A stretch of 64,000 bases of DNA from a virus (taxonomy: Duplodnaviria; Caudoviricetes): positions 1 to 64,000 of the IMG/VR virus record IMGVR_UViG_3300002446_000068. The stretch is one strand, 5' to 3'. Positions 1-64,000 of the stretch are shown piece by piece. Numbering within the stretch: the first letter of the stretch is position 1; every line of letters begins with the position of its first letter. Both the position numbers and the translations under genes were made by a program. A model generated the notes under the pieces. The model saw only the letters and a program-made list of their open reading frames with translations. It searched no databases and was not told where the DNA came from.

Positions 1-244
1 GGTAGAGAATCGGATTCCAATCCTCGATATCCGATGGCTTGCGATGGTCAAGATAACCCGGGGCTGCCCATGTTTCCCTCACCCATAGGCGATCTCCTGG
101 GATTCCCTGGGGACATTTCTCCCATTGGATCGCATCTACCAAGTTGACCGGTTGTGGCTTCATTACCCGCCGTGTCTGCGTTTTCTCCCCAGCTAGAATC
201 GCACGCACCATTTCATCAGAAAAGATTATCGGTCGCTCTTTCAT
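1..244 (-). CDS. ASCH/PUA-like conserved phage protein (3' end beyond window)
   Basis: Hand translation, not in ORF track: [30 protein letters not shown]...[16 protein letters not shown], a recognisable phage family signature; RBS GGAGGAG upstream of ATG at 244. Confidence 0.75.
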
Positions 245-434
245 CCTACTCCTCCCCTACTACGCTCTCTCCCTACTACCTACAAATCGCCAAGTCTCTC
301 ATGCCGGCCTGCCGTCTAGTCCTACACCCTGTAGTCGGACCCTCGGCTTGTGCCTAACCCACCCCCGTCACGAACAGGCCAGCATTCCTCCTATTGGGAT
401 GTTTCCGTAGAACTCATCCATGGCCATCACAAAA

Positions 435-1175
435 CTACAATGAACAGATACATGGCTTGTATGCCTGTAGCCCGGTCCACTGTTCGTCATTCCACATGAT
501 CAACTGCGATTCGAACCCGATAGATAGTTGTTCTAGTGTGAATCTGCTATCCGCAATCAAAAACGTCCGAACCCCGCGTCTCTCCGTAGATAACTTTTCT
601 AACCTCGCTGCCCTCTCAAAAAGTTCTGGATGCCTTGACCACAATTCCCGCCATTGGTTCGGTCGCTGGAACGGACAGATGTAGCAGCTTGATTTTTGCG
701 GGATATCAAGCTGTGACGCCGCTATAATGGCAATACAATCCTTGCGGGTAATGTCTCGGTCTACCAGTGGCCTCGCCGCGCCTGGCATCCTATGGGCCTC
801 GTCAGCCGCTATCCCAATCAACTGTATCTCGACGTTATTGGCTTTGGCCCAATGATTTACCACGTCGGTTTTCCACCCCTGGGTACACCATCGTGTCCCT
901 GGCATTGGGCAAACGCGATAATCCTCACAAAACTCAATGAGCGTCCTGGCGTCGCGCCCTGGTCCCAGGGCGCGATATTCCTGCCCTAGCCTGGTGATTT
1001 CCAGGCCCCTTGGTGCCAACCACTTCTTTTCGAAATAGTCTAAGTAGCAGTATGTTTCGGGCCATTCGCATCCTGTATCAGCGAACACAATCGGGCCGTG
1101 CCATCCCTTATTGACCAGCATGATCGTCATGGCTACACTGTTGACTCCCGCGCCAAAGCTGATCATCTCAGACAT
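435..1175 (-). CDS. Phosphoadenosine phosphosulfate (PAPS) reductase family protein
   Basis: SFGAGVNS PP-loop, ADTGCEWPETY, RWCT..WK, GIAADE.HR, SSCYICPF Cys motif. Confidence 0.85.
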   Translation of the reverse strand: MSEMISFGAGVNSVAMTIMLVNKGWHGPIVFADTGCEWPETYCYLDYFEKKWLAPRGLEITRLGQEYRALGPGRDARTLIEFCEDYRVCPMPGTRWCTQGWKTDVVNHWAKANNVEIQLIGIAADEAHRMPGAARPLVDRDITRKDCIAIIAASQLDIPQKSSCYICPFQRPNQWRELWSRHPELFERAARLEKLSTERRGVRTFLIADSRFTLEQLSIGFESQLIMWNDEQWTGLQAYKPCICSL

Positions 1176-1390
1176 TCTGCACCTCCAGCACCGACGCCAG
1201 GATCCTTACTGTGCATCGCTCTTCCCCGACGCTCAAACACAAACTCATCCACCCCGTCCAAGTCCTCTGCCAATCTCTCTGCCTCTGCCCCCGCCTCCAA
1301 AAACGTCCCAATGAACGGCTCGTCGGGTGTCAACCGCATGACCCCTCCATCCTCCAATATCACAAACAGCCACCACTCGTACTTATCCAT
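1163..1390 (-). CDS. Hypothetical protein
   Basis: 75-aa ORF overlapping both neighbours in a packed minus-strand run. Confidence 0.55.
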   Translation of the reverse strand: MDKYEWWLFVILEDGGVMRLTPDEPFIGTFLEAGAEAERLAEDLDGVDEFVFERRGRAMHSKDPGVGAGGAECLR

Positions 1391-1949
1391 GATAGGGTTC
1401 CTGCTCCTCTACAATCACCAAGAGTTCATCCACAGCCTTGCGGATGTCGAGAAGTTTTGCCCGGAGTTCGTGGTTGACGGCATACACGATGCGGTTGCCC
1501 CAACCCGCCCAATCCCCAGGGCATTGGGTCTGCATCAGTGCCTTGTGGGGCACAACAGGCCACCCCAACCGAAACACCAATTCCCGCGCCGATGCAATTT
1601 GATTGTCGGTCGGGTTGCCCTTGGTAAAGTCGCCCAACAAGCAGATACCGATACTGGTGGCGTTGTGATTGCCCACGTGGTAGCTGATGGTGCCCACGTC
1701 ATTCACGCGATACACAATCCCACCTGGCCCGATGACATAGTGGTAGCCGATACCGGGCCAGTCGTTGTTCTCCACGTGCCCACGGGCGATAGACTTGATG
1801 TGCCGGATGGTAGCGTCTCTGCTGATCTCCGTCTGCACAGTAGCAGAATGGTGGATGACAATGCGTTCGATTTTTTGGTCGGCGGTTCGCGTTTTGTATT
1901 TGAGTGTGGGATGGGTGGGCAATTGCCCAACCAGGTTTACGATTTCCAT
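1383..1949 (-). CDS. N-acetylmuramoyl-L-alanine amidase (Amidase_2/PGRP fold)
   Basis: IVIHHSA, WPGIGYHYVI, YHVGNHNATSIGICLLGDF, PHK...TQCPG Zn-amidase motifs. Confidence 0.9.
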   Translation of the reverse strand: MEIVNLVGQLPTHPTLKYKTRTADQKIERIVIHHSATVQTEISRDATIRHIKSIARGHVENNDWPGIGYHYVIGPGGIVYRVNDVGTISYHVGNHNATSIGICLLGDFTKGNPTDNQIASARELVFRLGWPVVPHKALMQTQCPGDWAGWGNRIVYAVNHELRAKLLDIRKAVDELLVIVEEQEPYHG

Positions 1950-1958
1950 AGTTCCTCC

Positions 1959-2297
1959 TTAAAAGGGCATGGCAGCGTCCATCTGCCCAATCCAATTGTG
2001 GTAGGTCCTGACCTTGGTCAGTGGGGTGGGCTTAAAGTACATATCCCGCTCAATGGGCAGGCCCCGTGGCCCCCGGACCGATTCCAGTTCCGACAAGCTG
2101 AAATAGCCCATCTCCACTTCCAGCCCGTCCACCAGACCAAAGAAGGTGTCGTCGCCGTCGAACTCAATCGCCCACCATGTCCAGCTTGAGTCCGGTGTAA
2201 AGAACTTGGCGTACACAATCTTGTCGCAGTCCGGAGTATCTTCGGTGGCGTAGAGAGGTGGCAGTTTCTTCCGCAATTCTTCCGTCAACAGTTTCAT
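1959..2297 (-). CDS. DUF2958 family protein
   Basis: LPPLYATE...KFFTPDSSWTWWAIEFDGDDTFFGLVDGLEVEMGYFSLSELESVRGPRGLPIERD; start moved to ATG 2297 after GGAAAGGA. Confidence 0.85.
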   Translation of the reverse strand: MKLLTEELRKKLPPLYATEDTPDCDKIVYAKFFTPDSSWTWWAIEFDGDDTFFGLVDGLEVEMGYFSLSELESVRGPRGLPIERDMYFKPTPLTKVRTYHNWIGQMDAAMPF

Positions 2298-2298
2298 G

Positions 2299-2586
2299 TT
2301 ACGTTCCTTTCCAGTTGCACTCCCGTTCAATATTCACGGGGTCTTTTCCTGTTTTCCACGCTTGTCGCCGTGCTTTGGACAAGCGCCGTTTGTAGAACCG
2401 CCCGATGCCCCTGCTGCCCCAACGGAGCTTGTGCATTTCGTCGGAGGCAATACAAAAGTCCTGGTACGAAAGCAAGCCCATTTTGTACAGGGCGCGGACG
2501 GACAGATGCCCATGATAGGACTTTCGGGCTTTCGAGACGCGGTTCCATGTAATCTTGATTCGTGCCTGGGTCGGTTTCTTGGCCAT
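2299..2586 (-). CDS. Basic hypothetical protein
   Basis: ATG 2586 after AAGGAGAGG; K/R-rich 95 aa. Confidence 0.55.
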   Translation of the reverse strand: MAKKPTQARIKITWNRVSKARKSYHGHLSVRALYKMGLLSYQDFCIASDEMHKLRWGSRGIGRFYKRRLSKARRQAWKTGKDPVNIERECNWKGT

Positions 2587-2659
2587 ATTCCTCTCCTTTT
2601 TTGGGGTGGGAGCCGAAACCCCCACCCCTTGTACTGGGAGGATGTAGGGCCAGACGTGT

Positions 2660-3430
2660 CTAGCCCTCCACGAACTCGGCGGCTCGCGGGTCGGATTCGC
2701 CAATGCCCGCAATCACACCCTTTTCAGCAAGTTCTTCCGGGACATCCGTCTCGTCGTCCTTGAGTACGTAGACGGCCTGTGTAATCCACGAAAGGCCACA
2801 CACCCCCTGCCGAAACTCGATTTGGTGGTACTCCAAGAACATCTGCATCAGTTCGGGGTCCAACACTGCCAGCGCCGCCCACAACGCCACGTAAGGATGG
2901 TCCAGGTAGGTCTTGTCGCCCACTTGCCCAATGGATTCCGCTTCCCTCCAGGGCATACTGAACAGCGGGTACACGTCCTCATTTATGGTGACGCCGTGGT
3001 CTAGCAGCCACTCTACGGCGGCATTGGGATTGGGGCTGTTCAGCACCGTGTTCATGTGCATCATCAGGATTGGGAACGGTCGTGGGATGTCCGGGATGTG
3101 AGCCACCCGCCGTGAGATTCCCTTGGTCGCCGTTTCCGCAACCACGTCCCATACCGTTGTGTAGCCAGCGGACTTTCCCCACAAGTCGGCAATCCCGATT
3201 TTGGGTAGACCTGCAAACGATTCGGTGCCGTCCACCCGCAGACCATTGGCCTTCAAGAGAGTCGTGGGCACATCAACAATCTGGTGGTTCCGTGGGTGGG
3301 CAATTCGCGCCTCAAACGGAGCGGCGATGGCCGTAAAGGCCAGCAGCGTCCCGTCCGGGGACGGCTCGCCCACCAGATATAACCCGCCACCTTTCACCTT
3401 ACCACACTTGCGGTCCATCATAATGAACAT
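2660..3430 (-). CDS. Hypothetical protein
   Basis: Long ORF; ATG 3430 after AAGGAG. Confidence 0.7.
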   Translation of the reverse strand: MFIMMDRKCGKVKGGGLYLVGEPSPDGTLLAFTAIAAPFEARIAHPRNHQIVDVPTTLLKANGLRVDGTESFAGLPKIGIADLWGKSAGYTTVWDVVAETATKGISRRVAHIPDIPRPFPILMMHMNTVLNSPNPNAAVEWLLDHGVTINEDVYPLFSMPWREAESIGQVGDKTYLDHPYVALWAALAVLDPELMQMFLEYHQIEFRQGVCGLSWITQAVYVLKDDETDVPEELAEKGVIAGIGESDPRAAEFVEG

Positions 3431-3870
3431 GGTTCGTCTCCTTCTTTCACCACCCTTTTCGGCGTTAACTCTGAGCACCACACGGTTCCGTGTGGGGGAC
3501 TTTGCAATCCGTCGCAATCTCCTGTACGCCAGAACTCGGTTAGACAATCGCCCGAGAGGAACAGGGACATCTTGTATGGAGCATCATCTGCAATTATTGC
3601 GTCCGACTCCAAGATGGCATATTGAACGCCGCTACGATAAAAGTTCTGTTCTGCCCACCGCTTAGCCGATGCAAGGGTCAAGAAGGCAAAGATGTATCCC
3701 TTATGCGGCTTGGTCGTCGTGTCGGTGTCGTATTTCGGTACAGTTGTCATGTTGATGTCGTAGAGCAGGGACCAGTTCGGGTCTGTGACAGATGCGCTTC
3801 TGTACATATAGTAGCGCACCGAAACGACCTTATAGACTGTCTGTAAGGATGGCGTCTGTAACTTGCCCAT
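3418..3870 (-). CDS. Hypothetical protein
   Basis: 150-aa ORF in packed minus-strand run; start uncertain. Confidence 0.6.
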   Translation of the reverse strand: MGKLQTPSLQTVYKVVSVRYYMYRSASVTDPNWSLLYDINMTTVPKYDTDTTTKPHKGYIFAFLTLASAKRWAEQNFYRSGVQYAILESDAIIADDAPYKMSLFLSGDCLTEFWRTGDCDGLQSPPHGTVWCSELTPKRVVKEGDEPCSL

Positions 3871-4180
3871 ATTCCTTCTCCAATGCCTGCGCTACTGCAT
3901 CCGGCACCGATTGCCGGTCGCCGCCAATTCCCTCGAGCTGTCTGATGATGAGGTGCGCCCTCTCGCCGCTTGTCAGATTATCAGGCATTTGGAAGATAAG
4001 GGAAATCAACCGTCCGATGGCCTCTGAAAAAGAAAACACATCACTGCCCGCCTTGCCCACGTTACAGAATACTTCGCGAATTTCCCCTGCGTCGTTGTGG
4101 TTTATGGTGATGAACGCAGTGCCGGTTGCCGTCCTGTAGCTATACGTAGTACCTTTCAGAATCAATCGGGAATTATCCAT
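3830..4180 (-). CDS. Stand-alone TSCPD domain protein (resembles C-terminal domain of class II ribonucleotide reductase)
   Basis: TATGTAFITIN...EVFCNVGKAGSD...EAIGRLISL...QLEGIGG..SVPDAVAQAL pattern. Confidence 0.8.
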   Translation of the reverse strand: MDNSRLILKGTTYSYRTATGTAFITINHNDAGEIREVFCNVGKAGSDVFSFSEAIGRLISLIFQMPDNLTSGERAHLIIRQLEGIGGDRQSVPDAVAQALEKEYGQVTDAILTDSL

Positions 4181-4530
4181 AGTCTCCTCTCCAATCCCTC
4201 ATACAAGATGGTCCCATCCTTCTGGATTTCTACCCATTTTTCCCCTGGAGCAAAGTCCATTGGGCCTCCAAGGACACCCACTACTGGAATCTTGGTGGGG
4301 CCAATCAGGGGCACGTTCAGCTTCATGCTCCGTTCCTTGCGCCTGACCCCCGCATCGCTCTTGTCCCAGCGGATGGCCCCCACCTTCACCAGATTGTTCA
4401 CCTTCTCCCACAGAGAGCCAACGGCCCAATAGCCAAGCTCTACGTTCAGGTCACGGACGGTTGGACTCAAGCCTGTCTTGCGGGTGTATGACTCGATGGC
4501 CTTGAGCACGTCCCATTCAGTTAGAGCCAT
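4162..4530 (-). CDS. LexA-type winged-HTH transcriptional regulator
   Basis: VLKAIESYTRKTGLSPTVRDLNVELG...KVNNLVKVGAIR matches LexA DNA-binding domain; no S24 peptidase Ser/Lys motif recognised. Confidence 0.75.
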   Translation of the reverse strand: MALTEWDVLKAIESYTRKTGLSPTVRDLNVELGYWAVGSLWEKVNNLVKVGAIRWDKSDAGVRRKERSMKLNVPLIGPTKIPVVGVLGGPMDFAPGEKWVEIQKDGTILYEGLERRLWIIPD

Positions 4531-5249
4531 TCCTTGGTCCACCCCAGACAATCTTCACGCTTGCGCGGTTTGGTCATCCATGATGTGTCCGGCTCGGGAA
4601 TGGCAAGAGCCTGTTTGACGGTGAGCAGTTCTTTCACCCGCCAGTAGTTCTGCCGTCCAGCCCGACTTATCCAGGGCAAGAAGCCCTTTTCACAGATGGC
4701 CTTGTACACGTTGGCTGTAGCACGAACGTCTTGGGCCACGTATTCGAGAACCAAGTCCTGGTCGCGCCGGTTGTTGGCCCACATCGTAGGGGCCAGAGAA
4801 CCGTGCATCCCCTCTGTCTTGCCTGCAATCCCAAGACCCTGGGCCGCTGCTTCCAGCCCAATCATAAACCCCTTATCGCACAGCATGTGAAAGGCGATGT
4901 CCACGTGATTCATGGCCAGGTCCACACACACTAGTGCAGTGTGTGGGTCTCGGGCTTCCTCTGCAAGAACATCGAAATCGAAGCCCAGCCCGTTCCATGT
5001 GACGATGCTGTAGCCTGCTTGGTGCATTGTGTGCAGATAGTCTACCAATTGTGAGATTCGTTCCGGTGACATACTGGGGGCAAACATATCGCCGTTCTCA
5101 TCCAATACACCGTGCCACAGGGAAGGCTCCCCGTCATCGGCAACCGTAGCGGCGCAAGAAACGCCGAGTGGGCGAATCGTCCGCCAATTGTAGACACCTT
5201 CCGGTATCTCCTTTGTGATCTCCAAGTCAAATGCTACGAAGTGATTCAT
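4521..5249 (-). CDS. RNase H-like (DEDD/DnaQ-type) 3'-5' exonuclease domain protein
   Basis: VAFDLEIT (Exo I), IVTWNGLGFDF (Exo II), EYVAQDV (Exo III). Confidence 0.8.
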   Translation of the reverse strand: MNHFVAFDLEITKEIPEGVYNWRTIRPLGVSCAATVADDGEPSLWHGVLDENGDMFAPSMSPERISQLVDYLHTMHQAGYSIVTWNGLGFDFDVLAEEARDPHTALVCVDLAMNHVDIAFHMLCDKGFMIGLEAAAQGLGIAGKTEGMHGSLAPTMWANNRRDQDLVLEYVAQDVRATANVYKAICEKGFLPWISRAGRQNYWRVKELLTVKQALAIPEPDTSWMTKPRKREDCLGWTKEWL

Positions 5250-5265
5250 TTCATCCTCCTGCCCT

Positions 5266-5294
5266 ATTATAGAGTTTCGACATATCTTGTTAAA
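5266..5294 (-). promoter_or_regulatory. Sigma70-type promoter for left minus-strand arm
   Basis: TTTAAC-N17-TATAAT then AGGAGG RBS. Confidence 0.65.
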
Positions 5295-5327
5295 GGCTTG
5301 AACTCATTATACTTGAGTCCGTAGTGT

Positions 5328-5356
5328 TTGACAAGTGTTGGGTATCTATGTATAAT
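5328..5356 (+). promoter_or_regulatory. Consensus sigma70-type promoter, likely leaderless transcript
   Basis: TTGACA-N17-TATAAT, ATG 6 nt downstream at 5363 with no SD. Confidence 0.85.
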
Positions 5357-5362
5357 GTAGCT

Positions 5363-5710
5363 ATGAAGATTGTACTTGCTGGAGAGAGGCCCGTATCGTG
5401 GAATCATTTCTATGCAGGTCGTCACTGGACCGAGAGGCATGAGGAAGTGGCGCGGGTTCGCGCCATAGTGCTATCAGCGATAGGCCCCAAGGTTGTGATG
5501 TTTACGGAGCCTGTGACGATTGCAATCACAGCCTACTTTTCCAAGAGGGCTTTGGACCCAGACAACATTTGCGCCAAGCTGTACATTGATGCTCTTTGTG
5601 GCAGGGTGTTGGAAGATGATACCTACCGGCACGTGCGCTCCGTAACGCTGGTGAGCCGGGTAGACAGGAAGAACGCGAGGGTGGAGATTGAAATACAACC
5701 AGCCGTCTGA
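5363..5710 (+). CDS. rusA: RusA-family Holliday junction resolvase
   Basis: PVSWNHFY, PVTIAITAYF, DPDNICAKLYIDAL, EDD catalytic acidic pattern. Confidence 0.85.
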   Translation: MKIVLAGERPVSWNHFYAGRHWTERHEEVARVRAIVLSAIGPKVVMFTEPVTIAITAYFSKRALDPDNICAKLYIDALCGRVLEDDTYRHVRSVTLVSRVDRKNARVEIEIQPAV

Positions 5711-6461
5711 TATTCCACGTGAAGTGGTAGAGGACATAAAGACCAAAGATACCTACATCCGTATCGCCAGGATGAGGGCCAACAAGCTCGGTATCGAGTT
5801 GGACGAACTGCCCGATTCCGAGTGGCGGGAAATCTGGTGGAAGCGTGCGCAGCGTCGCTCGCGGTACTACCAGAGTACCAAGTTAGAGCAGGTGGCCGAG
5901 CAGCACGAGAAAGTCGTTGAGGAGTTGCTGCCGCCGACAGAACTCCACTCCACAGAGTTGCAGGAGTATCTACAATACTACACCGACCCTGCACCCAATG
6001 ACATTATCACCCTTCAGCAGTTGATTTCTTTCCAGGGCCAGTTGTCGAAGGTGGACGCTCTTATTTCAGAGACGCTGGACCCGCCCGATGGTGAGGATGT
6101 GAACACGACCAGGTACAAGAACCTGGTGGGTATCCAAAAGAACCTGAGCACCGAGATTCGTCTCCTTCAAGACAACCTGGGCATTTCCCGCCGCATCCGC
6201 GACCAGCAGCGCACCGAGTCCGAATTGGCAGACCATTATACTGCCAACATCAAGCAGGCGCGGGAACTCTTGGACGAAATTGGAACCAAGTTGATCTGCC
6301 CCCACTGCCGGGCCGAGAATGGCTCTCTGATTTTGCAGGGCTTTGTCATCGACCATTTCCCAGAGACAGGGCTATACATCAAGAAGCGGTGCCCGACATG
6401 CTCTCGGGTGTATGAGATTGAAGTGCCACCCCGCAAGTGGGAGCGGCGGCTTGTCAAATGA
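5688..6461 (+). CDS. Putative terminase small subunit (helical, C-terminal CxxC..CxxC)
   Basis: Immediately upstream of terminase large subunit with ATGA coupling; function from position only. Confidence 0.5.
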   Translation: MKYNQPSDIPREVVEDIKTKDTYIRIARMRANKLGIELDELPDSEWREIWWKRAQRRSRYYQSTKLEQVAEQHEKVVEELLPPTELHSTELQEYLQYYTDPAPNDIITLQQLISFQGQLSKVDALISETLDPPDGEDVNTTRYKNLVGIQKNLSTEIRLLQDNLGISRRIRDQQRTESELADHYTANIKQARELLDEIGTKLICPHCRAENGSLILQGFVIDHFPETGLYIKKRCPTCSRVYEIEVPPRKWERRLVK

Positions 6462-9409
6462 GCCTACAAGAACGCTTACCCGTTGAAGACCTTGCTCTTG
6501 GCCTGGTAACGCTGGACCCGCTCCTGTTCCTCTTGCAGTTTTGGAGTGGGGACTTGACGATGCCCGATAACACCCAGCACCTATCCATCGAGCAGCGGTT
6601 GATGCTGTGCGACCAATCGGAGCGGCTGTTGCTTTGTACAGGCCGAAAGGTAGCCAAGACCCTATCCCTTGAGCGGGACTTTGTGCAGATTGCCCTTACC
6701 CACCAGAAAAAGGGTTCGCTGGATGAGGGGATGTTCTTTACCCCAGCCCAGGCCCACATGAACCCCGTCCGTGACAGAATCTTTTCGACCATCCTCCAGG
6801 AACCGTTATTTAGCGAGATGGTGGCCAAGGCCCCGAATGGCAATATGATGATGTCAAAGGGAGACGGTTATGTCCAGTTCAAGACGGGCTGGAAGTGGCA
6901 TCTCCGTATTGAGGGAATTTGCCTGGCAGCGGATACTCGGATTATGGACGCCGATACCGGTGCTCTCTACAGTATCGAAGACATATACAACGGGTGTCTC
7001 CCCAATTCGGTACACACCACCTTAATCGACAAGGCTGCAATCACCAAGACTTCTGACTTTGCAGTCCGGTACAACGGCAAGCGTGACGTGTACGTGATGA
7101 CCTTGCGGGACGGATTCACAATCAGGGCAACGGCCAATCATCCCTTCTTGACAGACAATGGCTGGAAAAGACTGGATGAAATTGGCATCGGTGAGTTTAT
7201 TGCCGTTCCTGGGAAACTGGACGTAGACAATGACAGGTCGGCGTTGGATGCGCATGAGGCGCGTCTACTAGGTTACTTTATCGGTGACGGTGGAGTCACG
7301 TGCGGTACGCCCCGGTTCACCAACATGGACAAGGGGGTAGCAGCAGACTTTATTGAGTGCTGTGCCCAAAGCGGTCTATTGGCCTGTGAGGCAAAGCGTG
7401 GTCACTTTGCGGTATCCAACGGGAACGCAGGGGGAAGATGGGCACCGAATGAGGTGACTGAACTGCTGCGTAGACACGGTGTGTGGGACAAATATTCCCA
7501 CGAAAAGAGCATACCGGACGCTATCTTTTGTTCTGACAACGATACGATAGCCGAGTTCATCAGTGCCTTATGGGCATGTGATGGATCGGCATTTGTGTCG
7601 CCTAACGGAAGTTCCTACATCGAATACTACAGCACTAGCGAGCGACTTGTCCGTGATCTAGCCTTGCTAATGTTGCGCTTTGGTATTCGGGGCAGGATTA
7701 TCAAACGTACTATGGTCGGGAATGAAAGCGTCCTGGACAATGGGCACACCATCAAAGTACGGCACAACATGTGGGTGTTTCGCATGGGGGCAGTTAGTGA
7801 CATCGAAAAGTTCTATAATCTGGCAAAATGTCATGGGCGCAAGCAGCATCAGCTTGATACCGTTATGGAGAATGTTATCGGGCGACCAACAGCTTTCAAG
7901 TCTGGTGGGGTTCCGTCCAATGTAATACGCAGAATCATAAGCCAAGAGTGGAATGGTAGCCTTGCGTCCCTATGCCGTGAGGTTGGGTGTGTTGTGGGGG
8001 GCAAGACGCACAAGACGCACTCCATCGGTAAGGTTGCGCGGTTGAACTCCGTACTTGACAGTCCAGAACTTGCTGGCTACATCGTTGGAGACATAGCGTG
8101 GAGTGATGTTATGTCAATAGAGTATGGTGGGATTGACGACACCTACGATTTGCATATCGACAACACCCATAACTTTATAGCGGATGGGATACTTGTTCAC
8201 AACTCCGGCACCGATGTGAACATGGTGGGCCTCCGTTGCCAGCACATCATCGGTGACGAAATGGCGTTTAGTGTGGACATCTGCCACAAGTCCCGCATCA
8301 ACACCGCACTGCCTGGGTGCAGATGGAAGTATTGCGGTGTGCCCAATGGCGTGCGCGGCACTCCGTTCTGGCGCATTGACCAGACCGCAGAAGGGCAGAT
8401 GTGGTCACGGCACAAAATCCCGCAGTTCGCCAACCCGCTCTACGCTCCAGAGTCCGAAAGGCGCAAGCTGATTATCGACCACGGCGGCGAGCACTCCCAT
8501 ACCTACATCACCCAAGTCTTGGGCGAGTGGGGCGATGAGGTTATGTCGTCGTTCCCGCCCAACACAATCTCAACCTACAACGACCGTGAGTACCATCTGT
8601 ATGAGTGGGGTGCAGGTTTCGGGGAAAAGTCCAACTTCCGAGACGATGCGCTGGACACCCTTTTCAGGAACCTGAACTACCCGACCAGCCGATGCGTCAT
8701 TGGTTGGGACTATGGCGTGTCGCCAGACCCCGCAGCGTTTGCCCTGTTTTTTGAGGAAGAACCTGGGGAGTGGTATCTCCGTGCTATGTTCATCCTACGC
8801 GGTGTGCAATTCCCCCACCAGGTCAAGTTTGTGAACCAGATTGCAGCCCGGTTCAACATAGGGATGGTCTGCACCGATGAGGCTATTGCCATCCAATCCC
8901 TGGATAGCCTGACAAGCTGGCAAACCTTTGATGAGGCTTCCAGAAGTGGGAATATTATGTGGGCCAATGTCAACGGTAGGATTGAGCTTTTGGACGCAAC
9001 AGGGGAAGTCGTCTTGGATGAGATTGGGAACCCCATTAAAGAGTACCGCAAGAAGTGGGCGACCGACGAACTGCGAAACAGTATGGTCCATGCCCGTGAG
9101 GAGCTAAAGTACCCGTATCACATCTACCTGCCCGATGAGACAATGGACCCGACATTGATTGATGAGTTGCGGGGGACCGTCGAAAAAAGGACAATGGGTG
9201 GATATACACAGTACCTTACGGCGAAACAAACGGAGGGTTCCAAGTCACCAGACGACCACCGCACGGACGCCTTGCGGTATGCAGTTCTGTCTATCTACTC
9301 CTTGCTTGGCGTCCGTGCGTCAAAACAGCGTGTCCCGTTCTCCGAGTACAAAAAGGTTATGGGCTGGGCAGGAGGTCGGAAAGGATGGCAGGCCCCGTGG
9401 AGTCCTTGA
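6458..9409 (+). CDS. terL: Terminase large subunit containing an intein
   Basis: CTGRKVAKT Walker A variant, IIGDE Walker B after intein removal, IGWDYG and DDHRTDALRY nuclease motifs. Confidence 0.9.
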   Translation: MSLQERLPVEDLALGLVTLDPLLFLLQFWSGDLTMPDNTQHLSIEQRLMLCDQSERLLLCTGRKVAKTLSLERDFVQIALTHQKKGSLDEGMFFTPAQAHMNPVRDRIFSTILQEPLFSEMVAKAPNGNMMMSKGDGYVQFKTGWKWHLRIEGICLAADTRIMDADTGALYSIEDIYNGCLPNSVHTTLIDKAAITKTSDFAVRYNGKRDVYVMTLRDGFTIRATANHPFLTDNGWKRLDEIGIGEFIAVPGKLDVDNDRSALDAHEARLLGYFIGDGGVTCGTPRFTNMDKGVAADFIECCAQSGLLACEAKRGHFAVSNGNAGGRWAPNEVTELLRRHGVWDKYSHEKSIPDAIFCSDNDTIAEFISALWACDGSAFVSPNGSSYIEYYSTSERLVRDLALLMLRFGIRGRIIKRTMVGNESVLDNGHTIKVRHNMWVFRMGAVSDIEKFYNLAKCHGRKQHQLDTVMENVIGRPTAFKSGGVPSNVIRRIISQEWNGSLASLCREVGCVVGGKTHKTHSIGKVARLNSVLDSPELAGYIVGDIAWSDVMSIEYGGIDDTYDLHIDNTHNFIADGILVHNSGTDVNMVGLRCQHIIGDEMAFSVDICHKSRINTALPGCRWKYCGVPNGVRGTPFWRIDQTAEGQMWSRHKIPQFANPLYAPESERRKLIIDHGGEHSHTYITQVLGEWGDEVMSSFPPNTISTYNDREYHLYEWGAGFGEKSNFRDDALDTLFRNLNYPTSRCVIGWDYGVSPDPAAFALFFEEEPGEWYLRAMFILRGVQFPHQVKFVNQIAARFNIGMVCTDEAIAIQSLDSLTSWQTFDEASRSGNIMWANVNGRIELLDATGEVVLDEIGNPIKEYRKKWATDELRNSMVHAREELKYPYHIYLPDETMDPTLIDELRGTVEKRTMGGYTQYLTAKQTEGSKSPDDHRTDALRYAVLSIYSLLGVRASKQRVPFSEYKKVMGWAGGRKGWQAPWSP
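6920..8203 (+). mobile_element. 428-aa intein with LAGLIDADG homing endonuclease
   Basis: N-terminal CLAADT, block B IRATANHPF, LLGYFIGDG and LWACDGS motifs, TYDLHIDNTHNF..LVHN/S C-terminal splice junction. Confidence 0.95.
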
Positions 9410-9665
9410 TGTACTCATAGACAAAGACGGCGTTTTCATTTGCCACAGCTTCGTCTACGGCCTTTTGGCAATCGGGGTTATTGTGGTGGTAAATGGGACG
9501 AACGGAGAATCCGGTGGCCACCCGGTGCTTGCACATGGGGCATTCTGCCACATCTGCGTTCCAAACCTTGTACGGCTCCGGCGGGTCCAAGAACATCTCG
9601 ACCACCACAATTCCCACTCTGACAATCCGCATTTCCATCTGGCAGTCCAGGCAAATCGGTTTCAT
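9357..9665 (-). CDS. Zn-ribbon hypothetical protein
   Basis: CLDC and CPMC motifs; ATGA coupling to upstream gene. Confidence 0.65.
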   Translation of the reverse strand: MKPICLDCQMEMRIVRVGIVVVEMFLDPPEPYKVWNADVAECPMCKHRVATGFSVRPIYHHNNPDCQKAVDEAVANENAVFVYEYIKDSTGPAILSDLLPSP

Positions 9666-9961
9666 TGGGTTTCCTTTCTCATTGCTTTCTGTTTGTCGAA
9701 TCGGTTCATCATGTCCCAGGACATGACGCCTCTTTCAAGTTGCAATGACCGTAACGTGTCGTTTGAGATTTCCCCGCTATGCACCCGCATATGGCAAGTG
9801 TGGCACAGGGCCATGATAGCCTCTGGCACATCGTTCATGCGCCCGAATAGGTGATGCCCGTCAGAGGCCCGAATCGCAACCCCTAGGACGTGAAGGTGGT
9901 ATTGGCACATCCACTCGTCCCGTTTAAGGGCAACCCATGTGGCTCTTGTGCGCTGGACCAT
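9662..9961 (-). CDS. HNH-family endonuclease-like protein
   Basis: CQY...DGHHLFGR...IMALCHTCHMRVH. Confidence 0.7.
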   Translation of the reverse strand: MVQRTRATWVALKRDEWMCQYHLHVLGVAIRASDGHHLFGRMNDVPEAIMALCHTCHMRVHSGEISNDTLRSLQLERGVMSWDMMNRFDKQKAMRKETQ

Positions 9962-10614
9962 TAGTTGTCGAACCAGAAAACAATCCTCACATCGTCGGGG
10001 TGGCCGAGTTCTTTCAGGGCGGGAAGGGTGCGCTCAAGGAACGCGGGGCCGACAGACTGTGCGTAGGTTTCCTCCCAGGAGGCACGGGTGTGATAAGACT
10101 TGCCGTCATTAGGAACGTCAAAGATTTCGTCGCCATTCACAACAACTACGTTGCTCCCAAATACGTCACCCGCGTGGCTCCCAGGGACGCCAGTCTTTTT
10201 GAATTGTACGTACTCCTCCTCGGAAAAGACGCCGTAGTGAGTTGTTGCCTGTCCCTCCCAATCATAGCCCAAAAGCTCGGACAAGAGCAGATAGCTGTGG
10301 TTGTGTCCGTCTAGCCCCCACTCCCCTGAAAGCCCCTTAACTTCTTTGGAGACATCTTCTGGCAAGCCACGCGGCTTGTCGATGGGGTTGAAACCGGTTC
10401 CCGTAGGCACACCCGCAAACCCATAGCCGTTCCTGACATTTGCCAAGATAGCAAACAGGTCGTAGTTGCGTCCACAGTAGGGTTCGTCCGTCTTGGGGGT
10501 ATTCCACTCTATCTCGAGATCGGGCTTGTACCAGGGGTTGTCGAAAACTTCCCCGGCCTTCTCCCACTTGCCGTCTTTTCTCACTTCTGCATACATGTGA
10601 ATATCACAACCCAT
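9961..10614 (-). CDS. Conserved phage hypothetical protein
   Basis: MGCDIHMYAE...RNYDLFAILANVRN...PRGLPEDVS...VRIVFWFDN family signature; AAGGAGG RBS. Confidence 0.75.
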   Translation of the reverse strand: MGCDIHMYAEVRKDGKWEKAGEVFDNPWYKPDLEIEWNTPKTDEPYCGRNYDLFAILANVRNGYGFAGVPTGTGFNPIDKPRGLPEDVSKEVKGLSGEWGLDGHNHSYLLLSELLGYDWEGQATTHYGVFSEEEYVQFKKTGVPGSHAGDVFGSNVVVVNGDEIFDVPNDGKSYHTRASWEETYAQSVGPAFLERTLPALKELGHPDDVRIVFWFDN

Positions 10615-10643
10615 CTAGCGATCCTCCTTATCCTGATTACTTT

Positions 10644-10671
10644 ATTATAGGGATTCTACAATCTGTGTAAA
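10644..10671 (-). promoter_or_regulatory. Promoter for antisense cassette
   Basis: TTTACA-N16-TATAAT. Confidence 0.7.
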
Positions 10672-10675
10672 GAGC

Positions 10676-10704
10676 TTGACTTTGCGTTTGTTCTGCGCTA
10701 TACT
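10676..10704 (+). promoter_or_regulatory. Promoter for portal/late genes
   Basis: TTGACT-N17-TATACT. Confidence 0.7.
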
Positions 10705-10749
10705 GGGGTGTGTACATTGGGTTTACAGGTCAGTACAGTAGGAGTGTGT

Positions 10750-13029
10750 ATGGAGAAAACAGTTGTCTTGAATGGTGAGGAAGTCCCCCGTTTCATTTCA
10801 GGCCAACAGGCAGGCTACAACCCCGAGTCGCAAAAGTGGCATGATGTTCACGGCAGGTTTGCCAAGCGTGAGGAAGCGTTGCGCACCCCGAATGAGTGGG
10901 GACGGTATATCAAAACTCCGTCCATGTCGCCTGTTTCGGATATGGCTGAAAAGCTAGAGGCTATGATTGGCGGTATGGACGTAGCATCCCTGCGTGCCGC
11001 CGAGAACATGACAGACCCCATGCCTTCTGCCATGCTGTCGATGATGCGCTTGGCAGAGTTTTACTGTATGGAGGGAGACGTTTTTCAGACCATTGAAGTT
11101 CCCTTGGACATTGCCCTAAAGCCTTTGGAGTTCCAATCGTCGGACAGTGGGTATCAGCGTGAGTTGGAGGAACTGTACTCGGAAGAACATCTGGACATGT
11201 ACCAGAACATGTACTACATCTGGCTGTGCAGTGGGCAGTACGGCCAAGCGTTCCCCCTGACTGTCTTTGATGAGGACAACCCACAGGACAGCCGAATCGT
11301 TCTGATTCCTCCCAAGAATGTCCGAGTAGGACGGTCTTTTTCGATGGGCGGCAACATTGGGATTATGTCACCTAGCTCGGAGGGGTGGACCCAACAGCTT
11401 CTTGAGACGGCGTTCCCACCGATGGTCTACAACCGCTATGTAGCGGATTGGAACGAAGCCGTTGCCCAGGGAAACGACATCATCATTCCCCCCGCAGACT
11501 GTTTCCCTGTCCGAGAAAAGTCCCTGCCCTTCCAGCGGTATGCAATCCCACCCGTTTACCGTGCCTCTCGGGCACTGTCCACACGCCGCATCTTTGAGGA
11601 GATGAGACGGGCCACCGTTGAGGGGTTCAAGAATCAATTGTGGTTCTTCCGCTATGGCGACCCCAAGGGGGAGAACATGCCCCTCCCCGAAGAAATCCAG
11701 TTCCTTGCCGACCAGGTAGAGGGCATGTATGGCGAGCGCACGGGCGTGCTGGTGTGGGAAGGCAGGCTGTCCATTGAGGTTCTGGGGCCACAGGCTCCCG
11801 ACAGGCTCATGGCGAATGAAACCTACGTGGGCCTCACGATGGAGGTCTTTCGCAAGCTGGGGGTAAGCCTGAAGCTGGTATCTGGCGAGTCTGGCCCCAT
11901 CGGTGGGCAAGGCCGAGCCGGTGACCTGGACCTTGACATAAGTATCTTGTTAGAGCGGGTGAAGTTTAAGATCAACCAGCTTCTTAGGTGGGAGCGGATG
12001 ACCCGTTCTAGGCTGGCCACCATCCTTGGCCCGAAAGCGGTCAAGGCCAACAGGGAGACTTCTGTCCGAACAGGCCGAATCGACATGGAGGTCGAGCGGC
12101 AGATTAGGGAGCGGTTGCTACCCGCCTACCAAGCTGGCCCACTGTCCATCCAGACCTTCTTGCAGGAAGGTGGCTGGGACTGGGCGGTTGAGTTGCAGCG
12201 CAAGACAGAAGAAGATCGGTATCGGGACTTGTTCTCACCTCCTGCATCCTTCTCGCAGATGGTGGTGGATTCTGGCGGGGAAAAGGAAAAAGAGGTCGAG
12301 CAGACGCCCTCCCCAGGCAGGCCCCGCGACCAGCAAAACCCAGTCCCCAAATCCCCCGAAGTAGAGGGGGCTTATGTGCAGGGCGTTGCGAACTTTAGTG
12401 AGTACGTCAATGAGATCTATGACGAGTTCGACAAGGTGGTGGCGGGCGGTGATGTGGACCAGTTTGTCCGTTCCTTGAAGGACATCAACCAGCAGCGGAT
12501 GTATGAGTTTGCCCAAGATGGCTATCGGTCTGCGGGTGGCTCTTTCGAGTTGGACAAGGGCTGGGTGGACGGCGCTGTCCAGTTCGTCAATTCGTATGCT
12601 GATGCGTTTGGTCAAAGGCTGGAGCAAGCGGCCACCAAAGAAACCTTACGGTGGAACGTTTACCTGTACCCCCAAGAGGGCAGGCATCTAGCCTACATGT
12701 ACGGCGTTCAGCAGGCCATGAAGGAGCGTGGGGCCAAGGCGTGGCGTCGCATCCTGCACCCGGAGCTTTCCAAGACAGGGCCTTGCGCCCAGTGCATCGC
12801 GGATAGCACAGTGGTCCATCCTATCACGGAAGGGTTTTTTGAGTTTCATCCTGACGGCCAGTGTACGGCAATGTCAGTCGCTTACTACACATCTATGGAC
12901 GAAATTCCTATCGAAATTCCTGTGCCCTCCAAGGTTTTCGATTCATCGCACATTCTAAGCATCCTGAAGGAATTGGGGCGAACACTGGCTCGACCAGTGC
13001 AGCAGATTGTGAGGCGTATTCGTGAGTAA
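10750..13029 (+). CDS. Portal protein, probably with fused C-terminal MuF/gp7-like head morphogenesis domain
   Basis: First large gene after terL; C-terminal WRRILHPELSKTGPCAQC...FHPDGQC resembles MuF C-terminal Cys/His motif. Confidence 0.65.
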   Translation: MEKTVVLNGEEVPRFISGQQAGYNPESQKWHDVHGRFAKREEALRTPNEWGRYIKTPSMSPVSDMAEKLEAMIGGMDVASLRAAENMTDPMPSAMLSMMRLAEFYCMEGDVFQTIEVPLDIALKPLEFQSSDSGYQRELEELYSEEHLDMYQNMYYIWLCSGQYGQAFPLTVFDEDNPQDSRIVLIPPKNVRVGRSFSMGGNIGIMSPSSEGWTQQLLETAFPPMVYNRYVADWNEAVAQGNDIIIPPADCFPVREKSLPFQRYAIPPVYRASRALSTRRIFEEMRRATVEGFKNQLWFFRYGDPKGENMPLPEEIQFLADQVEGMYGERTGVLVWEGRLSIEVLGPQAPDRLMANETYVGLTMEVFRKLGVSLKLVSGESGPIGGQGRAGDLDLDISILLERVKFKINQLLRWERMTRSRLATILGPKAVKANRETSVRTGRIDMEVERQIRERLLPAYQAGPLSIQTFLQEGGWDWAVELQRKTEEDRYRDLFSPPASFSQMVVDSGGEKEKEVEQTPSPGRPRDQQNPVPKSPEVEGAYVQGVANFSEYVNEIYDEFDKVVAGGDVDQFVRSLKDINQQRMYEFAQDGYRSAGGSFELDKGWVDGAVQFVNSYADAFGQRLEQAATKETLRWNVYLYPQEGRHLAYMYGVQQAMKERGAKAWRRILHPELSKTGPCAQCIADSTVVHPITEGFFEFHPDGQCTAMSVAYYTSMDEIPIEIPVPSKVFDSSHILSILKELGRTLARPVQQIVRRIRE

Positions 13030-14149
13030 GGTTGACAATGCGAGAATTCTGTATGTGTATGCCGACAATGCTCTTGAGAAATTCTACTGCTCCAATTGGC
13101 TGTGCTCTTTCCCAGCCTATGCGCTAGACCGTGCGGGGTATGCGGTGGGCATGGCACCCATTGATGAGTTTGTAAAGAAACCGCGCCCCGCAGACCTATA
13201 CATCGTAGAGCGACTGTTGTGGAACGGCAGCGACTCGGTCATATATGACAAAATGCCCAAAGGGCCGACCAGGGGGAGGGTGGAACGGCTCGCCAATCTG
13301 AAGGTATTGGACCGGATTGTCGAGTTGCAGGCCAAAGGAAGCAAGGTCGCCGCTGTGTTTGACGACCACTACGCCGCATACCCAAGGGATACCGACATAG
13401 CAGAACCAGCGGCGTTATGGTTGGATGGGAGACTGGATGATACCTACATAGGTTACAATCCCTTGGAACATTTCAAGAACGGTCTAGGGATTGTAAACGC
13501 AGTCTTTTCCCCATCAAAGTATCTCCTGGACTTTTATGTCGAGGACAAGAGTAAGGCATACCACGTCCACAACCGGCCTAATCTGGACATCTGGCAGCGG
13601 TTCGCGGGTGCGTGGGTGTCGGAGGATGATAAGGTACGGGTGGGCTGGTCGGGCACAGCGCAGCACGTTACTGGGTGGCAGGAAAGCGGGATTGTAGACG
13701 TGTTACGGGCGCTAAAGGATAAGATTGTGCTGGTCGGGGTGATGTCGGGCGACAAGATGTTGGACATGGTTGAGAAGTCTGGCGTAGAGCACCGCATACA
13801 GCGCCCAGTGCCGTTCGAGCAATTCCCCGACGTTGTGCGTTCTTACGACATTGGTATCTGTCCTCTTGGTGGTGAGTACGACAAGGGACGGTCGTGGATC
13901 AAGTGGTTGGAGTGCTCGCTTGCCGGGAAGCCTGTGGTGGCACAGGACCATGCGGGAGTGTACGACGAATGTCATGGCGGCTACCTGGTAAAGACCAAAG
14001 AGGATTGGATAGACGCGCTTTCCTACCTTATCGAGTGTGAGGAGGAGTACCGGCTCATGTCGGAAGCAGGGAGAGCGTGGGCATGGGCGCAGGGTTGGGA
14101 TGAGAACCTGTCGGAACTCACGTCCATCTTTGAGGAAATCCTAGAATGA
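13022..14149 (+). CDS. Glycosyltransferase, GT-B fold (GT4-like)
   Basis: RVGWSGTAQH, YDIGICPL...RSWIKWLECSLAGKPVVA. Confidence 0.85.
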   Translation: MSKVDNARILYVYADNALEKFYCSNWLCSFPAYALDRAGYAVGMAPIDEFVKKPRPADLYIVERLLWNGSDSVIYDKMPKGPTRGRVERLANLKVLDRIVELQAKGSKVAAVFDDHYAAYPRDTDIAEPAALWLDGRLDDTYIGYNPLEHFKNGLGIVNAVFSPSKYLLDFYVEDKSKAYHVHNRPNLDIWQRFAGAWVSEDDKVRVGWSGTAQHVTGWQESGIVDVLRALKDKIVLVGVMSGDKMLDMVEKSGVEHRIQRPVPFEQFPDVVRSYDIGICPLGGEYDKGRSWIKWLECSLAGKPVVAQDHAGVYDECHGGYLVKTKEDWIDALSYLIECEEEYRLMSEAGRAWAWAQGWDENLSELTSIFEEILE

Positions 14150-14904
14150 TTGATGTCGTGATACCGGTTTACAATAGCACAAAGCTGGTGCAGCAGTGCG
14201 TGGACGCAATCTGTGCCCAAAAGAGGGTCAACAGCATCATTATCGTCAATGACGCATCAACGGACACGGACCTACTGGACTATCTAAGCGGTGTGAAGGC
14301 CACCGTACTGCACAACAACCGCAACCTTGGGTTTGTCCATTCCGTCAACAGGGGGATGGAGATGGCCCAGACGGAATATGCCGTGATTGTCAACAGCGAC
14401 GTTGTACCGCTAACAAATGATGCTTTGTTCAAGCTGGTGACGACGATGGATTCCGTTAAGGCCCATGTCGGTGGCGCGAAGCTGCTATTCATGTCGGGGT
14501 CCAAGTTCGGCAAGCCCTGGACCATCCAGCACGCGGGGGTAGGATTTGACCCAGACGGCAAGCCATACCATCCGTTCATGCACCTGCACCGTGATACCAA
14601 GGCAGCGAACGTGCCGAAACTTGTTCATGCCGTAACGGGGGCCGTTATGGGCATAAGGATGTCCAAGTGGCGCGAGCTTGGGGGATTCGACAGGCGGTAT
14701 GCCCCTGGCGTGTTTGAGGATGTGGACTATTGTTTGCGAGCCAAGAGGGTAGTGTACGAACCGCTTTCAGAGTGGCTGCACCTGATGCACGGCTCGCAGA
14801 CGGAAGGAGTGAATCTATTCGACTACCACGATGAAAACTTAAAGTTGTTGCTTAGCCGTTGGCGAATGGAATCCGATGAATCATTGTACTATGGAGTGGC
14901 ATAA
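14146..14904 (+). CDS. GT2-family glycosyltransferase
   Basis: VVIPVYN, IVNDASTD, NLGFVHSVNRG, VNSD (DxD), TGAVM, FEDVDYC. Confidence 0.92.
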   Translation: MIDVVIPVYNSTKLVQQCVDAICAQKRVNSIIIVNDASTDTDLLDYLSGVKATVLHNNRNLGFVHSVNRGMEMAQTEYAVIVNSDVVPLTNDALFKLVTTMDSVKAHVGGAKLLFMSGSKFGKPWTIQHAGVGFDPDGKPYHPFMHLHRDTKAANVPKLVHAVTGAVMGIRMSKWRELGGFDRRYAPGVFEDVDYCLRAKRVVYEPLSEWLHLMHGSQTEGVNLFDYHDENLKLLLSRWRMESDESLYYGVA

Positions 14905-15741
14905 GTGGCGGTATTGCTAGTGTGCGCGGTTGTAGCCGTCGCAGTGATTGCGATGGACCACAAGCTAACGGCGTGGAATGAATTGCCGTTCAATGGATTC
15001 GGCAGTATCGAGCCGGTTGTCAAGAAAACGGCGACGCTACCCGTACGGTACAGGGTGCTGCTGCCTTGGGTTTACTGGCTGATATTCTGGATGCTGGGTG
15101 GGGAAGATGACCCACCAGAGCGCAGGCCCATCTACCTGTTCCTGAAGTGGGGACTGGCCTTTCTCTCTTTATCGGTGGCCACTTACTTTTTCTCGCCGGT
15201 GGTGGCCCTGGCTTTGGTAATTGGGTGGCTCTTGACGCTCCAGTACGACTATTGGAGTTGCTACGCCGAGCCGCTGGCCTTCCTGCTGGTACTAACGGGG
15301 AACGTGCCACTTGCGGTTATAGGAGTTATCATCGGCACATTGACCAAGCAAACTGCTATCTTTTTGCCCTTTGTGTTTCTGTCGGTGGGAGGGGGCTGGT
15401 GGTCGGTGCTCTTAGCGGGTGTGTACTCTGTGACCGATTTTATCACAAAGCGTTATCAGGGCAAGGGGGAGCGGAGTAACACGGTGCGTAAGCCGATGAA
15501 CGTAGCCTTCCACTATATCTGGGACAAAGAGCCGGAGTGGAGGTACTGGTTGCTGTTTGGGTGGGGGCTTGTCGCCATGACGTTTGTGTCCGTAGCGCAC
15601 TTTCAGTACATGCCCTCCCCCTTTATGGAGACGGCGTGGGTTCCGATGGCTGTATGCTGCGCGGCGTTCTTTAGGGCTTTGATACATGAACCGAGGGTGA
15701 TGGTCCTGAACGTGCTGTGGATTGGGAGCCTGATGGCATGA
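14905..15741 (+). CDS. Polytopic membrane protein (possible GT-C-like)
   Basis: Several hydrophobic segments; PVRYRVLLPW loop motif; embedded in glycosyltransferase cluster. Confidence 0.6.
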   Translation: MAVLLVCAVVAVAVIAMDHKLTAWNELPFNGFGSIEPVVKKTATLPVRYRVLLPWVYWLIFWMLGGEDDPPERRPIYLFLKWGLAFLSLSVATYFFSPVVALALVIGWLLTLQYDYWSCYAEPLAFLLVLTGNVPLAVIGVIIGTLTKQTAIFLPFVFLSVGGGWWSVLLAGVYSVTDFITKRYQGKGERSNTVRKPMNVAFHYIWDKEPEWRYWLLFGWGLVAMTFVSVAHFQYMPSPFMETAWVPMAVCCAAFFRALIHEPRVMVLNVLWIGSLMA

Positions 15742-16760
15742 CCCGCATTGGCCTTATCAGTGAGATGTATGGGGGGACTACTCCACCTACAGGGTATGGG
15801 GGAATCTCCGCTACCATCTACGACCTGGTATGCGAGTTCGTGCGGCGCGGGCATGACGTGACATTGTTTGCCACACCTGGTTCCTGGGCCAATGGGGCGC
15901 GGGTCATCATCTGCAAACCAGAGGACCACCCGCTATCTGTCAACGCCCCACTGCCTGCATATGCCGTAGAGGCCCTGAAACATCTGGACGAGATAGATGT
16001 CTGGGTAGATGGCTCTCACCACAAGTGGTTTGCAAGAGAGTGCAAGCAGCGGTACAAGGATGTCAACGTGCTATGCCCATCGTGGAATCCCAATAAGGAC
16101 GACCTACCGCAAAACAGCGTCTTGCAATCCCCAGCCCTAATAGACGCGATAGGGAACATGCCAAAGAATACACCGTGGTTCTACGCGGGGATTCCGTTGG
16201 ATGAGTACGAACCCTGTTATGAGGTGGGGGAACGCGGGGTGTCGATTAACGTTATGGCAGTGTACAAGGGTGTGGACATTCTGGTCCGGTCAGCAGCCAA
16301 GCACAAGTTCCCGCTAGACCTGTACGGCCATGCCCCCAATGAGAAGTGGCTTCAACAAGCCATTTTGCCTTATGTTGACAAGTGCGACAACATCGTGTAT
16401 CATGGGCCATGTGGGCCAGAACGGAAGCAGCATCTTGCCAAAGCGTCTGCCTTTTTCCTGATTGCCACCTGGTGGGAGCCTGGGTCGAGGGCAACACTGG
16501 AAGCATTTGCTTGTGGATGCCCCCCGGTGATGACCAGGGCCGGTTCGCTCAAGCACTACATCGAGGACACGGACAGCGGAGCTTATGTAAAGGCCAATGA
16601 GGATTCTGTGTACGAGGGGTATCTGCACGTCCTTGAGGGTGGCCCCGATATGAGGCATAGGGCGCGTCAGGTAGCGGAGGACAAGTTCAGCCTGGTCAAG
16701 TACGCCGACAATTGGGAAAGAATGTTTGCAAGGGTGATGAAGGGAGAGCGGTGGGAATGA
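15738..16760 (+). CDS. GT4-family glycosyltransferase
   Basis: TPPTGYGGI, GHDVTLFA, WWEPGSRATLEAFACGCPPV. Confidence 0.9.
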   Translation: MTRIGLISEMYGGTTPPTGYGGISATIYDLVCEFVRRGHDVTLFATPGSWANGARVIICKPEDHPLSVNAPLPAYAVEALKHLDEIDVWVDGSHHKWFARECKQRYKDVNVLCPSWNPNKDDLPQNSVLQSPALIDAIGNMPKNTPWFYAGIPLDEYEPCYEVGERGVSINVMAVYKGVDILVRSAAKHKFPLDLYGHAPNEKWLQQAILPYVDKCDNIVYHGPCGPERKQHLAKASAFFLIATWWEPGSRATLEAFACGCPPVMTRAGSLKHYIEDTDSGAYVKANEDSVYEGYLHVLEGGPDMRHRARQVAEDKFSLVKYADNWERMFARVMKGERWE

Positions 16761-17779
16761 TGATACCAGTCAGCAAACCAGGGACATTTACACCATCACA
16801 GATGCAGAGTGCCTTTCGCCCAATCATGGACAGGGCGTGGTTCACCAATGATGGCCCATGCGTCCGTGAGTTTGAGGAGAAGGTTGAGGACTTTTTAGGC
16901 CTGCCGCATTTCGTTGCGGTAGCGAACGGGACACTGGCGCTAGAAGCCGCTATCAGTGCTATGTTCCCAATGGGTTCAAGGGTCGCCATACCATCTTTCA
17001 CATTCGTTGCGGTGGCATCGGCCTTGGTGCGGTGCGGGTGCAGGCCTGTGTTTGTGGACATAGACCCCGAAACGTGGACGATGGACTACGATGAGTTTGC
17101 GAGCAAGACCAATCTTGGTGGGTTTGTAGTGCCTACGGTGTTTGGGGTGTTGCCCGACTACCGATTCGGTGAGACGCAAATTCCCGGCATCCTGGACAAC
17201 GCCGAAGGGTTTGGTAAAGTGACCCACCTGTTCTGCACGGCGGACGTGTATTCGTTCCATGCCACAAAAGTTGTATCGTCTGGGGAAGGTGGTGGGGTGG
17301 CGTGTGAGGAACCACTTGCCGGGCATATTAGACGGTGGCGAAACTTTGGGTTTGACGGTAGCGACCCTGCACCAGATATGGTTGGGACAAACGCCAAGAT
17401 GAGTGAGTTCCACGCGGCATTGGGCTTGCTGTCTCTAGGCCGGTACAAGTACCAAGTCCGGGAGCGAGCATTTCTTATGGACGTGTACCGCGACGAACTG
17501 GGGGAACGAGTCCAGTTTCAGAGAGGGTGGGACCCATACAACTGCACAATTCTGGTTGACAATAAGGAGAAGGTAGCGTCGTGGCTCAGGCAGTTTGGGG
17601 TGGACACAAGACCCTACTTCTACCCAATTCACAAAATGCCAGCATACCAGGAGTTTGTGGATGGGCCGTTGCCCGTTACGGAATCGGTGGCCTCTCGGTC
17701 GTTGACGTTGCCCTTGTGGGCAGGGTTGCCAGCGGAAACCGTGAGGAAGATTTGCAGACAGGTTAGGATGGTAGTGTAA
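16757..17779 (+). CDS. DegT/DnrJ/EryC1/StrS family PLP-dependent nucleotide-sugar aminotransferase
   Basis: ANGTLAL, PSFTFVA, VFVDID, SFHATKVVSSGEGG (PLP Lys), NAKMSEFHAALG. Confidence 0.93.
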   Translation: MMIPVSKPGTFTPSQMQSAFRPIMDRAWFTNDGPCVREFEEKVEDFLGLPHFVAVANGTLALEAAISAMFPMGSRVAIPSFTFVAVASALVRCGCRPVFVDIDPETWTMDYDEFASKTNLGGFVVPTVFGVLPDYRFGETQIPGILDNAEGFGKVTHLFCTADVYSFHATKVVSSGEGGGVACEEPLAGHIRRWRNFGFDGSDPAPDMVGTNAKMSEFHAALGLLSLGRYKYQVRERAFLMDVYRDELGERVQFQRGWDPYNCTILVDNKEKVASWLRQFGVDTRPYFYPIHKMPAYQEFVDGPLPVTESVASRSLTLPLWAGLPAETVRKICRQVRMVV

Positions 17780-18477
17780 TGGATGATATGGTGATTGCGG
17801 GGTGTGTCGGAGCGATAGGAAGTCACTTGATGCGAGCGTTTGCGTCCGAGTACAGGTTGCTGGGAATATTCCACAACCTTACGCCCAAGCCGCTATTGGG
17901 TGACCCGCACCGCTACATGATTGCTGATGTGGCCCACTTTGAGGATGTAGAACCGTTGGTTGACATCGTGGAATTGGGTCCGAGAATCGTGCTGGTAAAT
18001 GCTGTGGGCAAGACCATCAACGGGACGGGCCACAAGCAGAACCCGCGTGATGTCCAGGACGTGCTGAACACGAACCTTCTGGGCGCGTTCAATCTTTGCC
18101 GTGCGTTCTTGCCTCTCATGCGGGACAGGGCATGGGGCAGAATCATCAACCTGTCATCTGTGGTGGGGTTGCGGGGTGTGCCTGGAGCATCGGCGTATGC
18201 GGCTTCCAAGGCAGGGCTTGTGGCCATGACCAGAACCTTAGCAGTGGAGAACGCACGGAAGGGAATCACGGTCAATGCCCTGAACCTGGGCTACATGGAG
18301 GATGGGTTAATCAATGCTGTTCCGGAAGACGCCAGGGGCAGGATTATAGAGGATAGAATCCCAATGAGACGTTTGGGGAATCTGGACAACATCACAGCAG
18401 CAGTGAGGTTTCTCATCGATGCAGATTATGTAACGGGGACGGCGATTGACATCGACGGGGGGTTTCTGTGCTCATAG
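17779..18477 (+). CDS. Short-chain dehydrogenase/reductase (FabG-like)
   Basis: GCVGAIG Rossmann, NLLG, NLSS, YAASK catalytic motif, ITVNAL. Confidence 0.9.
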   Translation: MDDMVIAGCVGAIGSHLMRAFASEYRLLGIFHNLTPKPLLGDPHRYMIADVAHFEDVEPLVDIVELGPRIVLVNAVGKTINGTGHKQNPRDVQDVLNTNLLGAFNLCRAFLPLMRDRAWGRIINLSSVVGLRGVPGASAYAASKAGLVAMTRTLAVENARKGITVNALNLGYMEDGLINAVPEDARGRIIEDRIPMRRLGNLDNITAAVRFLIDADYVTGTAIDIDGGFLCS

Positions 18478-19034
18478 GGAAAGACGTAACCATTTACCCT
18501 TGGACCAGGATTGTCCGACCGGAGGCTATCACGATTGGCGATAGCGTCATCATCGACGACTTTGTTTTCCTTGACGGTGGACAGGAGATGAGGATTGGTA
18601 GCTTTGTCCACATCGCCGCCCATGCTGCTGTTATGGGTGGAGGCACGTTCATCATGGAGAACTTTGCTGGCCTTTCCGGTGGGGTGAAGGTGTACACCGG
18701 GTCAGAGGATTATGGAGGGGCCTATCTTACCAACCCAAGCGTTCCCGAACCGTGGCGGCACCCGGTGCGGTCACACGTTATCATGCGCAAGCACTCACTG
18801 ATAGGGAGCGGGTCTGTGGTACTGGCGGGTGTGGAAATTGGGGAAGGGGCATCGGTGGGTGCTCTATCGTTGGTTAACAGGGACTTGGAGCCGTGGACGG
18901 TGTACGGGGGAGTGCCTGTCCGACCGCTGAAAAAGAGGAACCGAGACAGAATGCTGGCATTGGAAGCAGAGTTACGTCTTGCATTGTACAAAGACGGACG
19001 ATACATACCGAAAGAGGAAAGGGAGACACTGTGA
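18468..19034 (+). CDS. Hexapeptide-repeat (LbH) O/N-acyltransferase
   Basis: IGDSVIID, IGSFVHIA, LAGVEIGEGASVGALSLV, VYGGVP. Confidence 0.9.
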   Translation: MLIGKDVTIYPWTRIVRPEAITIGDSVIIDDFVFLDGGQEMRIGSFVHIAAHAAVMGGGTFIMENFAGLSGGVKVYTGSEDYGGAYLTNPSVPEPWRHPVRSHVIMRKHSLIGSGSVVLAGVEIGEGASVGALSLVNRDLEPWTVYGGVPVRPLKKRNRDRMLALEAELRLALYKDGRYIPKEERETL

Positions 19035-20797
19035 AGGCTTGCGTAACGACATCTCATCTCTATGGAATGGGCGGTGGGGCCAAGGCTGTCTTTTGGATTG
19101 TCAAGGGGCTGCACAAGCACGGTTCTGTAACCGTATTCACCAAGACAGCAATCCCGGACAGCGTGATTGCCGAAATGCCAAAAGGCGTCATGTACGCCAA
19201 CTGGTATCCGGGGTGCTCTGCGGGCTACGATGTCCACGTGTGCATCGATCACTTCAACTACGAACCGCCGATGGCCAAGCGCAACCTGGCGCTGGTCTTT
19301 CATCCGCATAGGCGCAATGTCCCACCTGAACAGTATGAGTTGTGGGCTATTAGCCGCTACACACAAGCCCAAATCAAGGAGCAGTGGGGGCGCGAGTCCC
19401 TTGTCTTTTATCCATCTGTGGACGGGGATTTGTATTCAGGGCAAAAGGCAAAGCGTATCCTGCACATCTCGCGTTTCTCTGCCCCAAACCAGTACGCCGA
19501 CAAGGGGCATCGCCACATGATTCGGGCTTTCAAAGCCCTAAAGTCGGACTGGGAGTTTGTCTTGGCAGGCTCCACAGACCCCGCACAGGGCGGCTACCTA
19601 TCGTCCCTCATGGCGGAGGCGGCTGGAGCTAACATCCGGTTCGCCCCCAACCTTTCAAGAAAAGATTTGTGCGATCTGCTTGCATCGTCCTCTATCTACT
19701 GGCACATGACGGGGATTGGAGCGCCGGATATCCCTAGTGCGCAGGAGCATCTTGGGATTACGACCATAGAGGGCATGGCCAGCGGGTGTGTGCCCATTGT
19801 CTTGGGGACAGGGGGCCAGCCGGAAATTGTGCAGGACAGGATAAGTGGCGTACTGGTGCGTGACGTGGATGGATTGGTAAAGACCACAGACGTTCTTATG
19901 TCAAACTTGGGTACATGGGCGCTGTTACAACAGCAGGCACTATTGGCTGGGCAGGCATGGCTTGAGGGGGACTGGTACTACGACCAGTTTGCTGGACTGC
20001 TGCTGGACGGGGTGGACATGACCGCGCCGGTTGCGGAAAGCCCCATCCTGAACTATGGCATGGACAATGTGGATGTGATTATCCCCATCTATAACAGCGT
20101 CACCATTGGGCAATGCCTGGACAGGATACCTGCTGGGCCGAATGTGATTGTCGTGGACAATGGGTCCGACGCGCCAGTAACGCACAACAGAATCGACCAG
20201 TACATCCGTCTTGAGGAGAACCGTGGTTTCGCGGGTGGCAACATGGCTGGGTTTGAGATATCCACCCGCCCTGTGGTGCTGGCGTTGAACGACGATTGCA
20301 TCCCGCCAGACAATTCAATGTGGCTTACGGCCATGCTCTTGACGCTCTCGAAAGAAAGGTGCGCCGTGGTTGGGGCCAAGCTGTTGTATCCTGATGGGCG
20401 GTTGCAACACGCTGGGGTGTACTTTGACTTTCACCGTAAGGACATAGGGTTCCACCGGCTTTATGGAGTCAAAGACCATCCCAACGCCAATATTGCTGTT
20501 AAGGTTCCCGCTGTGACGGGGGCCTGCCTGTTGTGTAAGCGAGAGTTCTTTGACATGCACCCCGAACTGTACCCATACGGGAACTATGAGGATGCACACT
20601 TGTGTTTGGATGTGTGGCGTAGGGGGTATGAGGTTTGGTATCAGCCCGCAGCTTCCCTCACACATATTGAGGCGGTGACGAAAAGGGCGTTGGATATTGA
20701 TTTTACCTCACTCAACCGCAAGGTGTTTGTGGAACATTGGCGCACCATCTTCTTGGACTCCGAGGAGATGAATCATGCAAGAGAGGTAAATACGTAA
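19031..20797 (+). CDS. Two-domain glycosyltransferase (N-terminal GT4 + C-terminal GT2)
   Basis: EHLGITTIEGMASGCVP then VIIPIYN, VVDNGSD, LNDD, TGACLL, YEDAHLC; GTG start coupled to upstream TGA. Confidence 0.9.
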   Translation: MKACVTTSHLYGMGGGAKAVFWIVKGLHKHGSVTVFTKTAIPDSVIAEMPKGVMYANWYPGCSAGYDVHVCIDHFNYEPPMAKRNLALVFHPHRRNVPPEQYELWAISRYTQAQIKEQWGRESLVFYPSVDGDLYSGQKAKRILHISRFSAPNQYADKGHRHMIRAFKALKSDWEFVLAGSTDPAQGGYLSSLMAEAAGANIRFAPNLSRKDLCDLLASSSIYWHMTGIGAPDIPSAQEHLGITTIEGMASGCVPIVLGTGGQPEIVQDRISGVLVRDVDGLVKTTDVLMSNLGTWALLQQQALLAGQAWLEGDWYYDQFAGLLLDGVDMTAPVAESPILNYGMDNVDVIIPIYNSVTIGQCLDRIPAGPNVIVVDNGSDAPVTHNRIDQYIRLEENRGFAGGNMAGFEISTRPVVLALNDDCIPPDNSMWLTAMLLTLSKERCAVVGAKLLYPDGRLQHAGVYFDFHRKDIGFHRLYGVKDHPNANIAVKVPAVTGACLLCKREFFDMHPELYPYGNYEDAHLCLDVWRRGYEVWYQPAASLTHIEAVTKRALDIDFTSLNRKVFVEHWRTIFLDSEEMNHAREVNT

Positions 20798-21165
20798 TGG
20801 AAAACTGGTTTCCAATCCTTGTCCAAATCATAGTCGTAATTATAACAAGTAGCGGTGGGTGGGCCTTGCTTAGTGACCAACGCAGAAAGCTCCGGATAGA
20901 GACACAAGATGTCGCTGTCAATGCTATGCACAAAGTAAATGATGAGCTTAGGGATGAGCTAGAGAGAGCAAGATGCCGTATCCATGCACTGGAGGCTGCA
21001 CAAGAAGAAGGAGAATCCAGGATTGGAAACTTGGAGGCTACGTTGGCGATTGTGCAGAAACGGCTGATGGTGCTGTCCGTTGGTGTGAGGCTTTTGACCG
21101 AGCAGATTCGGTCGCTTGGCCATGAGCCTGTGTGGAAAGATGTGGAAGAAACGATTGGAGAGTAA
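20797..21165 (+). CDS. Membrane-anchored coiled-coil protein (holin-like candidate)
   Basis: N-terminal hydrophobic segment FPILVQIIVVII followed by heptad-rich region. Confidence 0.55.
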   Translation: MENWFPILVQIIVVIITSSGGWALLSDQRRKLRIETQDVAVNAMHKVNDELRDELERARCRIHALEAAQEEGESRIGNLEATLAIVQKRLMVLSVGVRLLTEQIRSLGHEPVWKDVEETIGE

Positions 21166-21168
21166 AGG

Positions 21169-22320
21169 TCAACTACTACCGGCTAAAGCTGGTAGCTTGG
21201 CCCTAGAGGACGACGACGGGCCCGACTGAAGGTCGGGGGACTGAACCTCTGAGCCGTGCGGCTGATTGACAGCAGCCCTACCCGCAATGTTACGGGCAGC
21301 GACGGTATCAGCGTGGGCGGAGAAACCACAACTGGTACAGGAGAAATTAGATTGAGTACGACGATTGGCCTTATCGACACAACCGCACATGGGACAGATG
21401 CGGCTGGTGTTGCGCGGATCGACCGCGACTACGGGAACCCCAGCCAGCTTCGCCTTGTACTCGATCTTTTGACGCAAATCATAAAAACTCCAGGAGTGAT
21501 GTCGTCTCCGCTGGGCCTTACGAACCGTTGTCCGTTCGCGTATGCCACTCAGTTCTTCGAGGGCAATCCCGCGCCCGGTGCCTTTGGCTTTTTCGACAAT
21601 TCTCTTAGAGATTACATGGTTCACATCTTTGGCGAATCGCGATTCTTTCCTGCGTCGTTTCTTGAGCAGGCGCTTCGCCGACTTGGTTCCCTTACTTTGC
21701 AACCTTGCCTTAATCTTTTGGTTGCGCTCCCGCAGGTTATTGACGTGGGACCCAGAGTAAATAGTCCCATCCGAGTCAGCGGCAATATTGACAATTCCCA
21801 TATCAACTCCAAGAAACTCAGCAACATCAGAAGTCTCTGGGGTTTCAACTTCACAGGAGCAAAACAGATAGAATGCGCCATCAATAAAGCAAAGGCCACT
21901 CTGGCCCCTCTTTCCATGCAGCAATCCAAGGGCGCGGGCATTGCAAGCAAATGGGATTCTTTCGCGACTGGCTATAGTCAAAATACTGACCTGCTGCGAA
22001 TCAAGGCTCCAAGAGAGACATCGCTGGTCGTAGGCGATGGCACCATCTTCTCTGAACAGCCGCTTAACCTTTTGATCCAACCTATAGGCGTGAGCAACCT
22101 TGGCGATGCAACGAACCGCCAACTGTGCGCCCAAATCAAATGTAGTCCGCACGTCATAATAGACCTCGTGGTGAAGGCTATACTGACTGAAGACCTTGGT
22201 TTCCCAGGCCACGTCACTGACCCAGTTGCAAGCGGCGTTGACACGAAGTATAGTGTCGTAAAGCGATTTATGCTGATCTTGGGTTGGGTTCAGTTTTACC
22301 TTGGCTGTAAGTGTCATCAT
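21169..22320 (-). CDS. tnpB: RNA-guided endonuclease TnpB
   Basis: RuvC-I LGVDMG, RuvC-II IALEEL, Zn finger CPMC..CTSC, RuvC-III HADTVAARNI. Confidence 0.93.
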   Translation of the reverse strand: MMTLTAKVKLNPTQDQHKSLYDTILRVNAACNWVSDVAWETKVFSQYSLHHEVYYDVRTTFDLGAQLAVRCIAKVAHAYRLDQKVKRLFREDGAIAYDQRCLSWSLDSQQVSILTIASRERIPFACNARALGLLHGKRGQSGLCFIDGAFYLFCSCEVETPETSDVAEFLGVDMGIVNIAADSDGTIYSGSHVNNLRERNQKIKARLQSKGTKSAKRLLKKRRRKESRFAKDVNHVISKRIVEKAKGTGRGIALEELSGIRERTTVRKAQRRRHHSWSFYDLRQKIEYKAKLAGVPVVAVDPRNTSRICPMCGCVDKANRRTQSNFSCTSCGFSAHADTVAARNIAGRAAVNQPHGSEVQSPDLQSGPSSSSRAKLPALAGSS

Positions 22321-22329
22321 AATGAACAC

Positions 22330-22358
22330 AACATACCATACTTAAACCGACTTGTCAA
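22330..22358 (-). promoter_or_regulatory. tnpB promoter
   Basis: TTGACA-N17-TATGTT, ATG 10 nt downstream. Confidence 0.6.
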
Positions 22359-22454
22359 ATCCAAGACCCTAAAGGGCTATGGCAAGGCGTCTCCTCCCTC
22401 AGCTAAAGCTGAGGGTGTCCGTCGCTGCCGCGTTGGCAAAAGGAGTAGTGGACT

Positions 22455-23231
22455 ATGATTGTAGGGATGACGGTTCTGAAAAACGCGACGAAGATGGGGT
22501 ACCCGTGGGTTGAGGCAATCCTAACGGTTCTCCCAGTGTGTGACCACTTCCACATTGGGGAAGGGTACTCCGAGGACGACACGTGGGATGTCCTGATGAG
22601 GCTGAAGGAGAAGTACGGCGACCAGATCAGCCTGAGCCGCTACGAGTGGCCTGTTATGGGGACGGGCTTTGCTATCGGGGCGGCGACGAACGATGCGCTG
22701 AACAAAATCAGGCGCTTGGGCGGCAAAGTCTTGTACGTGCAAGGGGATGAGCTGTGGCACCCGGACAGCCTTGTGGAAATGAAACGTCTGGCAGGGGAAG
22801 ACTATGATGCGTACAGCGTCCCGTACTTGCACCTTGAGCACAATTGCCAGGAGGTGCAGGAGGGGGCTGGGTATCAACGGGCGATACGCATGGTGGCCAA
22901 TAAGGATACCATTATCGCCCACCGTGACGCTTGGACGTTTGAGGGGTACGAGCGATGCTTGAGTATTCATTCTCTACCCCATCCTCTGGTCCACTGCAAC
23001 TACTGCTTTTGGGACAATGTGCCCATCAAAAAGAGGGTGCAGGCCGACGAGTTATACCAAGATCTTGGGCACTACCAACGGGCCGCTGAACTGGCAGAGC
23101 AACTGTACACCGACGAGCCGCCCCAAATGTTCAGGGAGACGGGTTCGCCGTTCATCGAGCACCTGTCCCCGCTGTTTGTGCCTATGCTTGGACAGCGGAA
23201 GTATTATGTCCGGGAGGAATTGCTGGCATGA
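22455..23231 (+). CDS. GT2-like (GT-A fold) glycosyltransferase
   Basis: GMTVLKNA..MGYPWVEAI, GYSEDDT, YVQGDELW. Confidence 0.8.
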   Translation: MIVGMTVLKNATKMGYPWVEAILTVLPVCDHFHIGEGYSEDDTWDVLMRLKEKYGDQISLSRYEWPVMGTGFAIGAATNDALNKIRRLGGKVLYVQGDELWHPDSLVEMKRLAGEDYDAYSVPYLHLEHNCQEVQEGAGYQRAIRMVANKDTIIAHRDAWTFEGYERCLSIHSLPHPLVHCNYCFWDNVPIKKRVQADELYQDLGHYQRAAELAEQLYTDEPPQMFRETGSPFIEHLSPLFVPMLGQRKYYVREELLA

Positions 23232-23926
23232 GAATCGCTACCTACTGCATCACATTCCCGGAAGAACATGACATTGTTATGAACATGGTCCGGCAGGCCA
23301 GGAAACTTGGCGATGTCTGGATTGTGGACGGGGGACCAGATGGACATCTGTGCCATAACCCAAGGGCCGACATCAACCCCTGGGTTTTGCAGAGAATGGC
23401 AGAGGAGCACGGGTTCATCTACACGCGGATTCCGTGGCCTGGGAATCCTGGGGCGCAAAGGAACAATGCCTTGCGGATGATGGAACCTTATGGGTACGAC
23501 TGGATTATCCAGAACGACAGCGACGAGTTGTGGCCGGACCAGAGCATCGCCGCCATTCCTGGGTATCTGGAAAGCCTTGACCCCATCCAATCCAACGTGA
23601 TAGTAAAGGTGTTTCCTCTTGTGGTGGATGAGCAGCACTATAGCAAGCGGTATGCCCACCACCTGACACACGGGCGCATACACAGGGGCGGCACGGTGCA
23701 GTGGGGGGAAACCTGGCACGAGCACCAGTTTTTCAAGGGCGAGCGGGTCAAGAGTGACTTGTGGTTGTTGCATACAAACTGGTTGTTCCTTGAGCGACTG
23801 AAACGAATCAAGGGGCATGGGCTTGAGCGGTGGGGGGATGTCGATAGGACGCCCATCCCGAATTCTCTTGGGCTAACATGGCCTGCACTGGATTATCCCG
23901 ATGGCGATAGGCTTTGCAGTACGTAG
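23228..23926 (+). CDS. GT2-like (GT-A fold) glycosyltransferase
   Basis: WIVDGG, GAQRNNAL, WIIQNDSDE, WHEH. Confidence 0.78.
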   Translation: MRIATYCITFPEEHDIVMNMVRQARKLGDVWIVDGGPDGHLCHNPRADINPWVLQRMAEEHGFIYTRIPWPGNPGAQRNNALRMMEPYGYDWIIQNDSDELWPDQSIAAIPGYLESLDPIQSNVIVKVFPLVVDEQHYSKRYAHHLTHGRIHRGGTVQWGETWHEHQFFKGERVKSDLWLLHTNWLFLERLKRIKGHGLERWGDVDRTPIPNSLGLTWPALDYPDGDRLCST

Positions 23927-24623
23927 CTTAGACGAATCTATCAAGATGTACGTGGAGACATTGGGTCGTGGCACACAATGGATTCTCCCGACTACAGACT
24001 GGCGTGTGTTTCATGCCTGGGTGATGAGCAGGGCGCGGCGTCCGCTCAAGACAGTTGTTGTGACAGACATGTGCTATATCCCGTTCTTGGATTATGTAAA
24101 GGGACGATTCGGGTCCAAGATTGTATGCCTTGACATGCGCGATGACGGTTCGGTATCATGGACGGAGGCGGACGCCAGTTACACCATGTATGACCTTGGC
24201 TGGGGTGTGGACAAGATACGCTGGCAGAAAGAGGCTTCGTTCCGCGAGTGGCGCAGATACCCGGTGTTTTACTTGACGGAGCGCGATCATGGGTTGGAGA
24301 GAGAGCTTATAGCGCGGGGACACAGGGTTGCAAGTGGGAACAAGAACTACTCGATGGGTAACGTCGCCATTGTCCCCAAGAGACAATACACACCCAGCAG
24401 CATCTATGAGGCGATAGCGTCGGGCATGGCTGTAGTCACGACAAGGGAGAACAAACGGTGGCTTGATGGGTTCCCGGGCTTTTCTACCTATCTGGAAGAT
24501 GGGGTGGATGCAGTTGTTGGTGATGTAACGGGCACGGACTTTAAGCTATTAGGGATGATGGCGCAGGAGACGGTGCCAAGTGTGCGGGACTTTCGGGAAA
24601 AGCTGTTGGGAATATTAGCTTGA
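23901..24623 (+). CDS. Divergent GT-B-like glycosyltransferase
   Basis: IVPKRQYTPSSIYEAIASGMAVVTT resembles GT4 E-x7 nucleotide-binding motif. Confidence 0.55.
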   Translation: MAIGFAVRSLDESIKMYVETLGRGTQWILPTTDWRVFHAWVMSRARRPLKTVVVTDMCYIPFLDYVKGRFGSKIVCLDMRDDGSVSWTEADASYTMYDLGWGVDKIRWQKEASFREWRRYPVFYLTERDHGLERELIARGHRVASGNKNYSMGNVAIVPKRQYTPSSIYEAIASGMAVVTTRENKRWLDGFPGFSTYLEDGVDAVVGDVTGTDFKLLGMMAQETVPSVRDFREKLLGILA

Positions 24624-24647
24624 CTTTGGTGTGGAATGTGATAAGAT
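24620..24647 (+). promoter_or_regulatory. Possible promoter
   Basis: TTGACT-N16-TAAGAT in intergenic gap. Confidence 0.45.
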
Positions 24648-24711
24648 AGTATAGAGGGGACGGCATCGGACATAATAGTTGCCGGGGGAGCAGTTTAGAA
24701 CCGGAGCGAGC

Positions 24712-25098
24712 ATGGCACAACCAAGTCACGAAGCCAGAATCACGGCATTAGAACAAGCCATCGGCGGGGGGCAACCCACCGCAGCGGGGGTAACGCTTGA
24801 AAAGCACTTTGAATCCAGAATTGAAGCTCTGGAAAAGGCTACGGGCGTAGCTGCTGTTGCTATGGAGCGTCGGCTGGATGGGATGAATGAGTTCCGTGAC
24901 ACACTTAGGGACCAGGCGGCGAGATTTGCCACACGGGATGAAGTGAACTTGCGGATTAATACACTGAACGATGAAGTGGAAACCCTGAAAATCTTTCGGG
25001 CGGTAATTGACGCCAAGGCCAACATCAACGCAGTGTATGTCAGTTATGTGCTGGCTTTGGTGGGCATCGTCCTGAGCATTTTGTCGTTGTTGAAGTAA
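24712..25098 (+). CDS. Coiled-coil protein with C-terminal TM (holin-like candidate)
   Basis: ERRLDGMNEFRDTL..Q...F phage family pattern; C-terminal YVLALVGIVLSILSLL. Confidence 0.6.
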   Translation: MAQPSHEARITALEQAIGGGQPTAAGVTLEKHFESRIEALEKATGVAAVAMERRLDGMNEFRDTLRDQAARFATRDEVNLRINTLNDEVETLKIFRAVIDAKANINAVYVSYVLALVGIVLSILSLLK

Positions 25099-25107
25099 GG
25101 TGAATGA

Positions 25108-25797
25108 ATGGGCGTGCGGATAGTTCGACCAGAGCGGAAAATCTACCACATCCCCGGCCTGGGGATACAGACCATCGAGGCGCTGGCGAGCGGGGCGGCC
25201 TGGTGGAAGGTCGCGGGCAAAACGTGCGCCGCGGCGTACCAGCCGAAAGGCGCGGCCAGCTATGCGGCGAGCAAAATCAATCTGGCGAATCCGGGGACAT
25301 ATGATGCGACGGAGGGAACTGCGCCGTCGTGGGATGCGGGGAATGGCTGGAAGTTCGATCACACTAATTCAGAGTATCTGAACACAGGCGTTGTACCGAA
25401 CAACGACTGGACGATGATTGCGCAATTCAGCGATCATATTGCCGGAATCGGCGATTATCGGCTTTGCGGACAGAACTCATCAACCAACCAGCCGCATTTT
25501 ATGGGGCCGAATTATTGGGGTACAAAGCGATTTGTTAACGGCCTTCACCTCGATGCTGGAGCCGGTGCTCTTTCGGGCAATATTGCGCTGGCGGGAATGA
25601 ATGGCTATTTCAACGGCGCATCTGTGGGCACAATCACCGGCGCGGGATTTACTGGTGTTGGTAGAACGATATGGATCGGTTCGGGAAATCCGACGGCAAG
25701 TTTTACCACAGTATACATCCAGGCATGGGCGGTCTATTCGGGCACGTTATCGGCGGCTGAAATTGCGGTGTTGGCAGCGGCGATGGCGGCGTTGTAG
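25108..25797 (+). CDS. ConA-like lectin/LamG-type virion protein
   Basis: YQPKGAASY...W....GWKFD...YLNTG, beta-rich, WAVYSGTLSAAEI terminal LamG pattern. Confidence 0.65.
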   Translation: MGVRIVRPERKIYHIPGLGIQTIEALASGAAWWKVAGKTCAAAYQPKGAASYAASKINLANPGTYDATEGTAPSWDAGNGWKFDHTNSEYLNTGVVPNNDWTMIAQFSDHIAGIGDYRLCGQNSSTNQPHFMGPNYWGTKRFVNGLHLDAGAGALSGNIALAGMNGYFNGASVGTITGAGFTGVGRTIWIGSGNPTASFTTVYIQAWAVYSGTLSAAEIAVLAAAMAAL

Positions 25798-25806
25798 GAG
25801 GCAGGT

Positions 25807-25938
25807 ATGAGACACCGTTTGCGAATATGGAGCATAGACATAGACATCTGGTGGTACGAACACGGGGACCGTTGGCCACGACTGTGGCGGCTGTGGGATC
25901 GCAAGGTCGCACCGCTATTGGTGGCGATAGCAGGTTAG
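25807..25938 (+). CDS. Trp-rich 43-aa microprotein
   Basis: Hand translation MRHRLRIWSIDIDIWWYEHGDRWPRLWRLWDRKVAPLLVAIAG; AGGAGG RBS; fills gap between genes. Confidence 0.45.
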   Translation: MRHRLRIWSIDIDIWWYEHGDRWPRLWRLWDRKVAPLLVAIAG

Positions 25939-25948
25939 GAGGCACGTG

Positions 25949-26221
25949 ATGGCTTCGCAAGGCGAATTTCTGGTAGTAAAAACGGTCAACGACTGCACGA
26001 CGCTACTGTCGCAGTTGGAAGCGGCCAAGACGACGGCGCAGCGCATCAGCCAGCGGATGGTGAGTCTCGGCATTCCGGCGCTGGCTGGGTACGCATGGCC
26101 GGAGGGGTACACGCAGTCGGATTTCGTCGCGCTGTACACGGCGTTGTCAGCCCTGCCTGGCTCGATGGTAGCGGATACAACGCGGGATGCGATTTTCAAA
26201 CTGGTGAGCAGCATCCAGTAG
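25949..26221 (+). CDS. Hypothetical protein
   Basis: AGGAGG RBS; 90 aa. Confidence 0.65.
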   Translation: MASQGEFLVVKTVNDCTTLLSQLEAAKTTAQRISQRMVSLGIPALAGYAWPEGYTQSDFVALYTALSALPGSMVADTTRDAIFKLVSSIQ

Positions 26222-26233
26222 GGAGTATGGGGC

Positions 26234-26863
26234 ATGCCGAAACAGGGTGTGGCGTTTACGTTCTACACAGAACTGGTAGACGCGGCAGATACGACGCTGT
26301 TCAAATTGAACCCCACAATCGCGGCGGGAGACGTTCAAATCTCTCTCGCGGGTGGGACGTTTGCGAACCTGACGAATCTGCCGACCGTCACGCCTGCCGG
26401 TAGTACGCAGGTCAAGGTTGAATTGACCGCTGCCGAAATGGCGGGCGCGGACCGGACGGTACAGTTCCATGACGCGGTCGGTGGAGAATGGCTAGATCAG
26501 GCCATTCACATCACGGCTGACGAGCAGGCAATTGACGATCTGGCGACATCGGCGTCTATCGCGGCGCTGAACGACCTATCTGCGGCGGAGGTCAACGCGG
26601 AGGTGGTGGACGCGCTATCTACTGTAGATAAGACCGGGTACAAGCTGGCGAGCGACGGGCTTGACAGTGTGAGTATTACGGCACCGTCTGGGGTTGCCTC
26701 CAACTTTAGAGAAATGGTGGTACAGCTTTGGAGGCGTTTCTTCAAGAAGGCTACCATGACAAGTTCTGCGCTGTCCACATACGCCGATGATGGTGTGTCT
26801 GTTCTCACCACCCAAGAACTCTCGGATGACGGAACAGTCCAGACCCAGGGAGAATCACTATGA
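26234..26863 (+). CDS. Putative virion structural protein
   Basis: Ig-like N-terminal half (AAGDVQISLAGG...VELTAAEM) typical of phage structural accessory proteins; ATGA coupling. Confidence 0.55.
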   Translation: MPKQGVAFTFYTELVDAADTTLFKLNPTIAAGDVQISLAGGTFANLTNLPTVTPAGSTQVKVELTAAEMAGADRTVQFHDAVGGEWLDQAIHITADEQAIDDLATSASIAALNDLSAAEVNAEVVDALSTVDKTGYKLASDGLDSVSITAPSGVASNFREMVVQLWRRFFKKATMTSSALSTYADDGVSVLTTQELSDDGTVQTQGESL

Positions 26864-27087
26864 GATTGTTCTCCGTTCCCGACGGTTCTGTAGATAGAAG
26901 CGACAGGTCGTCGTGGCTGACGTGCCCGTTCGACCTGGCGTTTGTCGTCAAGGCCGGTGAGGGTGCGGAGATTGTTACGTTTGTGCTGAACATCTGCCGC
27001 ACCAAGTATTTTGAATCCCAGATATACAGGGCCTTGTCGATAGCAGCCGAAGTGTGCAGGACCAAAATGTTCACGGTTGAGAGGTAA
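26860..27087 (+). CDS. Hypothetical protein
   Basis: Coupled start and stop with neighbours. Confidence 0.5.
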   Translation: MRLFSVPDGSVDRSDRSSWLTCPFDLAFVVKAGEGAEIVTFVLNICRTKYFESQIYRALSIAAEVCRTKMFTVER

Positions 27088-27396
27088 ATGGCTACTCAAG
27101 AGGTACACCTTAACGATATTGGTACGGCCCTGCGTGTGACCATTGAAGAAGATGGGACCGCTCTTGACATTTCTACGGCTACCACAAAGCAGATTCTACT
27201 TGTCAAGCCTTCCATGACAAAGCTCACCAAGTCGGCAGTGTTCGTCACGGACGGGTCGGACGGGGTGATTGAGTACGTCACTATTGCGGGCGACCTGGAC
27301 GAACTGGGCGCGTACAGCATCCAGGGCTATATCGTGATGCCCGGGTGGGCCGGGCACAGTGAAGTGAAACAGTTCAAGGTTTATAGGAACCTATGA
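27088..27396 (+). CDS. BppU N-terminal-like Ig domain protein
   Basis: NDIGTALRVTIEEDGTALDISTAT..ILLVKP..TDGSDGVIEYVT..GDLDELG.Y..Q pattern. Confidence 0.7.
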   Translation: MATQEVHLNDIGTALRVTIEEDGTALDISTATTKQILLVKPSMTKLTKSAVFVTDGSDGVIEYVTIAGDLDELGAYSIQGYIVMPGWAGHSEVKQFKVYRNL

Positions 27397-27401
27397 TTAT
27401 G

Positions 27402-27430
27402 TTGACATGTCCGTAGAGTTGTTGTATAAT
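27402..27430 (+). promoter_or_regulatory. Consensus sigma70-type promoter for head genes
   Basis: TTGACA-N17-TATAAT followed by GGAGGT RBS. Confidence 0.85.
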
Positions 27431-27447
27431 GACAATTGGAGGTAGAC

Positions 27448-27801
27448 ATGCCTGATTGGACGGTGTTTGGGTTACCGGCGTTGGTTGTTATGGTGGCGCT
27501 CATCAATGCGCTGAAGGAGATGTATGGGTTGCCCACCAAGTGGGCGCTACCGGTTGCGGTCCTCTCATCTGCGGTGCTGGGAACTGGCCTATACTTCTCG
27601 GGCACATATGAGGCCGTGAAGGTGGCTATGGACATTGTGCTTGGGTCCATCCTGATTGGACTAGCGGTCACCGGCTATTATAGCGGCACCAAGTCCTATG
27701 TCGTGAGGCGGGAAGTAGAGCCCGCTATCAAGGAGATGGAAGCGCACATTGAGAGCCTGGAAGACGACAAGGCAAACCTGTTGGAAGACAGGCCATTCTG
27801 A
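27448..27801 (+). CDS. Holin-like membrane protein
   Basis: Up to three hydrophobic segments and charged C-terminus; GGAGGT RBS. Confidence 0.6.
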   Translation: MPDWTVFGLPALVVMVALINALKEMYGLPTKWALPVAVLSSAVLGTGLYFSGTYEAVKVAMDIVLGSILIGLAVTGYYSGTKSYVVRREVEPAIKEMEAHIESLEDDKANLLEDRPF

Positions 27802-27820
27802 AAGAGGAACTGGTGTAAGT

Positions 27821-29086
27821 ATGCCTTATCCTGGTGTGCCGGACGACAAAGTTGCCGACATGGAATCTTGCGTCGAGAAAGTAATGGCGGAGGGCAAAGA
27901 CAAGGACTCTGCCATAGCAATTTGCATGGATAGCATTATGGGCTTCACTATAGAAATTGTCCAAGACCCCACCGAAATCAATGCTGTACTTGGTGGTTCC
28001 TATCTTCCCGGGGAACTACTCCGCTGGGAGAACATGGAACTAGCGCGTGCGGAAGTCAACGCCAACCGCGACGAATTGGATGACACCAACATTACCTCCA
28101 TTGCAGAAACCCTCCCCCTCATGCCCATTGACGATGAGCACAAGCAAGACAAGGTAGTCGGCATCTTTACAGCGGCCCGAAACGAAGGAGGGCGCTTGCT
28201 GACGGACGGCATTATCTACGCACGGCGCTATCCCGACATTGCCGAGTTGGTGATGAGCGGGAAAAAGAAGCCCAGTATCGAAGCGTATGCCGATGTCGCG
28301 GTGTGCTCTATCTGCGGCGGCGAGTACCACCGAGCTTCAGAGTATTGCAGCCACTTGAAAGACAAGCACGGCTCGGGGGCAGTGCGCCGGTTCAAGGGGG
28401 ATATGCGTGGGGTCGGTGGGGGGATTGTATGGAACCCCGCCGGTTCTACCGCATCATTCGACTTGGGTTCTGTCTACATGGTGGCCTCCCATGAAGTGGA
28501 GGGGGAGCGCGGCCAAGGACAGGGAGTGGGCGACGAACGGCAAGGGGATGGTGGGACAGACACTTGTGTTTGTCCAGAGTGTGGGGCAGAGACGGAGCAT
28601 CAGAGAGGTACGCCTTGTACTGAACAGCGGTGCCCGAAGTGTGGAGCGGCGATGGCTGGTGAACCCGCCGCCAAAACAGAAGGAGGGCTACAAATGCCAA
28701 CGATTGAGGAAATCCAGTCGCAACTAGACGAGGCTTTGACCAAGTTGCAAAAGTGGGAAGCCGATGGGAGTGAGTTGCAGACAGCCAATGCGAACCTCCA
28801 GACCAGTCTGGACGAGGCTACGGCGAAAGTCGCTGCTCTCGAATCGGACCTTGAGGCTCTGCGCAGTGAGAACAAATCTCTGGTCGAGGCCAACCGTCGG
28901 CACGTGCTGGCGAGTGTTATGACCAGTGAGGAGTTCGATAAGCAGCGGGACGTTGTGATGTCGATGTCCGATGAAGCCGTGACGCTGCTGGCCGCCAAGG
29001 GGGCGAAGGCTCAAAAGACCGAGCCTGCGAAACAGCCCGTTACCAACCTGGACCCGCCCAGCGGCGACCAGGAAATCACGTTGTAG
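27821..29086 (+). CDS. Prohead protease/scaffold protein with Zn-binding inserts
   Basis: Upstream of decoration and capsid genes; IDDEH, PSIEA..CSICG..CSH protease-like region; C-terminal coiled-coil scaffold. Confidence 0.7.
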   Translation: MPYPGVPDDKVADMESCVEKVMAEGKDKDSAIAICMDSIMGFTIEIVQDPTEINAVLGGSYLPGELLRWENMELARAEVNANRDELDDTNITSIAETLPLMPIDDEHKQDKVVGIFTAARNEGGRLLTDGIIYARRYPDIAELVMSGKKKPSIEAYADVAVCSICGGEYHRASEYCSHLKDKHGSGAVRRFKGDMRGVGGGIVWNPAGSTASFDLGSVYMVASHEVEGERGQGQGVGDERQGDGGTDTCVCPECGAETEHQRGTPCTEQRCPKCGAAMAGEPAAKTEGGLQMPTIEEIQSQLDEALTKLQKWEADGSELQTANANLQTSLDEATAKVAALESDLEALRSENKSLVEANRRHVLASVMTSEEFDKQRDVVMSMSDEAVTLLAAKGAKAQKTEPAKQPVTNLDPPSGDQEITL

Positions 29087-29095
29087 GAGGTTCAC

Positions 29096-29551
29096 ATGGC
29101 CCAAGAAGTGTTTATCGGTGATGTGGACGGTCGAGCGTGGCGCGATGGCAAGGAGCTATATGCGTCCGAAACGATTGCACCTGGCCTTTTGTGCATCGTT
29201 ACAGGCGGGTCGAGTGTGGCCCTTGCGGACGCTACCGATCAGCCGGATGGCGTTGCCTACGGCGCTCGCCACCAGGAGTACCGTCCGACATCAAAATCTT
29301 TCGCTAAAGACGAAGCGATGGTCTTGCTCAAGGGCGACTTTGTGTGCTGGTATTCCGCCGACTTTTTCGTCGGGGAAACCGTGCCCACTGTTGGCGACAC
29401 CATCTACTCTGCCGCAGACGGCACGATGGACACGTCCGGCACGTACAAGGTCGGCAAGTGTACCCGTGCTCTCTCGCGTGTCGAGGAAGTGGCTGGGGTA
29501 GGTGCATCCCAGAGCTTGGTCGAAATCCTGTTTGAGATTGGAAAACCATAA
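29096..29551 (+). CDS. Capsid decoration/cement protein
   Basis: Position between protease and major capsid; beta-tulip-like pattern (ETIAPGLLC, VGDTIYSAADG). Confidence 0.65.
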   Translation: MAQEVFIGDVDGRAWRDGKELYASETIAPGLLCIVTGGSSVALADATDQPDGVAYGARHQEYRPTSKSFAKDEAMVLLKGDFVCWYSADFFVGETVPTVGDTIYSAADGTMDTSGTYKVGKCTRALSRVEEVAGVGASQSLVEILFEIGKP

Positions 29552-29562
29552 AGGAGGTAATC

Positions 29563-30507
29563 ATGGCACAGCTTAAAGACGCTATCAGCTTCGACAAGAA
29601 AGCCGGTCAGTTCGTGATCGCCTCCCAGTACAGCCCGGAGAAGGTTGACGCGATGCTCCGGGAGATTGCGTATGAGGCGCAATCGGGCGTAGACATCCAG
29701 GACACCCATGCTATGCTGGCGCAGAACATCGTCGAGCCGATTCGGCAGACGGTTCCGTATGTCGAAATGTACTCGATGTTCTTCACCAAGCAAACCATTG
29801 GGGAGCTTGAGGACAATGCCATTCCTATCGAGGACATCCCGACGGTGGTCTGGGAAACCCACCGAGATGGGCAGGTCATGTTCGTCCGTGCCAACTATCG
29901 TTGGACCCGACCGTCCTTCACCACGTTTGACTATGGCATTGAAGTTTCGTGGGACGACCTGCGCCGTGCTGGGTGGAACTATCTGGAGCGCCAGATGCGT
30001 TATGCAGCCGAAGGTCTGGCCCGCAAGCGTGACGTGAAGGCTCTAGCTGTTCTTGTGGCGGCTATCCCCGATGGCCACGCCGACACTGTGTCCGGTGGGT
30101 CTTTGACCCGCGCATCGGTAAAGAGCTTGCTGAAAGAGGCGGCTACCATCGGATTCCCGATGACCCAATGCCTTGTGAACGCTGGCACTGTTACCGATAT
30201 GGCCGAGTGGACGTTCCCGACTGGGCAACAGGCTCCCGATGGGGCGCAAGACCAGTTGGTCCAGAACTTGTACCTGGGCAGCTACGGCGGGTGCAGCTTT
30301 ATCGCCAACCCCCATGCTTCAACCACTGTGCTGTACTTCAGTGGACCTGCGGTGAACACTGGCTACAACCAGCAACGGGGTTCGTTCAAGACTGCATCGG
30401 ACGTAGACATCCGCAAGAAACTGGACCTGCACGCCGTTTACGACATGGATCACGCCTGGTACGTGGGGAATGGGTACAACCTGCGGTCGCTCACGATCAC
30501 GAGCTAG
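29563..30507 (+). CDS. Major capsid protein (HK97 fold)
   Basis: 314 aa, AAGGAGG RBS, canonical position; MRYAAEGLARKRD backbone-helix pattern. Confidence 0.8.
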   Translation: MAQLKDAISFDKKAGQFVIASQYSPEKVDAMLREIAYEAQSGVDIQDTHAMLAQNIVEPIRQTVPYVEMYSMFFTKQTIGELEDNAIPIEDIPTVVWETHRDGQVMFVRANYRWTRPSFTTFDYGIEVSWDDLRRAGWNYLERQMRYAAEGLARKRDVKALAVLVAAIPDGHADTVSGGSLTRASVKSLLKEAATIGFPMTQCLVNAGTVTDMAEWTFPTGQQAPDGAQDQLVQNLYLGSYGGCSFIANPHASTTVLYFSGPAVNTGYNQQRGSFKTASDVDIRKKLDLHAVYDMDHAWYVGNGYNLRSLTITS

Positions 30508-30528
30508 TATAACGAAGGGAGATTCGAG

Positions 30529-31086
30529 ATGACAAACGTAACAGAAAAAAAGGGCAGGTGGCTCGTCGTCCGGAACTTGACAGTGAATAACCGTCACTTT
30601 CCGCACCCCGATAGGGACGCAAAGGACGACGAGCACCTGAGCCTTGGTTCCTTTGAAGAGGCAATCATCGACCCTGTATGGCTGGACTCACCGTCGTTTG
30701 TACGGCACATTCGCACGGAAGATAATCCAGATGGGTACATTCAGGTCGAGTGGACAGACACGTTGCCCTCCAACAAGTTCAATATCGAGACGATTGTTGA
30801 GGCGTTTACGCGGCTAGAAATGCCGCGTCCGATGGCCCTTCATGCGTACTATATCTGCGCGATGGACCCCATTCCCGACGAGTACGCATCGTTCATCGAC
30901 TTGGAACCGTCGGCAGATAGCGTGCGGCGTTTTGGCCCAACATCCATCACGGCCCATTGGGATTTGTTGAACGACCACCTGCCTTGGTTGCGGGAAGTGC
31001 GTTCGTTGGAACAGAAGTGGCGCAAGCGTGACGCTTTGTTGGCATGGCTTGACGCCCGTATCGCAGAGCTTGAAAGTAGGCGATGA
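30529..31086 (+). CDS. Hypothetical protein
   Basis: Post-capsid ORF with RBS. Confidence 0.7.
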   Translation: MTNVTEKKGRWLVVRNLTVNNRHFPHPDRDAKDDEHLSLGSFEEAIIDPVWLDSPSFVRHIRTEDNPDGYIQVEWTDTLPSNKFNIETIVEAFTRLEMPRPMALHAYYICAMDPIPDEYASFIDLEPSADSVRRFGPTSITAHWDLLNDHLPWLREVRSLEQKWRKRDALLAWLDARIAELESRR

Positions 31087-31886
31087 GCTACGATCTGAAG
31101 GTTCGCGGGATTAAGGATTTCCGGCGTAATGTAGACCGGCTAAAAACCCAAGTGCGTGACCCTCTTGAGGGCAGCGTTGGGTCCAACGCCGTCTTTCGGG
31201 CCAGGTACTATCCAATCTCAAGCGACCCGACGCCGGTGGTGTACACGTCCGGCTCTTTGTCGGCGGACCTGTACACATTGGACCGTGACAGTGGGACGGT
31301 GGTGTTCGACAATGCACCTGCTGTCCAACCTACCATGACATACAAATGGTCAAATATGACCGATGATGAAGTGGTAGACGTTTTGGTCAACGCCTTTGAC
31401 GAGATGGAGAGCCGGTGGCCCAGACGGTTCAAGTTGGTAGATTCGGATGGGAGTGCCGTGCTGTACCCAGAGGATGCCACAGAGGTCAATGTTGTCGATA
31501 GTAGCGGCAACGACCCAACGTGCGGCAGCGACACGTTCTCTACATCATCGGTGGAACGGGCATTCCTGATGGCTTGTGCGCGGTATCGGTATCTTGCTGA
31601 AAAGATGGACCAGGCCGCAGAGCGGGACTTTATGTATAGAGAGGACCGTGGCATTACCGTTGACAAGCGAGAGGTGCCCAAGAACCTGGACCTTGCCCTA
31701 AAGAAAGCGGACGGGGATGTCCAGCGTGCGTTGCGTAGCGCCCAAGTGGGATACTTTGCCACCGGTGCAGGACTGGGCGTTGCCTTGAAGCAGCCTGGGA
31801 CCAAGGACTACTTCACCGACTACGAGTGGCAGACGGATTCTCGGGACCAAGACTACAGGAACACGTATGCTGGGACCGGCAGATAG
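31083..31886 (+). CDS. Putative head-tail adaptor
   Basis: Position and ATGA coupling; MTDDEVVDVLVNA adaptor-like helix. Confidence 0.55.
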   Translation: MSYDLKVRGIKDFRRNVDRLKTQVRDPLEGSVGSNAVFRARYYPISSDPTPVVYTSGSLSADLYTLDRDSGTVVFDNAPAVQPTMTYKWSNMTDDEVVDVLVNAFDEMESRWPRRFKLVDSDGSAVLYPEDATEVNVVDSSGNDPTCGSDTFSTSSVERAFLMACARYRYLAEKMDQAAERDFMYREDRGITVDKREVPKNLDLALKKADGDVQRALRSAQVGYFATGAGLGVALKQPGTKDYFTDYEWQTDSRDQDYRNTYAGTGR

Positions 31887-32340
31887 GCATGAGGTTGAAC
31901 GCACGCTAGCGGGCGTGCGCAACAACTATCGGTCATTCCACATCGCCTACCCGGTTACAGAAACCGAGTGTGGGACGTGTGGCTTTGACGAGTTCACGCA
32001 ATCCGCCCTGGACCCATCGTGCCCGGAGTGCGATGGAATCGGCAAGACCTTTACCTGGGCTACCTTAGAGGTACTGGGGCGGTTGCAGCATTATGATTTC
32101 GTCAAGCTCTCTGCTGCTGGGATTCCCCCGGGAATTGAAGTGGGGGACTTGGTTACGTACACAAGCGGGGACGTGAAAGACTCTATCTTGGAAGCAAGGG
32201 CGTCGCGGTATGGTTATGCCTACATAGATGGAGATACCTACCGCCCATTCTCTATCCAGCCGACAGGGGTCGGGCATGCAGATGAATGGCGGACAGAATG
32301 GAAAAGGACCAAGGTAGATGCCAGAGCTACAGGATATTGA
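31867..32340 (+). CDS. Putative head closure protein with CxxC..CxxC insert
   Basis: Position; CGTC/CPEC motifs. Confidence 0.5.
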   Translation: MLGPADRHEVERTLAGVRNNYRSFHIAYPVTETECGTCGFDEFTQSALDPSCPECDGIGKTFTWATLEVLGRLQHYDFVKLSAAGIPPGIEVGDLVTYTSGDVKDSILEARASRYGYAYIDGDTYRPFSIQPTGVGHADEWRTEWKRTKVDARATGY

Positions 32341-32503
32341 CAAGACCGTAGATTGTGCAATCGCCAAGATTCTAAACTGTCTTGACAATCGTGGCGACGT
32401 GAAGACGATGGTATTGAAGGAGTTAAATGGCATCCGGCGGTACGTCAAGAAACTTGATAGCGGAGATAAGGAAAAAGAAGCGCCTTCTGCTGAACTGCGG
32501 TGA
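32318..32503 (+). CDS. Hypothetical protein
   Basis: 61-aa ORF; overlaps next gene by 77 nt. Confidence 0.4.
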   Translation: MPELQDIDKTVDCAIAKILNCLDNRGDVKTMVLKELNGIRRYVKKLDSGDKEKEAPSAELR

Positions 32504-33233
32504 GCAAATATCAGACAACGCAGCAAATTTCTTGGTGTCGGAGCTTAGGGCAAACACGCCCGGTCCCGACAAGAATCCGCTGAATACCGGGACCCTTTTA
32601 AAAGCGATTACCCAAAAGACAAGGCCCAAGAAAGTCAGAAGTGGGGTGTGGGTAGTCGGTGTTGGCAACCTGAAGAAGCTGGGCAGTTCTGGGACCAATG
32701 CACCCCGCAATACCATCCGAGATTTCCTGAATGACCACCGAGGCCCTTATGAGGCCGAGCTTGCCAAGAAGCAACAGGAGTGGGACAAGAGGCGGCTTGA
32801 GGAAATAAAGGCTGAGGAAGCAGCCAAGAGAGCAGCGCGGGAAGCAAGGCATAAGGCCAAGTTAGAAAGGCGGCGAGCCGAAAAGCGTCGCAAGGCCGAG
32901 CGCAAGATCGAAAAAATCGCCAACGAGATTGCCGACATAAACCAGTCATTGAATTATGTCAATGACAGAATCGACAATGTAGAGAAGCAGTACAAGATTC
33001 TTTGGGATACAGAGGTCAGGCTAAACCCTCCCAAGCAAAGGAAGGGGGAGGCAGAGAAGACATGGCAAGAGCGGGTGGATGCGTACAACCAGAGAAAGGT
33101 AAAGCGGCAGCAGAGGATGGACATTACCCGGAAACGGTTGGATTCCTATCAGGCGCGACGCCGCGAGCTTCTTGAGCGGAAGCGGAAATTGGAGCGACGT
33201 GAGGACAGACTCGCGACAGCATTGGGGTACTAG
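32427..33233 (+). CDS. HK97 gp10-like neck protein N-terminal part plus long charged coiled coil
   Basis: ELRANTP...NTGTLLKAI...VVGVG gp10 pattern, then ~150 aa K/R/E-rich helix. Confidence 0.55.
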   Translation: MASGGTSRNLIAEIRKKKRLLLNCGEQISDNAANFLVSELRANTPGPDKNPLNTGTLLKAITQKTRPKKVRSGVWVVGVGNLKKLGSSGTNAPRNTIRDFLNDHRGPYEAELAKKQQEWDKRRLEEIKAEEAAKRAAREARHKAKLERRRAEKRRKAERKIEKIANEIADINQSLNYVNDRIDNVEKQYKILWDTEVRLNPPKQRKGEAEKTWQERVDAYNQRKVKRQQRMDITRKRLDSYQARRRELLERKRKLERREDRLATALGY

Positions 33234-33259
33234 ACATTCTTGGCAAAATGGTGTATGAT
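33231..33259 (+). promoter_or_regulatory. Possible internal promoter
   Basis: TAGACA-N17-TATGAT. Confidence 0.35.
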
Positions 33260-33261
33260 AA

Positions 33262-33531
33262 ATGGCACAGGGTGGTGGACCGGAAAAAGCCTGGTGGAAT
33301 CTTCCCCCGGGCCTGAAACGAATACTGCAAAGAGAGCGACTTGCTGGAAAGTATGGGGGCGAAAGCGGCGTGGGTGCTGGCAAGGCTCCCTATTTTTGGG
33401 CGCAAGAGCGTGGGAAAGATTCGGCTTCCATCACCGGCCAGTGGTTTGCTTTGGAGTCATGGCTCGCACTTAGAGACAAAGGACAGAAGATACTGGATTA
33501 CAATTTACGCGCAATCCTGTCAGGTAAATAG
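33262..33531 (+). CDS. Possible gp10-like C-terminal part
   Basis: KAPYFWAQERG...ITGQWF resembles gp10 C-terminal pattern. Confidence 0.45.
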   Translation: MAQGGGPEKAWWNLPPGLKRILQRERLAGKYGGESGVGAGKAPYFWAQERGKDSASITGQWFALESWLALRDKGQKILDYNLRAILSGK

Positions 33532-33575
33532 TGGCCGCCCCACTTCTGGCAGATTAGCGGAAGGGCAGAACCCGG

Positions 33576-34115
33576 ATGCAGCACAACCGAAACATTCGTG
33601 TCTCGATAAAAGAGCACGTCAAGACGGCGTTTGAAACCCCCGGCATTGGGGGCTTGAGCGCATTTAACGTCTATGGCGAGAACAATCTTCCCCAAGTCAA
33701 CCCTTCTTTTACCCCGGAGCGGCCCTACCTTTTCCTAGTCGATAGCAACATCCAGCCCACAGTTTTGGACCTGCCCCTCATTGTGTTGGAGATAAGCCCG
33801 ATTGTCAGCAGCGTGACAGAGTTGGGCAGAACGTCAAGGCAGGCTGAACTTAATGCGCACGTCTATGGCCGGAACCGTGGAGAGCGGGACGATCTCGCCT
33901 CTTACCTTCAGGACTATTTGGTTACATCCGGGTCCGGAAACAAAGTCACGGTGCGCGATTATGGCACCAGCGGTACACCCGTGCTCGATATTGGAGAGGT
34001 CCAGGTTCCCGTTGGGGTCTGGGCCATTTCAAGAGTTCCCGAGTTTGTGAGAGATGAGGCCAGCGTCTCGAACGAAAATATCGTCAATTGTGTCGTTCAG
34101 TTCAAACTAAAGTAG
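33576..34115 (+). CDS. Putative tail terminator
   Basis: Directly before tail tube; NAHVYGRNRGERDDLASYL pattern. Confidence 0.6.
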   Translation: MQHNRNIRVSIKEHVKTAFETPGIGGLSAFNVYGENNLPQVNPSFTPERPYLFLVDSNIQPTVLDLPLIVLEISPIVSSVTELGRTSRQAELNAHVYGRNRGERDDLASYLQDYLVTSGSGNKVTVRDYGTSGTPVLDIGEVQVPVGVWAISRVPEFVRDEASVSNENIVNCVVQFKLK

Positions 34116-34125
34116 GAGGCTGAAA

Positions 34126-35136
34126 ATGCCAACAGAACCAACGGATTATGGAAAACTTGGTCACCAATACTATGTGTGGCTTGACAATCAGGGCAGCGGG
34201 GAAGCGGAAATCTACTGCGACCGTGTCCAGAGCTTCGAGCCTACCACAACCATCGGCCTGGAAAAGTCTTACGAATTGGGTCGTAAGGGACCGACAGGCT
34301 CAAGTGAGGACGTGCCCGATGTGCGCGTCACCTGGGAGGAGAACTGGGTCAAGTGGGAACAGGGATTGTACCAGGCCGGAAAGGTCGTAGCGTCCGATAC
34401 GTCCTTCAATCTGGGCGACCTGCTGGACAATGATGACGTGATTATCTACATGGCCGCATCCGACAAGGATGGAACATTCACCCACGAGTACGTTTTCGAC
34501 AAGAGCGCAATCAGCGAAATGGCGATGACGTGGCGGGTGGGTGGCCCCATCACTTGCCGATGGACCCGCGAGGCTGTGAATGGTCGCATCTACCGGCAGG
34601 GCTCTCTTACCCACACCAGCCGTGGAGTACTCGACGATGCCAGCGATGGGTCCATCAACGCCAAAGATGCGCGTCTGTTCATCTTCACGTCTGGCTGCAC
34701 CCCCGCCGCATCGGACCGTGTGTACCGGCTGCAAGGGTTCGACGTGAGTGCCCGTTTCCAGAACTTCTCCGTCAAGGAAATCGGTCGCCGTGACAAAGTG
34801 GGCAGCCTGGCCGATGTGCCGGACGTTACCATGTCGCTGGACATCCAGCCTGGTGACGACCAGCCCTTGGACCGGTTCTTCAACGACACCGGAACCTACA
34901 TCAACCTGATGGTCCCTGCCGCCAAGGATGCCCTGATTCGCATCTACGACCCGGGCGAGGCAGAAGCCAGTTCGGTGCTTGGGGCTATCCACTTGGAGAA
35001 CCTGAAGCCCAGCGGCACGACCCCGGTCCGGGCGCAGGTCCGTGGCCTTGCTACGGCTCGCGTGTCCCTTGAAGTGACGAAAGAGGAAACGACCGATACC
35101 TCTGGGATGATCTGCTACGTCGGTGATATGCTCTAA
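34126..35136 (+). CDS. Major tail (tube) protein
   Basis: AGGAGG RBS, position before chaperone/tape measure; two similar halves (RVQSFE..ELGR / RLQGFD..EIGR). Confidence 0.75.
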   Translation: MPTEPTDYGKLGHQYYVWLDNQGSGEAEIYCDRVQSFEPTTTIGLEKSYELGRKGPTGSSEDVPDVRVTWEENWVKWEQGLYQAGKVVASDTSFNLGDLLDNDDVIIYMAASDKDGTFTHEYVFDKSAISEMAMTWRVGGPITCRWTREAVNGRIYRQGSLTHTSRGVLDDASDGSINAKDARLFIFTSGCTPAASDRVYRLQGFDVSARFQNFSVKEIGRRDKVGSLADVPDVTMSLDIQPGDDQPLDRFFNDTGTYINLMVPAAKDALIRIYDPGEAEASSVLGAIHLENLKPSGTTPVRAQVRGLATARVSLEVTKEETTDTSGMICYVGDML

Positions 35137-35150
35137 CAACGGAGGACAGG

Positions 35151-35855
35151 ATGACTGTTGATTTTCAACTGGACGATTTATTCAATGTGGAGGCGGTGAT
35201 GACCTTGCCGGACGGCAAGGAAGTCGTAGTGCGGGTCCTGACGGAGCCAGAGGTGCAGGAACGGGAAGACTCGGCCCTGCGGGCCTATGAGCGGGAAGAC
35301 AAGAAACTTAGCGACAAAGAGGGGGACGAGTACAAGCGTGTGCTCGCCCCTCTCGATGACGCTACTGTGGACGTGCTCATATCCCTTATCACAGCGGTAG
35401 ATGCAACGCGCTACAGTGTCCGAGTGGCACGGGATTATCCCTTGCGGTTCTTCCCGTATCCTGATGATGCCACCACAGAAGAAAAGATTGCTATCATGCG
35501 GCAGGAAGATGAGCATGAGGCGATGGTCCGCGAAAAGAGGCGCAAAGCGGTTGAGGAACATATGCTCAAGTTCCGCGAGAACCTAAGCCTCAAGACGGAG
35601 GGCGAGTTGCGCACGATGGCCACCAACGCCATTATCAGCGCATCAGCGGACACGGCAAGGCAGAACGAGTTTCAGGTGCAGACCGTCTATCTGGCCTCAA
35701 GACGGGGAGACTCCAAGGGTGCTCCGTTCTGGACTCTGGATGAAGTACGGAATCATGGCAAGGGCGGGTTAAGCGAGCGCATCTACAACGAAGTCTTGAG
35801 CCTGTATGCACAGCTTGATTCTACGGACCCCTGGACGCTTCAAAAAAAACGCTAA
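35151..35855 (+). CDS. Tail assembly chaperone (G-like)
   Basis: Between tail tube and tape measure; ends at slippery A-run. Confidence 0.75.
   Translation: MTVDFQLDDLFNVEAVMTLPDGKEVVVRVLTEPEVQEREDSALRAYEREDKKLSDKEGDEYKRVLAPLDDATVDVLISLITAVDATRYSVRVARDYPLRFFPYPDDATTEEKIAIMRQEDEHEAMVREKRRKAVEEHMLKFRENLSLKTEGELRTMATNAIISASADTARQNEFQVQTVYLASRRGDSKGAPFWTLDEVRNHGKGGLSERIYNEVLSLYAQLDSTDPWTLQKKR
35843..35849 (+). other. -1 programmed ribosomal frameshift site A AAA AAA
   Basis: CAA AAA AAA CGC TAA; -1 frame is open through 36094. Confidence 0.8.
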
Positions 35856-36094
35856 GGGGTGTGTTTTGGAGCATCTTTGAGGGGGGACACCCGGTGCGGG
35901 AAGGGTGGGATGCTCGAAACACGCCCTGGCACTGGGCGCTGCTGCATACGTACCACCAGGTGTGCAAGAACATTCTTGAGGACTGGTCCTTACGGGATGC
36001 AGAGAACCACCCGCCGCCCAAGGATATATGGTTCGACAAGGATGAATTGGAGGCGTGGCGCAAGGATAGGGAACGGGAAAGGGAACATAAGTGA
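35846..36094 (+). CDS. Tail assembly chaperone frameshift extension (GT-like)
   Basis: -1 frame of upstream gene; stop coupled to tape measure GTG. Confidence 0.75.
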   Translation, partial: KTLRGVFWSIFEGGHPVREGWDARNTPWHWALLHTYHQVCKNILEDWSLRDAENHPPPKDIWFDKDELEAWRKDREREREHK

Positions 36095-39000
36095 GCGAAT
36101 CGTTTGAAAGCCTATTCACCATACAGGTCGAGACAGTTGGGGTTGAATCCCTAGATTCCCTGATACTGAAGCTGGGCGAAGTAGACGCAAAGGTTAGGGA
36201 AACATCCGGGATTGTAGCCGGTCTCAGGGAATCTCTTTCCGGTTTCACCATTCCCTCCATAGCCGATGAGGTCCACGCATCAATCATCACCCCGCTTGAA
36301 TCAGCCATAACCACAGCAGGGATGCTGGCGACTGCACTACAGGGGCTATACGGGAAGGGTGGCGATGCCCCTCCCCCAATCCCAGTCCCATTGGGTGGCA
36401 ATTTTGGTGACATGGATGTGTATAAGCATCTCATGGACCAGCTAGCCGCCGCTGAAGAAGCAAAGAAGAAACTTTTCGAGGAACCGTTTACCCCCATGTA
36501 CATCCGTGGCGAGCAGGGTGGATGGGACCCACGGATTAGAAGCGGTAGCGAGAAGGGCGGCTGGAGAAGTCAAACGGGCCGCTTCTCCACACAAGAAGAT
36601 GTCTTTGCCGAACTGGCTGGCAGCGGGAAAGAGTTTGAGCAGTTAGCCGAACTGTCCAAAGATGCTCTAATGAACATCCCCGAGGCAGCTCGGACTGCGG
36701 TCAACCTCACCCTCAAGGAATTTGAACGGCTCAAGATGGAAGTGGTCGGGCACTCCATTATCCCCGACATGGTGAACGACATTAACCGCTGGTTGTTGAT
36801 GATTAAGCTGCCGTCGAATCTACAGCAAGAGTTTCAGCGGTTGCAGCACGCCGTGTACGTCCCGACAATCAGCGCGTCCGGGTCTATGGGCAGTTCGGTG
36901 GGCGATACCGCCGGTCCGGTGAGTACCGAGTATGCCCAGTTCGGCAATTTGCAAAGCTCAGTGCTCCGCTTTGCCGAATCGTTTGAAGTGCTGGACACCG
37001 CAACCGGCAGAGCAGGCGTCACCGCAAGGGCCACAAGGGCCGAGTACGACAAGTTCGGCTACACGCTAAGCAAGTTCACCACTGATGTCACGAACTGGGA
37101 AGATGGGACGCAGGCTGTCTCGCAGAATATGGAAGACTACACCAAGGTGTTGGGTAGTGACTACCTGACCAGCTTCTTTGAGGGCGACAAGCTGACGGGC
37201 AGCACCTTGCGCTACACCAAGATGTTCGACGATCTCGACAAGGTTACGGGCAAAACCTTCCGCACCTTCCGCACGGGCATAAAAGAGATCGACGAATTCG
37301 ACAAGGTACTCAAGGACTCCTACACCGATGTCAAGACATACTCGAATGGCATACAGGAGGTCGAGAAACACGTAGACGACTTTACCGATAAGGCAGATAG
37401 CGACAAGCTGGGAAGCAGCCGGTTTATGCGCCACCTGGCCTGGATTGCCCAAGGCATCCTCATCTGGCAGGGGCTTAATGCTATTAACCAATTGAAGGAT
37501 GCTTATGTCAAGAACTTCAGCGACATGGAGCAAGCCGCCGCCCGGGCCGCCTTTATCATCGACGATTCGACACAGCAGATATTTGAGAGCCAGCTACGTG
37601 CAGCGGCGCAGGCCACCCAGTATGGCATTGAACCCACTTCCACCGCACAGGCTGGTATTGTGGCGGCGCAATACGGCGTTGATGAGATGGCTATTGTCGA
37701 AGACGCCGCCCGATTGGCTATGGTCGCCCAGATGGACATGGCAGAGGCTACGGATTACCTGCTTTCCATCGAGCGCATTTGGAACATTGAGCTTTCGGAA
37801 ACCAGCAGGGTTCTGGACACGCTTGTAACCATGTACGCTACGGCCCCAGGCGACATGAAGGGTTTCATGGACATGATGCGGGAGGGGCCTGCTCTTGCCA
37901 TGCAGTTTGGGATGTCCTTTGAAGAATATATGCTGATGATTGCAAGGGCCATGAGCTACCTCCCGGGCCAGACTCCCTCCACAGTGTCAGGGCTTTTGGG
38001 ACGCACTGTCTCCAGGCTGACGCAAGGAGAAACCCCGGAGGTTTTGGCACGAGATTATGGGATTGGCGTTATTTCCCCAGAGACGCTAACCCCGCGCCCG
38101 GGCCTTGAGGTCTTGGACGAAATTGCCGCAAAGTACCGCGCCTTGGGCACAGAGCAGGAGAAGGTTGCCCTTGCCGTTGCGATTGCCGGGAGCAAGCAGG
38201 GGCAGGCGTGGCAGGACATGAAGGTCTTGCTTGATAACTGGGGAGAAGGCATCCGTGGTGCGGAAACCAAGATGCGGAGCTTTGGCGATATGTCCGACAA
38301 CGTTCTTAACACCCACAGGACACGTATAGACGCCGCCAAGGCCGCATGGGTCGAGTGGATACAGGTGATGGCAGAGGGCGAGGGGATTATCGGCACCTAT
38401 AGCAAGGCGATAGGCAAAATAGCCGAAGGGCTTGAAGATTCCACCAGGCAAGCGTTGCTGTTTAGGCAAGCAGAGTCACTCGGCATTGACAAACAGGCTC
38501 TTGCAGATTTATATGAGGGTAGTACCGGCGCTAAAGCCTTCAGCCATTACGAGACTAAAGAGGCGGAGGAACTTGCCGCAAGCAAAAAGTGGTACGAGCC
38601 TGCTGAGGGTTATAGAAAGTATGCGGCACCCACAGAAGAATTTATGGACTGGGCCGAAAAATACCTCAATGCCCCCATCAAGGCCGAAGGGTGGCACGAC
38701 ACGGGATGGGAGCAAGGTGGCTTTAAAGATGAAGCAAGGAAGGCGGGCGAGACGTTCAAGGACGATACCGGCGAGGCAGGCAAAGACTTTGTTAATGACG
38801 TGTCGGACGCTACTGATATATTGACATCCAAACTGTTTGGAGGCTGGACTCCATCACCCAGCATCGTAGACCTTACGGGTTCCAAAGAGAACCCCTACAC
38901 AATGGCCGAAGTGAACAAGGCTATAGCCCAGTCACGCGCCGATACCGACCGGATGATTGCCGCGTTTGCCCAGGGGTTGCGCGAGCGGGGGCTTGGGGAA

Positions 39001-40137
39001 GATGCGATTGCCGTCGCACTCAAGAACTTTACGGACAAGATGGCCCTCAACCTCCAATTCTACAGGCTACCTGGTGGCGAGATTCGGCTGATGGAGGGCC
39101 GCGACCTTTTATTCTACCTAAGCAAGATTGAGGAAAACACCCGTCCTCTTGAGGGCATTTGGAATGTGCCCGAAGGCATGAGGATGTGGGTGCCCATTGA
39201 AAGCACATTTTACGGCAACTGGCGCGACAAGCAGGGAAAGGAAGAAACCGGGCAAACCGTCACGCTGGACTCCACAACGTTTGACAGGTCGGCGGAGGCG
39301 TATGCCAGTGCAACCCAAACGTATCGGGATGCCGTCAATGCCTTTAAGGAATCGGTGCGCCTGAACGCAGAGCGGCTGGGCCTGACAGAATCCACGTACA
39401 TCCCGGAGATAGGTTGGCCCTACTCGGCAGAGCAAGAGCTAGAGCCACCTTGGGTCCAACCCTTGATGGATGCACTGAAACGATTCCGCCTTGAGGGAAT
39501 GTATAAAGAGGGGCCGGTTACTGCCCCGCAAGGAACGGCAACGGGCGAGGCTGTCACCTATTCCTTGCCGCAGTGGATTATCGACAACTTTATGCTTCAG
39601 TTCCAACGGAACTTGGACAATCTGTTCTACGCACCGATTTTTGGTAGGGAACGACCAGAAGGCACGACTGAAAAGGCAGCTCCGCAAATGCCGGGTGGTC
39701 CAGAAACTAACTGGCTTGGTGGCGTTATTGGTCGTATTAGCGGCATCGTCGAAAAGTTCTCCCAGCTATTCCAAAGAGACAGTGGCAAACCCACGTATGA
39801 GGGAACGATTCACGACACAGAATCCGTCATCCCCCAACCGTTGAGCGTGTCACTCCCACAGAACCAGCTTTCGCAGGGGGTGCAGATGGGGACGCTGGCG
39901 ACGGGTATGCCCACATCTATGAGCACGCTAACGGGCATTATGACAACCATGCGGGTTACGTCCTCTGCCCAGTTGCTCTTGCTGATGACGATTGCGCGAA
40001 ACACGGGCATACCGCAGGCCCCGCCGGTCGTGAACGTGACGGTTGAGGCTACTGGCCGCACGGCAACTACAACCGTAAATGAGGTCTTGACCAGGGAATG
40101 GGCGCTGGGTCACGGGGTCTATGAGACCCCCATCTAA
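36091..40137 (+). CDS. Tape measure protein
   Basis: 1348 aa, helical Ala/Glu-rich, canonical position. Confidence 0.88.
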   Translation: MSESFESLFTIQVETVGVESLDSLILKLGEVDAKVRETSGIVAGLRESLSGFTIPSIADEVHASIITPLESAITTAGMLATALQGLYGKGGDAPPPIPVPLGGNFGDMDVYKHLMDQLAAAEEAKKKLFEEPFTPMYIRGEQGGWDPRIRSGSEKGGWRSQTGRFSTQEDVFAELAGSGKEFEQLAELSKDALMNIPEAARTAVNLTLKEFERLKMEVVGHSIIPDMVNDINRWLLMIKLPSNLQQEFQRLQHAVYVPTISASGSMGSSVGDTAGPVSTEYAQFGNLQSSVLRFAESFEVLDTATGRAGVTARATRAEYDKFGYTLSKFTTDVTNWEDGTQAVSQNMEDYTKVLGSDYLTSFFEGDKLTGSTLRYTKMFDDLDKVTGKTFRTFRTGIKEIDEFDKVLKDSYTDVKTYSNGIQEVEKHVDDFTDKADSDKLGSSRFMRHLAWIAQGILIWQGLNAINQLKDAYVKNFSDMEQAAARAAFIIDDSTQQIFESQLRAAAQATQYGIEPTSTAQAGIVAAQYGVDEMAIVEDAARLAMVAQMDMAEATDYLLSIERIWNIELSETSRVLDTLVTMYATAPGDMKGFMDMMREGPALAMQFGMSFEEYMLMIARAMSYLPGQTPSTVSGLLGRTVSRLTQGETPEVLARDYGIGVISPETLTPRPGLEVLDEIAAKYRALGTEQEKVALAVAIAGSKQGQAWQDMKVLLDNWGEGIRGAETKMRSFGDMSDNVLNTHRTRIDAAKAAWVEWIQVMAEGEGIIGTYSKAIGKIAEGLEDSTRQALLFRQAESLGIDKQALADLYEGSTGAKAFSHYETKEAEELAASKKWYEPAEGYRKYAAPTEEFMDWAEKYLNAPIKAEGWHDTGWEQGGFKDEARKAGETFKDDTGEAGKDFVNDVSDATDILTSKLFGGWTPSPSIVDLTGSKENPYTMAEVNKAIAQSRADTDRMIAAFAQGLRERGLGEDAIAVALKNFTDKMALNLQFYRLPGGEIRLMEGRDLLFYLSKIEENTRPLEGIWNVPEGMRMWVPIESTFYGNWRDKQGKEETGQTVTLDSTTFDRSAEAYASATQTYRDAVNAFKESVRLNAERLGLTESTYIPEIGWPYSAEQELEPPWVQPLMDALKRFRLEGMYKEGPVTAPQGTATGEAVTYSLPQWIIDNFMLQFQRNLDNLFYAPIFGRERPEGTTEKAAPQMPGGPETNWLGGVIGRISGIVEKFSQLFQRDSGKPTYEGTIHDTESVIPQPLSVSLPQNQLSQGVQMGTLATGMPTSMSTLTGIMTTMRVTSSAQLLLLMTIARNTGIPQAPPVVNVTVEATGRTATTTVNEVLTREWALGHGVYETPI

Positions 40138-40152
40138 TCGTGAGGTAGCATC

Positions 40153-40512
40153 GTGACAATACCTACACCTAAATGGAGTATCGGTGCGATAACTATATTC
40201 GTCGATGAGTACAGCGGTGGGCAAAAGCCCGTTGTCGGTGAGCTGCACGTGCTGGATGCAAACAACAGCACCAAGCACTTTTCCGGCTCTATGGGCAAGA
40301 CCCGAAGAATCGCCGGCACGCTCTACGACATAGACAGCAACAAGCTAAGCACCCTTGAGGGGTATGCCGAAGCGAAGACAGCCCGTACCTTGACGAGCGA
40401 CATCGGTAACGAAGGCAGCTACATCGTTATGGACGTGCAACACAAACGACAGCAGGCCCTCCAATACAGCTATGCTGTGTACAGAGTGACCGTGGAATTG
40501 GCGGAAGCATGA
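40153..40512 (+). CDS. Putative distal tail protein
   Basis: Small beta-rich gene immediately after tape measure. Confidence 0.55.
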   Translation: MTIPTPKWSIGAITIFVDEYSGGQKPVVGELHVLDANNSTKHFSGSMGKTRRIAGTLYDIDSNKLSTLEGYAEAKTARTLTSDIGNEGSYIVMDVQHKRQQALQYSYAVYRVTVELAEA

Positions 40513-41489
40513 GAAAGCTGTACGCGGCTGTCACGGGCACGAGCAGCATCGTTACCGTGGATGTCGATCAGGACTATTCCCAGCCGACAGCCAATGCGGT
40601 TGTCAAGTGCGGGGCGACAAGCCTGTCCCTGGGCGACGCCGTGGAGATAGACATCGGCTACACCGACGACCATGCGGTTGTGTTCAAGGGGTACGTGCTG
40701 GAAAAAATCACGACACGGAACGCTGGGGAACTGTCCTATACCCTCCGCTGCCGCGATAACTTGTGGAGGACGATGGCGATGTTCATCGCGTCCGAAGACC
40801 CGCAGGCCCCTCTGAAATACTCGAACATCACCGCAGAGAGCCTGGTCGCCACGATGCTTGAGTTGTCGGGCGTATCCACCCACTCTCTGGACAGCCCAGG
40901 GTTCACATTCGCCCCAGAGGAACCGTTAGAGATACAGCTTACGTCTGCGTGGGACATCATCAACCGCGTGTGCTGGCTCATCGCATGGCACTGCTACGAT
41001 GATATGGGGACCATCAGGTTTCTGGACCGTAAGCCCTACAATGTAGCAGGAGATGTATCGGTTCATTCGTTTACAGTCGGGGACTCTGGGGACATCCTGA
41101 CTATAGAGCCTTACGCTATTTCGAGTGACAAGATACGGAATAAGGTGGTGGTCTATGGCAAGGAAGGGGTGTATGCGTCTGCGCAGGCATCCAGTCCGTT
41201 CTTACCCGCAGGCTTTTATAAGGCCGAGGTTCTATCCGCGCCGGACCTGGTAGACAACACGTCAATGGCCCAGGAGATTGCCGACTACAACCTAGACCTT
41301 ATGAACAGGCTAGAAAAGAGTGCCACCGTGACAGTGTTGGGTACACCGGGCGTAAACGCCCGAAAGGTTGTGACGTTCACAGAGGCGAAAACAGGCATCA
41401 GCGCCGATTGGTTTGTGTATAGCTGCAAGCATAGGCTATCGGACTCTTATATGACTTCCATGACATTGACCCAGAGGCAGACATCGTGA
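40509..41489 (+). CDS. Baseplate hub-like tail protein
   Basis: SAWDIINRVCWLIAWHCYDDMGTIRF, IRNKVVVYG late-control-D/hub pattern. Confidence 0.65.
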   Translation: MRKLYAAVTGTSSIVTVDVDQDYSQPTANAVVKCGATSLSLGDAVEIDIGYTDDHAVVFKGYVLEKITTRNAGELSYTLRCRDNLWRTMAMFIASEDPQAPLKYSNITAESLVATMLELSGVSTHSLDSPGFTFAPEEPLEIQLTSAWDIINRVCWLIAWHCYDDMGTIRFLDRKPYNVAGDVSVHSFTVGDSGDILTIEPYAISSDKIRNKVVVYGKEGVYASAQASSPFLPAGFYKAEVLSAPDLVDNTSMAQEIADYNLDLMNRLEKSATVTVLGTPGVNARKVVTFTEAKTGISADWFVYSCKHRLSDSYMTSMTLTQRQTS

Positions 41490-43975
41490 GCGCATCTATC
41501 ATCATCAACGGTACAGACCGCACATCCAACCTGGTTCGCTTGGAACTCAGAGAGGAATATTGCGACCCAGGAAAACACTTTGAGGCTATGTTCGATAGCA
41601 TGTTTGTCGTGTCCACGTGGGAGACGGTCGCAATCTATGAGGGCGCAACCCTTCTGTTTACAGGCAGCACGTCGCAAATTGAGGGCAACCGGCCTGATGG
41701 CTCTATGGTGGTGCGAGGCGGCGACGACATTAAGAGGCTCCGTGAATACTTTGTCGTAGAAGAATATACTGCGATGGGGGAAGGGGTCAAGCACTGGATT
41801 GCCAAATTTGCGCAAGAGGCCGGTTGCACCATTTCCTTTCTTGAGGACTATGACCCGATACCACTGGAGGGTATGACGCTTGGGCGTATGCCAGCATGGG
41901 AAATCATCTCCGAGCTGCTACTGTATGCAAGATGGGACATTTGGTGCGGCACTGACGGTACTGTTCTTGTGGGCAGGCGTATGCAAAGCGGGAGCGCCAC
42001 GGAAACCATAGCCGCAGGCGACAATCTGGTATCGATGGACCGCAGCTTGGACAGCGAGCCGCCGAGAAACGCCGCCATTGTCTACGCTGCCACGGGATAC
42101 GCCAAGGCGCAACAGACCTTTGGGTGGGAGATAGATAGTAACGATGTACGGACGATGGTTGTGTCCAGCATGTACGTCAAGACGCCAGTTGAAGCAGCGG
42201 ACCTGGCGCACCAACTGATTGCCGCCGGTGGCCCAACATACGATATTAAGCGGTGCGAACTGGACGATGTGTACCCAGGTATTGAGATTGGGGACGTAGC
42301 CAGTTTCGACAATGGCAAGGATGATAGCGGCGAGGACATGGTAACTAGCGTTACATCCACATGGGATGGAGTAAGCGGCGAGCGGAGGATGCACGTCAAA
42401 CTGGGTGAACGGTGTCCCCTTGTGGGGGCCGGCGGCGGGTCGCCGGTAGACGGGAGAGACGTGATTGTCGCCACCTACAGTCATGGGGTGTGGCGGTGCA
42501 AAGACATTTGGGAGGGTACACCCCATTGGGAACCGTTGAATACAGGACTGAGGACGGCGTACCCTGACTACGGCATACCCGCTGATGGCGGGCTATCATG
42601 CGACTGGTTCATCCGCGATCCGTTTGAATGCAACACGAGAGCTTTTCTTCAAACGAAATATGCGATTTATGAGACACAAAGTTTGGAACCAGGATATGAG
42701 AATTGGGTACCAGTGTTGCCCTACAAAAATATCAATCCCTATCCCGAAACTAATCGTTCATATTATGTGTTAAAATTGCGCTCCACAATTGCTAGGAGGG
42801 GAAGATATTATATCGTCGTGGGACACGAGGGTGATGAGTTTGGGCAATGGGACAAATATATTATGGGTACCAACGATCACTTTCGCACGATTTTTGGGAG
42901 GCGAACATACAACGAGGCGGTCTATGTAGCTGATGTACCAATGCTGTCACACCTTTATCCTATGAGTAGCGCCATTTTTGGGGACCCAGATTATGAGCAA
43001 CAAGAAAGTGTGGGCATGTCCTCTTGGCATCATCTTTCTAGATATTGCGAGGCGGGCAAGGGAGGACTGGCTGCATGGCACAGAAACGATCACGGATGTT
43101 TTATGACGGGTACGAAAAATATGCTACAGTCAGGCACAGTGATAAGTGGAGCCGGTCCTGCCATTTGGTCTGGAGTCATGTGGACAGAACCATATTACCA
43201 TGAACACACTGGTGAGTATTTTCCCGCAGATGAAATCATAGTCACACCAATTCATTCGTTAAACCCAATGCCTAATCCTAATTGGTGGAGAATTAAAGAA
43301 CCTTATTATCTGTCAAGTTTTGAATACAACCCAGCAGCAAACTGGTATAAACATCCATCTATTCATATTCCTTATGACCAACAATATAAGCCCTATTTCT
43401 CCTGGCCCTTACAAGACAGTGCCAATCCCGATTTATACAGGACACGGCAAATGCCGTCTGTGTACTATGCCATTCCCGGTGTTTGGGAGGGAGATATTGT
43501 CTTCAACACTGGCTCTTACCCTTGGCACAGCATAAAAGGCAAGATTGGCAACATGCCCTGGGGCGGCACCGATTGTCACTTTCTGCAGGGCGCACTGGGC
43601 ACGTACACCCCAAACCGAAACAAGGTCTACTGCTTCAATGCGGGCAAGCCCAGTCGGTTTGCCATTTCAGATGACGAGTGCGACTCCTGGACGGAAAAGG
43701 CATCCGTTCCATTCAGGACGGCCTGTTTCTCGGGGTTCCCCTATTCGTCCAACAAAGTCTATGTGGGGCGCGACCCGACTCGTGACGCCACTGGTGCTGC
43801 CTCAGCAGATGATACAGCCCTCCTCTATTCGTCATGGGACAGGGGCGATACCTGGACTGATGTCACCGGCGACTTGTGGACTCAGACCCAGGACATGCAC
43901 ATTCGGAGTGGCGGCTTTGGAGTGCCCTATTATGGGGCGCACGGACTGGTCACGGTAGCGCCGAGGTACGTATGA
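41486..43975 (+). CDS. Baseplate hub-like protein with C-terminal beta-propeller/receptor-binding region
   Basis: N-terminal hub pattern similar to preceding gene; BNR-like SDDECDSW and SWDRGDTW repeats. Confidence 0.65.
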   Translation: MSASIIINGTDRTSNLVRLELREEYCDPGKHFEAMFDSMFVVSTWETVAIYEGATLLFTGSTSQIEGNRPDGSMVVRGGDDIKRLREYFVVEEYTAMGEGVKHWIAKFAQEAGCTISFLEDYDPIPLEGMTLGRMPAWEIISELLLYARWDIWCGTDGTVLVGRRMQSGSATETIAAGDNLVSMDRSLDSEPPRNAAIVYAATGYAKAQQTFGWEIDSNDVRTMVVSSMYVKTPVEAADLAHQLIAAGGPTYDIKRCELDDVYPGIEIGDVASFDNGKDDSGEDMVTSVTSTWDGVSGERRMHVKLGERCPLVGAGGGSPVDGRDVIVATYSHGVWRCKDIWEGTPHWEPLNTGLRTAYPDYGIPADGGLSCDWFIRDPFECNTRAFLQTKYAIYETQSLEPGYENWVPVLPYKNINPYPETNRSYYVLKLRSTIARRGRYYIVVGHEGDEFGQWDKYIMGTNDHFRTIFGRRTYNEAVYVADVPMLSHLYPMSSAIFGDPDYEQQESVGMSSWHHLSRYCEAGKGGLAAWHRNDHGCFMTGTKNMLQSGTVISGAGPAIWSGVMWTEPYYHEHTGEYFPADEIIVTPIHSLNPMPNPNWWRIKEPYYLSSFEYNPAANWYKHPSIHIPYDQQYKPYFSWPLQDSANPDLYRTRQMPSVYYAIPGVWEGDIVFNTGSYPWHSIKGKIGNMPWGGTDCHFLQGALGTYTPNRNKVYCFNAGKPSRFAISDDECDSWTEKASVPFRTACFSGFPYSSNKVYVGRDPTRDATGAASADDTALLYSSWDRGDTWTDVTGDLWTQTQDMHIRSGGFGVPYYGAHGLVTVAPRYV

Positions 43976-44877
43976 CATTAACGCGGGACTATCTCAAGCA
44001 GGTCATGGCCTACGTAGACCACAAGCTCAACAGGCCGCAAAGGCTAGAGCTTGGTGGTGGATCCGGGCCCGGTGGCGGGTCTGGGATACCCCCCGGAGGT
44101 ATCATCGGCCAACTATCCCAACGGTGGATTTGCTACGATACCACAGAGGCTACCAGCGCCGGGTCTACATCTACGGGCGGCTCCTTGCCGTCACTTGTCC
44201 AAAACCTGAACAGGATACGTGGTGGGTACGCCATAGGCGACGACGCCATTGTAGAACGGCACATGCTCTGGTCCACTGGGGATGCTGGCACGTCGGGCTG
44301 TATAGATGCACAACACATCCCATTCTACGCATATGCCTCCCCCATGACTTCCGAAACGGTCAGGGATGCCATTGAGGAAGCCTACTCTGAAGTCGGAGAA
44401 CTGTCTGCGGAGAATATCCCATTCACATCAACGTCTGGCAGTTTGGTTTCAGATAATGTCCGAGACGCTATTGAAGAAGTTTTAGACAACCGCGCCGATG
44501 CAATGGCACAGGCGTACACCTGGCACACATTCGCCTTTTCAGTAAGTGGAGCCGTCTCTACAGGAACAGGAACCATGAGGCTCTATGTGCCTGGTGATAT
44601 GACGATAGCCGAAGTCTTGGCGGCGTGCGACCAGGCCCCTACCGGACAAGCCCTAATTGTTGACATAAACAAGAACGGGACGACGATCTTCACCAACCAG
44701 GCCAACAGGCCCACAATCGCAGACGGGGCCAATGTAGGAACGTCTGGCACGCCAAATGTCACCGCATTGGTCAAGAACGATTACTTGACAATGGATAGGG
44801 ACCAAATCGGTAGCAGTGTTGCAGGCATAGACCTTACAGTCCATGTAAGGTGCAAGCAATACCTTTCAGGAGTTTAG
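43972..44877 (+). CDS. Minor tail/fibre protein
   Basis: Repeated VRDAIEE motif; C-terminal DINKNGTTIF..RPTIA domain common in fibres. Confidence 0.6.
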   Translation: MTLTRDYLKQVMAYVDHKLNRPQRLELGGGSGPGGGSGIPPGGIIGQLSQRWICYDTTEATSAGSTSTGGSLPSLVQNLNRIRGGYAIGDDAIVERHMLWSTGDAGTSGCIDAQHIPFYAYASPMTSETVRDAIEEAYSEVGELSAENIPFTSTSGSLVSDNVRDAIEEVLDNRADAMAQAYTWHTFAFSVSGAVSTGTGTMRLYVPGDMTIAEVLAACDQAPTGQALIVDINKNGTTIFTNQANRPTIADGANVGTSGTPNVTALVKNDYLTMDRDQIGSSVAGIDLTVHVRCKQYLSGV

Positions 44878-44879
44878 CT

Positions 44880-45875
44880 ATGGCATTTGTACCGCTTTAT
44901 GGGACTGGGTTTGAGACTGGAAGCTCGGAACAAATCCCAGCCGTTGACAAGAACCAAGCCTATGTTATTGTAGATGCAGTACACTCCGGGGCCTATGGCC
45001 TACATCTGGATTCTAACTATCCATCCACCTATGGCTGGGCGCGGTGGCCTGTTGATTCGACACCGGCAGAGTTATACTTTAGTGCTTGGGTTTATCCAGA
45101 CGGAGACTTCCCACTCTACATTGAGTTCTATGTCGATAGTGGACACTATGTAGGCATACGGCACGATGGTACATACTGGGATGCTTATGTAAATGGGTCG
45201 AAAGTTGCCGATGGTTCTATAGCACACACCAAGCTCACGTGGCATCTTGTAGAGTTGCATGTGATTATCTCGGACACCGGCACAATCGAAACACGCATCG
45301 ACACCGTAGGGGACGTGTCGTATTCCGGCGACACCAAGCCAGGGGCAACCACGGCTATTACGCATGTGCGTGCTTACCAGTATGTGACTGGCGTCAATTA
45401 CTATGCCGACAGCTACCTTGACGATATGGTATTTGGGACAGGGGGATGGGCGGGGGATGTTCGGTTCAATGCTGCACTTGTCCCCAGTTCGGACACAGCA
45501 CAAATAGATTGGACCCCAAGCACCGGCACTGATAACTATGCACTGGTCGATGAAGTGCCACCAAGCGACGCCGACTATGTGAGTTCCTTGACCATTGGCA
45601 ACATTGACATGTACGAGCTAAGCGACTGGACGCCACCAGGTACAGATTATGATATTTTGTTCATAAACGATTGGATGAGGGCAAGCACCGATACACCCGG
45701 GACAAAGGTCGAGTCTGTCATCACAAGTGGGTCAACCACAAGTAATGGGGACGCTGAATCTCTAACGACCACACCGACCTACTACCACAGGATGCTGGCG
45801 GCAGACCCAAATACAGCAAGTGCATGGGAAGCCGCTGCTATAAATGCCCTGGAAATAGGACAGGAGAGGGTATAA
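44880..45875 (+). CDS. Minor tail protein with ConA/LamG-like domain
   Basis: GFETG, YFSAWVY, WHLVELH, YLDDM pattern. Confidence 0.6.
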   Translation: MAFVPLYGTGFETGSSEQIPAVDKNQAYVIVDAVHSGAYGLHLDSNYPSTYGWARWPVDSTPAELYFSAWVYPDGDFPLYIEFYVDSGHYVGIRHDGTYWDAYVNGSKVADGSIAHTKLTWHLVELHVIISDTGTIETRIDTVGDVSYSGDTKPGATTAITHVRAYQYVTGVNYYADSYLDDMVFGTGGWAGDVRFNAALVPSSDTAQIDWTPSTGTDNYALVDEVPPSDADYVSSLTIGNIDMYELSDWTPPGTDYDILFINDWMRASTDTPGTKVESVITSGSTTSNGDAESLTTTPTYYHRMLAADPNTASAWEAAAINALEIGQERV

Positions 45876-46714
45876 TGGCTGATCAGAAAGTAACTGCACT
45901 AACAGAAGAAACAAGCCCAATATCGTCAGATTTGTTGTATATGGTAGACGATCCTGGTGTCACCCCGGCGTCGCGCAAGACAACGTTTGCTAATGCGGCA
46001 AAGGGACTCGCTGGCACTATTGTGCAGACGGCCACGCAAGCCACAAGACCGGCTTCAGCAACGCCGGGCTACTTGCATCTACCAAGTGATGGTTACACTA
46101 TTGACAGAGATAGTGGCTCTGCCTGGGTCAGTTGGGGGCCGATATTCCCATGTACCCCTCCGGTGTTGGGCGATTTTACATGGGTGAATCAGGATGGCGT
46201 TGGAACGGCAGTAACAACCTATGGCGGCATACACATATCGTCACCGGAAAATGCAGCGACAGAGTATCGTATGCTAAAAAAGGCAGCACCGTCTACCCCA
46301 TACACTATCACAGCCATGATGATAGGCGCAATAGCTGTTAGCCAGAATTACGGCGGGTTTGGTATTGGGTGGAGACAGAGCAGCGATGGGAAATTGGTTC
46401 TAGCTCTCATAAGGAGTAATACGTCACGAACACTTGATAGTGAAGTTGTGGCAATGAAGTGTGCTGACGAACACACAGATACCGCTGTGTACACTCAACA
46501 CGACTTTGTAATTTCTGGCACAGTTTTTTTACGTCTTGTTGACGATGGCACCAACAGAAAAGTAGAATATGGATGGGATGGTCACAATTTCATTACCCTC
46601 CATTCTGTTGGGCGCACAGATTTTATGACAGCGGATGAAGTGTTGTTCTTTGCGTGCTCCAGGAACGCTACATTCCCGGCTGGCATGACGTTGCTTAGCT
46701 GGAAAGAAGAATAG
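45875..46714 (+). CDS. Tail fibre/minor tail protein
   Basis: MADQKVTAL..DLLYMVD N-terminal fibre motif. Confidence 0.6.
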   Translation: MADQKVTALTEETSPISSDLLYMVDDPGVTPASRKTTFANAAKGLAGTIVQTATQATRPASATPGYLHLPSDGYTIDRDSGSAWVSWGPIFPCTPPVLGDFTWVNQDGVGTAVTTYGGIHISSPENAATEYRMLKKAAPSTPYTITAMMIGAIAVSQNYGGFGIGWRQSSDGKLVLALIRSNTSRTLDSEVVAMKCADEHTDTAVYTQHDFVISGTVFLRLVDDGTNRKVEYGWDGHNFITLHSVGRTDFMTADEVLFFACSRNATFPAGMTLLSWKEE

Positions 46715-46723
46715 TGGCCGATC

Positions 46724-47053
46724 ATGGCTGACCGTCTCTTAAAAGAAGATGTTGATATTCTACTGAAAGAGGACGGTTCCGCACTCGTCTTAGAAGATGG
46801 GCTATCCACCACAAAAGGGGTACTTGTCTATGCACGTTGCCTAGAAGTTGCGTATGCCCCAATAGAACAGGTCTTTGTCGAACAGCACATCGTAGAGGTT
46901 GCGCACCAGATACACCCAACCGCATCGGTGTACCAACGCATCGTCGAGGTCGCTTGTCATTATTGGGGAGCCATAAGGACGCAACAGCACGTGATTGAGA
47001 TAGCCTACCAACCGGGGGCTGAAATCTATGGCCCCACCACCCAGCACATCTAG
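46724..47053 (+). CDS. Hypothetical structural protein
   Basis: Short repeats (LEVAY, VEVAH, VEVAC, IEIAY). Confidence 0.55.
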   Translation: MADRLLKEDVDILLKEDGSALVLEDGLSTTKGVLVYARCLEVAYAPIEQVFVEQHIVEVAHQIHPTASVYQRIVEVACHYWGAIRTQQHVIEIAYQPGAEIYGPTTQHI

Positions 47054-47061
47054 GAGGTATT

Positions 47062-48459
47062 ATGAAGGTCACACTACACCTAATCGGTCCAGCCCCCGCA
47101 TGGGCGCAAACCTACCTGGCCCGTTCAGGAGCCAAGACTGTAAAGGGACTGAACTGGTATCCCAAGTGGCCGGGAATTGAGACAATTGGCCGCATCTACA
47201 ACGATGCCACCAAGGAGCCAGAACCGCTGGCCAGCTTGATTCGGCGTGGAGCAGCAGGCGCAGACGACCTATTCCAGATTGTGTGGCCCGAAGTCGAAAA
47301 GAACCCGCACGTCTCCATCTGGGAGTTGTACAACGAAGCCCCCATCTGGCAAGCGGACATTCTGGCAAAGTTCCCAGAGTTTAACCAGCGGCTCATCTCA
47401 CTCATGCACTCGCGTGGGCGCAAGATATGCGTCGGGGCTATCAACACGTACTGGCCCCGTCCCTACCAGTACCAGGCGATTGCCGATGCCTGCCAGGGTG
47501 CAGACGGCCTATCATTCCACGAGTATGCCAAAAAGGACATGAGGGACGACCCGGACATTCTGCACTACCGTGACTTTCACGACTGGTGCGTAGAGCACAA
47601 CCGCACCCACCCGCCTGTCTGGATCACCGAATGTGGGCTAGACGAGATAGGTGGGCCCGACCACGGGCACTGGGGTTGGAGCGGTATCCTCAACAACAAC
47701 GCAGACGCCTACGCCGATATGCTATCCTGGTACAATGCCCAGTTATGTCAAGATGATTATGTAGTCGCCGCTACTGTATTCACAACGGGCGGCGGCTGGA
47801 ATCAATTCGAGTTTGGAGAATCTGTCGCAATGAAACTGGCAGACAGAATCGGCGGTGGAACAGGGCCGGGCCCGACACCGCCAGACAATGGAAATGGAGG
47901 GAATAGTATGGGTATCACATTCAAATGGTATGACGGCAGTGTAGTCACGGAGAGTAGGTTCCGTGAAGAGTTCGGGAACTTTATCATCACCACCCCACCC
48001 ACTGCGGAGTACAAGCTGGTCGAGATGAGGGCCGCCAGTGGGTACAGCACCTTCATCGCCGCTATCCTGAAAAAAGACGGCAAGCCCGACATAGGCCGCT
48101 TCCTGCGGTATGAGTGGCCCGATGGGGTGGCGCTGGACCCCGTAAAGGAGAATGGAAATACAGAACATCCTATGGGCGGCGGCGAGAATTACTTTGTAGA
48201 CCAACATGGGCGTGGCCCCGTCACAGCGTCGGTCAACGGTGTCAAGAGCGACAGCGTGCAGGGTGTGGGGTGGCTGGGGGGCACAAACCACCACCACTTT
48301 GACGTGACCTTTCGCAAGGTGGACCTGGTCCCTGAACCCGAGCCGGAGCCTGAACCCGAGCCGGAGCCTTCCCCAAACCTTGAAGCTCTGCGCGCCCTGC
48401 TACACGACATCCGAGACAAGATTGACACGGCGCTTGCAATGGTGGAGGCGATGGGATGA
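47062..48459 (+). CDS. Clan GH-A (TIM-barrel) glycoside hydrolase, putative endolysin
   Basis: ELYNEA acid/base, SFHEY, VWITECG nucleophile; Pro/Gly linker; second domain; PE-repeat; C-terminal helix. Confidence 0.7.
   Translation: MKVTLHLIGPAPAWAQTYLARSGAKTVKGLNWYPKWPGIETIGRIYNDATKEPEPLASLIRRGAAGADDLFQIVWPEVEKNPHVSIWELYNEAPIWQADILAKFPEFNQRLISLMHSRGRKICVGAINTYWPRPYQYQAIADACQGADGLSFHEYAKKDMRDDPDILHYRDFHDWCVEHNRTHPPVWITECGLDEIGGPDHGHWGWSGILNNNADAYADMLSWYNAQLCQDDYVVAATVFTTGGGWNQFEFGESVAMKLADRIGGGTGPGPTPPDNGNGGNSMGITFKWYDGSVVTESRFREEFGNFIITTPPTAEYKLVEMRAASGYSTFIAAILKKDGKPDIGRFLRYEWPDGVALDPVKENGNTEHPMGGGENYFVDQHGRGPVTASVNGVKSDSVQGVGWLGGTNHHHFDVTFRKVDLVPEPEPEPEPEPEPSPNLEALRALLHDIRDKIDTALAMVEAMG
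48331..48366 (+). repeat. 18-bp tandem duplication encoding (PE)n linker
   Basis: CCTGAACCCGAGCCGGAG x2. Confidence 0.9.
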
Positions 48460-49607
48460 TAGTCCCTGAATCTGTTTCTGGCCGACCTGTCACCAACAGA
48501 GGAGTTCACCTACAACCGTCTGGGCAGCATACAGCCTGGATGAAACGGGCCGACTACTGGATCAAGCTCTTGGTAGACATGAACATGTCGTGGGTCACAG
48601 TCCTTAGTGATAGTGATGCCTTCCTTACCAGCGGGGCAGCAAAGGCGCTGCTCGACGCTGGCATTATCCCCATCGTGCGATTCGCCTACACATTCCCAGG
48701 ACCGTGGACCCACGCCGACTTGACCGAGAAATTCGTCAACCTGTATGCCAAGTACAATGCCCCGTGCATCATCCAGTTTGCCAACGAACCATTCGATTCC
48801 AGAGAGTGGCGCAACGGAGAGGTCCCGGACTATGAGACAGCATGGGGCATTATCGCCAAGCGGTGGGAGGAAGCGGCACGTGCCATCGTCGCGACGGGGG
48901 CCTATGCAGGGTTTCCAGATGGACCGTGTTACAGCGAGAATCCCTTTATGCGTATCGCATCGACATATGATTTGTGGCATGTCGAAAAATGCGTGTATCT
49001 TGGGCATTTCTACGCCAAGGGACGGCCTCTCCACTGCCCCTATGATGATGTAAGTAGCTACGGGACTCCGCTCACAGAAGCCGAGTACCGAGCCGCACTA
49101 GATGACTTTGCCGACGACCCGAATTGGCACGATGTACCCCTTGAGGTTATAAACAGGGCACGCCGAGAGCAGGCTGACCCGCACCGCACAGCACTTGACG
49201 ATGATGTTTGTTGGAGAGGCTGGGAGAAAGTGGACTATTATGCAAACGAAGCATTAGACCACTCTGTACCGATGGCTATGACAGAGGGGGGATGGACGCC
49301 CAGGGACCGAGCCGGTAGCGGGCCAGACTGTGACCTGCGTTGGCCATTGACCACGCCCAAAATGGTTGCCAAGCATACTGTGGGCATGTTCAACACGACG
49401 TCCCCATTGTTCGCTATATGCCCTTGGCTTCTAGCGTCCCAGGACATGGGAGCAAGCGGGTGGCCGGACGATTGTTGGGTGGGGTACGCCTATGAGGACA
49501 AATATGGCCGTGAGAAACCAGTGGTAAAGGCACTCAAAAAGAAAGAGCCTACGCTAGTCGAATTGCTCCGAGAAGCGCAGGCTCTGGCACGTGAACTTGG
49601 AATCTAG
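48456..49607 (+). CDS. Second clan GH-A-like glycoside hydrolase
   Basis: IQFANEP, GHFY, MAMTEGG motifs. Confidence 0.65.
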   Translation: MIVPESVSGRPVTNRGVHLQPSGQHTAWMKRADYWIKLLVDMNMSWVTVLSDSDAFLTSGAAKALLDAGIIPIVRFAYTFPGPWTHADLTEKFVNLYAKYNAPCIIQFANEPFDSREWRNGEVPDYETAWGIIAKRWEEAARAIVATGAYAGFPDGPCYSENPFMRIASTYDLWHVEKCVYLGHFYAKGRPLHCPYDDVSSYGTPLTEAEYRAALDDFADDPNWHDVPLEVINRARREQADPHRTALDDDVCWRGWEKVDYYANEALDHSVPMAMTEGGWTPRDRAGSGPDCDLRWPLTTPKMVAKHTVGMFNTTSPLFAICPWLLASQDMGASGWPDDCWVGYAYEDKYGREKPVVKALKKKEPTLVELLREAQALARELGI

Positions 49608-49837
49608 CCGAGCGATTCGTCGATAGACGTTGGGCGCTCAAAGCCAGAACTGTATTCGAGCCGGGGGCCAATGTCAGAATCATTGGGTCCTTCTTTTAGT
49701 TTGCGCCAAGCCCTCACTTCTCTTTTCCAATGTCGGTCTGACGCAATGCAGGCCACAATCAAGAGACACCCTATGCCCAACGGGATCAGCACCGCGACAA
49801 CCACTAGAATCACAATGGCCCACTCTACGTCTGTCAT
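49604..49837 (-). CDS. Small membrane protein
   Basis: MTDVEWAIVILVVVAVLIPLGIGCLLIVAC; ATGA coupling. Confidence 0.5.
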   Translation of the reverse strand: MTDVEWAIVILVVVAVLIPLGIGCLLIVACIASDRHWKREVRAWRKLKEGPNDSDIGPRLEYSSGFERPTSIDESLG

Positions 49838-50022
49838 AGCGATTCCAGCAGTTTCTCTATCCGTAGTAAAGCCTGCTCGATACGCTCCAAGATGGCATGA
49901 TAATTGGGCTGGTATGTTTCGGGGAACGCAGCACGTCCTTGACATAAATGCTGCTCTCCAGATTTCACGACGCGCCCACACAACATGCACGTCCACTCAC
50001 TGCGGTCTGTTGTCTCGTACAT
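49834..50022 (-). CDS. Small Cys-containing hypothetical protein
   Basis: CMLCG...HLC; start uncertain. Confidence 0.4.
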   Translation of the reverse strand: MYETTDRSEWTCMLCGRVVKSGEQHLCQGRAAFPETYQPNYHAILERIEQALLRIEKLLESL

Positions 50023-50287
50023 TATCAGCCTCCATCTGGCACTCCGAGCACCAGTGTGTTGACAGTCCAGACACTGCAACGTCCCATCGCAACGCAGAAC
50101 GTGGATGGCCGCACTGCATGATTTCGGTGAGGTCTGGTAGCAATTTCACCCAATTGATTGCCGCTTCCACGCCCATCACATCTGCTACCAGAATAGCACT
50201 CCACCTGTGCCACCCGTTGATACCGGGCTTGTTGTCCAAAGCATCGAGCAACCGCACATCAACAATCACGTCGCTGGGTTCTTTCAT
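49997..50287 (-). CDS. Hypothetical protein
   Basis: MQCGHP...WCSEC motif. Confidence 0.5.
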   Translation of the reverse strand: MKEPSDVIVDVRLLDALDNKPGINGWHRWSAILVADVMGVEAAINWVKLLPDLTEIMQCGHPRSALRWDVAVSGLSTHWCSECQMEADNVRDNRPQ

Positions 50288-50343
50288 TGTATCCCCCTAT
50301 GTCTGCGATGGGACGGAATTCGTCCCTTTCAATACAGCGGACA

Positions 50344-50586
50344 TTATTCTTCCTCATACCGAGCGCAAGCATCCCAGCCTGCATAGTGGTCGGTTGCGGG
50401 GCCACGTGTGCTACGCCGCAAGTCACACTTCAGGTATCGCTTGCTTGTCCCGCCCTGCGCATACAAGTGCTTGCAGGTCTTACAGGTCTTTCTCTCTGGC
50501 CCACGCCCATAAAGATGCACGCAGGGATTGACCTTGCGGCTCACCGTCTTTAGTTCGGGCGGGCCAACGTCAAACAGCTCGTTCAT
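50344..50586 (-). CDS. Cys-rich hypothetical protein
   Basis: CKTCKHL...KCDL...ACARY; GGAGG RBS. Confidence 0.6.
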   Translation of the reverse strand: MNELFDVGPPELKTVSRKVNPCVHLYGRGPERKTCKTCKHLYAQGGTSKRYLKCDLRRSTRGPATDHYAGWDACARYEEE

Positions 50587-50708
50587 CTCCGCCTCCGTTT
50601 CTTTGGGTTATTCTCATCAAACTCTTTCACCCGCTTTTTCACGTCCTTTGCAAATCCAACGGAGGACAATACCCCAATCAAAATCGCCACAAATATCAAG
50701 AGTTCCAT
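50583..50708 (-). CDS. 41-aa membrane microprotein
   Basis: Hand translation MELLIFVAILIGVLSSVGFAKDVKKRVKEFDENNPKKRRRR; ATGA coupling to next gene. Confidence 0.5.
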   Translation of the reverse strand: MELLIFVAILIGVLSSVGFAKDVKKRVKEFDENNPKKRRRR

Positions 50709-50775
50709 CACTTCCCCTTTCGCCACTTTGATTCAAACAGCTTGGACCGAGACTCCCCGTTCTTGTCTGTAACCA

Positions 50776-50982
50776 TTACCCATCTACGATTCTCTTGACC
50801 ATCAAACGAAAGGCCAAGGATGTCGCTCGGACACCAGACTCGAACGATGTAGCACGAAATACGCTGTTACACAAAGGACACAAAAACTTGCCGTTGCCGA
50901 TTGCGGGGCAGTATCGGTTATGGCAATTCGGGCAGACTTGATAAGCCATCCACTTCTTCCTTGACCCAAACCAGGGTATCAT
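50776..50982 (-). CDS. Zn-ribbon hypothetical protein
   Basis: CPNC...CPLC; start uncertain. Confidence 0.45.
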   Translation of the reverse strand: MIPWFGSRKKWMAYQVCPNCHNRYCPAIGNGKFLCPLCNSVFRATSFESGVRATSLAFRLMVKRIVDG

Positions 50983-51178
50983 CGTCCAGTTCCGCTACCG
51001 AATACTGCCCACGCGGACCGCAACTCTCGCAATTGACAGATATGAGTTTCTTTTTGGTGTGGCTGTACAGCGGGTCCCACTGTTCCACCTTGGTCCACCA
51101 AGGACGGCTACCGCCAAGCGTCCACCGTTGAAACTTTGCCCCCACCTCCAACTGTCCGAAAGGAATCTGTACCTTCAC
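50918..51178 (-). CDS. Hypothetical protein
   Basis: GAGGAGG RBS, coupled to upstream stop. Confidence 0.55.
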   Translation of the reverse strand: MKVQIPFGQLEVGAKFQRWTLGGSRPWWTKVEQWDPLYSHTKKKLISVNCESCGPRGQYSVAELDDDTLVWVKEEVDGLSSLPELP

Positions 51179-51354
51179 GATTCCTCCTCATGGCGGGCCG
51201 CATATGTGTCCATCCAGTAGGCCAGCAACTCCCGCGCCTCTTTTCTGGTAAGCCCGAACGCACCCTGCACGTAAGGCGCAGCCATAAACATATTGGTGAC
51301 ACCAGATTCCCGCAACTTATCCAGAAATTGCAACTGTTCTTCCGTCCACTCCAT
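51175..51354 (-). CDS. Conserved small phage protein
   Basis: FLDKLRESGVTNMFMAAPYV..AFGL...A..LL.YWM family signature. Confidence 0.7.
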   Translation of the reverse strand: MEWTEEQLQFLDKLRESGVTNMFMAAPYVQGAFGLTRKEARELLAYWMDTYAARHEEES

Positions 51355-51364
51355 CGACAGTCTC

Positions 51365-51577
51365 CTATGGGGCGTTCGCGTCCCGCGTCTCCTGATATTC
51401 GTTATAGTCCGCTGGCGGCTGCCATGCGGGTTCCGGTGTTTGCCGGATGGTCGTCCAGTGGGGCTTGGGGGTTGCGCAGGTGTCCAGCGCACGGTCTCCT
51501 GGCGTACCCCACTCGCAAGCCAACATCATAACGAACACCAGTAACGCAAGCATAACAATTCCCAATCGCCTCACCAT
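51365..51577 (-). CDS. Putative lipoprotein
   Basis: Basic N-terminus, hydrophobic stretch, MLAC lipobox-like; GGAGG RBS. Confidence 0.55.
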   Translation of the reverse strand: MVRRLGIVMLALLVFVMMLACEWGTPGDRALDTCATPKPHWTTIRQTPEPAWQPPADYNEYQETRDANAP

Positions 51578-51684
51578 ATGAACCTCCAGTTCCCGCTTAG
51601 TGCAAATATCGTCAAGGCCTGAGGCCCACCCCTACCGAGCATCTCGATGAAAGGGCCACAAAACTCAGTAGGGGTGGGAGCCTG

Positions 51685-52083
51685 TCAAACCTTCAACGCT
51701 TCCTCGAGAGTTAGTGGTCGGCCAAAGCCGCATACATCGCCCAAGTCCTCGAACTGCCCGTCTGGCTGCAAGTCGGTTACATAGTAGGCCACGTCGCGGC
51801 TGCTATAGCCGCACCAGCGAAATTGAGAGAGGCGCTTCATCATCCCTCGAGCCTCGTCGCTGCCATCATAACCGCCAAATTCGTAGCCGGTCGTTACGTA
51901 TCCAAGCTGACCGGCCACGATGCTGTCTAGTTCCTCTGGCGTGAAGTCCTCTGCCAGGGCGAGCCATGCCGGACCGTCAGGCTCGCCGCCGTTATCATCG
52001 AACTGATACCCTTCCAGGAGCGGCCAAACCCGCTCCACCTCGTTGCCAAATAGGACTACCAACTCGACAGCTCGCTTCTCCAT
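51685..52083 (-). CDS. Hypothetical protein
   Basis: AGAGG RBS, acidic 132 aa. Confidence 0.65.
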   Translation of the reverse strand: MEKRAVELVVLFGNEVERVWPLLEGYQFDDNGGEPDGPAWLALAEDFTPEELDSIVAGQLGYVTTGYEFGGYDGSDEARGMMKRLSQFRWCGYSSRDVAYYVTDLQPDGQFEDLGDVCGFGRPLTLEEALKV

Positions 52084-52133
52084 CGCAAACCTCTTTCTGC
52101 CGGCTTTTCGCCCGACCGGCGGGGCATCGTGAC

Positions 52134-52358
52134 TTAGCTTTTTGCGACAACCCAGTCGCTGAACTCCTTGGCGCTCATTTCCTGGATGTTTTTCGCGATT
52201 TCTTCGCCAAGGTCGGTCGTAAACTTTCCCCGAAGTACGTGACCCAGGTTCCTGGCCACCCGCTCAACCATCGGCTGTGTGATTCTGCCAACCATGTAGT
52301 CCCACAGCCAGTCCTCTAATTCATTTGCGCCTCTGGGCAATTCTTGCAACTGTACCAC
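52134..52358 (-). CDS. Hypothetical protein
   Basis: AAGGAGGT RBS upstream. Confidence 0.6.
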   Translation of the reverse strand: MVQLQELPRGANELEDWLWDYMVGRITQPMVERVARNLGHVLRGKFTTDLGEEIAKNIQEMSAKEFSDWVVAKS

Positions 52359-52388
52359 TTCCCTACCTCCTTTCGTTCGCTTCCAACC

Positions 52389-52442
52389 TTAGAATTGGGG
52401 CGGTACCGATTTGCGCGGTGCATCGGGTTATTACTTCGCTAC
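52389..52442. repeat. 54-bp direct repeat copy (46/54 identical to 53291-53344)
   Basis: Hand alignment; 8 differences, all transitions. Confidence 0.9.
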
Positions 52443-52453
52443 ACACACCTCCC

Positions 52454-52555
52454 TCACGAACTCAATGCAAATATCGCCACGCAAGCCACTATGCACACCA
52501 CAATCACAACCACCAGTAACATTGCCTCTTGGGGAGTCAAATCATCACTTCTCAC
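52454..52555 (-). CDS. 33-aa membrane microprotein
   Basis: MRSDDLTPQEAMLLVVVIVVCIVACVAIFALSS. Confidence 0.45.
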   Translation of the reverse strand: MRSDDLTPQEAMLLVVVIVVCIVACVAIFALSS

Positions 52556-53279
52556 TGATTGCCTCCTGTTTCCATTCGTACACAACCGCGGCGGCTGGCC
52601 CGGCGTGAAGCCGCCACGTTTTCCCGTCGAAGGCAGGGACAAATCCCCGTTCCCACAGGCCTACTGCTGCCTGGAACGGATATGAGCCGGGCTCGTGAGA
52701 AACATACTTCCACTTGTCCAACCTGAAAAAACTGCCAATGTATGCCCACACGCTGTCCCACACGCTGTCCCACACCCTGTTCCACAGGATGTCCCACAGG
52801 CTATCCCACACGCTGTCACACACACTGGCCCACACGCCGGCCCCCTCGCTGTCCCACACACTGTCCCTCACGCTGGCCCTCACGTTGGCCCTCACGTTGG
52901 CCCACTTACGAGCGAGAGCTACAATTTCTTCATTCACCTCTCCCGCATCAATTTGGAACGGGTGAATGATAGGCTTGACAATCAGTTCGGGGGCAATGGT
53001 GGTCCAATCCATATTGCGGCAAAACTCTTCAACTGCTGCACTGTCGTCAGTGCTATTCAATTTGTCTACCTTGAATTTGCCGGTGAGCATGTTGTACTCG
53101 TACTTGTTGAGTGTATCCTCATCACGCCCCCGTACCCCATGATAATGCGCGATGCTGGTATGGCTATCGGTATCTTGGTACGGCGTTTCGCCGTTAATGA
53201 TTTTCCGGCGCATCTCGGCATCAAAATAGAACATCTTGCCGGTACCATCACTAACACAACTGAAAAACTCACACATCAT
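52545..53279 (-). CDS. Phage protein with V[WR]xS tetrapeptide repeats
   Basis: AAGGAGG RBS before ATG 53279; WANVRANVRASVRDSVWDS...VWDSVWDSVWAY. Confidence 0.75.
   Translation of the reverse strand: MMCEFFSCVSDGTGKMFYFDAEMRRKIINGETPYQDTDSHTSIAHYHGVRGRDEDTLNKYEYNMLTGKFKVDKLNSTDDSAAVEEFCRNMDWTTIAPELIVKPIIHPFQIDAGEVNEEIVALARKWANVRANVRASVRDSVWDSEGAGVWASVCDSVWDSLWDILWNRVWDSVWDSVWAYIGSFFRLDKWKYVSHEPGSYPFQAAVGLWERGFVPAFDGKTWRLHAGPAAAVVYEWKQEAISEK
52745..52904. repeat. Degenerate 12-bp tandem repeats (coding)
   Basis: GTCCCACACGCT-like units. Confidence 0.8.
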
Positions 53280-53297
53280 TTGCCTCCTTTTTAGAAT

Positions 53298-53376
53298 TGG
53301 GGCGGCACCGACTTGCACGGTGCACTGGGCTACTACTTCGCCACCCAAGGCCGGTTCTACCACGGCCACCCGCCCC
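53298..53376 (-). ncRNA. tRNA-like structured RNA without canonical anticodon loop
   Basis: GGGGCGG/CCGCCCC acceptor + A; GGCCG-TGGTAGAAC-CGGCC D-like arm; CACCG-TGCAAGT-CGGTG T-like arm. Confidence 0.55.
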
Positions 53377-53383
53377 CACGTTC

Positions 53384-53482
53384 TTACAAAGCCAACACCA
53401 ATGCCATCCAGACGCCTACAGAGCAAAAGACTACCAAGACCAACATCACCATGCCCACGACCAACATGCCCTCGCCGGTCAT
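53384..53482 (-). CDS. 32-aa membrane microprotein
   Basis: MTGEGMLVVGMVMLVLVVFCSVGVWMALVLAL; ATGA coupling. Confidence 0.4.
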   Translation of the reverse strand: MTGEGMLVVGMVMLVLVVFCSVGVWMALVLAL

Positions 53483-53769
53483 GTAAGCGCCTTGATCAAC
53501 ATCCCCGCCAACAAGATCCCGCTCCCCATTATCAGCAGGAGCGTTCCGAAACAGCCATCGAAAAAACCCCCGCCGCTGCGCCACTCGTCCGGGTCGTTGC
53601 TGTGCTTGTTGTTGTCCTGCCGTGTCGCGTGAACCCCTGAAAAGCTCTGGCTTTTCAAATCCAGGTTCCCACTCACCCGACCGCCTCCGGTCGCTCCGCC
53701 TTTGTAATTTGTGATATGGACCGAACCGTCCTCGTTGTCCTTCCAACTGATTCCCCACTTGCCAGACAT
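53479..53769 (-). CDS. Hypothetical protein with C-terminal TM
   Basis: AGGAAAGAGG RBS; hydrophobic C-terminus. Confidence 0.5.
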   Translation of the reverse strand: MSGKWGISWKDNEDGSVHITNYKGGATGGGRVSGNLDLKSQSFSGVHATRQDNNKHSNDPDEWRSGGGFFDGCFGTLLLIMGSGILLAGMLIKALT

Positions 53770-53847
53770 CCTCTTTCCTCCCGTTCATCTTTGGTCTCCC
53801 TCCATAAGCCCGGCGTGGTGGGGGGTTCCCCACCGGACGCCGCCCGA

Positions 53848-54087
53848 CTAAATGAATCCCAAGACCAGCAGCCAGCTTGGGCGACCGTGCTCACACCAGC
53901 CGTCCGGTTCCACCCAACAGCCGTGCGGGCAAGCTGCCTCACACCCGCCGTCGCCTTCGTCCTCCACAAGCTCATCAAAGTCCGGGGGCTCCAATCCCTC
54001 ATCCTCCCACGGAGCCTCAAGGAGAACTTGTTCCTTTTCCTTCCGGTTCATCAGTTCATCCATCCTCTCAAAAGGGCAGTTAGATTG
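53848..54087 (-). CDS. Conserved small phage protein
   Basis: CEAACPHGCWVEPDGWCEHGRPSWLLVLGFI family signature; start uncertain. Confidence 0.65.
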   Translation of the reverse strand, partial: QSNCPFERMDELMNRKEKEQVLLEAPWEDEGLEPPDFDELVEDEGDGGCEAACPHGCWVEPDGWCEHGRPSWLLVLGFI

Positions 54088-54449
54088 AGAATCCGACCCG
54101 TCGCCGTCTTGCGGCCCTCTCGCCAATACAGGGGCAAGTCTCCCACAAACGGCTTGCCGCTATCCCACACGGTATAGCCGTCCAGATAACCAGAGTCCAA
54201 TGCCCTGGCCATCATGGTGCTGCCGTCCACAAACTCCACCAAGAACCAGTCCCCGCACTCCACTTCTCCTGATTCGTACCAAGAGAGGGGGACTGCAACC
54301 CAGGGCCCGGTTTCTTGTTCATATCGGTATCCTGGGCACTTGAGAGGCTTGCCCTCAAATTGAGGACCGCCGTAAAACGTGATGCCGCCCACCTCCCAGT
54401 CCTGTACAGACATTTGCAGAACAGCGGTGAGCATTGCTAGCATTTCCAT
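54051..54449 (-). CDS. RlpA/expansin-like double-psi beta-barrel protein
   Basis: ITFYGG...WVAVP...CGDWFLVE...ARALDSG...GDL pattern. Confidence 0.6.
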   Translation of the reverse strand: MEMLAMLTAVLQMSVQDWEVGGITFYGGPQFEGKPLKCPGYRYEQETGPWVAVPLSWYESGEVECGDWFLVEFVDGSTMMARALDSGYLDGYTVWDSGKPFVGDLPLYWREGRKTATGRILNLTALLRGWMN

Positions 54450-54540
54450 CCCAGCCTCTCCCTCTTTTTTAGGTTACGCAGACGCTTTGCATCAGAGGCC
54501 ACCAGCAGCCCAAAATACAGCGCCAGAACGATGATGACTA

Positions 54541-55302
54541 TCATGCGTTGATGTTCCCTCCTACCCGCGCAACAATCCACCGGGCCACATTCTCTGGTAG
54601 TTCGATGATATCTCCTCCTTCCTTGTGGCAACTCACTGTCAAATACAGCAAGTCGTTTGCCCCAGGACGCTCATACACCGTATTAAAGTACAACTTGCCG
54701 CCCATGTACACAGCGTCCGTGGCGTAGATCTGTACGGCGCCCGATACCTCACTCACCAACTTTCGTGCTTGGCCCGGGTCCGGCAGGGCGGCGATTGCTT
54801 CTAAGAGGCCCTGGACAGAGCCTCCCGGAAGCTGGTCTACGTCAATGTGCGTTTCTATCTCGCCGTCTGGGTCAACAATGTTGGTGAGAACGTCTGCCCC
54901 TGCCGTGGGGCAGTACGCCAAGATGTTGAGAATCGACATCCAATCTGCACCCTGCTGGATGTAGCCGTGAATCTCCATGCACCGCTGGCGTACCAACCCC
55001 GCACTCATGGGTAGCCCCACGGACTGCAACCATGCCGACCACGATGAATATCCCGTTGCCTCCACAGCTTCCTTCCGTGTCGAAAGCCCCTCAAACAATT
55101 CCTTCTGGCGGTAACAGGCAATCAACGTTACCGCACGAACAGTCGCCCATGCCGTCGCCCCACGCCTTGCAATCGCATCAGGTATGAGCGGGTCAACGGT
55201 TGTCACCAGTGTTGTGATAAACTCCGGTTGTGACAGTGACACTATGTCACTTGGCAAACTGTCCAAGACCCACCTCCCACATAATGGCAGCGGTAGAAAC
55301 AT
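54541..55302 (-). CDS. Hypothetical protein
   Basis: Long ORF in replication arm; start uncertain. Confidence 0.65.
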   Translation of the reverse strand: MFLPLPLCGRWVLDSLPSDIVSLSQPEFITTLVTTVDPLIPDAIARRGATAWATVRAVTLIACYRQKELFEGLSTRKEAVEATGYSSWSAWLQSVGLPMSAGLVRQRCMEIHGYIQQGADWMSILNILAYCPTAGADVLTNIVDPDGEIETHIDVDQLPGGSVQGLLEAIAALPDPGQARKLVSEVSGAVQIYATDAVYMGGKLYFNTVYERPGANDLLYLTVSCHKEGGDIIELPENVARWIVARVGGNINA

Positions 55303-56623
55303 CTGTCACTTTCCCGTCCTTTACCGCTGCAAGAATCTTGCCCATGATTTCACTGTGAATGTCCTTCCACTCGCCAACCGCTTTCTCGCCAAGGACTGTC
55401 CACAGCCACTCATCGGGGTTTTCAACACCCGCACTCTTGGCCAATGCCTGAATGCTGACGGGCACTTTTTGTTGATGTTGCGGGCCTATGACAATCTCGG
55501 GTCCGCGATCCACCACGGGGGCCGGGGCCGGGGGCTGTTCCTTTTTCACGGTCTGCTCCGTCGGTGCCCTGTCGCCAGCATAGTATTGGGGCCACCCAAA
55601 TGCGGCGACCTCACTGCCCTCCGCACAGAAGGTGCGCAAGGCTTGCAACATCTCCCACGTCAACTCATGGCCGGAGTCAATGTGGAAGTGGCGCTTGAGA
55701 TGATTCTTGAATCGCGGGTGGTCAGGGCCAAAGTTCTCAATGCCCTCACCGAACTTCTTGTTGATAAGGTTATTGAACGCATCGTTGGTCACGAGCTTGC
55801 CCCAGTCAACAATGGCGTCCGCTACCTTGTCCTCACCGAACCACATCTTCACTTTCTTCTGGTCGTCTACCGGTGGGACATCGTCCTTGGGGGCCATCTG
55901 CTTGTAGTAGTCGCCCATCATCTTGGTGAACCCCTTGGAATCGCTAAGGGTAGACGCCCACTTCATGGCCCCCATGCCGTCGGGGTCGGCGTAAATCTCT
56001 TTAAGAGACATGCCCTTGAACTTCTTGTCCTTGCCCCAACCCCACTCGCACACAGCGTCGCCCAAGTCTGTCGTGCCGGATGGCTCTGGGTCCTCTGCAT
56101 ACTTGGTGGCACGGCTGGACATATCCTCATAGCCGAGCACCTGTGCCGTGCGCTCATCAAAGTACAGCTCCGCACCCAGGGCGCGACCTACCCGCATCAG
56201 GGCGTTTTTGATTGCGTCCGACAGTGAGGACTTGGCCGCTGTGTCCATCTGCTGCGGTTTCACCGGCTCATAGCTGCTGGTCCGAGAGTTGTACGGGGCC
56301 TGCGCTACGCCAACTCCACGCCCGATACGGGAGAACCGTATCTCATTGGCCTTGTCGTCCGTCACAACAAACATCACCTTCACGGTTGTGATGAACACCC
56401 AGTCGCCAAAGGCCAGACCAGGCTTGAGCAGTTCAATGTGGTCGTCCGACAGAATAAAAATGTCCTCAATGCCGTCGATGCCAAAGATTTCATTGGCAAG
56501 CTGCATCGCGTATTGGGCGGTGATATAGTCCCCATACACCCCCCTCTGCGGGTCGGCGGGATGGATGACGTTCGGCGGTATGGGCTTGGCCAGTGCGTCA
56601 TTCACTACTTGCAGACTGTTCAC
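55247..56623 (-). CDS. Rad52/Rad22-family single-strand annealing protein (Sak-like) with long C-terminal extension
   Basis: YITAQYAMQLANEIFG, GRGVG, AAKSSLSDAIKNALMRVG..LG.ELY. Confidence 0.85.
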   Translation of the reverse strand: MNSLQVVNDALAKPIPPNVIHPADPQRGVYGDYITAQYAMQLANEIFGIDGIEDIFILSDDHIELLKPGLAFGDWVFITTVKVMFVVTDDKANEIRFSRIGRGVGVAQAPYNSRTSSYEPVKPQQMDTAAKSSLSDAIKNALMRVGRALGAELYFDERTAQVLGYEDMSSRATKYAEDPEPSGTTDLGDAVCEWGWGKDKKFKGMSLKEIYADPDGMGAMKWASTLSDSKGFTKMMGDYYKQMAPKDDVPPVDDQKKVKMWFGEDKVADAIVDWGKLVTNDAFNNLINKKFGEGIENFGPDHPRFKNHLKRHFHIDSGHELTWEMLQALRTFCAEGSEVAAFGWPQYYAGDRAPTEQTVKKEQPPAPAPVVDRGPEIVIGPQHQQKVPVSIQALAKSAGVENPDEWLWTVLGEKAVGEWKDIHSEIMGKILAAVKDGKVTDVSTAAIMWEVGLGQFAK

Positions 56624-56999
56624 GTTCCCTCCTCATAGCTTCCATCAAGATTTTCAGGACGTTGGCGGCGTGCTCCGCTTCGGCCTTCCGAAAGGCTACG
56701 TCCTCTTTCAACTCGATCACCCGCTGCTGCTTGGCACTCACCAACTCGGCGCTGTACACAATATAGTCGGCCTGAACCTTGCGTTGTTCCGCGTTCTTGC
56801 CGTCAATCGCACCGAGCCGGTAGGCTTCCTCCATGACGGAGGTTTCCAGCCGGTCCTTTTCGTATTGGAGAAGGGCCAGCATGGCAGCTCTGCTGATCTC
56901 CAAATTCTTTGCCTCAAGAGAGGCCACCGCCACATGATAGGCCACTCTCTCCAAACTTGTCAAATCTGACAGGATTTCTTCTACTACGTCCATTCTCAT
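56598..56999 (-). CDS. Coiled-coil hypothetical protein
   Basis: IDGKNAEQRK pattern; AAGGAAGG RBS. Confidence 0.6.
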   Translation of the reverse strand: MRMDVVEEILSDLTSLERVAYHVAVASLEAKNLEISRAAMLALLQYEKDRLETSVMEEAYRLGAIDGKNAEQRKVQADYIVYSAELVSAKQQRVIELKEDVAFRKAEAEHAANVLKILMEAMRREREQSASSE

Positions 57000-57013
57000 T
57001 CCTTCCTTTTTAG

Positions 57014-58258
57014 CTACACACGACTCCAAAAACTTCTGGTCTTTCTGTCGTGCTGGAGGGTGAACTCCCAATCCAACAGATTGTCGTCGATGTATGTCGG
57101 TGGTAACTTGTCCTTCTTGACCTTGAAAAACTCTGTGTCCGGCTCCAACCAATGGCGCATCATAATCACCACCTGGTCTGCCGCATGGTAGACACGCGCC
57201 GAGCCAAACGGGCTTGGGTTACTCACATTGTGTGTGTTGCGGAACTCATTCGCCTTGGTGTCGCTGAATTGAGCGAACACAAACGTACACACACCGTGGT
57301 CGATGCCTACATTCCGTATGCCCTCCACCAAAGAGGATAGCTCCTGGTCCTCCCTCTTTCTACCCGATGAATCATCCGGGGCTTTGAGATAGTCCCAAAT
57401 GACCACACTCGGTTTCTCCCAATACACGATTCGGTCCAGGGCCTCTGCGGTGCTGTGCTTGTAGTCGTAGATTGCCAGATACCTATCCAGTTTCTGTAAC
57501 TCTACAGAAGCGTCCACTTTCTGCAACCGCACTTCTCGGTCCGACCAGTTGCCCATCGGCCTTAGAACGCCAATCGCTACTTCGGTGGGCGGCATTTCTG
57601 TGGAAATGAACGCCGTCCGGATTCCCTTTTGCACCAACTGTGCGGCGATGGTGTAGGCCATTGTGGACTTGCCGTGATTGGAGATGCCGATAAACAGATT
57701 GGTGCTTGCCGACCACAACCCTCCTTTCAGAGCACGATCTAGCTGTGCTATTCCTGTATTGCCCATGATGTCCCGCGTCTCCCTCTTGTAGTGGGTGGAC
57801 GGCCTGGAATCGTAAGCACGGTCCTGCGTTAGCCCGTTAAACAGGTTGCAGGCGTAGGGCATCCACTGCCGGATTTCCTTGGGCTTGCCCTTGCGTAGAT
57901 CCTGCACTTCACGGACCGCCTGGTCAAAGTCGCGCAACAGGACCGCATCTTGCAGAGGCTCGACAAACACCTCTACCTTGTTGCCCGGTGGCGCTGGCTC
58001 TTTCCAGATAGCCAGCAGGTCTTTCCACCTCTCGGGTGGAACCCCATTGTTGGAGAACGACATAATGGAAAGAGGGTCTATCTCTTTCCCTGTCATCCTC
58101 AAACGGATAGAGGATTCTATAGCCGACCCATACAGCGGGTCGGAGAACCACCTTCGCGTTACCCCCCTCTGTATCAGAAGGTCTACAGTGGCGGGGTCTT
58201 TTGCAATCCATCTGACAACCGATTCTTCGGCGGGGATGTTCTTTGTTGGGTCTGCCAT
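57014..58258 (-). CDS. dnaB: DnaB-like replicative helicase
   Basis: TGIAQLDRALKGGL, GISNHGKST Walker A, FISTEM, VIWDYL, FAQ, ADQVVIM. Confidence 0.88.
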   Translation of the reverse strand: MADPTKNIPAEESVVRWIAKDPATVDLLIQRGVTRRWFSDPLYGSAIESSIRLRMTGKEIDPLSIMSFSNNGVPPERWKDLLAIWKEPAPPGNKVEVFVEPLQDAVLLRDFDQAVREVQDLRKGKPKEIRQWMPYACNLFNGLTQDRAYDSRPSTHYKRETRDIMGNTGIAQLDRALKGGLWSASTNLFIGISNHGKSTMAYTIAAQLVQKGIRTAFISTEMPPTEVAIGVLRPMGNWSDREVRLQKVDASVELQKLDRYLAIYDYKHSTAEALDRIVYWEKPSVVIWDYLKAPDDSSGRKREDQELSSLVEGIRNVGIDHGVCTFVFAQFSDTKANEFRNTHNVSNPSPFGSARVYHAADQVVIMMRHWLEPDTEFFKVKKDKLPPTYIDDNLLDWEFTLQHDRKTRSFWSRV

Positions 58259-58761
58259 TTACGGACACTCTCCTTATGCTTGCGCTCACCGATTATGTCC
58301 ATCAACCAAGGCACTTCGTTCGGGTCGCGCCGAATGTAGAGTCCGTCCCAATCTCCCCTTTCTATTGCCAGTTTCCCCCATTGCCGGACCCACTCATCAA
58401 AATCACAAGAGTAAATAGGCGGCATAGGAGGCGGGGAGACAAACCTCTCGATAAGAGGAGGCTCGCCCCACAAGTACAGAATCTCCATGCCCTGGATAGA
58501 ACCCTTGGGCAAATCGTCTATGTCGTACCCAAAGGCTTTGTAGTCCCTTCTCTTGAGAGCAGCCAGTGCGGCTATCACCGCATCGTAGTCGTACTTCATT
58601 TCTTTGAGAAGGCGGCTTGCTGTTTTCATGTGCCGCCCACGGTAGTCGGCGGGGGTCATCTTGCGCCCCATCACTACGGTGATAAAATACACAGCCAGGT
58701 CACGAACCTTGTTGTTGCTCACGCCAATACTCCATAGGCCACCAAAATTCAAACCCCTCAA
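58183..58761 (-). CDS. Hypothetical protein (possible replication initiator/loader)
   Basis: Directly upstream of helicase; function from position only. Confidence 0.55.
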   Translation of the reverse strand: MRGLNFGGLWSIGVSNNKVRDLAVYFITVVMGRKMTPADYRGRHMKTASRLLKEMKYDYDAVIAALAALKRRDYKAFGYDIDDLPKGSIQGMEILYLWGEPPLIERFVSPPPMPPIYSCDFDEWVRQWGKLAIERGDWDGLYIRRDPNEVPWLMDIIGERKHKESVRKWQTQQRTSPPKNRLSDGLQKTPPL

Positions 58762-58888
58762 GCGTTAGCCCAAAGGGATCAGACGTGATGCGCACCTTCA
58801 CTTGGAGTCGCCACTGGCTCACATCCAAAACCTTGCCGGTTAGCGCGGGGGCCGTCCTCCAGTACACGTGCGTTCCCTCTTGTATCAT
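58700..58888 (-). CDS. Hypothetical protein
   Basis: Small ORF; true start may be GTG near 58870. Confidence 0.45.
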   Translation of the reverse strand: MIQEGTHVYWRTAPALTGKVLDVSQWRLQVKVRITSDPFGLTLEGFEFWWPMEYWREQQQGS

Positions 58889-58914
58889 TATACACCTTCC
58901 ACGCTATTTGTTAA
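58887..58914 (-). promoter_or_regulatory. Possible promoter for helicase unit
   Basis: TTAACA-N16-TATAAT. Confidence 0.55.
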
Positions 58915-59237
58915 TCGAGTTCTAGTTTGACGGCAAAATCGTGGTAGTGACCAAGGCTACAGTGAGGAGAAAGGTGATACGTCTCTATCCCAAATTTCAC
59001 GTAGATGCCCGGACTGTCGCTCCAAGATGTTGTACACTCATATTGCTTTAGCACCTTGTCGGGCAGCACATACCCGGGCCGATAGACCACACGCTTGACC
59101 TTGAATCCAGCAAACTCTAAATAGACTGGCGCATACCCATCAGGGATACGCCTTACTACAAACGGCGGGAGCTGCCGTACTGGAATACGCCAGTTTGTTG
59201 CCAGTTGTTTGATAACGCGGATAATGCTGTCGTCCAT
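58911..59237 (-). CDS. Hypothetical protein
   Basis: 108-aa ORF. Confidence 0.5.
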   Translation of the reverse strand: MDDSIIRVIKQLATNWRIPVRQLPPFVVRRIPDGYAPVYLEFAGFKVKRVVYRPGYVLPDKVLKQYECTTSWSDSPGIYVKFGIETYHLSPHCSLGHYHDFAVKLELD

Positions 59238-59773
59238 TGAATGGTATCCTTGGCCTTGCGACGTACCGAATCCAACACCTTGCCAGCCGTTACGTGGCTG
59301 ACTCCAAGTAGCTTGCCCAAGTCCCTATACGTGACCTTCTTGTTGTCCGCATTTGACATAAGGACATAGGCCAAACAGTCCCGTTCCTGTGCTGTGAGTG
59401 ACACCCACAGCGGCTTGTACCAGCACGGCACGGGTGCATCCATCTCAAACGGGTCTACAAAATCAACACTTGGTGAACTGACCATCCACGGCTCCTCAGC
59501 GTAATCGTCGGTGAATTCAACGGGCAGTTCAACTTCCTTGGCACGGAACCTGTCCCCAAGATACCACTTGGCATGATTGACCAGGTAGGTTTCCAGGCTC
59601 GCCCTGCGCGGGTCATAGTCTCCAAGCTCACATGCTGTGAATAGGGCATGTTCCAAGACATCATCATAAAGGTGGGATGCTCCCTTCACAGCGCATAGCC
59701 TCTTGATTTTCAGCTCCGTTGACGGAAGGTGTACTGCCAACATCGGGTCCATCCACATCAAATCCCTGCTCAT
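59156..59773 (-). CDS. Phage sigma70-family (ECF-like) sigma factor
   Basis: Region 2 YDPRRASLETYLVNHAKWYLGD; region 4 LTAQER..VTYRDLGKLLGVSHVT. Confidence 0.78.
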   Translation of the reverse strand: MSRDLMWMDPMLAVHLPSTELKIKRLCAVKGASHLYDDVLEHALFTACELGDYDPRRASLETYLVNHAKWYLGDRFRAKEVELPVEFTDDYAEEPWMVSSPSVDFVDPFEMDAPVPCWYKPLWVSLTAQERDCLAYVLMSNADNKKVTYRDLGKLLGVSHVTAGKVLDSVRRKAKDTIQWTTALSALSNNWQQTGVFQYGSSRRL

Positions 59774-59963
59774 TCAACCACTCCTTGTACGATTTGATTC
59801 GGTGTAATCCCTTGATAAATTCGTAGCAGTGGTACACTACATAATCCCTCTTTGTCGGAGGGACACCCAACAAGGCAGCGGCTTCCACTTTGCGGATATA
59901 GTGTGCCCTATCCACCTGGTGGTCCGCTACCTCCCTCTGTCTCATCATGCGCGACCAGTACAT
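59664..59963 (-). CDS. Hypothetical protein
   Basis: GGAGG RBS before ATG. Confidence 0.45.
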   Translation of the reverse strand: MYWSRMMRQREVADHQVDRAHYIRKVEAAALLGVPPTKRDYVVYHCYEFIKGLHRIKSYKEWLNEQGFDVDGPDVGSTPSVNGAENQEAMRCEGSIPPL

Positions 59964-60055
59964 AACGCCTCCGCTTGGGGCAAGCGCCCACTGTCCCAGC
60001 TATCTCAAACCCACACAAGTACCCTTTAAGGGTACTGACTGGGACAGCCACGCCC

Positions 60056-60385
60056 TTATTGGGCACCAGGCAAAGATGCCGCACTCTGCATCTTACGAAC
60101 AATTCCCCTGGCGGCTCTTTTGGTGGCATACTCCAATCCAACCTCACTGTCCCACTTATCGTGGCCGGACACCTTGGCAAATCCAGTGGAATGAAAAAAG
60201 CCTCCCTCTCCGTCATCCATAAACAACACGACACAGGTGTAGGGCTGCTTCTGGGTGAATTGCCCGTGCAGGCTCAGGGCGCTGTCTACAAATGCAAAGG
60301 TCTCATACCCAACAACAAGTTCTCTGCCACGAAGCCTCTCCTTGACCGACTGGACGATTTCTTCCACCAAATCCTTGTACATCAT
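60056..60385 (-). CDS. Hypothetical protein
   Basis: GAGGAGAGG RBS before ATG 60385. Confidence 0.65.
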   Translation of the reverse strand: MMYKDLVEEIVQSVKERLRGRELVVGYETFAFVDSALSLHGQFTQKQPYTCVVLFMDDGEGGFFHSTGFAKVSGHDKWDSEVGLEYATKRAARGIVRKMQSAASLPGAQ

Positions 60386-60407
60386 CCTCTCCTCATCTAC
60401 ACCATGC

Positions 60408-60435
60408 AAAAGCCTGGGGTTTTGACACCCCAGGC
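60408..60435 (-). terminator. Intrinsic terminator after Ro60
   Basis: GCCTGGGG-TGTCAAAA-CCCCAGGC-TTTT. Confidence 0.75.
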
Positions 60436-60442
60436 CCATTCG

Positions 60443-62092
60443 CTACCACGTGGCAAAGTCGCTGATTAGCTGCGGTGCAGCCGTATCGTACCCGACCACA
60501 TCCACCATCCCACCATCATTGGGGTCCGCAATTGAGAACCCCGTGCTGGTCATGCCGACCACTGCCAACTTGGCCGGAATGCCCATCTCACGCCGGTACT
60601 GCTTGAGGGCCTGTACAGGATGAATGCGACCGGCCCACGTTTCGTGGTCGGTATAGACAACGAATGTATCAATGGGCGTCTTGGTTTCCGTCGCGTAAAT
60701 CATCGGCAGGGAACAGTCGGTCCCGCCAAAGGGCAGGTTGTCCACTTCCCGCACCACATCATCCAGCCGTTGTCGCGGCGAGATGTTCAGCACCGATAGC
60801 GCGTCCCGGCCGCTACCGCTAGTGAACCCCACAAACATATGATTGGGTTCCACCTTTGCGGTGATGAGGGCCATCGCCGCCGACCCCACTCTCGGGGTTA
60901 CGCCGGTCATGCCTGCAATCTCACCACACGTCATGCTCCCTGATACGTCTAGGGCCAGCATCCAGCGCTTGCCGGTGCTTTCGACGTTGCCGAACGCCTG
61001 ATAGAACGCATCATCTAATGCGTCTATAATCTGTGGTACAGGCTCCCAGGTCTTGACATCCGAATCGGAAACACGACCCCTGCTGTGATAGCCCACCGCA
61101 CGTCCACGGGCCACCCCTGCCCCACCCTTGTAGGTATTCAGGGCCACCAGAATGGTGAGGGGATGGACCTTGGCGCGGAGCACAGCCTCACTGTCCAGCC
61201 GCGCGGCCACCAGGCTTGTAGCCGCCGACATCGGGGCCAGCAGACCCACACGAGTCATGTTCGCCAGATTACGAATCATGGCCGTCATGGGCATTTCTTC
61301 CAGCAGGGCCGCCCACACTTCCTTATCGGTCAGCCACTCGGTCGGAATCATTTCGCGGGTCAGCTTGTAGTCGCGGATATACTTGACAATCTGTGACGTC
61401 GTTTTGGCCCGCTTGGCCGACTCATACCCCACGATGGTGGGTATGTCGCTCGACGGGTCGGGCAAAGCGCCCTTCACCACCCAGGCAAAGATGTCCTGGT
61501 AGATTTCCTCCGTCGGATCCGGGTGAGACAGCCGCAGCAAGTCTCGGTGGGACCAGCCCTCCCGCTGTTGATACTTGACGACCTGGTAGGCCAAGTGCGC
61601 CGGGCTTTTGCTCAAGTACCAGTTGGCCACGGCCTCGCGCAGCGACCGCCCCCAGCCCCGAAAGTGCTCCACATAATCCACGTACTTGAACAAGTGGGCA
61701 CCGGTACGCGCCACAAGCGGCAGGCTTTCGAGTGCGTACAGACTTGCAAGCCCGGAGCACTCCGGCGATGACGCCAATGCCAATGCGAACAGGGCAGCGT
61801 CGTTCTTGGGCGCACGCCCTACCCTGCTCACTTCGACGATACGGTCCACCGTCCGTCGCCCATCCGCTTTGAGGCAGCGGATAACGCATTCTGCATTCGC
61901 AACAGTTAGCTCCGCCGCACTTGCGTAGTAGGTGGGGGAGTCCGACCCCAGGATAAGGAACCGGTCCAGCCTGGCCCAGTCGTCCAGGGCAAAGGCAAAC
62001 CCACCCGCACTATTGCGCACCTGGTCGGTGCCGGGGATGGGTTGGGATTGCGGCGTCTGCCGCGTGGAAAAAGCGTCCGTGTACTTCATCAT
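60443..62092 (-). CDS. rsr: Ro60/Rsr ortholog (TROVE + vWA domain RNA-binding protein)
   Basis: NSAGGFAF..DDWARLDRFLILGS...TYYA, KYQQREGWSHRDLLRLSH, LALDVSGSM MIDAS, VVYTDHETW; AAGGAGG RBS before ATG 62092/62089. Confidence 0.95.
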   Translation of the reverse strand: MMKYTDAFSTRQTPQSQPIPGTDQVRNSAGGFAFALDDWARLDRFLILGSDSPTYYASAAELTVANAECVIRCLKADGRRTVDRIVEVSRVGRAPKNDAALFALALASSPECSGLASLYALESLPLVARTGAHLFKYVDYVEHFRGWGRSLREAVANWYLSKSPAHLAYQVVKYQQREGWSHRDLLRLSHPDPTEEIYQDIFAWVVKGALPDPSSDIPTIVGYESAKRAKTTSQIVKYIRDYKLTREMIPTEWLTDKEVWAALLEEMPMTAMIRNLANMTRVGLLAPMSAATSLVAARLDSEAVLRAKVHPLTILVALNTYKGGAGVARGRAVGYHSRGRVSDSDVKTWEPVPQIIDALDDAFYQAFGNVESTGKRWMLALDVSGSMTCGEIAGMTGVTPRVGSAAMALITAKVEPNHMFVGFTSGSGRDALSVLNISPRQRLDDVVREVDNLPFGGTDCSLPMIYATETKTPIDTFVVYTDHETWAGRIHPVQALKQYRREMGIPAKLAVVGMTSTGFSIADPNDGGMVDVVGYDTAAPQLISDFATW

Positions 62093-62176
62093 CGACCCTC
62101 CTTTGGGATAAATTGGCGTGTGGAGCCGAAACCCCACACGCCTGACTATTTGGGGCATCCACCCCGGAACGCTTGG

Positions 62177-62242
62177 TGGGCTAGTATTTGTAGTCGGGAA
62201 TTTCATACCCGAAGTGTTTGATAACCGACCACATCCGGCCCA
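62177..62242 (-). ncRNA. Y RNA 4 (end-paired, YrlB/animal-like topology)
   Basis: TGGGCCGG/CTAGCCCA lower stem; TGTGGTCGG/CCGACTACA upper stem; GGTTATC; TATAAT 5 nt upstream (62253-62248). Confidence 0.8.
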
Positions 62243-62284
62243 CACATATTATAAACGCTGTGCGTTTAATATCATCTCTTATAC

Positions 62285-62340
62285 GGGCGAATGATTGTGG
62301 TGGGAGATTCTTATGATAGATAACCCACCAACTCCGGCCC
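62285..62340 (-). ncRNA. Y RNA 3 (56-nt minimal, end-paired)
   Basis: GGGC(C)GGA/TTCGCCC bulged-C helix; TGGTGGG/CCCACCA upper stem; GGTTATC. Confidence 0.8.
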
Positions 62341-62352
62341 GAGCTTTCCTGT

Positions 62353-62481
62353 GGAGAGAAGTGGGATTTGAACCCACATCACTCGATTACAAGTCGATAA
62401 CCGATAACCTCCGGCCCACCTACCGTTAGGGCTAAACATGGCATCGGTGTTTCAGTGCTCTACCATTGAGCTATTCTCTCC
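62353..62481 (-). ncRNA. Y RNA 2: tRNA(UGU)-Y RNA chimera
   Basis: 8-bp acceptor GGAGAGAA/TTCTCTCC, D arm GCTC-AATGGTA-GAGC, anticodon loop CTTGTAA, T arm GTGGG-TTCAAAT-CCCAC, 57-nt Y module insert. Confidence 0.85.
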
Positions 62482-62488
62482 ATGTAGG

Positions 62489-62612
62489 GAGAGGGGGCGG
62501 GAATCGAACCCACGTCCTAAGGTCCCATTAGATAACCAACCACAGTCGGCCAAATCGGCAAGGGTATTGCGGTCGGATCAACCTTATGCCTTACCACTAG
62601 GCTACCCCTCTC
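62489..62612 (-). ncRNA. Y RNA 1: YrlA-like tRNA mimic
   Basis: 8-bp acceptor GAGAGGGG/CCCCTCTC, D arm GCC-TAGTGGTAA-GGC, stem TAAGG/CCTTA, Y module with TTGCC/GGC(C)GA helix in place of anticodon loop, T arm GTGGG-TTCGATT-CCCGC. Confidence 0.85.
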
Positions 62613-62619
62613 ACATTCT

Positions 62620-62647
62620 ATTATAGGGAATCCACATTCCCTGTAAA
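62620..62647 (-). promoter_or_regulatory. Promoter of Y RNA-Ro60 operon
   Basis: TTTACA-N16-TATAAT, 7 nt before Y RNA 1. Confidence 0.8.
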
Positions 62648-63082
62648 GGAGGCCCGTACCTCCTCATAGTGGCCCATCAGGAAACTAATCTCTGTCTTTT
62701 GCCAATCCCACCAGTCGTACAGAATGTCTGGCAAGGACTGTGTGGGGTCTACCACTCTGCCGAACGCCTCTTTGATATACCGGTCCCGTCCCTCAATGTC
62801 GGCCAGGATACGGCCCACATGTTCGTCCGCCGGATACTCTGCAAGTTGCATCTCCCGTTCAATGTCAGCGGGGTCACGCATCACGTACTTGACCAGGTGG
62901 CCGCTGAACTCATGGACGATATGGGCCAATTGGGTTGTCGCTATCACCGAGTCCCCGTTGCCCACCAACACACGGTTGAGCGTCGCCATATCGCGGATAT
63001 CCTCATCATCCAGCACCGGCAGGCCCAACTCTCTCGCTACTAACTCTACCCCACTATAGGGTGGCCCTGCGACGATAATCAT
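62621..63082 (-). CDS. Degenerate P-loop, sulfotransferase-like protein
   Basis: IIVAGPPYSG (5'-PSB-like) and KYVMRDPAD (3'-PB-like). Confidence 0.5.
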   Translation of the reverse strand: MIIVAGPPYSGVELVARELGLPVLDDEDIRDMATLNRVLVGNGDSVIATTQLAHIVHEFSGHLVKYVMRDPADIEREMQLAEYPADEHVGRILADIEGRDRYIKEAFGRVVDPTQSLPDILYDWWDWQKTEISFLMGHYEEVRASFTGNVDSL

Positions 63083-63172
63083 CCTGTGACCCTCATTTAA
63101 GGCTCTTTAACGGGAGAGTGGGGTGTGGCTTCCCGAGCAGGTGGGGGCTTATCCTCACTCTCCCGTCAATCT

Positions 63173-63200
63173 ATTATAGGAAACCCACGGATTCTGTAAA
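63173..63200 (-). promoter_or_regulatory. Promoter
   Basis: TTTACA-N16-TATAAT. Confidence 0.7.
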
Positions 63201-63492
63201 TAGGCGCAGCTTCACATTCAGGAGGTTTTTTTGTCGTTCTTTATTGGGGGTTGTTTTTTCTTTACCCCACTTCTTTCTCTCTTTCGGTCTTTCTTTTCTC
63301 GGTGGTCTTTTGTGCTTCGCATACGGTAGCCTTAGTGCTAACGCACTAATCCTACCGTAATCGCAAAAACTTGTCAAATTTAGAGCCTATCGAATTCACA
63401 CGAATTCACACAGTTTCAAAGGAATTTTAGGGATGTATAAAAATTGATACACTTTTCGTGAATTTATACAACTTTTATACATCGCCCGTAGT

Positions 63493-63999
63493 CTAAAAAT
63501 CATCTCGGCCCAAGTACCACCGGAGCGACTCGGTATCATATACCCGGTGAATGTCGTGGCGCTTGGCGGATAGTACGAATGTGGGCCATATAAATACCCC
63601 GCGACTCCAGCCCCGTAGCGTGAACGGGTCAGGACCGGATTTAGCTGTGCCCGTTTGCACCAGGTGGGCGATACGGTTCTCTTGCAGACCGGCGTCGTAT
63701 GCCTCACCGTGGTGTACCCGCTCCTGGTACGCGAATGTGTGCCCATGTCCTTGGATAACAAAGTCCGCCTGCGGGACTTGAAATGTTAGCTCGCGTGATT
63801 GGGAGTGGGACGGATTCAAATAGCTATGGCCCGGAAAGCTGTGTGCCACCGCCAGCACGTACCTTTGGTCCCCGACGTGCAGCTTCACCACGCCGCGACC
63901 GGCAAAGTACGGAACCTTATCGGCGTATATGACGGCCTGCTGGTCCTCACCCGTTAGCTTTTCCATAAAGGCAGGATGATTGCCCCAACAAGAGTACAG
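63493..63999 (-). CDS. Calcineurin-like metallophosphoesterase (5' end beyond window)
   Basis: Frame open to window edge with CWGNH motif (hand translated), then AVAH and QGHGH motifs. Confidence 0.75.
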   Translation of the reverse strand: MYSCWGNHPAFMEKLTGEDQQAVIYADKVPYFAGRGVVKLHVGDQRYVLAVAHSFPGHSYLNPSHSQSRELTFQVPQADFVIQGHGHTFAYQERVHHGEAYDAGLQENRIAHLVQTGTAKSGPDPFTLRGWSRGVFIWPTFVLSAKRHDIHRVYDTESLRWYLGRDDF

Positions 64000-64000
64000 C

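Follow-up and report, generated by a model that had tools for sequence, protein, structure and literature searches.

A glycan gene island in the head module of a complete genome of an uncultured phage

What would a phage make with a long run of sugar-transferring genes set among its head genes, and to what would the product be attached? The question is raised by IMG/VR virus record IMGVR_UViG_3300002446_000068 (72,957 bp; CheckV completeness 100%), which represents an uncultured phage whose host probably belongs to the Chloroflexota. The first 64,000 nt of this record (the window) were analysed. The presence of a glycan island in a complete viral genome, as reported in a preliminary description of the window, was confirmed. 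Genes for sugar transfer and amino-sugar tailoring occupy about 10 kb behind the putative portal gene, in a block (13022-24623) that is tightly coupled on a single strand and carries one minus-strand TnpB insert.

Gene content of the block and its flanks

The genes of the head module, in map order, are as follows.

6437..9409, plus strand: large terminase with a LAGLIDADG intein (Pfam Intein_splicing 5.9e-19, LAGLIDADG_3 2.4e-16; PHROG terminase large subunit 5.7e-9)
10708..13029, plus strand: putative portal, 773 aa (called only from its size and from following the large terminase)
13022..14149, plus strand: GT-B (GT4-like) glycosyltransferase (GT) (Pfam Glyco_trans_1_4, 27.4 bits; cut-off 27)
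14146..14904, plus strand: GT2, GT-A fold (Pfam Glycos_transf_2 7.5e-18)
14905..15741, plus strand: minimal GT-C-fold membrane protein, 278 aa (~6 hydrophobic segments; AF2 pLDDT 95)
15717..16760, plus strand: GT4 (Pfam Glycos_transf_1 3.7e-13, Glyco_transf_4 9e-6)
16757..17779, plus strand: PLP-dependent sugar aminotransferase (Pfam DegT_DnrJ_EryC1 3.1e-57)
17779..18477, plus strand: classical short-chain dehydrogenase, SDR (Pfam adh_short_C2 5.5e-37)
18468..19034, plus strand: left-handed beta-helix N-acyltransferase, AntD-like (Pfam Hexapep 3.2e-10)
19031..20797, plus strand: GT4+GT2 two-domain fusion (Pfam Glycos_transf_1 5e-14, Glycos_transf_2 3e-12)
20797..21165, plus strand: small coiled-coil protein with an N-terminal transmembrane helix (translation and hydropathy; weak PHROG hit 2.8e-5)
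21169..22329, minus strand: TnpB of an IS605-type element (Pfam Cas12f1-like_TNB 9e-23, OrfB_IS605 2.9e-12)
22455..23231, plus strand: GT-A-like GT, 258 aa (no Pfam hit; closest clusters in the ESM Atlas are viral GT2, score 0.98)
23228..23926, plus strand: probable GT-A-like GT, weakly supported (Pfam Glycos_transf_2 E=0.0094; 5.6e-4 for the G001 orthologue)
23901..24623, plus strand: conserved 240-aa protein (35% identical orthologue in G001)
24679..27396, plus strand: variable region encoding coiled-coil/transmembrane, LamG-like 229-aa, Ser/Thr-rich acidic 209-aa and BppU_N-like 102-aa proteins (Pfam Laminin_G_3 1e-4, BppU_N 1e-4)
27436..27801, plus strand: holin-like membrane protein (PHROG holin 1.3e-8; 57% identical in G001)
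27749..29086, plus strand: scaffold-like coiled-coil protein (coiled-coil Pfam hits only, residues 316-416)
29096..29551, plus strand: cement/decoration-like head protein (Pfam Phage_cement 1.9e-4, below cut-off)
29563..30507, plus strand: major capsid protein, MCP (PHROG major head protein 2e-12; Pfam Phage_capsid_4 4e-5)

The packaging/head module is bounded upstream by the large terminase, whose counterparts in relatives are 555-561 aa long and match residues 589-988 of the window protein. The block had been placed between portal and protease/capsid. The capsid end of this placement was verified, both by PHROG and by a match of the MCP family profile to PDB 6wkk ('Gp27 major capsid protein', 3.1e-9), but the portal is positional only and no prohead protease was detected downstream of the block. 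The putative portal is 56-75% identical across 15 relatives; it has no Pfam or PHROG family, its PDB profile search was empty, its fold matches included no portal and its AF2 model is poor (pLDDT 45.7). The scaffold-like gene, for which neither a PHROG hit nor a protease domain was detected, immediately precedes the cement and capsid genes in every relative, and the cement-like protein (58-63% identical in relatives) has an equally weak Phage_cement hit in L004.

Three of the soluble GT genes are firm (a GT2, a GT4 and a GT4+GT2 fusion) and three are weaker calls (one GT4-like and two GT-A-like), giving seven domains; with the GT-C-fold membrane protein, the tally is seven genes and eight GT-type domains, and all three GT folds are represented. 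The same totals had been given before, with GT-A and GT-B domains that the GT2 and GT4 Pfam hits bear out, but the 240-aa gene, probably included in that count, is not supported as a GT: it has no Pfam or PHROG hit, a PDB profile search returned nothing relevant, and hhalign against the block's GT4 profile gave a probability of 19%. The first GT also matches a PHROG glycosyltransferase family (3.8e-7) and, weakly, the PDB profiles of MshA (E=0.02) and PglA, and is 49-51% identical in G001, L010 and L011. Corresponding values in relatives are 52-54% for the GT2, in which a hydropathy scan finds no transmembrane segment, 47-51% for the GT4, which likely starts at the ATG at 15738 that overlaps the preceding stop, and 55-60% for the fusion. 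Fusions of 587-599 aa are present in G004, G006, G001 and SRR14699975, and this is a signature gene of the phage lineage. The 258-aa GT-A-like protein belongs to a family dominated by viruses, with 62 homologues, several of which carry PF00535 and one of which NCBI calls 'glycosyltransferase family 2 protein'; its PDB match to GmaR is weak (E=0.41). The weakly supported GT that follows is 49-80% identical in relatives.

Neighbouring genes of the block abut or share 1-26 nt, in keeping with the translational coupling described earlier, and the first GT gene begins just before the putative portal gene ends, so that its start and the portal stop codon overlap. A promoter scan found a promoter-like site at 10676-10704, ahead of the putative portal gene, and a perfect sigma-70-type match (12/12) at 27402-27430, before the holin-like gene; 17 terminator-like sites were found, with 17.0 expected from shuffled sequence. 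The block appears to be transcribed late, in the unit of the putative portal gene. The TnpB gene is an insertion into the block and lies outside the glycan pathway: G001, L010 and L011 lack the insert (~21166-22454), and its two flanking genes abut there. The nearest homologues of this TnpB (at most 60% identical) come almost all from Chloroflexota genomes. A plus-strand ORF at 21256-22458 is spurious, the coding frame there being that of the minus-strand TnpB. The small protein preceding the insert has counterparts in L010 and L011 (27-29% identical).

Conservation and variation among relatives

The gene content resembles that of a bacterial O-antigen or exopolysaccharide locus, which raised the question of host DNA joined by misassembly or of a prophage-flanking polysaccharide locus. 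The order of the core block is kept after a portal homologue in four independent relatives (G001, L010, L011 and SRR14699975), assembled from different samples and with the same viral flanks. Identity between block proteins and their counterparts is 46-71%, similar to that of the portal (56-63%) and the MCP (61-68%). Since GC content in the block (0.52-0.56) falls inside the range of the whole window (0.51-0.59), the block is not compositionally distinct; it also lacks a priming enzyme or Wzx, and its first gene is the one overlapping the viral portal stop codon. The survey of related phages that had been proposed extends the pattern: all eight of the more distant relatives found through the MCP (36-51% identical) carry two to five GT genes on the same strand, within ~16 kb upstream of the MCP, with tailoring genes that differ from those of the window. 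L097, found through the 258-aa GT-A, has the same layout. In the distant relative G006, the fusion-GT cluster lies ~80 kb from the capsid gene, which tells against a link to the virion. Since the block is conserved in four independent assemblies and GT genes recur in distant relatives, host DNA or misassembly is excluded, and we assign an origin of this kind next to no probability. Judged by these comparisons, the block is a lineage-conserved core feature, kept by the whole phage lineage.

The interval between portal and scaffold might also be a tolerated insertion site that holds mixed carbohydrate cargo, that is, unrelated sugar genes with several targets and no common product. Its content does vary. 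In L008 it also contains ThyX and ribonucleotide reductase genes, making it partly a general cargo site; L005 and L006 carry an HNH gene there together with a radical-SAM gene that bears an intein, and the window has TnpB. In addition, the 2.7-6 kb after the block are wholly different between close relatives. This stretch is 2.7 kb long and non-GT in the window, where tblastn of 24679..27396 gave no match in any relative; G001 has DUF2341+GH43-like and BNR_4 proteins at this site, and the pair of LamG-like and 209-aa proteins recurs on an Anaerolineae MAG contig, adjoining a 911-aa triple GT. However, gene order and tight coupling are maintained for ten genes among relatives that share only 56-63% identity in the portal protein, the 258-aa GT-A (68-71% identical, the best-conserved gene of the block) is conserved better than the portal or capsid protein, and the aminotransferase, SDR and acyltransferase would form a coherent pathway. 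We consider mixed cargo improbable.

The amino-sugar branch and the GT-C-fold protein

The sugar aminotransferase, SDR, acyltransferase and polytopic membrane protein of the preliminary description are all present. The aminotransferase is nearest to DesI-type 4-aminotransferases (NCBIfam PLP_DesI 5e-53, below the equivalog cut-off), with PDB matches to 2po3 (1.6e-40) and to perosamine synthetases (~1e-31). The SDR is nearest to acetoacetyl-CoA reductase/FabG (NCBIfam AcAcCoA_reduct 1.7e-46, and also FabG families; none reaches its equivalog cut-off). Residues 3-168 of the 188-residue acyltransferase match PDB 3vbi-3vbp (E=5e-34), among which 3vbn is AntD of B. cereus, which binds CoA and dTDP (PMC6031040). 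AntD acts in the pathway of anthrose, a sugar borne by the exosporium glycoprotein BclA (PMC7793302), so the pathway of the enzyme that the block acyltransferase resembles feeds a protein-linked glycan.

The membrane protein confidently adopts a GT-C fold, as judged from its model. Every one of its top 20 VIA matches has a GT-C fold (18 are enzymes and two are GPI-transamidase entries), with Z scores of 13.2 for Pmt1/2, 12.5 for AftA, 11.1 for AglB and 11.0 for ArnT, and with STT3, PglB and PimE also among them, before a drop to 6.0; Foldseek returned ALG9/STT3 with probabilities of 0.96-0.99. The family has 106 representatives of ~160-400 aa, mostly 260-300 aa with one 639-aa outlier, and none of the 48 members scanned has a Pfam family. 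GT-C-fold enzymes work outside the cytoplasm.

This protein makes remodelling of the host envelope a possible alternative. The soluble GTs would then extend a host-primed polyprenyl-linked oligosaccharide for export by a host flippase, and the GT-C protein and the adjoining GT2 would glycosylate a polymer or protein of the cell surface. Consistent with this, the GT-C gene abuts the GT2, whose N-terminus alone gives a weak GtrB-like PHROG match (6e-6); small transmembrane proteins occur in and after the block; EPS- and PglA-type GT4/GT2 families are among the best weak matches; and carbohydrate-active genes are plentiful in both the window phage and G001. GT4 and GT2 enzymes very often use lipid-linked intermediates. 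Lipid-carrier priming might come from a host enzyme.

The GT-C gene is nevertheless accessory: one of the four core-block relatives has it (L011), G001 and SRR14699975 lack it, and in L010 its place is taken by an unrelated gene of 231 aa. The family's first outer loop has no conserved acidic residue, so the protein may not be catalytic. In 13 further viral contigs, family members are again surrounded by capsid, portal and terminase genes. The genome lacks PF02397, PF00953 and PF01943, and thus a lipid-carrier priming phosphoglycosyltransferase or Wzx flippase of its own, and the Pfam scans that were run returned no GtrA-like match. The genome has no integrase and shows no sign of lysogeny, no capsid relatives were found in 185,579 species genomes, and the block is coupled to late head genes, not to a lysogeny module. 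On balance, we regard host-envelope remodelling as rather unlikely.

Candidate acceptors of the glycan

Clusters of phage GTs that make glycans on DNA are known (PMC13326640; bioRxiv 10.1101/2023.12.21.572611), and the block's GTs could in principle glycosylate modified genome bases, as in T4, RB69 and metagenomic 5hmC-glycan systems. The genome, however, lacks a Tet/JBP dioxygenase, a C5-cytosine methyltransferase and a thymidylate-synthase homologue with which a hydroxylated base could be made, and an N-acyl amino-sugar branch with a membrane GT-C protein is unsuited to base chemistry, making DNA hypermodification very improbable.

The reading that we tentatively prefer is cytoplasmic glycosylation of virion head proteins, with a layout like that of mycobacteriophage Corndog and unrelated enzymes. 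Corndog gp38 and Che8 gp110 have been described as essential for capsid glycosylation (PMC12363180). Corndog gp36, gp37 and gp38 immediately precede the capsid maturation protease gene, near the capsid genes as in the block, whereas the Che8 GT genes (gp108-110), earlier cited as structural-region genes, lie at the right end of the genome, outside the structural region (PMC11256854); Corndog is the apt precedent. No homology was detectable between the block and the proven mycobacteriophage enzymes. The block is much larger than either case, so that the claim of a pathway far exceeding known phage examples holds against these two; similar smaller islands are known already.

In this virion pathway, the branch would take NDP-4-keto-6-deoxyhexose made by the host, the phage having neither a nucleotidyltransferase nor a 4,6-dehydratase of its own. 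The aminotransferase would aminate it at C4, the SDR would supply a 3-hydroxyacyl-CoA, and the acyltransferase would place the 3-hydroxyacyl group on the C4 amine. The GTs could then join the acylated donor and ordinary host NDP-sugars into a hetero-oligosaccharide of up to ~7 residues. Given the location in the head operon and the lack of a priming enzyme, flippase or polymerase in the genome, a cytoplasmic virion protein (capsid, cement or a product of the variable lectin-like genes) would be the likeliest acceptor. The GT-C protein, if catalytic, would act at the outer face of the host membrane as an accessory arm. Its place within the block speaks against virion glycosylation, implying extracytoplasmic chemistry that is out of reach of virions assembling inside the cell.

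The original proposal of either a virion glycan coat or host-surface remodelling is partly supported: it spans the readings that the evidence leaves, with acceptor and glycan deduced here from the genes. If the host envelope is the target, superinfection would be blocked, or progeny would be kept from sticking to infected cells and debris. Since tailoring genes are swapped among relatives (sulfotransferase, epimerase, UDP-galactopyranose mutase, radical-SAM enzymes and methyltransferase), the glycan should differ between them in a serotype-like manner.

Gene content and setting of the glycan block

The window corresponds to the first 64 kb of an IMG/VR virus record (72,957 bp, complete by CheckV), and the plus strand of its left part reads as a packaging and head module. 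Within this module lies a run of glycan genes, referred to here as the block (13022-24623).

Features of the head module and the block (GT, glycosyltransferase)
6437-9409, plus strand: large terminase with LAGLIDADG intein
10708-13029, plus strand: putative portal, 773 aa, with the position and size of a portal
13022-14149, plus strand: GT4-like, weaker (Pfam at cut-off, PHROG GT match, faint MshA and PglA matches)
14146-14904, plus strand: GT2, firm
14905-15741, plus strand: polytopic membrane protein, 278 aa
15738-16760, plus strand: GT4, firm
19031-20797, plus strand: GT4+GT2 fusion, firm
21166-22454, minus strand (antisense to the block): TnpB-only IS605-type element, ~1.3 kb, with TnpB at 21169-22329
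22455-23231, plus strand: 258-aa GT-A, weaker (without a Pfam match; nearest ESM Atlas clusters are viral GT2; PF00535 in several of 62 homologues)
23228-23926, plus strand: GT-A-like, 232 aa, weaker (sub-threshold GT2 signals in two orthologues)
24679-27396: variable stretch encoding LamG-like, Ser/Thr-rich acidic 209-aa and BppU_N-like proteins
29563-30507, plus strand: major capsid protein (PHROG major head protein, 2e-12; family profile against PDB 6wkk, 3e-9; Pfam Phage_capsid_4)

Downstream of the block the order is variable stretch, holin-like, coiled-coil scaffold-like, cement-like and major capsid protein genes, then the tail genes, among them one for a 1348-aa tape measure protein. 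The preliminary description had placed the block between portal and protease/capsid. The capsid gene is indeed downstream, but no prohead protease was detected among the window genes with Pfam or PHROG, and the portal is called from its position and size. The putative portal has no Pfam or PHROG match, an 11-sequence profile found nothing among PDB sequences, and a structure search with its AF2 model (pLDDT 45.7) returned only helical-bundle noise. The terminase intein is about 430 aa long and carries the LAGLIDADG endonuclease; the terminases of the relatives described below are 555-561 aa and intein-free.

A promoter scan placed a promoter-like site upstream of the putative portal gene, and a perfect TTGACA-17-TATAAT match lies at 27402, ahead of the holin-like and scaffold-like genes. 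Terminator-like sites are not in excess in the scanned region (17 found compared with 17.0 expected in shuffled sequence), and Rfam gave no RNA families between 12.5 and 30.6 kb. The holin-like gene (27402-27801 including the promoter; PHROG 1.3e-8), directly upstream of the scaffold-like gene, is at an odd site for a lysis gene; it is kept in the relative G001. Elsewhere in the window, a Ro60/TROVE gene is encoded on the minus strand at 60443-62245 (vWA_Ro60, 6e-63).

Searches with Pfam, NCBIfam, PHROGs and PDB sequences bore out most of the gene list first read from the sequence. The calls for an aminotransferase, a short-chain dehydrogenase/reductase (SDR) and a hexapeptide acyltransferase are unambiguous. 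As for the seven GT genes originally proposed, three are firm and three weaker; the 240-aa product of 23901-24623, probably counted as the seventh, found no support as a GT: as a truncated GT-B it reached an hhalign probability of 19%, and a PDB profile search was empty. An hhalign comparison of the 375-aa family with the GT4 family used profiles of only four sequences each. The block thus holds six soluble GT genes with seven soluble GT domains in ~10 kb net. Translational coupling is also evident, since gene junctions abut or overlap by 1-26 nt and the first GT starts within the end of the portal gene.

One plus-strand ORF (21256-22458) proved to be an artefact, as the opposite strand codes for a 386-aa TnpB (Cas12f1-like TNB, 9e-23; OrfB_IS605, 2.9e-12). 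The genes flanking this element directly abut in relatives, and it is a recent passenger outside the glycan pathway. Inspection by eye shows hairpin-forming ends, and the minus strand carries a promoter-like site at 22358-22330.

Conservation of the block, the variable stretch and the host

Relatives were sought with the portal and major capsid proteins and were found only in metagenomes. No cultured relative was detected by megablast with 20 kb, or by tblastn with the portal, capsid and 258-aa GT-A proteins, among 50,697 GenBank phages, in which the fusion GT matched only short unannotated fragments at ~30% identity. A capsid protein profile likewise had no prophage match in 185,579 species, represented by one genome each.

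The survey of related phages proposed in the preliminary description recovered the block, in the same order, from four independent relatives: G001 (75,428 bp, with terminal repeats, complete), L010/L004 (two NCBI MAG contigs of 74,295 bp), L011 and a Logan contig (SRR14699975). In each, the portal homologue is followed by GT4-like, GT2, GT4, DegT-family aminotransferase, SDR, hexapeptide acyltransferase, GT4+GT2 fusion, small protein, 258-aa GT-A and 232-aa GT-A-like genes. Identities of the block proteins (46-71%) are comparable to those of the portal (56-63%) and the major capsid protein (61-68%), and the best-conserved block protein is the 258-aa GT-A (68-71%). Accessory genes vary, with an epimerase-family gene in L011 and a sulfotransferase in G001 and the Logan contig.

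More distant relatives, with major capsid proteins 36-51% identical (L005/L006, L008 and G002-G006), all carry 2-5 GT genes on the same strand as the capsid gene and within ~16 kb upstream of it. The layout is the same in L097, a contig reached through a 41% identical 258-aa GT-A. Tailoring genes in the distant relatives encode UDP-galactopyranose mutase, B12/radical-SAM enzymes, an epimerase, a methyltransferase and, once, ThyX with ribonucleotide reductase. Because the block and the GT layout are kept in relatives and GC content is uniform across the window, host DNA joined by misassembly, named at the outset as a possible origin, is excluded. That the block is instead a heterogeneous carbohydrate cargo region is, in our estimate, quite improbable.

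Two observations concern individual relatives. In L005 (1691-4420) and L006 (1703-4420), with capsid proteins 51% identical, the sugar block includes an intein-split B12-binding radical-SAM enzyme, whose neighbours are a UDP-galactopyranose mutase and an HNH gene. In L097, the gene at 10816-11583, directly after the conserved GT-A gene, encodes 255 aa with a tRNA-synt_1c domain (Glu/Gln-tRNA synthetase catalytic), and its product may attach an amino acid to a sugar.

Directly after the block, the stretch at 24679-27396 is without counterpart in close relatives. At the equivalent site G001 encodes DUF2341+GH43-like and BNR_4 (sialidase-like) proteins; positions 1882-7700 of L003 were also recorded for the variable stretch. 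The contigs of three relatives terminate within this region, possibly a sign of variation between strains. The LamG-like and 209-aa proteins recur side by side, at 36-43% identity, in an Anaerolineae MAG contig (L105; G197:C111, 2680-16228), where the pair adjoins genes for a 911-aa GT4+GT2+GT2 protein and a Glyco_hydro_cc protein as well as HK97-gp10-like and Mu-F-like phage genes. This locus may be a second, unrelated phage that ties the LamG-like and 209-aa proteins to GTs. Speculatively, such lectin- and glycosidase-like proteins would be candidate acceptors or readers of the glycan.

When 20 kb of the window was compared with 401 Anaerolineae genomes for CRISPR-spacer-like or other shared DNA, only short matches at chance level were obtained, with one exception of 112 nt at 74% identity within the LamG-like gene. 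Nearly all of the closest TnpB homologues (about 45 loci at ~45-60% identity) come from Chloroflexota, namely Anaerolineae, Ardenticatenales, Chloroflexia and Ktedonobacterales. Taken with the Anaerolineae match, bacterial-type promoters and AGGAGG ribosome-binding sites, these homologues make a member of the Chloroflexota the likely host. An archaeal host, hinted at by a weak DUF7310 match and by Hjc in relatives, was set aside in view of the sigma-70-type promoters, the AGGAGG sites and the Chloroflexota relatives of TnpB.

The amino-sugar branch and a GT-C-fold membrane protein

The aminotransferase (DegT, 3e-57) is closest to DesI-type dTDP-4-keto-6-deoxyglucose 4-aminotransferases (NCBIfam PLP_DesI, 5e-53; PDB 2po3, 1.6e-40), and the acyltransferase matches the AntD structures 3vbi-3vbp (5e-34, 166 of 188 residues). 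One of these, 3vbn, is the anthrose-pathway N-acyltransferase AntD, which binds CoA and dTDP (PMC6031040). The SDR is nearest to acetoacetyl-CoA reductase/FabG (1.7e-46, NCBIfam). All NCBIfam matches of these enzymes fall under the equivalog cut-offs, and so the exact sugar and acyl group can only be suggested. The block thus contains the pair of a DegT-family aminotransferase and an AntD-like beta-helix N-acyltransferase found in pathways for N-acylation of NDP-4-amino-4,6-dideoxyhexoses, and the most economical product would be an NDP-4-(3-hydroxyacyl)amino-4,6-dideoxyhexose, for which the FabG/acetoacetyl-CoA-reductase-like SDR would provide the acyl donor. No Pfam family of a nucleotidyltransferase or 4,6-dehydratase was found on any block ORF, and among the relatives only L011 has a short epimerase/dehydratase-family gene; lacking these two enzymes, the phage would have to obtain the NDP-keto-sugar from its host.

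The anthrose pathway of Bacillus (AntC, AntD) is similar in that an AntD-like beta-helix acyltransferase adjoins a DegT-family aminotransferase. The ant operon uses an enoyl-CoA hydratase for acyl supply in place of an SDR, whereas acyl supply here would fall to the SDR, and the block has no methyltransferase. Anthrose ends up on a protein-linked glycan, that of BclA (PMC7793302).

The 278-aa membrane protein was modeled by AF2 with high confidence (pLDDT 95, from a 48-sequence alignment). Among structural matches, the best 20 without exception have the GT-C fold, aligning over 230-264 of 278 residues with Z 8.1-13.2, and the next match falls to Z 6.0. The 20 comprise Pmt1/2, AftA, Pmt4, AglB, ArnT, STT3, ALG9/12/6/3, PglB, AftB, PimE, GPI mannosyltransferase, DPY19, AftD, Emb and two GPI-transamidase entries; Foldseek concurs. 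The modeled protein therefore shares the polytopic GT-C core fold of Pmt, STT3/PglB/AglB, ArnT, ALG and Aft/Emb, so that GT-A, GT-B and GT-C folds are all represented in the block. Its family comprises 106 representatives of ~160-400 aa, mostly 260-300 aa, with one 639-aa outlier, and none of the 48 members scanned has a Pfam family.

In GT-C enzymes, the first extracytoplasmic loop is expected to hold an acidic catalytic residue that is conserved. In the 48-sequence alignment, R50, Y77, Y116, E122, E262 and R264 are invariant, and the stretch joining the first two membrane helices has neither an invariant Asp nor an invariant Glu. Since the first outer loop is without such a residue, catalysis by this protein is only putative.

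A GT-C fold implies chemistry at the outer face of the membrane, which speaks for remodelling of the host envelope, the main rival to glycosylation of the virion itself. GT4 and GT2 enzymes, moreover, often extend lipid-linked intermediates, and a host enzyme could prime the glycan. Against this as the main function, the GT-C gene is accessory, being present among the core-block genomes only in the window and L011, and neither a Gtr-like flippase (Pfam, small ORFs of the block) nor a lysogeny context was found. In addition, 13 other IMG/VR contigs (L106-L118) carry members of the GT-C-like family amid capsid, portal, terminase, adaptor and tape-measure genes of unrelated phages, with no GtrA-like neighbour seen in them. 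For the homologue P0110, both contigs found were too short to show gene context. On balance, we regard envelope remodelling as somewhat unlikely.

Target of the glycan and comparison with known systems

The block differs from a bacterial Wzx/Wzy-dependent O-antigen or capsule locus, as it is without a priming phosphoglycosyltransferase and a Wzx flippase. Priming enzymes of the Bac_transf and WecA/MraY types and the flippase (PF02397, PF00953 and PF01943) have no match anywhere in the 73-kb genome; in positive controls, the same families were found in 10-13 of 14 reference genomes. Nor does the genome contain a tyrosine integrase (PF00589) or enzymes making a hydroxylated base for DNA glycosylation. 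As such base-hydroxylating enzymes are missing, we reject DNA as the acceptor and consider it very improbable. We tentatively favour cytoplasmic glycosylation of virion proteins by the block, which we judge a little short of an even prospect, because priming enzyme, flippase, integrase and base-hydroxylating enzymes are lacking, the block is coupled to the portal gene, and its place is conserved throughout the lineage.

To our knowledge, proof of virion glycosylation is limited to a few mycobacteriophages. Their virion glycans shield particles from antibodies, which is relevant to phage therapy. Corndog gp38 and Che8 gp110 are described in one account as essential for capsid glycosylation (PMC12363180). 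The preliminary description had placed the GT genes of Che8 in the structural region; these are at the right end of the Che8 genome instead (PMC11256854), and that description therefore fits Corndog, where gp36-38 lie directly upstream of gp39, the capsid maturation protease. The layout here follows that of Corndog, with GT genes in the head module upstream of the capsid genes, in this case after the putative portal gene and ahead of those for scaffold, cement and capsid. As in the block, the mycobacteriophage cassettes (Corndog gp36-38; Che8 gp108-110) consist of soluble phage GTs without genes for lipid-carrier export. Blastp, phmmer and profile hmmsearch detected no significant homology of block proteins to Che8 gp108-110 or Corndog gp37-38 (best match to the five proteins E=0.006, in a five-sequence database), and the resemblance is thus architectural only. 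A mycobacteriophage cassette has three GT genes, whereas six soluble GT genes, a GT-C-fold protein and an amino-sugar branch are present here; the hosts are Actinobacteria in the one case and probably Chloroflexota in the other; and virion glycosylation, proven there, is here predicted from genes.

Gtr-type (GtrA/GtrB/GtrC) and CsbB/YfhO-type modules modify surface glycans in temperate phages and bacteria. They share with the block a GT2 gene followed by that of a polytopic membrane protein of GT fold, and the GT2 next to the GT-C gene has a weak, N-terminal-only match to a GtrB-like PHROG (6e-6). Unlike in Gtr-type modules, however, this GT2 has no C-terminal membrane helices, the pair lies within a late head operon, no GtrA-like protein was seen (no small ORF of the block has any Pfam match), and the GT-C-fold protein is far shorter than known GT-C enzymes. 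In gene content, the block also resembles the clusters of giant viruses (chloroviruses, Megavirinae), with virus-coded amino-sugar tailoring by an aminotransferase and an acetyl- or acyltransferase; several GTs of those clusters make the glycans of capsids or fibrils without help from host GTs (PMC9614988). Giant viruses, however, infect eukaryotes, are roughly ten or more times larger and have their own nucleotide-sugar dehydratases, which are absent in this phage.

Phage-coded virion glycosylation is thus already known, and there is proven precedent for GT genes in head modules. Distinctive here are the size of the block, its mix of GT-A, GT-B and GT-C, the AntD-type acyl-amino-sugar branch, and a position that is conserved across a deep lineage while the content changes. 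A fuller reading, unlikely to hold as a whole, is that the head operon of a family-level phage lineage, probably infecting Chloroflexota, maintains a 'glyco-typing' region that diversifies fast. Its conserved core (GT4+GT2 fusion, virus-specific GT-A and N-hydroxyacyl amino-sugar branch) would decorate head proteins with a complex glycan, and swappable tailoring genes and the adjacent lectin- and glycosidase-like genes would alter the glycan and its readers between strains. The minimal 278-aa GT-C-fold protein, recurring in structural modules of unrelated phages, would then be a new class of phage-borne membrane GT working with virion assembly.

Glycoengineering could draw on the block for soluble GTs in compact, co-linear sets and for a short amino-sugar route, and an uncharacterised GT-C-fold family without a Pfam model is flagged in phage structural modules. 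If virion proteins are the acceptors, the block would extend virion glycosylation to a pathway of far greater size, which combines seven soluble GT domains with an acylated amino sugar and a GT-C-fold protein, in an uncultured lineage of a poorly studied host phylum. Since relatives keep the block in place but differ in its genes, the glycan would vary as a surface trait.

What the first reader, a model, noticed from the sequence alone, without database searches (positions are those of the whole stretch)
60408..62647. Phage operon with four tandem Y RNAs of two topologies upstream of Ro60
Seen: promoter (62647-62620), then RNA1 (62612-62489), RNA2 (62481-62353), RNA3 (62340-62285), RNA4 (62242-62177), Ro60 (62092-60443) and a terminator (60435-60408). 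All four RNAs contain GGCCGR-N8-GGTTATC with exactly 8-nt spacing and a complementary strand forming the Ro-binding helix. RNA1/2 are circularly permuted inside tRNA-like scaffolds with 8-bp acceptors; RNA3/4 are end-paired. Known: Ro60 binds Y RNAs; Salmonella has YrlA (tRNA mimic) and YrlB; Deinococcus Y RNA tethers Rsr to PNPase; some phages encode Ro60/Y RNA. No RtcB or PNPase is visible in this window. Inference: a four-member, structurally diversified Y RNA array exceeds the one or two per locus I know of. It may give one Ro60 several interchangeable adaptors to redirect host RNA decay/repair or to absorb tRNA-targeting immunity.
Basis: partly seen in the sequence, partly recalled or inferred. 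Interest (0 to 1): 0.92.

Follow-up and report, generated by a model that had tools for sequence, protein, structure and literature searches.

The report
Phage Ro60 with four Y RNAs
An uncultivated 73-kb phage carries a genuine Ro60 gene preceded by four partner "Y RNA" genes, two of which are built as real-looking tRNAs with the Ro60-binding arm at the anticodon position; this design is common in sequence databases, but I found no paper or Rfam family for it.

Summary
Ro60 (TROVE + vWA) lies at 60443-62092 (-). It is preceded by a sigma-70-like promoter and four RNAs that share GGCCGR-N8-GGTTATC. That motif occurs four times in the whole phage genome and nowhere else.

RNA1 and RNA2 pass Rfam's tRNA threshold but carry a 55-70-nt Y-RNA helix at the anticodon position. 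Their acceptor ends are open and the Ro-binding helix is closed by a loop, the reverse of published YrlA. RNA3 and RNA4 are 58- and 68-nt end-paired Y RNAs resembling animal Y RNAs.

Covariation in more than 100 related Ro60 loci supports both folds.

The claim that four RNAs is exceptional fails. Related phage and bacterial loci carry up to six motif copies, and about a quarter carry tRNA-scaffolded units. Among 33 such units, six encode CCA at the 3' end and thirteen have a G-1:C73 eighth acceptor pair.

I found no paper or Rfam model for this topology. This scan has noted tRNA-scaffolded Y RNAs and five- to six-member arrays before, on other DNA.

Function is inferred only: adaptors that link phage Ro60 to host RNA enzymes, possibly for counter-defence. 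The phage encodes no RtcB or PNPase.

The parts
62620..62647 (-). Promoter P1 (TTTACA-16-TATAAT). Predicted start at about 62611-62614, the first bases of RNA1. It is embedded in the 3' end of the upstream ORF.
   Evidence: Consensus scan, 11/12 matches. Identical -35 and -10 in relative L016.
62489..62612 (-). RNA1, a tRNA-scaffolded Y RNA. It has an 8-bp acceptor (G-1:C73), a D arm with GG, a 5-bp anticodon stem, a 55-nt Y module in place of the anticodon loop, and a T arm. The Y module has upper stem CCGACCGC/GUGGUUGG and lower stem GCC/GGC closed by a 5-nt loop. The 3' tail reads C-CCU.
   Evidence: Rfam tRNA 54.6 bits. Model R1 89.6 bits. Minimum-energy fold. 8/8 upper-stem pairing with its own upstream strand.
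62353..62481 (-). RNA2, a tRNA-scaffolded Y RNA. It has an 8-bp acceptor (G-1:C73), a D arm, a Y module (upper stem, internal loop, GCCC/GGGC lower stem with an 11-nt loop), a small UCGA-CUUGUAA-UCGA hairpin with an anticodon-loop-like 7-nt loop, and a T arm.
   Evidence: Rfam tRNA 49.2 bits. Model R1 97.4 bits. The minimum-energy fold shows all helices, z = -2.7. Conserved in L016, where it ends C-CCA.
62284..62341 (-). RNA3, a minimal end-paired Y RNA of 58 nt: lower stem CGGGC/GCCCG, internal loop, upper stem, and a loop beginning UUAUC.
   Evidence: Model R2 68.8 bits. Rfam nematode stem-bulge RNA model 29.1 bits, E 8e-4, below its threshold. Fold z = -4.2. One U-A to C-G compensatory change versus L016.
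62253..62267 (-). Short hairpin AAACGC-ACA-GCGUUU followed by AUAAU. It may be a weak terminator for the P1 transcript and overlaps the -10 box of P2.
   Evidence: Read directly from the sequence. Conserved in L016. Function is inferred.
62248..62275 (-). Promoter-like site P2 (ATGATA-16-TATAAT). Predicted start at about 62241-62243, the 5' end of RNA4.
   Evidence: Consensus scan, 10/12 matches. Conserved in L016.
62176..62243 (-). RNA4, a minimal end-paired Y RNA of 68 nt: lower stem GUGGGC/GCCCAC, internal loop CGGAU/AAAUACUA, upper stem GUGGUCGG/CCGACUAC.
   Evidence: Model R2 71.5 bits. Fold z = -3.4. In L016 the stems are conserved and the loop is variable.
62115..62142 (-). Strong 12-bp G+C-rich hairpin between RNA4 and the Ro60 ribosome-binding site, followed by AAUUUAU. 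It may be an attenuator, a processing site or an mRNA 5' stabiliser.
   Evidence: Fold of 62095-62170 gives -35.2 kcal/mol, z = -3.4. Conserved in L016 with a loop change. Function is inferred.
60443..62092 (-). Ro60 (Rsr) gene of 549 aa. The ribosome-binding site AAAGGAGGG lies at 62096-62104. The vWA domain contains a DVSGS (MIDAS-type) motif.
   Evidence: Pfam TROVE and vWA_Ro60. Matches Deinococcus Rsr 2NVO (E 1e-117), PDB entry 9NEN 'RNA-binding protein RO60' and Xenopus Ro 1YVP. Thousands of homologues.
60408..60435 (-). Intrinsic terminator: an 11-bp stem followed by UUUU.
   Evidence: Fold of -21.7 kcal/mol, z = -3.7.

Best explanation
This is a phage-borne Ro60 ribonucleoprotein module. 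One or two sigma-70-type promoters drive four Y RNA genes followed by ro60.

All four RNAs display the same Ro60-docking helix. It has a short lower stem, an asymmetric internal loop with CGRNN on the 5' strand, an 8-bp upper stem, and UUAUC.

In RNA3 and RNA4 the helix is closed by the RNA ends, as in animal Y RNAs. In RNA1 and RNA2 the same helix is turned inside out: its far end is closed by a loop, and it is grafted at the anticodon position of an otherwise complete tRNA body. That body has an acceptor stem, a D arm with G18/G19, and a T arm.

Because the acceptor end is open, host tRNA enzymes can probably cut the tandem RNAs out of the transcript and give them defined, stable ends. These enzymes would be RNase P, RNase Z or 3' exonucleases, and possibly the CCA-adding enzyme.

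By analogy with Deinococcus Rsr-Y RNA-PNPase and Thermus phage phiLo Ro60-Yrl-PNPase, the RNAs would dock on phage Ro60 and present a second surface to host enzymes. That surface is a tRNA-shaped body for RNA1 and RNA2 and a small loop for RNA3 and RNA4. The likely effect is to redirect host RNA decay or tRNA-directed processes during infection.

What is shown: the gene, the RNAs, their folds, and their conservation and covariation. What is inferred: processing, Ro60 binding, the host partners and the benefit to the phage.
For: - Ro60 identity.
- Phage identity: hits to major head, tape-measure and tail families. The record is one 73-kb virus record, CheckV-complete.
- Motif: four times, only here. 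In 111 related loci it occurs only on the Ro60 strand, mostly within about 1 kb upstream.
- RNA1 and RNA2 pass the Rfam tRNA threshold with large inserts.
- tRNA-scaffolded units: a 22-sequence alignment gives compensatory changes in 19 of 21 pairs of the acceptor, D, T and lower Y stems.
- Upper stem of those units: it pairs 8/8 with a strand upstream in the same unit in 67% of 24 units, against 6.4% in cross-unit controls.
- Short Y RNA family: 55 hits, all on the Ro60 strand. 91% of cells are paired, with 145 double changes against 50 in shuffles, and at most 51% paired when the partner is slid.
- tRNA-like maturation: encoded CCA at positions 74-76 in 6 of 33 units and G-1:C73 in 13 of 33.
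- Closest relative L016 keeps both promoters, RNA2-4 and the hairpins.
- Literature: Y RNAs tether Ro60 to PNPase, and M. smegmatis YrlA is cut by RNase P and receives CCA (PMC4201824). phiLo Ro60 with its Yrl RNAs binds host PNPase (PMC12135203). A Ro60-like phage protein counters the ppl defence (10.1101/2024.10.10.617714).
Against: - There are no expression, processing or binding data for this phage, and its host is unknown.
- L016 has lost the 5' half of RNA1, so RNA1 is dispensable in at least one relative.
- The published bacterial Ro-site motif GNCGAAN0-1G is matched only approximately. The four RNAs here read GCCGACUG, GCCGGAG (RNA2 and RNA3) and GCCGGAUG.
- The lower stem of RNA1 and RNA2 is only 3-4 bp, shorter than the Ro-bound helix in the Xenopus structure, so the binding geometry may differ.
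- The 3' tails here are CCU (RNA1) and ACA (RNA2), not CCA.
Confidence: 0.72

Rival explanations
1. RNA1 and RNA2 act mainly as tRNA decoys or surrogate tRNAs. They would have CCA-ended acceptors, possibly be aminoacylated, or be bait for anticodon nucleases and other tRNA-targeting defences. Ro60 binding would be secondary or serve only to protect them.
For: - The full tRNA elbow nucleotides are present and both RNAs pass the Rfam tRNA threshold.
- In relatives, CCA is encoded in 6 of 33 units and G-1:C73 is present in 13 of 33.
- Most units, including RNA2, keep a 7-nt loop with U at position 2 and often AA at positions 6-7, like an anticodon loop.
Against: - The Y helix is the most conserved part and is always linked to a Ro60 gene on the same strand.
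- Acceptor and 'anticodon' identities do not agree within a unit. RNA2, for example, combines a G-1:C73 acceptor with a UGU loop.
- RNA1 has no anticodon-like loop at all.
Confidence: 0.15
2. The tRNA bodies are only processing and stability scaffolds. They would be punctuation that lets RNase P and RNase Z release tandem Y modules from one transcript. The effector function would lie solely in Ro60 and the Y helix.
For: - RNA1 and RNA2 are separated by 7 nt and sit directly at the predicted transcription start.
- tRNA-like punctuation is a well-known processing strategy (general knowledge).
- RNA1 is lost in L016 without loss of the locus.
Against: - Elbow nucleotides and D/T sequences are conserved well beyond what cleavage needs.
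- In canonical YrlA the same tRNA-like domain is kept although its acceptor is closed and, in most species, not cut (10.1101/312249). This argues that the domain itself is functional.
Confidence: 0.1
3. Register artefact. The real RNA would be one canonical YrlA running from the Y strand of RNA1 through its T arm, an 'acceptor' hairpin formed across the RNA1/RNA2 junction (CUCUCC-CUACAU-GGAGAG), and the D arm of RNA2, to the Y strand of RNA2.
For: - The Rfam YrlA model gives a weak hit at 62457-62517 across the junction: 21.1 bits, E 0.077.
- A 6-bp junction hairpin is possible (sequence).
- Chen et al. warn that tandem tRNA-like units mimic YrlA in such searches (PMC4201824).
Against: - The upper-stem strand of RNA1 (GUGGUUGG) pairs 8/8 with RNA1's own upstream strand and does not pair with RNA2's strand.
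- The same within-unit rule holds across relatives: 67% against 6.4%.
- The 7-8-bp acceptor stems covary strongly.
- L016 keeps an intact RNA2 although RNA1's 5' half is deleted and the junction hairpin is lost.
- The score is far below the threshold of 69 bits.
Confidence: 0.03

Closest known systems
YrlA Y RNAs of bacteria and mycobacteriophages (Rfam RF02553; Chen et al. 2014, PMC4201824; structure in 10.1101/312249)
   Same: - Encoded beside Ro60 on the same strand.
- Combine a Ro60-docking helix with a tRNA-like domain that has conserved D and T arms.
- Often several per locus and processed from one precursor.
- M. smegmatis YrlA is even cut by RNase P and receives CCA.
   Different: - The topology is reversed. 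In YrlA the RNA ends lie in the Ro helix and the acceptor is a closed loop ('lacks a free CCA end'). In RNA1 and RNA2 the acceptor is open and the Ro helix is closed by a loop.
- The Rfam YrlA model scores only 21 bits here, against a threshold of 69.
- The 5' strand carries GGUUAUC, which is absent from the YrlA consensus as printed.
Animal Y RNAs and nematode stem-bulge RNAs (Rfam RF01656)
   Same: - RNA3 and RNA4 have the same plan: end-paired lower stem, CCGR internal loop, upper stem, and a loop starting UUAUC.
- The 5' strand aligns almost base for base with the stem-bulge RNA consensus UCGGUCCGGaG...UGGGUUAUC.
- Relatives L015 and L010 exceed that family's threshold: 41.0 and 40.6 bits against 38.
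   Different: - Much shorter (58-68 nt) and encoded by a phage.
- RNA3 and RNA4 themselves score below threshold (29.1 and 17.3 bits).
- Whether the likeness reflects shared ancestry or the shared Ro60 surface is not known.
Thermus phage phiLo Ro60 with Yrl1 and Yrl2 (PMC12135203)
   Same: - A phage Ro60 gene with Y-like RNAs directly upstream.
- No phage PNPase.
- The RNAs and Ro60 form complexes with host PNPase in vitro.
   Different: - Two RNAs, both described as end-paired stem-bulge-stem structures.
- No tRNA scaffold is reported.
- The proteins are only distantly related. phiLo Ro60 did not appear among the PDB sequence matches at E <= 1e-5.
Deinococcus radiodurans Rsr with Yrn1 and Yrn2 and PNPase (PMC4201824 and work cited there)
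   Same: - The closest solved Ro60 by sequence: 2NVO, E 1e-117.
- Y RNA acts as a tether between Ro60 and an exoribonuclease, which is the mechanistic model used here.
   Different: - In Yrn1 the Ro helix sits at the acceptor position of a weak tRNA likeness.
- It is a cellular, stress-induced system.

Membership tests
Ro60 / Rsr (TROVE + vWA) | TROVE (HEAT-repeat ring) domain | tested here: met
   PF05731, E 2.4e-44.
Ro60 / Rsr (TROVE + vWA) | C-terminal Ro60-type vWA domain with a MIDAS-type DxSxS motif | tested here: met
   PF25045, E 5.3e-63, full length 1-165/165. DVSGS is read in the translation.
Ro60 / Rsr (TROVE + vWA) | Full-length similarity to structurally solved Ro60 proteins | tested here: met
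   2NVO E 1e-117, 9NEN E 5e-112, 1YVP E 4e-110, each covering about residues 11-547.
Y RNA (general) | Encoded next to Ro60 on the same strand | tested here: met
   All four lie 84-520 nt upstream on the same strand. The same strand rule holds in 111 loci.
Y RNA (general) | Bulged helix carrying the conserved Ro-site motif (bacterial GNCGAAN0-1G; animal GGUCCGA) | tested here: inconclusive
   The four RNAs read GCCGACUG, GCCGGAG (RNA2 and RNA3) and GCCGGAUG, which are near matches. RNA2 of L016 reads GCCGAAAG, an exact match. The helix architecture covaries.
Y RNA (general) | Bound by Ro60 in vivo | not testable with these tools
   Needs immunoprecipitation or a gel-shift assay.
YrlA (Rfam RF02553) | Score at or above the family's gathering threshold of 69 bits | tested here: not met
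   The best hit is 21.1 bits and spans the RNA1/RNA2 junction.
YrlA (Rfam RF02553) | RNA ends form the Ro helix, with order T arm, closed acceptor-like loop, D arm | tested here: not met
   RNA1 and RNA2 have the order acceptor 5', D, Y helix (closed), T, acceptor 3'.
YrlA (Rfam RF02553) | tRNA-like D and T arms with elbow nucleotides | tested here: met
   Rfam tRNA alignment shows GG in the D loop and UUCGAUU / UUCAAAU T loops.
tRNA (Rfam RF00005) | Cloverleaf scoring above the gathering threshold | tested here: met
   54.6 and 49.2 bits against a threshold of 29.
tRNA (Rfam RF00005) | Normal 7-nt anticodon loop on a 5-bp stem at the anticodon position, allowing decoding | tested here: not met
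   A 55-70-nt insert sits at that position. ARAGORN in default mode calls no tRNA in the window.
Nematode stem-bulge RNA (Rfam RF01656) | Score at or above the gathering threshold of 38 bits | tested here: not met
   RNA3 scores 29.1 and RNA4 17.3 bits. Relatives L015 and L010 do pass, at 41.0 and 40.6 bits.

The most novel reading that the evidence does not exclude
tRNA-scaffolded Y RNAs would be a distinct and widespread class that is matured like real tRNAs to a free CCA end. Some, with a G-1:C73 acceptor like that of tRNA-His, might even be charged. They would link Ro60 to tRNA-handling machinery such as synthetases, EF-Tu, the ribosome or anticodon-nuclease defences, rather than only to PNPase. 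In this phage the four-RNA set would then be a counter-defence or translation-hijacking device.
Probability: 0.12. Interest if true: 0.85.

Novelty: new variant of a known kind. Interest (0 to 1): 0.6.

Why it matters
Ro60-Y RNA particles are conserved from bacteria to humans and are a major lupus and Sjogren autoantigen. What the tRNA-like half of bacterial Y RNAs binds is still unknown.

A common natural form with an open, sometimes CCA-ended acceptor stem turns a published speculation into something testable. The speculation is that some YrlA RNAs might be processed to resemble real tRNAs. Ends can be mapped, charging assayed and partners pulled down.

It also shows that Rfam's YrlA model and standard tRNA finders miss a large share of Y RNAs, so Ro60 loci are under-annotated.

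For phage biology it adds a compact, well-delimited operon of two promoters, four RNAs and one protein. Such an operon could be moved into a model host to ask what phage Ro60 particles do. One Ro60-like phage protein has already been tied to counter-defence.

Tried and rejected
- Canonical YrlA reading across the RNA1/RNA2 junction. Rejected on strand complementarity, covariation and the L016 deletion.
- Genuine intron-containing tRNA genes. Rejected because the inserts carry the same Ro-site helix as RNA3 and RNA4 and always accompany Ro60. Default ARAGORN finds no tRNA.
- ARAGORN with introns allowed gave useful leads but also artefacts: fusions of neighbouring true tRNAs and two hits inside Ro60 coding sequence. 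I used it only to pick seeds.
- My first census regular expression was offset by one base and gave noise. It was corrected. That heuristic still has about 17% background (29 minus-strand against 174 plus-strand hits), so array sizes are quoted from the strict motif.
- MAFFT did not align the 3' strand of the upper stem, so RNAalifold and model R1 omit that helix. I tested it separately by script.
- Nucleotide search of known phages found only weak hits to Ro60 coding sequence in actinophages and no relative of the RNA array.
- RtcB and RNase PH (PNPase) domains are absent from the whole phage genome.
- The supplementary tables of Chen et al. 2014 and two reviews (PMC10870794, PMC6542706) were not available. 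I therefore could not check how many YrlA per locus were tabulated, or whether any tRNA-scaffolded form is drawn there.
- A hairpin-finding script for the anticodon-like loop often picked the wrong stem. The statement about that loop rests on reading the alignment.
Full report
**What is there**

The window is most of a single 72,957-bp virus record. It is CheckV-complete, with 54.8% G+C. PHROG hits to major head, tape-measure and tail proteins confirm a tailed phage.

On the minus strand, among replication and recombination genes, lies an ORF at 60443-62092. Its neighbours include a DnaB-like helicase and a Rad52-like annealase. The ORF's product matches Pfam TROVE (E 2e-44) and the Ro60-specific vWA domain (E 5e-63, full length). 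It aligns end to end with Deinococcus Rsr (2NVO, E 1e-117), PDB entry 9NEN ('RNA-binding protein RO60') and Xenopus Ro60. It has thousands of homologues. It is a bona fide Ro60.

**The four RNAs**

The motif GGCCGR-N8-GGTTATC occurs four times in the genome, all on the minus strand between 62220 and 62551.

Rfam calls 62489-62611 and 62353-62480 tRNA, at 54.6 and 49.2 bits against a threshold of 29. The acceptor, D and T arms are normal, but 55 and 70 nt sit at the anticodon position. Default ARAGORN finds no tRNA.

In both RNAs one more base pair (G-1:C73) extends the acceptor to 8 bp. The D loops carry GG and the T loops read UUCGAUU and UUCAAAU.

The insert in each contains the shared motif and, upstream of it, its complement. 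The helix is therefore closed by a small loop at the end that is open in ordinary Y RNAs.

RNA3 (62284-62341) and RNA4 (62176-62243) are simple hairpins with the same lower stem, internal loop, upper stem and UUAUC. They are closed by their own ends, with fold z-scores of -4.2 and -3.4. Their 5' strands align almost base for base with the consensus of Rfam's nematode stem-bulge RNAs, the worm Y RNAs. The scores are 29.1 and 17.3 bits, below that family's threshold.

**Signals**

- P1 (TTTACA-16-TATAAT, 62647-62620) predicts a start at the first bases of RNA1.
- A second promoter-like site (62275-62248) predicts a start at the first bases of RNA4. A short hairpin (62253-62267) overlaps it.
- A strong 12-bp hairpin (62115-62142) precedes the ribosome-binding site.
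- A good terminator follows the gene.

All of these are conserved in the closest relative, L016.

**Is the reversed topology real?**

A canonical YrlA could in principle be read across the RNA1/RNA2 junction, and Rfam's YrlA model gives a weak hit there (21 bits, E 0.077). Three results argue against that reading.

- The upper-stem strand of each unit pairs with a strand in the same unit, not with the next unit.
- Across 24 tRNA-scaffolded units with 20 different upper-stem sequences, 67% pair 8/8 with their own upstream strand. Only 6.4% do in cross-unit controls.
- In L016 (Ro60 86% identical) a 71-nt deletion removes the 5' half of RNA1, yet RNA2 is intact.

In a 22-sequence alignment, 19 of 21 pairs of the acceptor, D, T and lower Y stems show compensatory changes.

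For the short type, a covariance model finds 55 hits in 100 sources, all on the Ro60 strand. Of the cells, 91% are paired, with 145 double changes against 50 in shuffles. At most 51% are paired when partners are slid.

**How common is it?**

I fetched 111 Ro60 loci: 15 viral, 73 metagenomic, 22 from genomes, and L016.

A slightly relaxed motif never occurs on the opposite strand. It occurs one to six times on the Ro60 strand in 48 loci:

| Copies | Loci |
|---|---|
| 6 | L008, L010 |
| 5 | L001, L075 |
| 4 | L015, L099 |
| 3 | 15 further loci |

These include cellular contigs from Armatimonadota, Nocardia and others.

The model of the tRNA-scaffolded type gives long hits above 50 bits in about 24 of 100 sources. 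These include Armatimonadota, Planctomycetota, Candidatus Parabeggiatoa and a deltaproteobacterial genome assembled from a metagenome. Related loci mix three forms: short hairpins, canonical-topology YrlA-like RNAs and tRNA-scaffolded units. All the YrlA-like RNAs score below Rfam's YrlA threshold.

A four-member, two-topology array is therefore typical of this clade rather than exceptional.

**Features of the tRNA-scaffolded class**

Among 33 distinct units, six encode CCA exactly at positions 74-76, where about 0.5 would be expected by chance. Thirteen have G-1:C73, where about 2 would be expected. Paralogues make these counts non-independent.

Most units, including RNA2, keep a 3-5-bp hairpin with a 7-nt loop between the Y helix and the T arm. 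The loop has U at position 2 and often AA at positions 6-7. It corresponds either to an anticodon arm or to the 'V' stem-loop of YrlA. RNA1 lacks it.

Acceptor and loop identities do not agree within a unit, so these RNAs look like mimics rather than decoders.

**Literature**

- Chen et al. 2014 found YrlA next to Ro60 in 254 bacteria and 22 phages. They showed that M. smegmatis YrlA is cut by RNase P and gains CCA (PMC4201824).
- Wang et al. 2018 describe YrlA as a circularly permuted tRNA with a closed acceptor and no free CCA. They speculate that some YrlA RNAs might be processed to resemble tRNAs more closely (10.1101/312249).
- The phiLo paper reports two stem-bulge Yrl RNAs and binding of host PNPase (PMC12135203).
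- A Bas63 Ro60-like protein counters the ppl defence, and its authors guess that nearby 'tRNAs' may be Y RNAs (10.1101/2024.10.10.617714).

In five searches I found no description of Y RNAs built as non-permuted tRNAs with the Ro helix at the anticodon position. Two reviews and the 2014 supplements were not available, so this negative is limited.

Earlier notes of this scan report tRNA-shaped Y RNAs and five- to six-member arrays on other DNA.

**Mechanism**

The best-supported reading is a phage Ro60 particle with four alternative RNA partners. RNA1 and RNA2 would be released and stabilised by host tRNA-processing enzymes. All four would dock on Ro60 through the shared helix and recruit host factors. 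This follows the Deinococcus and phiLo PNPase complexes.

The phage has neither RtcB nor a PNPase domain, so any enzyme partner must come from the host. Expression, processing, binding and benefit to the phage are all inferred.

**Verdict**

The feature is real and correctly delimited. It is a new variant of a known kind at the level of RNA topology, and one member of a widespread class. Its size is not unusual.

Noticed in passing
L016:2378-2857: In the closest relative, an HNH endonuclease gene (PF13392) sits directly after Ro60. It is absent at that position in the window and looks like a mobile insertion.
   Followed up: no
L052, L061, L068, L070, L087, L027, L026, L111 (whole loci): Many related Ro60 genes lie beside long arrays of ordinary 75-77-nt tRNA genes, seen as model R1 hits of that length. 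This suggests a recurrent Ro60-tRNA array linkage.
   Followed up: partly
L015:2404-2475 and L010:2240-2313: Y RNAs on uncultivated viral contigs score above the gathering threshold of Rfam's nematode stem-bulge RNA family RF01656 (41.0 and 40.6 bits against 38). Automated annotation would therefore label them as worm small RNAs.
   Followed up: partly
G000 ends (bases 30-60 and the 31 bases ending 29 nt before the 3' end): The same 31-nt string occurs near both contig ends but offset, so it is not a clean terminal repeat. It may be an assembly overlap of a circular or terminally redundant genome.
   Followed up: no
window 53298-53376 (-): Other first-stage notes flag a tRNA-shaped RNA here. 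It is not called by Rfam at gathering threshold, ARAGORN or model R1 at E <= 0.01, and it lacks the Y motif.
   Followed up: partly
window 54541-58258 (-): Downstream of the Ro60 operon on the same strand are a DnaB-like helicase (57014-58258) and a Rad52/22-like annealase (55247-56623). The Ro60 module therefore sits in the replication/recombination (likely early or middle) region.
   Followed up: no
L002:4981-5474 (same as L003, L031) and L056:2506-2817: In a few loci the Y RNA array lies downstream of Ro60 instead of upstream, still on the same strand.
   Followed up: no

What the first reader, a model, noticed from the sequence alone, without database searches (positions are those of the whole stretch)
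62353..62481. A complete tRNA(UGU) with a Y RNA module inserted into its anticodon stem
Seen: deleting 57 nt (TGAAACACCG...ATCGGTTA) from RNA2 restores a cloverleaf: GAGAGAA TA GCTC-AATGGTA-GAGC A CTCGA-CTTGTAA-TCGAG TGAT GTGGG-TTCAAAT-CCCAC TTCTCTC. It has a canonical C-U-UGU-A-A anticodon loop (Thr), an extra G:C pair and no encoded CCA. In RNA1 the Y module instead replaces the anticodon loop, as expected for YrlA. Inference: RNA2 is an independent tRNA-Y fusion that keeps a displayable anticodon loop. It could be a Ro60-tethered decoy for anticodon nucleases or modification enzymes, a precursor whose insert is removed to yield a tRNA-Thr, or an evolutionary intermediate of YrlA.
Basis: partly seen in the sequence, partly recalled or inferred. 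Interest (0 to 1): 0.88.

Follow-up and report, generated by a model that had tools for sequence, protein, structure and literature searches.

The report
tRNA-shaped Y RNA keeping anticodon arm
Just upstream of a phage's Ro60 gene lies a small RNA built like a whole tRNA, with the Ro60-docking hairpin branching from its anticodon stem. Its intact anticodon-like arm recurs, one copy per locus, beside Ro60 genes in many phages and bacteria, with a three-letter centre that changes freely, so it is a tRNA look-alike rather than a working threonine tRNA.

Summary
RNA2 has an 8-bp acceptor stem, D and T arms, a 57-nt Ro60-binding (Y) hairpin, and a 4-bp hairpin with loop CUUGUAA closed by C27:G43. 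With the 57 nt removed in silico, ARAGORN calls tRNA-Thr(UGU).

RNA2 is not an isolated fusion. Across 180 Ro60 loci I found 104 Y RNAs in tRNA gene order, with strongly covarying acceptor stems. This order is the circular permutation of published YrlA.

The small hairpin is the stem-loop that Chen et al. (2014) called "V". My data put it in the anticodon-arm position:
- 7-nt-loop hairpins are enriched: 85 of 171 against 28±5 in shuffles.
- The loop follows the anticodon-loop pattern: U33 84%, R37 91%, A38 72%.
- A long-range 27:43 pair forms in 49 of 59.
- A 4-5-nt variable loop follows.

Of the 57 loci that have such a unit, 55 have exactly one. The central triplet is hypervariable (49% against 9% of sites differ between close relatives). 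It includes A34 triplets and Ser/Leu/Tyr triplets on short-arm bodies. UGU is therefore not conserved, and a decoding or spliced tRNA-Thr is unlikely.

The best reading is a non-decoding tRNA mimic tethered to Ro60. A role as bait remains open. This scan has reported the same design on other DNA.

The parts
62620..62647 (-). Promoter-like site TTTACA-16-TATAAT. It ends 7 nt before the first base of RNA1.
   Evidence: 11 of 12 matches. This is a consensus match only. A similar site lies at 63200-63173.
62489..62612 (-). RNA1: a tRNA-order Y RNA without an anticodon-like arm. Its Y module is enclosed by a 5-bp anticodon stem, UAAGG/CCUUA. It has an 8-bp acceptor stem counting G-1:C73.
   Evidence: Rfam tRNA model 54.6 bits. 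Model R2 69.4 bits. Y motif at 62551-62531.
62353..62481 (-). RNA2: the finding. A tRNA-order Y RNA with acceptor stem, D arm, Y hairpin, anticodon-like arm and T arm.
   Evidence: Rfam tRNA model 49.2 bits. Model R2 97.7 bits, but RNA2 was in that model's seed. ARAGORN calls tRNA-Thr(UGU) after in-silico deletion. Coordinates verified.
62398..62454 (-). The 57-nt Y module of RNA2. It comprises the linker UGAAAC, an upper stem ACCGAU/AUCGGU, the internal loop carrying GGCCGGAG, a terminal stem GCCC/GGGC closed by a loop, and UUA.
   Evidence: Y motif GGCCGGAGGTTATCGGTTATC at 62416-62396 (4 copies in the window against 0.1 expected). Both stems covary in 104 relatives: 86.7% and 99.5% paired.
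62382..62397 (-). Anticodon-arm mimic UCGA-CUUGUAA-UCGA plus G43, which pairs with C27 at 62455. The UGU triplet is at 62391-62389.
62281..62343 (-). RNA3: a minimal Y RNA hairpin, GGGCCGGAGUUGGUGGGUUAUC ... CCCACCACAAUCAUUCGCCCG.
   Evidence: Fold z = -2.65. Y motif. Weak match to the nematode RNA family RF01656, 29 bits, E 0.01.
62172..62246 (-). RNA4: a second minimal Y RNA hairpin. A promoter-like site lies at 62275-62248.
60443..62092 (-). Ro60/Rsr gene, 549 aa.
   Evidence: Pfam TROVE 2.4e-44 and vWA_Ro60 5.3e-63. phrog_850 9.5e-89.

Best explanation
RNA2 is a Y RNA of the YrlA kind, built in ordinary tRNA gene order. It has an open acceptor stem, a D arm and a T arm. A hairpin-closed Ro60-binding module branches from the 5' strand of the anticodon stem between positions 27 and 28. 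Below that branch point it keeps a complete anticodon-arm look-alike: the 27:43 closing pair, 4 further pairs, a 7-nt loop of the form C-U-NNN-A-A, and then a normal 4-5-nt variable loop.

Shown here:
- the architecture;
- its conservation and covariation across relatives;
- its position beside Ro60;
- exactly one such unit in 55 of the 57 loci that have any;
- free variation of the central triplet.

Inferred:
- RNA1 to RNA4 are probably transcribed from the promoter-like sites at 62647 and 62275.
- Host RNase P and 3' processing with CCA addition probably cut out the tRNA-shaped units. This has been reported for M. smegmatis YrlA.
- The phage Ro60 binds the Y stem.
- The tRNA-shaped part, anticodon arm included, makes the particle look like a whole tRNA to a host tRNA-handling protein and brings that protein or its substrates to Ro60. 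Ro60 in other systems works with PNPase.

RNA2 does not decode, and UGU carries no conserved meaning.
For: Identity and layout:
- The Rfam tRNA model matches RNA2 and RNA1.
- They are the only tRNA-model matches in this 72,957-bp phage record, which CheckV estimates to be complete.
- Four Y motifs lie just upstream of a TROVE plus vWA_Ro60 gene.

tRNA-order family (104 members in 65 loci):
- 93.6% of cells are paired, against 73.3% in shuffles and 38-55% when partners are slid.
- 667 cells show changes on both sides of a pair, against 156 in shuffles.
- The acceptor stem is 99.3% paired, and all 7 of its pairs show compensatory changes.
- RNAalifold predicts the acceptor, D, T and terminal Y stems de novo.

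Anticodon-like arm:
- Hairpins of at least 4 bp with a 7-nt loop: 37 observed, 7.4±2.5 expected. For at least 3 bp: 85 against 28±5. Loop sizes 4-6 and 8 show little or no excess; the 9-nt excess fits the same hairpins with the last pair open.
- Loop composition: U33 in 71/85, R37 in 77/85, A38 in 61/85, with positions 34-35 close to uniform. This is close to the real tRNAs in the same loci.
- N27:N43 pairs in 49/59, against 31±2.4 in shuffles, as C:G 35, G:C 7, U:A 6 and A:U 1.
- By layout, the pair forms in 17/18 YrlA-order and 32/41 tRNA-order elements; slid controls give 1-16.
- The variable loop is 5 nt (46 cases) or 4 nt (16 cases) and ends in a pyrimidine in 64/67.
- Exactly one such unit is present in 55 of the 57 loci that have any.

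Non-decoding:
- The triplet differs at 49% of sites against 9% for the flanks, in 15 independent close pairs (Fisher p = 1e-10).
- A34 is 14% against 2% in real tRNAs.
- Ser (GCU, UGA), Leu (UAA) and Tyr (GUA) triplets sit on short-variable-loop bodies.

From the literature:
- YrlA binds Rsr, is modified by TruB and DusA, and in M. smegmatis is cut by RNase P and gains CCA (PMC4201824).
- The phage phiLo Ro60 binds phage Y-like RNAs and host PNPase (PMC12135203).
Against: - There are no expression, end-mapping, binding or modification data for this phage.
- In a 2D energy model, RNA2 alone prefers a competing hairpin by 7.5 kcal/mol.
- Elements in the loop and 27:43 statistics were chosen for having a hairpin, so stem pairing itself is partly by construction. 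The shuffle enrichment, the loop composition and the 27:43 pair are the unbiased parts.
- The model-fitted alignment gives only 68.7% pairing for the arm across all 104 members. Many of them lack the arm, and the arm sits in two registers.
- The partner of the tRNA-like domain is unknown for every YrlA.
- The phage has no RtcB and no CCA-adding enzyme, so any repair link or 3' maturation would depend on the host.
Confidence: 0.75

Rival explanations
1. Bait or decoy. The displayed anticodon arm is there to be read by enzymes that act on anticodon loops. These could be host anticodon nucleases used in defence or toxin systems, or loop-modifying enzymes such as the t6A37 machinery. Ro60 would then capture, block or report that event. 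The fast-changing triplet would reflect an arms race.
For: - The loop keeps the anticodon-loop frame (U33, R37, A38) while positions 34-36 are the most variable sites of the module.
- 55 of the 57 loci with such a unit have exactly one.
- U36 is over-represented, 41/85. From my own knowledge of t6A determinants, U36-A37 is their core.
- The published context links Ro60 and YrlA to RNA repair operons that are induced by damaged tRNAs (10.1101/312249; PMC7790460, listed).
Against: - Hypervariable positions 34-36 are equally expected if those positions are simply unconstrained.
- The U36 excess comes largely from a few recurring triplets: 11 of 31 distinct triplet types end in U.
- No nuclease, ligase or modification gene lies next to the RNAs here.
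- Nothing was tested biochemically.
Confidence: 0.2
2. Structural remnant. The hairpin is an inherited anticodon arm kept only because it stabilises the three-way junction and the L-shape. Nothing reads the loop.
For: - About a third of Ro60 loci with tRNA-like Y RNAs show no such arm (30 of 87 in my scan).
- RNA1 in this window lacks one.
- Salmonella YrlA 'lacks the anticodon loop' (10.1101/312249). The arm is therefore dispensable for some members.
- The triplet is free to vary.
Against: - Loop length (exactly 7), U33, R37 and A38 are held across phages and several bacterial phyla whose Ro60 proteins are only about 50% identical.
- A junction cap would tolerate any stable loop.
- One unit per locus suggests a dedicated role.
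Confidence: 0.25
3. Precursor of a working tRNA-Thr(UGU): the 57-nt Y module is removed and the halves are joined. Alternatively, the unspliced RNA decodes ACN codons.
For: - ARAGORN calls tRNA-Thr(UGU) once the insert is deleted.
- Thr is a class-I isotype, so the body is not inconsistent with it.
- The Levitt pair A15:U48 and the C27:G43 pair are in place (sequence).
Against: - Relatives carry triplets that no decoder would carry: AUU five times, AGG, AUC, and Ser, Leu and Tyr triplets on class-I bodies.
- D and T arms are nearly invariant across the apparent 'isotypes'.
- The triplet is not conserved, even in L002.
- The insert carries a conserved, covarying Ro-binding helix.
- It sits at 27/28, not at the canonical intron site 37/38.
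- At 57 nt it is too small for a group I intron.
- I see no bulge-helix-bulge, and no bacterial enzyme for such excision is reported (10.1101/312249).
- The phage has no other tRNA.
Confidence: 0.03
4. The UGU loop does not form in this particular RNA. RNA2 adopts the competing 8-bp hairpin that uses up the variable loop.
For: The MFE and the centroid of RNA2 both contain AUC.ACUUG-UAAU-CGAGU.GAU, which is 7.5 kcal/mol better than the cloverleaf with the anticodon-like arm.
Against: - By my inspection of the sequences, the competitor cannot form in L002, L088 or L092.
- It would break U48 and the 27:43 pair, both of which are conserved across the family.
- 2D energy models ignore the tertiary contacts of tRNA.
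Confidence: 0.1

Closest known systems
YrlA (Y RNA-like A; Rfam RF02553; Chen et al. 2014, PMC4201824; structure in Wang et al. 2018, 10.1101/312249)
   Same: - Encoded next to Ro60/Rsr on the same strand.
- Has a Ro-binding 5'-strand motif of the GNCGAA type, followed by YUAY (here GGCCGGAG ... UUAUC).
- D and T arms are nearly invariant and tRNA-like, with a Levitt pair (A15:U48 here).
- A stem-loop lies between YUAY and the T arm, which Chen et al. call 'V'.
   Different: - The gene order is circularly permuted. Here the D arm is 5' of the T arm, the acceptor stem is open (8 bp), and the Y stem is closed by a loop. Published YrlA has T before D, a closed acceptor loop, and its ends at the Y stem.
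- The Rfam YrlA model gives only 21 bits (E 0.99; gathering score 69), and that match spans the RNA1/RNA2 junction.
- The 'V' element is described as a less-conserved variable arm, and Salmonella YrlA as lacking an anticodon loop. My data place the element in the anticodon-arm position, closed by 27:43.
M. smegmatis YrlA after processing (Chen et al. 2014)
   Same: It has a 7-bp acceptor stem recognised by RNase P, with CCA added in vivo. The mature particle therefore has an open, tRNA-like acceptor end, as RNA2 would have from the start.
   Different: There the open end arises by cutting a closed loop, which leaves two base-paired pieces. Here a single chain has it by gene order. Processing of RNA2 is inferred, not shown.
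D. radiodurans Yrn1 (Chen et al. 2014)
   Same: It is a Y RNA that can be drawn with a potential 'anticodon arm' (5-bp stem), and whose T and D order differs from YrlA.
   Different: In Yrn1 the Ro-binding stem takes the acceptor position, the loop has 6 nt, and no full D arm is evident. In RNA2 the acceptor stem is a real one and the loop has 7 nt with U33 and A37.
Circularly permuted and intron-containing pre-tRNAs of algae and archaea (cited in 10.1101/312249)
   Same: They are topological relatives: the same tRNA parts in another order, or interrupted by extra RNA.
   Different: Those are processed by the splicing endonuclease and a ligase into decoding tRNAs. RNA2's insert is a conserved protein-binding module at 27/28. 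I saw no bulge-helix-bulge, and the family's triplets rule out decoding.
Metazoan Y RNAs and nematode stem-bulge RNAs (Rfam RF01656)
   Same: RNA3 and RNA4, and the Y module of RNA2, share the stem-bulge-stem handle. The simple hairpins in L016 and L011 score above the RF01656 gathering score, at 41 and 40.6 bits.
   Different: Those RNAs have no tRNA body.

Membership tests
YrlA (Rfam RF02553 / Chen et al. 2014) | Encoded within 4 kb of a Ro60/TROVE gene, on the same strand | tested here: met
   RNA2 ends 260 nt upstream of the Ro60 start codon, on the same strand.
YrlA (Rfam RF02553 / Chen et al. 2014) | Ro-binding motif GNCGAAN0-1G on the Y-stem strand, followed by conserved YUAY | tested here: inconclusive
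   RNA2 has GCCGGAG (G where the motif has the first A) followed by UUAUC. RNA1 has GCCGACUG. The wider pattern GGCCGR-N8-GGTTATC occurs 4 times in the window against 0.1 expected. This is a near match, and binding was not tested.
YrlA (Rfam RF02553 / Chen et al. 2014) | tRNA-like D and T arms with conserved elbow nucleotides | tested here: met
   Rfam tRNA model 49.2 bits. D and T stems are 99% paired in 104 relatives.
YrlA (Rfam RF02553 / Chen et al. 2014) | T arm 5' of D arm, acceptor-like stem closed by a loop, RNA ends at the Y stem | tested here: not met
   In RNA2 the D arm is 5' of the T arm, the acceptor stem is open, and the Y stem is closed. The YrlA model scores 21.1 bits (E 0.99) against a gathering score of 69, and only across the RNA1/RNA2 junction. 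The covarying acceptor stem proves the tRNA order.
YrlA (Rfam RF02553 / Chen et al. 2014) | Binding to Rsr/Ro60; modification by TruB and DusA | not testable with these tools
   No RNA data could be obtained.
Decoding tRNA (tRNA-Thr UGU) | Continuous cloverleaf recognised by tRNA finders | tested here: not met
   ARAGORN finds no gene on the native sequence. It finds one only after in-silico removal of 57 nt.
Decoding tRNA (tRNA-Thr UGU) | Anticodon conserved in orthologues and consistent with the tRNA body | tested here: not met
   L002 has UGA. The triplet differs at 49% of sites between close relatives. The family includes A34 triplets and class-II isotype triplets on class-I bodies.
Decoding tRNA (tRNA-Thr UGU) | Aminoacylation and use on the ribosome | not testable with these tools
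   This needs an experiment.
Intron-containing pre-tRNA | Intron at 37/38 with a bulge-helix-bulge, or a group I intron in the anticodon loop | tested here: not met
   The insert lies between 27 and 28. It is 57 nt long and is a conserved Ro-binding helix. By inspection I saw no bulge-helix-bulge.
tRNA-order Y RNAs beside Ro60 (a family defined in this scan, not published as far as I could search) | Acceptor, D arm, closed Y hairpin, T arm and acceptor in one chain next to Ro60 | tested here: met
   Model R2 gives 97.7 bits for RNA2 (a seed member) and 69.4 bits for RNA1 (not in the seed). There are 104 members in 65 loci.

The most novel reading that the evidence does not exclude
The one-per-locus anticodon-arm mimic, with its fast-changing triplet, is a programmable bait. 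Each phage or bacterium would display to Ro60 the anticodon arm targeted by a particular anticodon nuclease or loop-reading enzyme. The Ro60 particle would then sense, soak up or counter tRNA-directed attack. This would give the tRNA-like domain of YrlA-type Y RNAs its long-missing function.
Probability: 0.15. Interest if true: 0.85.

Novelty: new variant of a known kind. Interest (0 to 1): 0.6.

Why it matters
What the tRNA-like half of bacterial and phage Y RNAs does has been open since 2014. This locus and its relatives add three points.

First, a common form of these RNAs is wired like a real tRNA, so ordinary tRNA processing can release it from an operon transcript.

Second, the stem-loop filed as a "variable arm" sits where the anticodon arm belongs. 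It keeps the anticodon-loop frame and is closed by a conserved 27:43 pair, so many of these RNAs imitate the whole tRNA, not only its elbow.

Third, the three central letters change faster than anything around them. These points turn a vague "tRNA mimic" into specific experiments on loop-reading enzymes, RNase P and CCA processing, and Ro60 architecture.

There are two further consequences:
- The tandem tRNA-order units bear on the published idea that YrlA arose from dimeric tRNA transcripts.
- Genome annotators already mislabel such RNAs as tRNAs or tRNA pseudogenes.

Tried and rejected
RNA ends, CCA addition and any spliced form remain untested.
- Rfam YrlA model. It gives only a 21-bit match spanning RNA1's T arm and RNA2's D arm. 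It also scores known-type phage YrlAs at only 36-52 bits. It is not useful for this family.
- Cross-unit folding. RNA1's 3' acceptor strand could pair with RNA2's 5' strand (CUCUCC/GGAGAG), which would imitate a canonical YrlA. Folding RNA1 and RNA2 together keeps the within-unit acceptor stems, so I rejected this as the main fold.
- Fixed-register pairing test. Counting from the end of the GGUUAYC motif gave a real but blurred signal: 299 of 472 cells paired against 241±7. The arm occurs in two registers (UC-NN and CC-N).
- Alignment limits. MAFFT placed gaps inside the 3' strand of the arm. As a result RNAalifold on A4 did not predict the arm, and the model-fitted alignment under-counts it.
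- Model R1 (arm plus T arm). It also matches real tRNAs, so its alignment A3 was not used for counting.
- Context genes. There is no RtcB and no CCA-adding enzyme in the phage. Neighbouring ORFs have no Pfam or PHROG function beyond Ro60, a DnaB-like helicase, a Rad52-like protein and an exonuclease-like fragment.
- Literature. Sim & Wolin 2018, Sim et al. 2020 and Burroughs & Aravind 2016 are not held. I cannot exclude that they mention tRNA-order forms or the anticodon-like nature of 'V'. Searches on YrlA-related terms found no such description.
- U36 excess as a pointer to t6A. I kept it only as a lead, because it rests on a few recurring triplets.

Full report
**What is there**

The window is the first 64 kb of a 72,957-bp IMG/VR phage record that CheckV estimates to be complete. 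On the minus strand, a promoter-like site (62647-62620) is followed by four small RNAs and then a Ro60/Rsr gene. The gene is at 62092-60443 and matches TROVE and vWA_Ro60.

Each of the four RNAs carries the motif GGCCGR-N8-GGTTATC. That gives 4 copies in the window against 0.1 expected.
- RNA1 (62612-62489) and RNA2 (62481-62353) match the Rfam tRNA model at 54.6 and 49.2 bits, with 55- and 70-nt insertions in the anticodon region.
- RNA3 and RNA4 are bare Y hairpins.
- ARAGORN finds no tRNA anywhere in the window. RNA1 and RNA2 are the only tRNA-model matches in the genome.

**Checking the observation**

- an 8-bp acceptor stem;
- the D arm;
- A26 and C27;
- exactly 57 nt (UGAAACACCG...AUCGGUUA);
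- UCGA-CUUGUAA-UCGA, then G43;
- variable loop UGAU;
- the T arm and the acceptor 3' strand;
- no encoded CCA.

When the 57 nt are deleted in a script, ARAGORN calls tRNA-Thr(UGU). RNA1 instead has a 5-bp stem, UAAGG/CCUUA, that encloses its Y module.

One caveat applies. A 2D energy model of RNA2 alone prefers a competing hairpin, at -45.8 against -38.3 kcal/mol. By my inspection that competitor cannot form in three relatives, L002, L088 and L092.

**Relatives**

I collected Ro60 loci from several sources:
- 15 and then 80 viral contigs;
- 80 bacterial contigs;
- four annotated phages.

A script looked for T arms, D arms and acceptor pairing in both possible gene orders. Of 171 T arms linked to a Y motif, 96 lie in tRNA order and 36 in the published YrlA order.

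I then built a covariance model on 38 tRNA-order members. It finds 104 such RNAs in 65 loci. On their alignment:
- 93.6% of cells are paired, against 73.3% in shuffles and 38-55% when partners are slid.
- 667 cells show changes on both sides of a pair, against 156 in shuffles.
- The acceptor stem is 99.3% paired, and every one of its pairs shows compensatory changes.

RNAalifold predicts the acceptor, D, T and terminal Y stems without guidance.

The tRNA order is therefore real and common, in phages and in Myxococcota, Chloroflexota, Armatimonadota, Gemmatimonadota and others. It is the circular permutation of YrlA as published. There the T arm precedes the D arm, the acceptor stem is a closed loop, and the ends lie at the Y stem.

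**The anticodon-like arm**

The hairpin lies between the conserved UUAYC and the T arm, and this region is contiguous in both layouts.

*Enrichment.* Hairpins with a 7-nt loop placed 4-7 nt before the T stem are strongly enriched:
- at least 4 bp: 37 observed against 7.4±2.5 in shuffles;
- at least 3 bp: 85 against 28±5.

Loop sizes 4-6 and 8 show little or no excess. The 9-nt excess fits the same hairpins with their last pair open.

*Loop composition.* This was not used to select the elements, and it follows the anticodon-loop pattern:
- position 32: C 50, U 15, A 17;
- U33: 71/85;
- positions 34-35: near uniform;
- R37: 77/85;
- A38: 61/85.

This is close to the 252 real tRNAs in the same loci. 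The exceptions are A32 (20% against 2%) and A34 (14% against 2%).

*Long-range pair.* The second base after the D stem (N27) pairs with the fifth base after the loop (N43) in 49 of 59 elements, against 31±2.4 when partners are shuffled. The pairs are C:G 35, G:C 7, U:A 6 and A:U 1.
- It forms in 17 of 18 YrlA-order elements. One of these is mycobacteriophage LinStu, from a group of mycobacteriophages in which Chen et al. identified YrlA.
- It forms in 32 of 41 tRNA-order elements.
- Slid controls give 1-16.
- In the model-fitted alignment of all 104 members it is 83% paired, with 35 double changes.

*Variable loop.* After N43 come 5 nt (46 cases) or 4 nt (16 cases), ending in a pyrimidine in 64 of 67. 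That is an ordinary class-I variable loop.

The hairpin therefore occupies positions 28-42 of a tRNA, closed by 27:43, and the Y stem branches off between 27 and 28. It is also the stem-loop that Chen et al. (2014) named 'V' and equated with the variable arm, calling it less conserved. Wang et al. (2018) describe Salmonella YrlA, which has no such hairpin, as lacking the anticodon loop.

**What the triplet says**

Among loci with any such arm, 55 of 57 have exactly one, often beside one to three arm-less units such as RNA1.

The central triplet is not conserved:
- L002, the relative with the closest Ro60 in the first search, has CUUGAAA.
- L088 has CUUCUAA on the same UCGA stem.
- L092 has CUUGUAA, but in the YrlA order.

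In 15 independent pairs of close relatives, positions 34-36 differ at 49% of sites, against 9% for 39 flanking sites (Fisher p = 1e-10).

Triplets include AUU (5 cases), AGG and AUC. Ser, Leu and Tyr triplets appear on bodies with short variable loops, and the D and T arms stay nearly invariant throughout.

These RNAs are paralogues of one family and not derivatives of different tRNAs, and they are not decoders.

**Mechanism**

*Shown:*
- the architecture;
- its conservation;
- its linkage to Ro60;
- one arm-bearing unit per locus;
- a free triplet.

*Inferred from published YrlA work:*
- Ro60 binds the Y helix.
- RNase P and 3' trimming with CCA addition release the tRNA-shaped units from the operon transcript.
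- The tRNA-shaped half recruits a host tRNA-handling factor to Ro60, and possibly PNPase.

The tRNA order gives natural processing sites, and after processing its product would resemble RNase P-cleaved M. smegmatis YrlA.

Two questions stay open.
- The arm's 3' strand runs straight into N43, while a linker (UGAAAC in RNA2) joins N27 to the Y stem. I therefore expect the arm, not the Y stem, to stack under 27:43. That is inference only.
- Whether the loop is read (the bait rival) or merely caps the junction (the remnant rival) cannot be decided here. A hypervariable triplet fits both.

**Novelty and earlier notes**

In the papers I could search, I found neither the tRNA-order layout nor the anticodon-arm reading of 'V'. 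Three key reviews are not held.

Earlier agents of this scan reported tRNA-order Y RNAs and anticodon-arm mimics on other genomes. My tests here agree with them. They add the 27:43 pair, the one-per-locus rule and the triplet-rate test.

I class this as a new variant of a known kind (YrlA-type Y RNAs), and RNA2 itself as a typical member of that variant.

Noticed in passing
window 62457-62517 (-): The weak Rfam YrlA match (21 bits) runs from RNA1's T arm to RNA2's D arm. RNA1's 3' acceptor strand and RNA2's 5' strand could form a 6-bp stem, CUCUCC/GGAGAG. Tandem tRNA-order units thus contain a latent canonical YrlA, which bears on the published dimeric-tRNA origin model.
   Followed up: partly
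L017 (Gordonia phage Boopy MK894436) 1253-1341 and 1460-1527: The record annotates a 68-nt tRNA-Ile(GAU), and an 89-nt tRNA-Leu that overlaps a tRNA-Gln. These lie over Y RNAs whose arm loops read CUGAUAA and AUUGGGA. tRNA finders seem to take the Y-RNA arm for an anticodon arm, so such RNAs are mislabelled as tRNAs in phage records.
   Followed up: partly
L019 (Rhodococcus phage Trina NC_042040) 4674-4882 and 2029-2883: A 209-nt 'tRNA-OTHER' pseudogene is annotated directly upstream of Ro60, and a Band-7-like membrane protein directly downstream. This recalls the published Band-7-associated tRNA idea.
   Followed up: no
window 62281-62343 (-); L016 3404-3475; L011 3240-3313: Minimal phage Y hairpins match the nematode RNA family RF01656. 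From my own knowledge, these nematode RNAs are regarded as Y-RNA relatives. Two of the matches are above the gathering score (41 and 40.6 bits), and RNA3 scores 29 bits.
   Followed up: no
window 63173-63200 (-) and 62620-62647 (-): Two copies of the same promoter-like sequence (TTTACA-16-TATAAT, with similar flanks such as ctattatagg...ctgtaaa) precede the 153-aa ORF and the Y RNA array. They may be a phage promoter class.
   Followed up: no
L139, L163, L179, L113 and other bacterial loci: In many Myxococcota, Chloroflexota and Armatimonadota contigs the Ro60 gene sits inside dense arrays of ordinary tRNA genes, ten or more in 6.6 kb, alongside two to four tRNA-order Y RNAs.
   Followed up: no
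L168, L169, L173, L176 (Gemmatimonadota) and L017 1261-1302: These five arm-plus-T-arm modules share the UCGA/UCGA stem and are nearly identical to one another, except in the triplet and a few other sites. The loops read CUUGGGA, CUGUGGA, CUUCGGA, CUCCAAC and AUUGGGA. It is a compact example of triplet turnover, and one of the five comes from a Gordonia phage.
   Followed up: partly
window 62612 and 62481 (-): Both RNA1 and RNA2 have an eighth acceptor pair, G-1:C73, which from my own knowledge is the arrangement of bacterial tRNA-His. It is not conserved in relatives; L002, for example, has A73. For RNA1 the G-1 lies about where transcription would start.
   Followed up: partly
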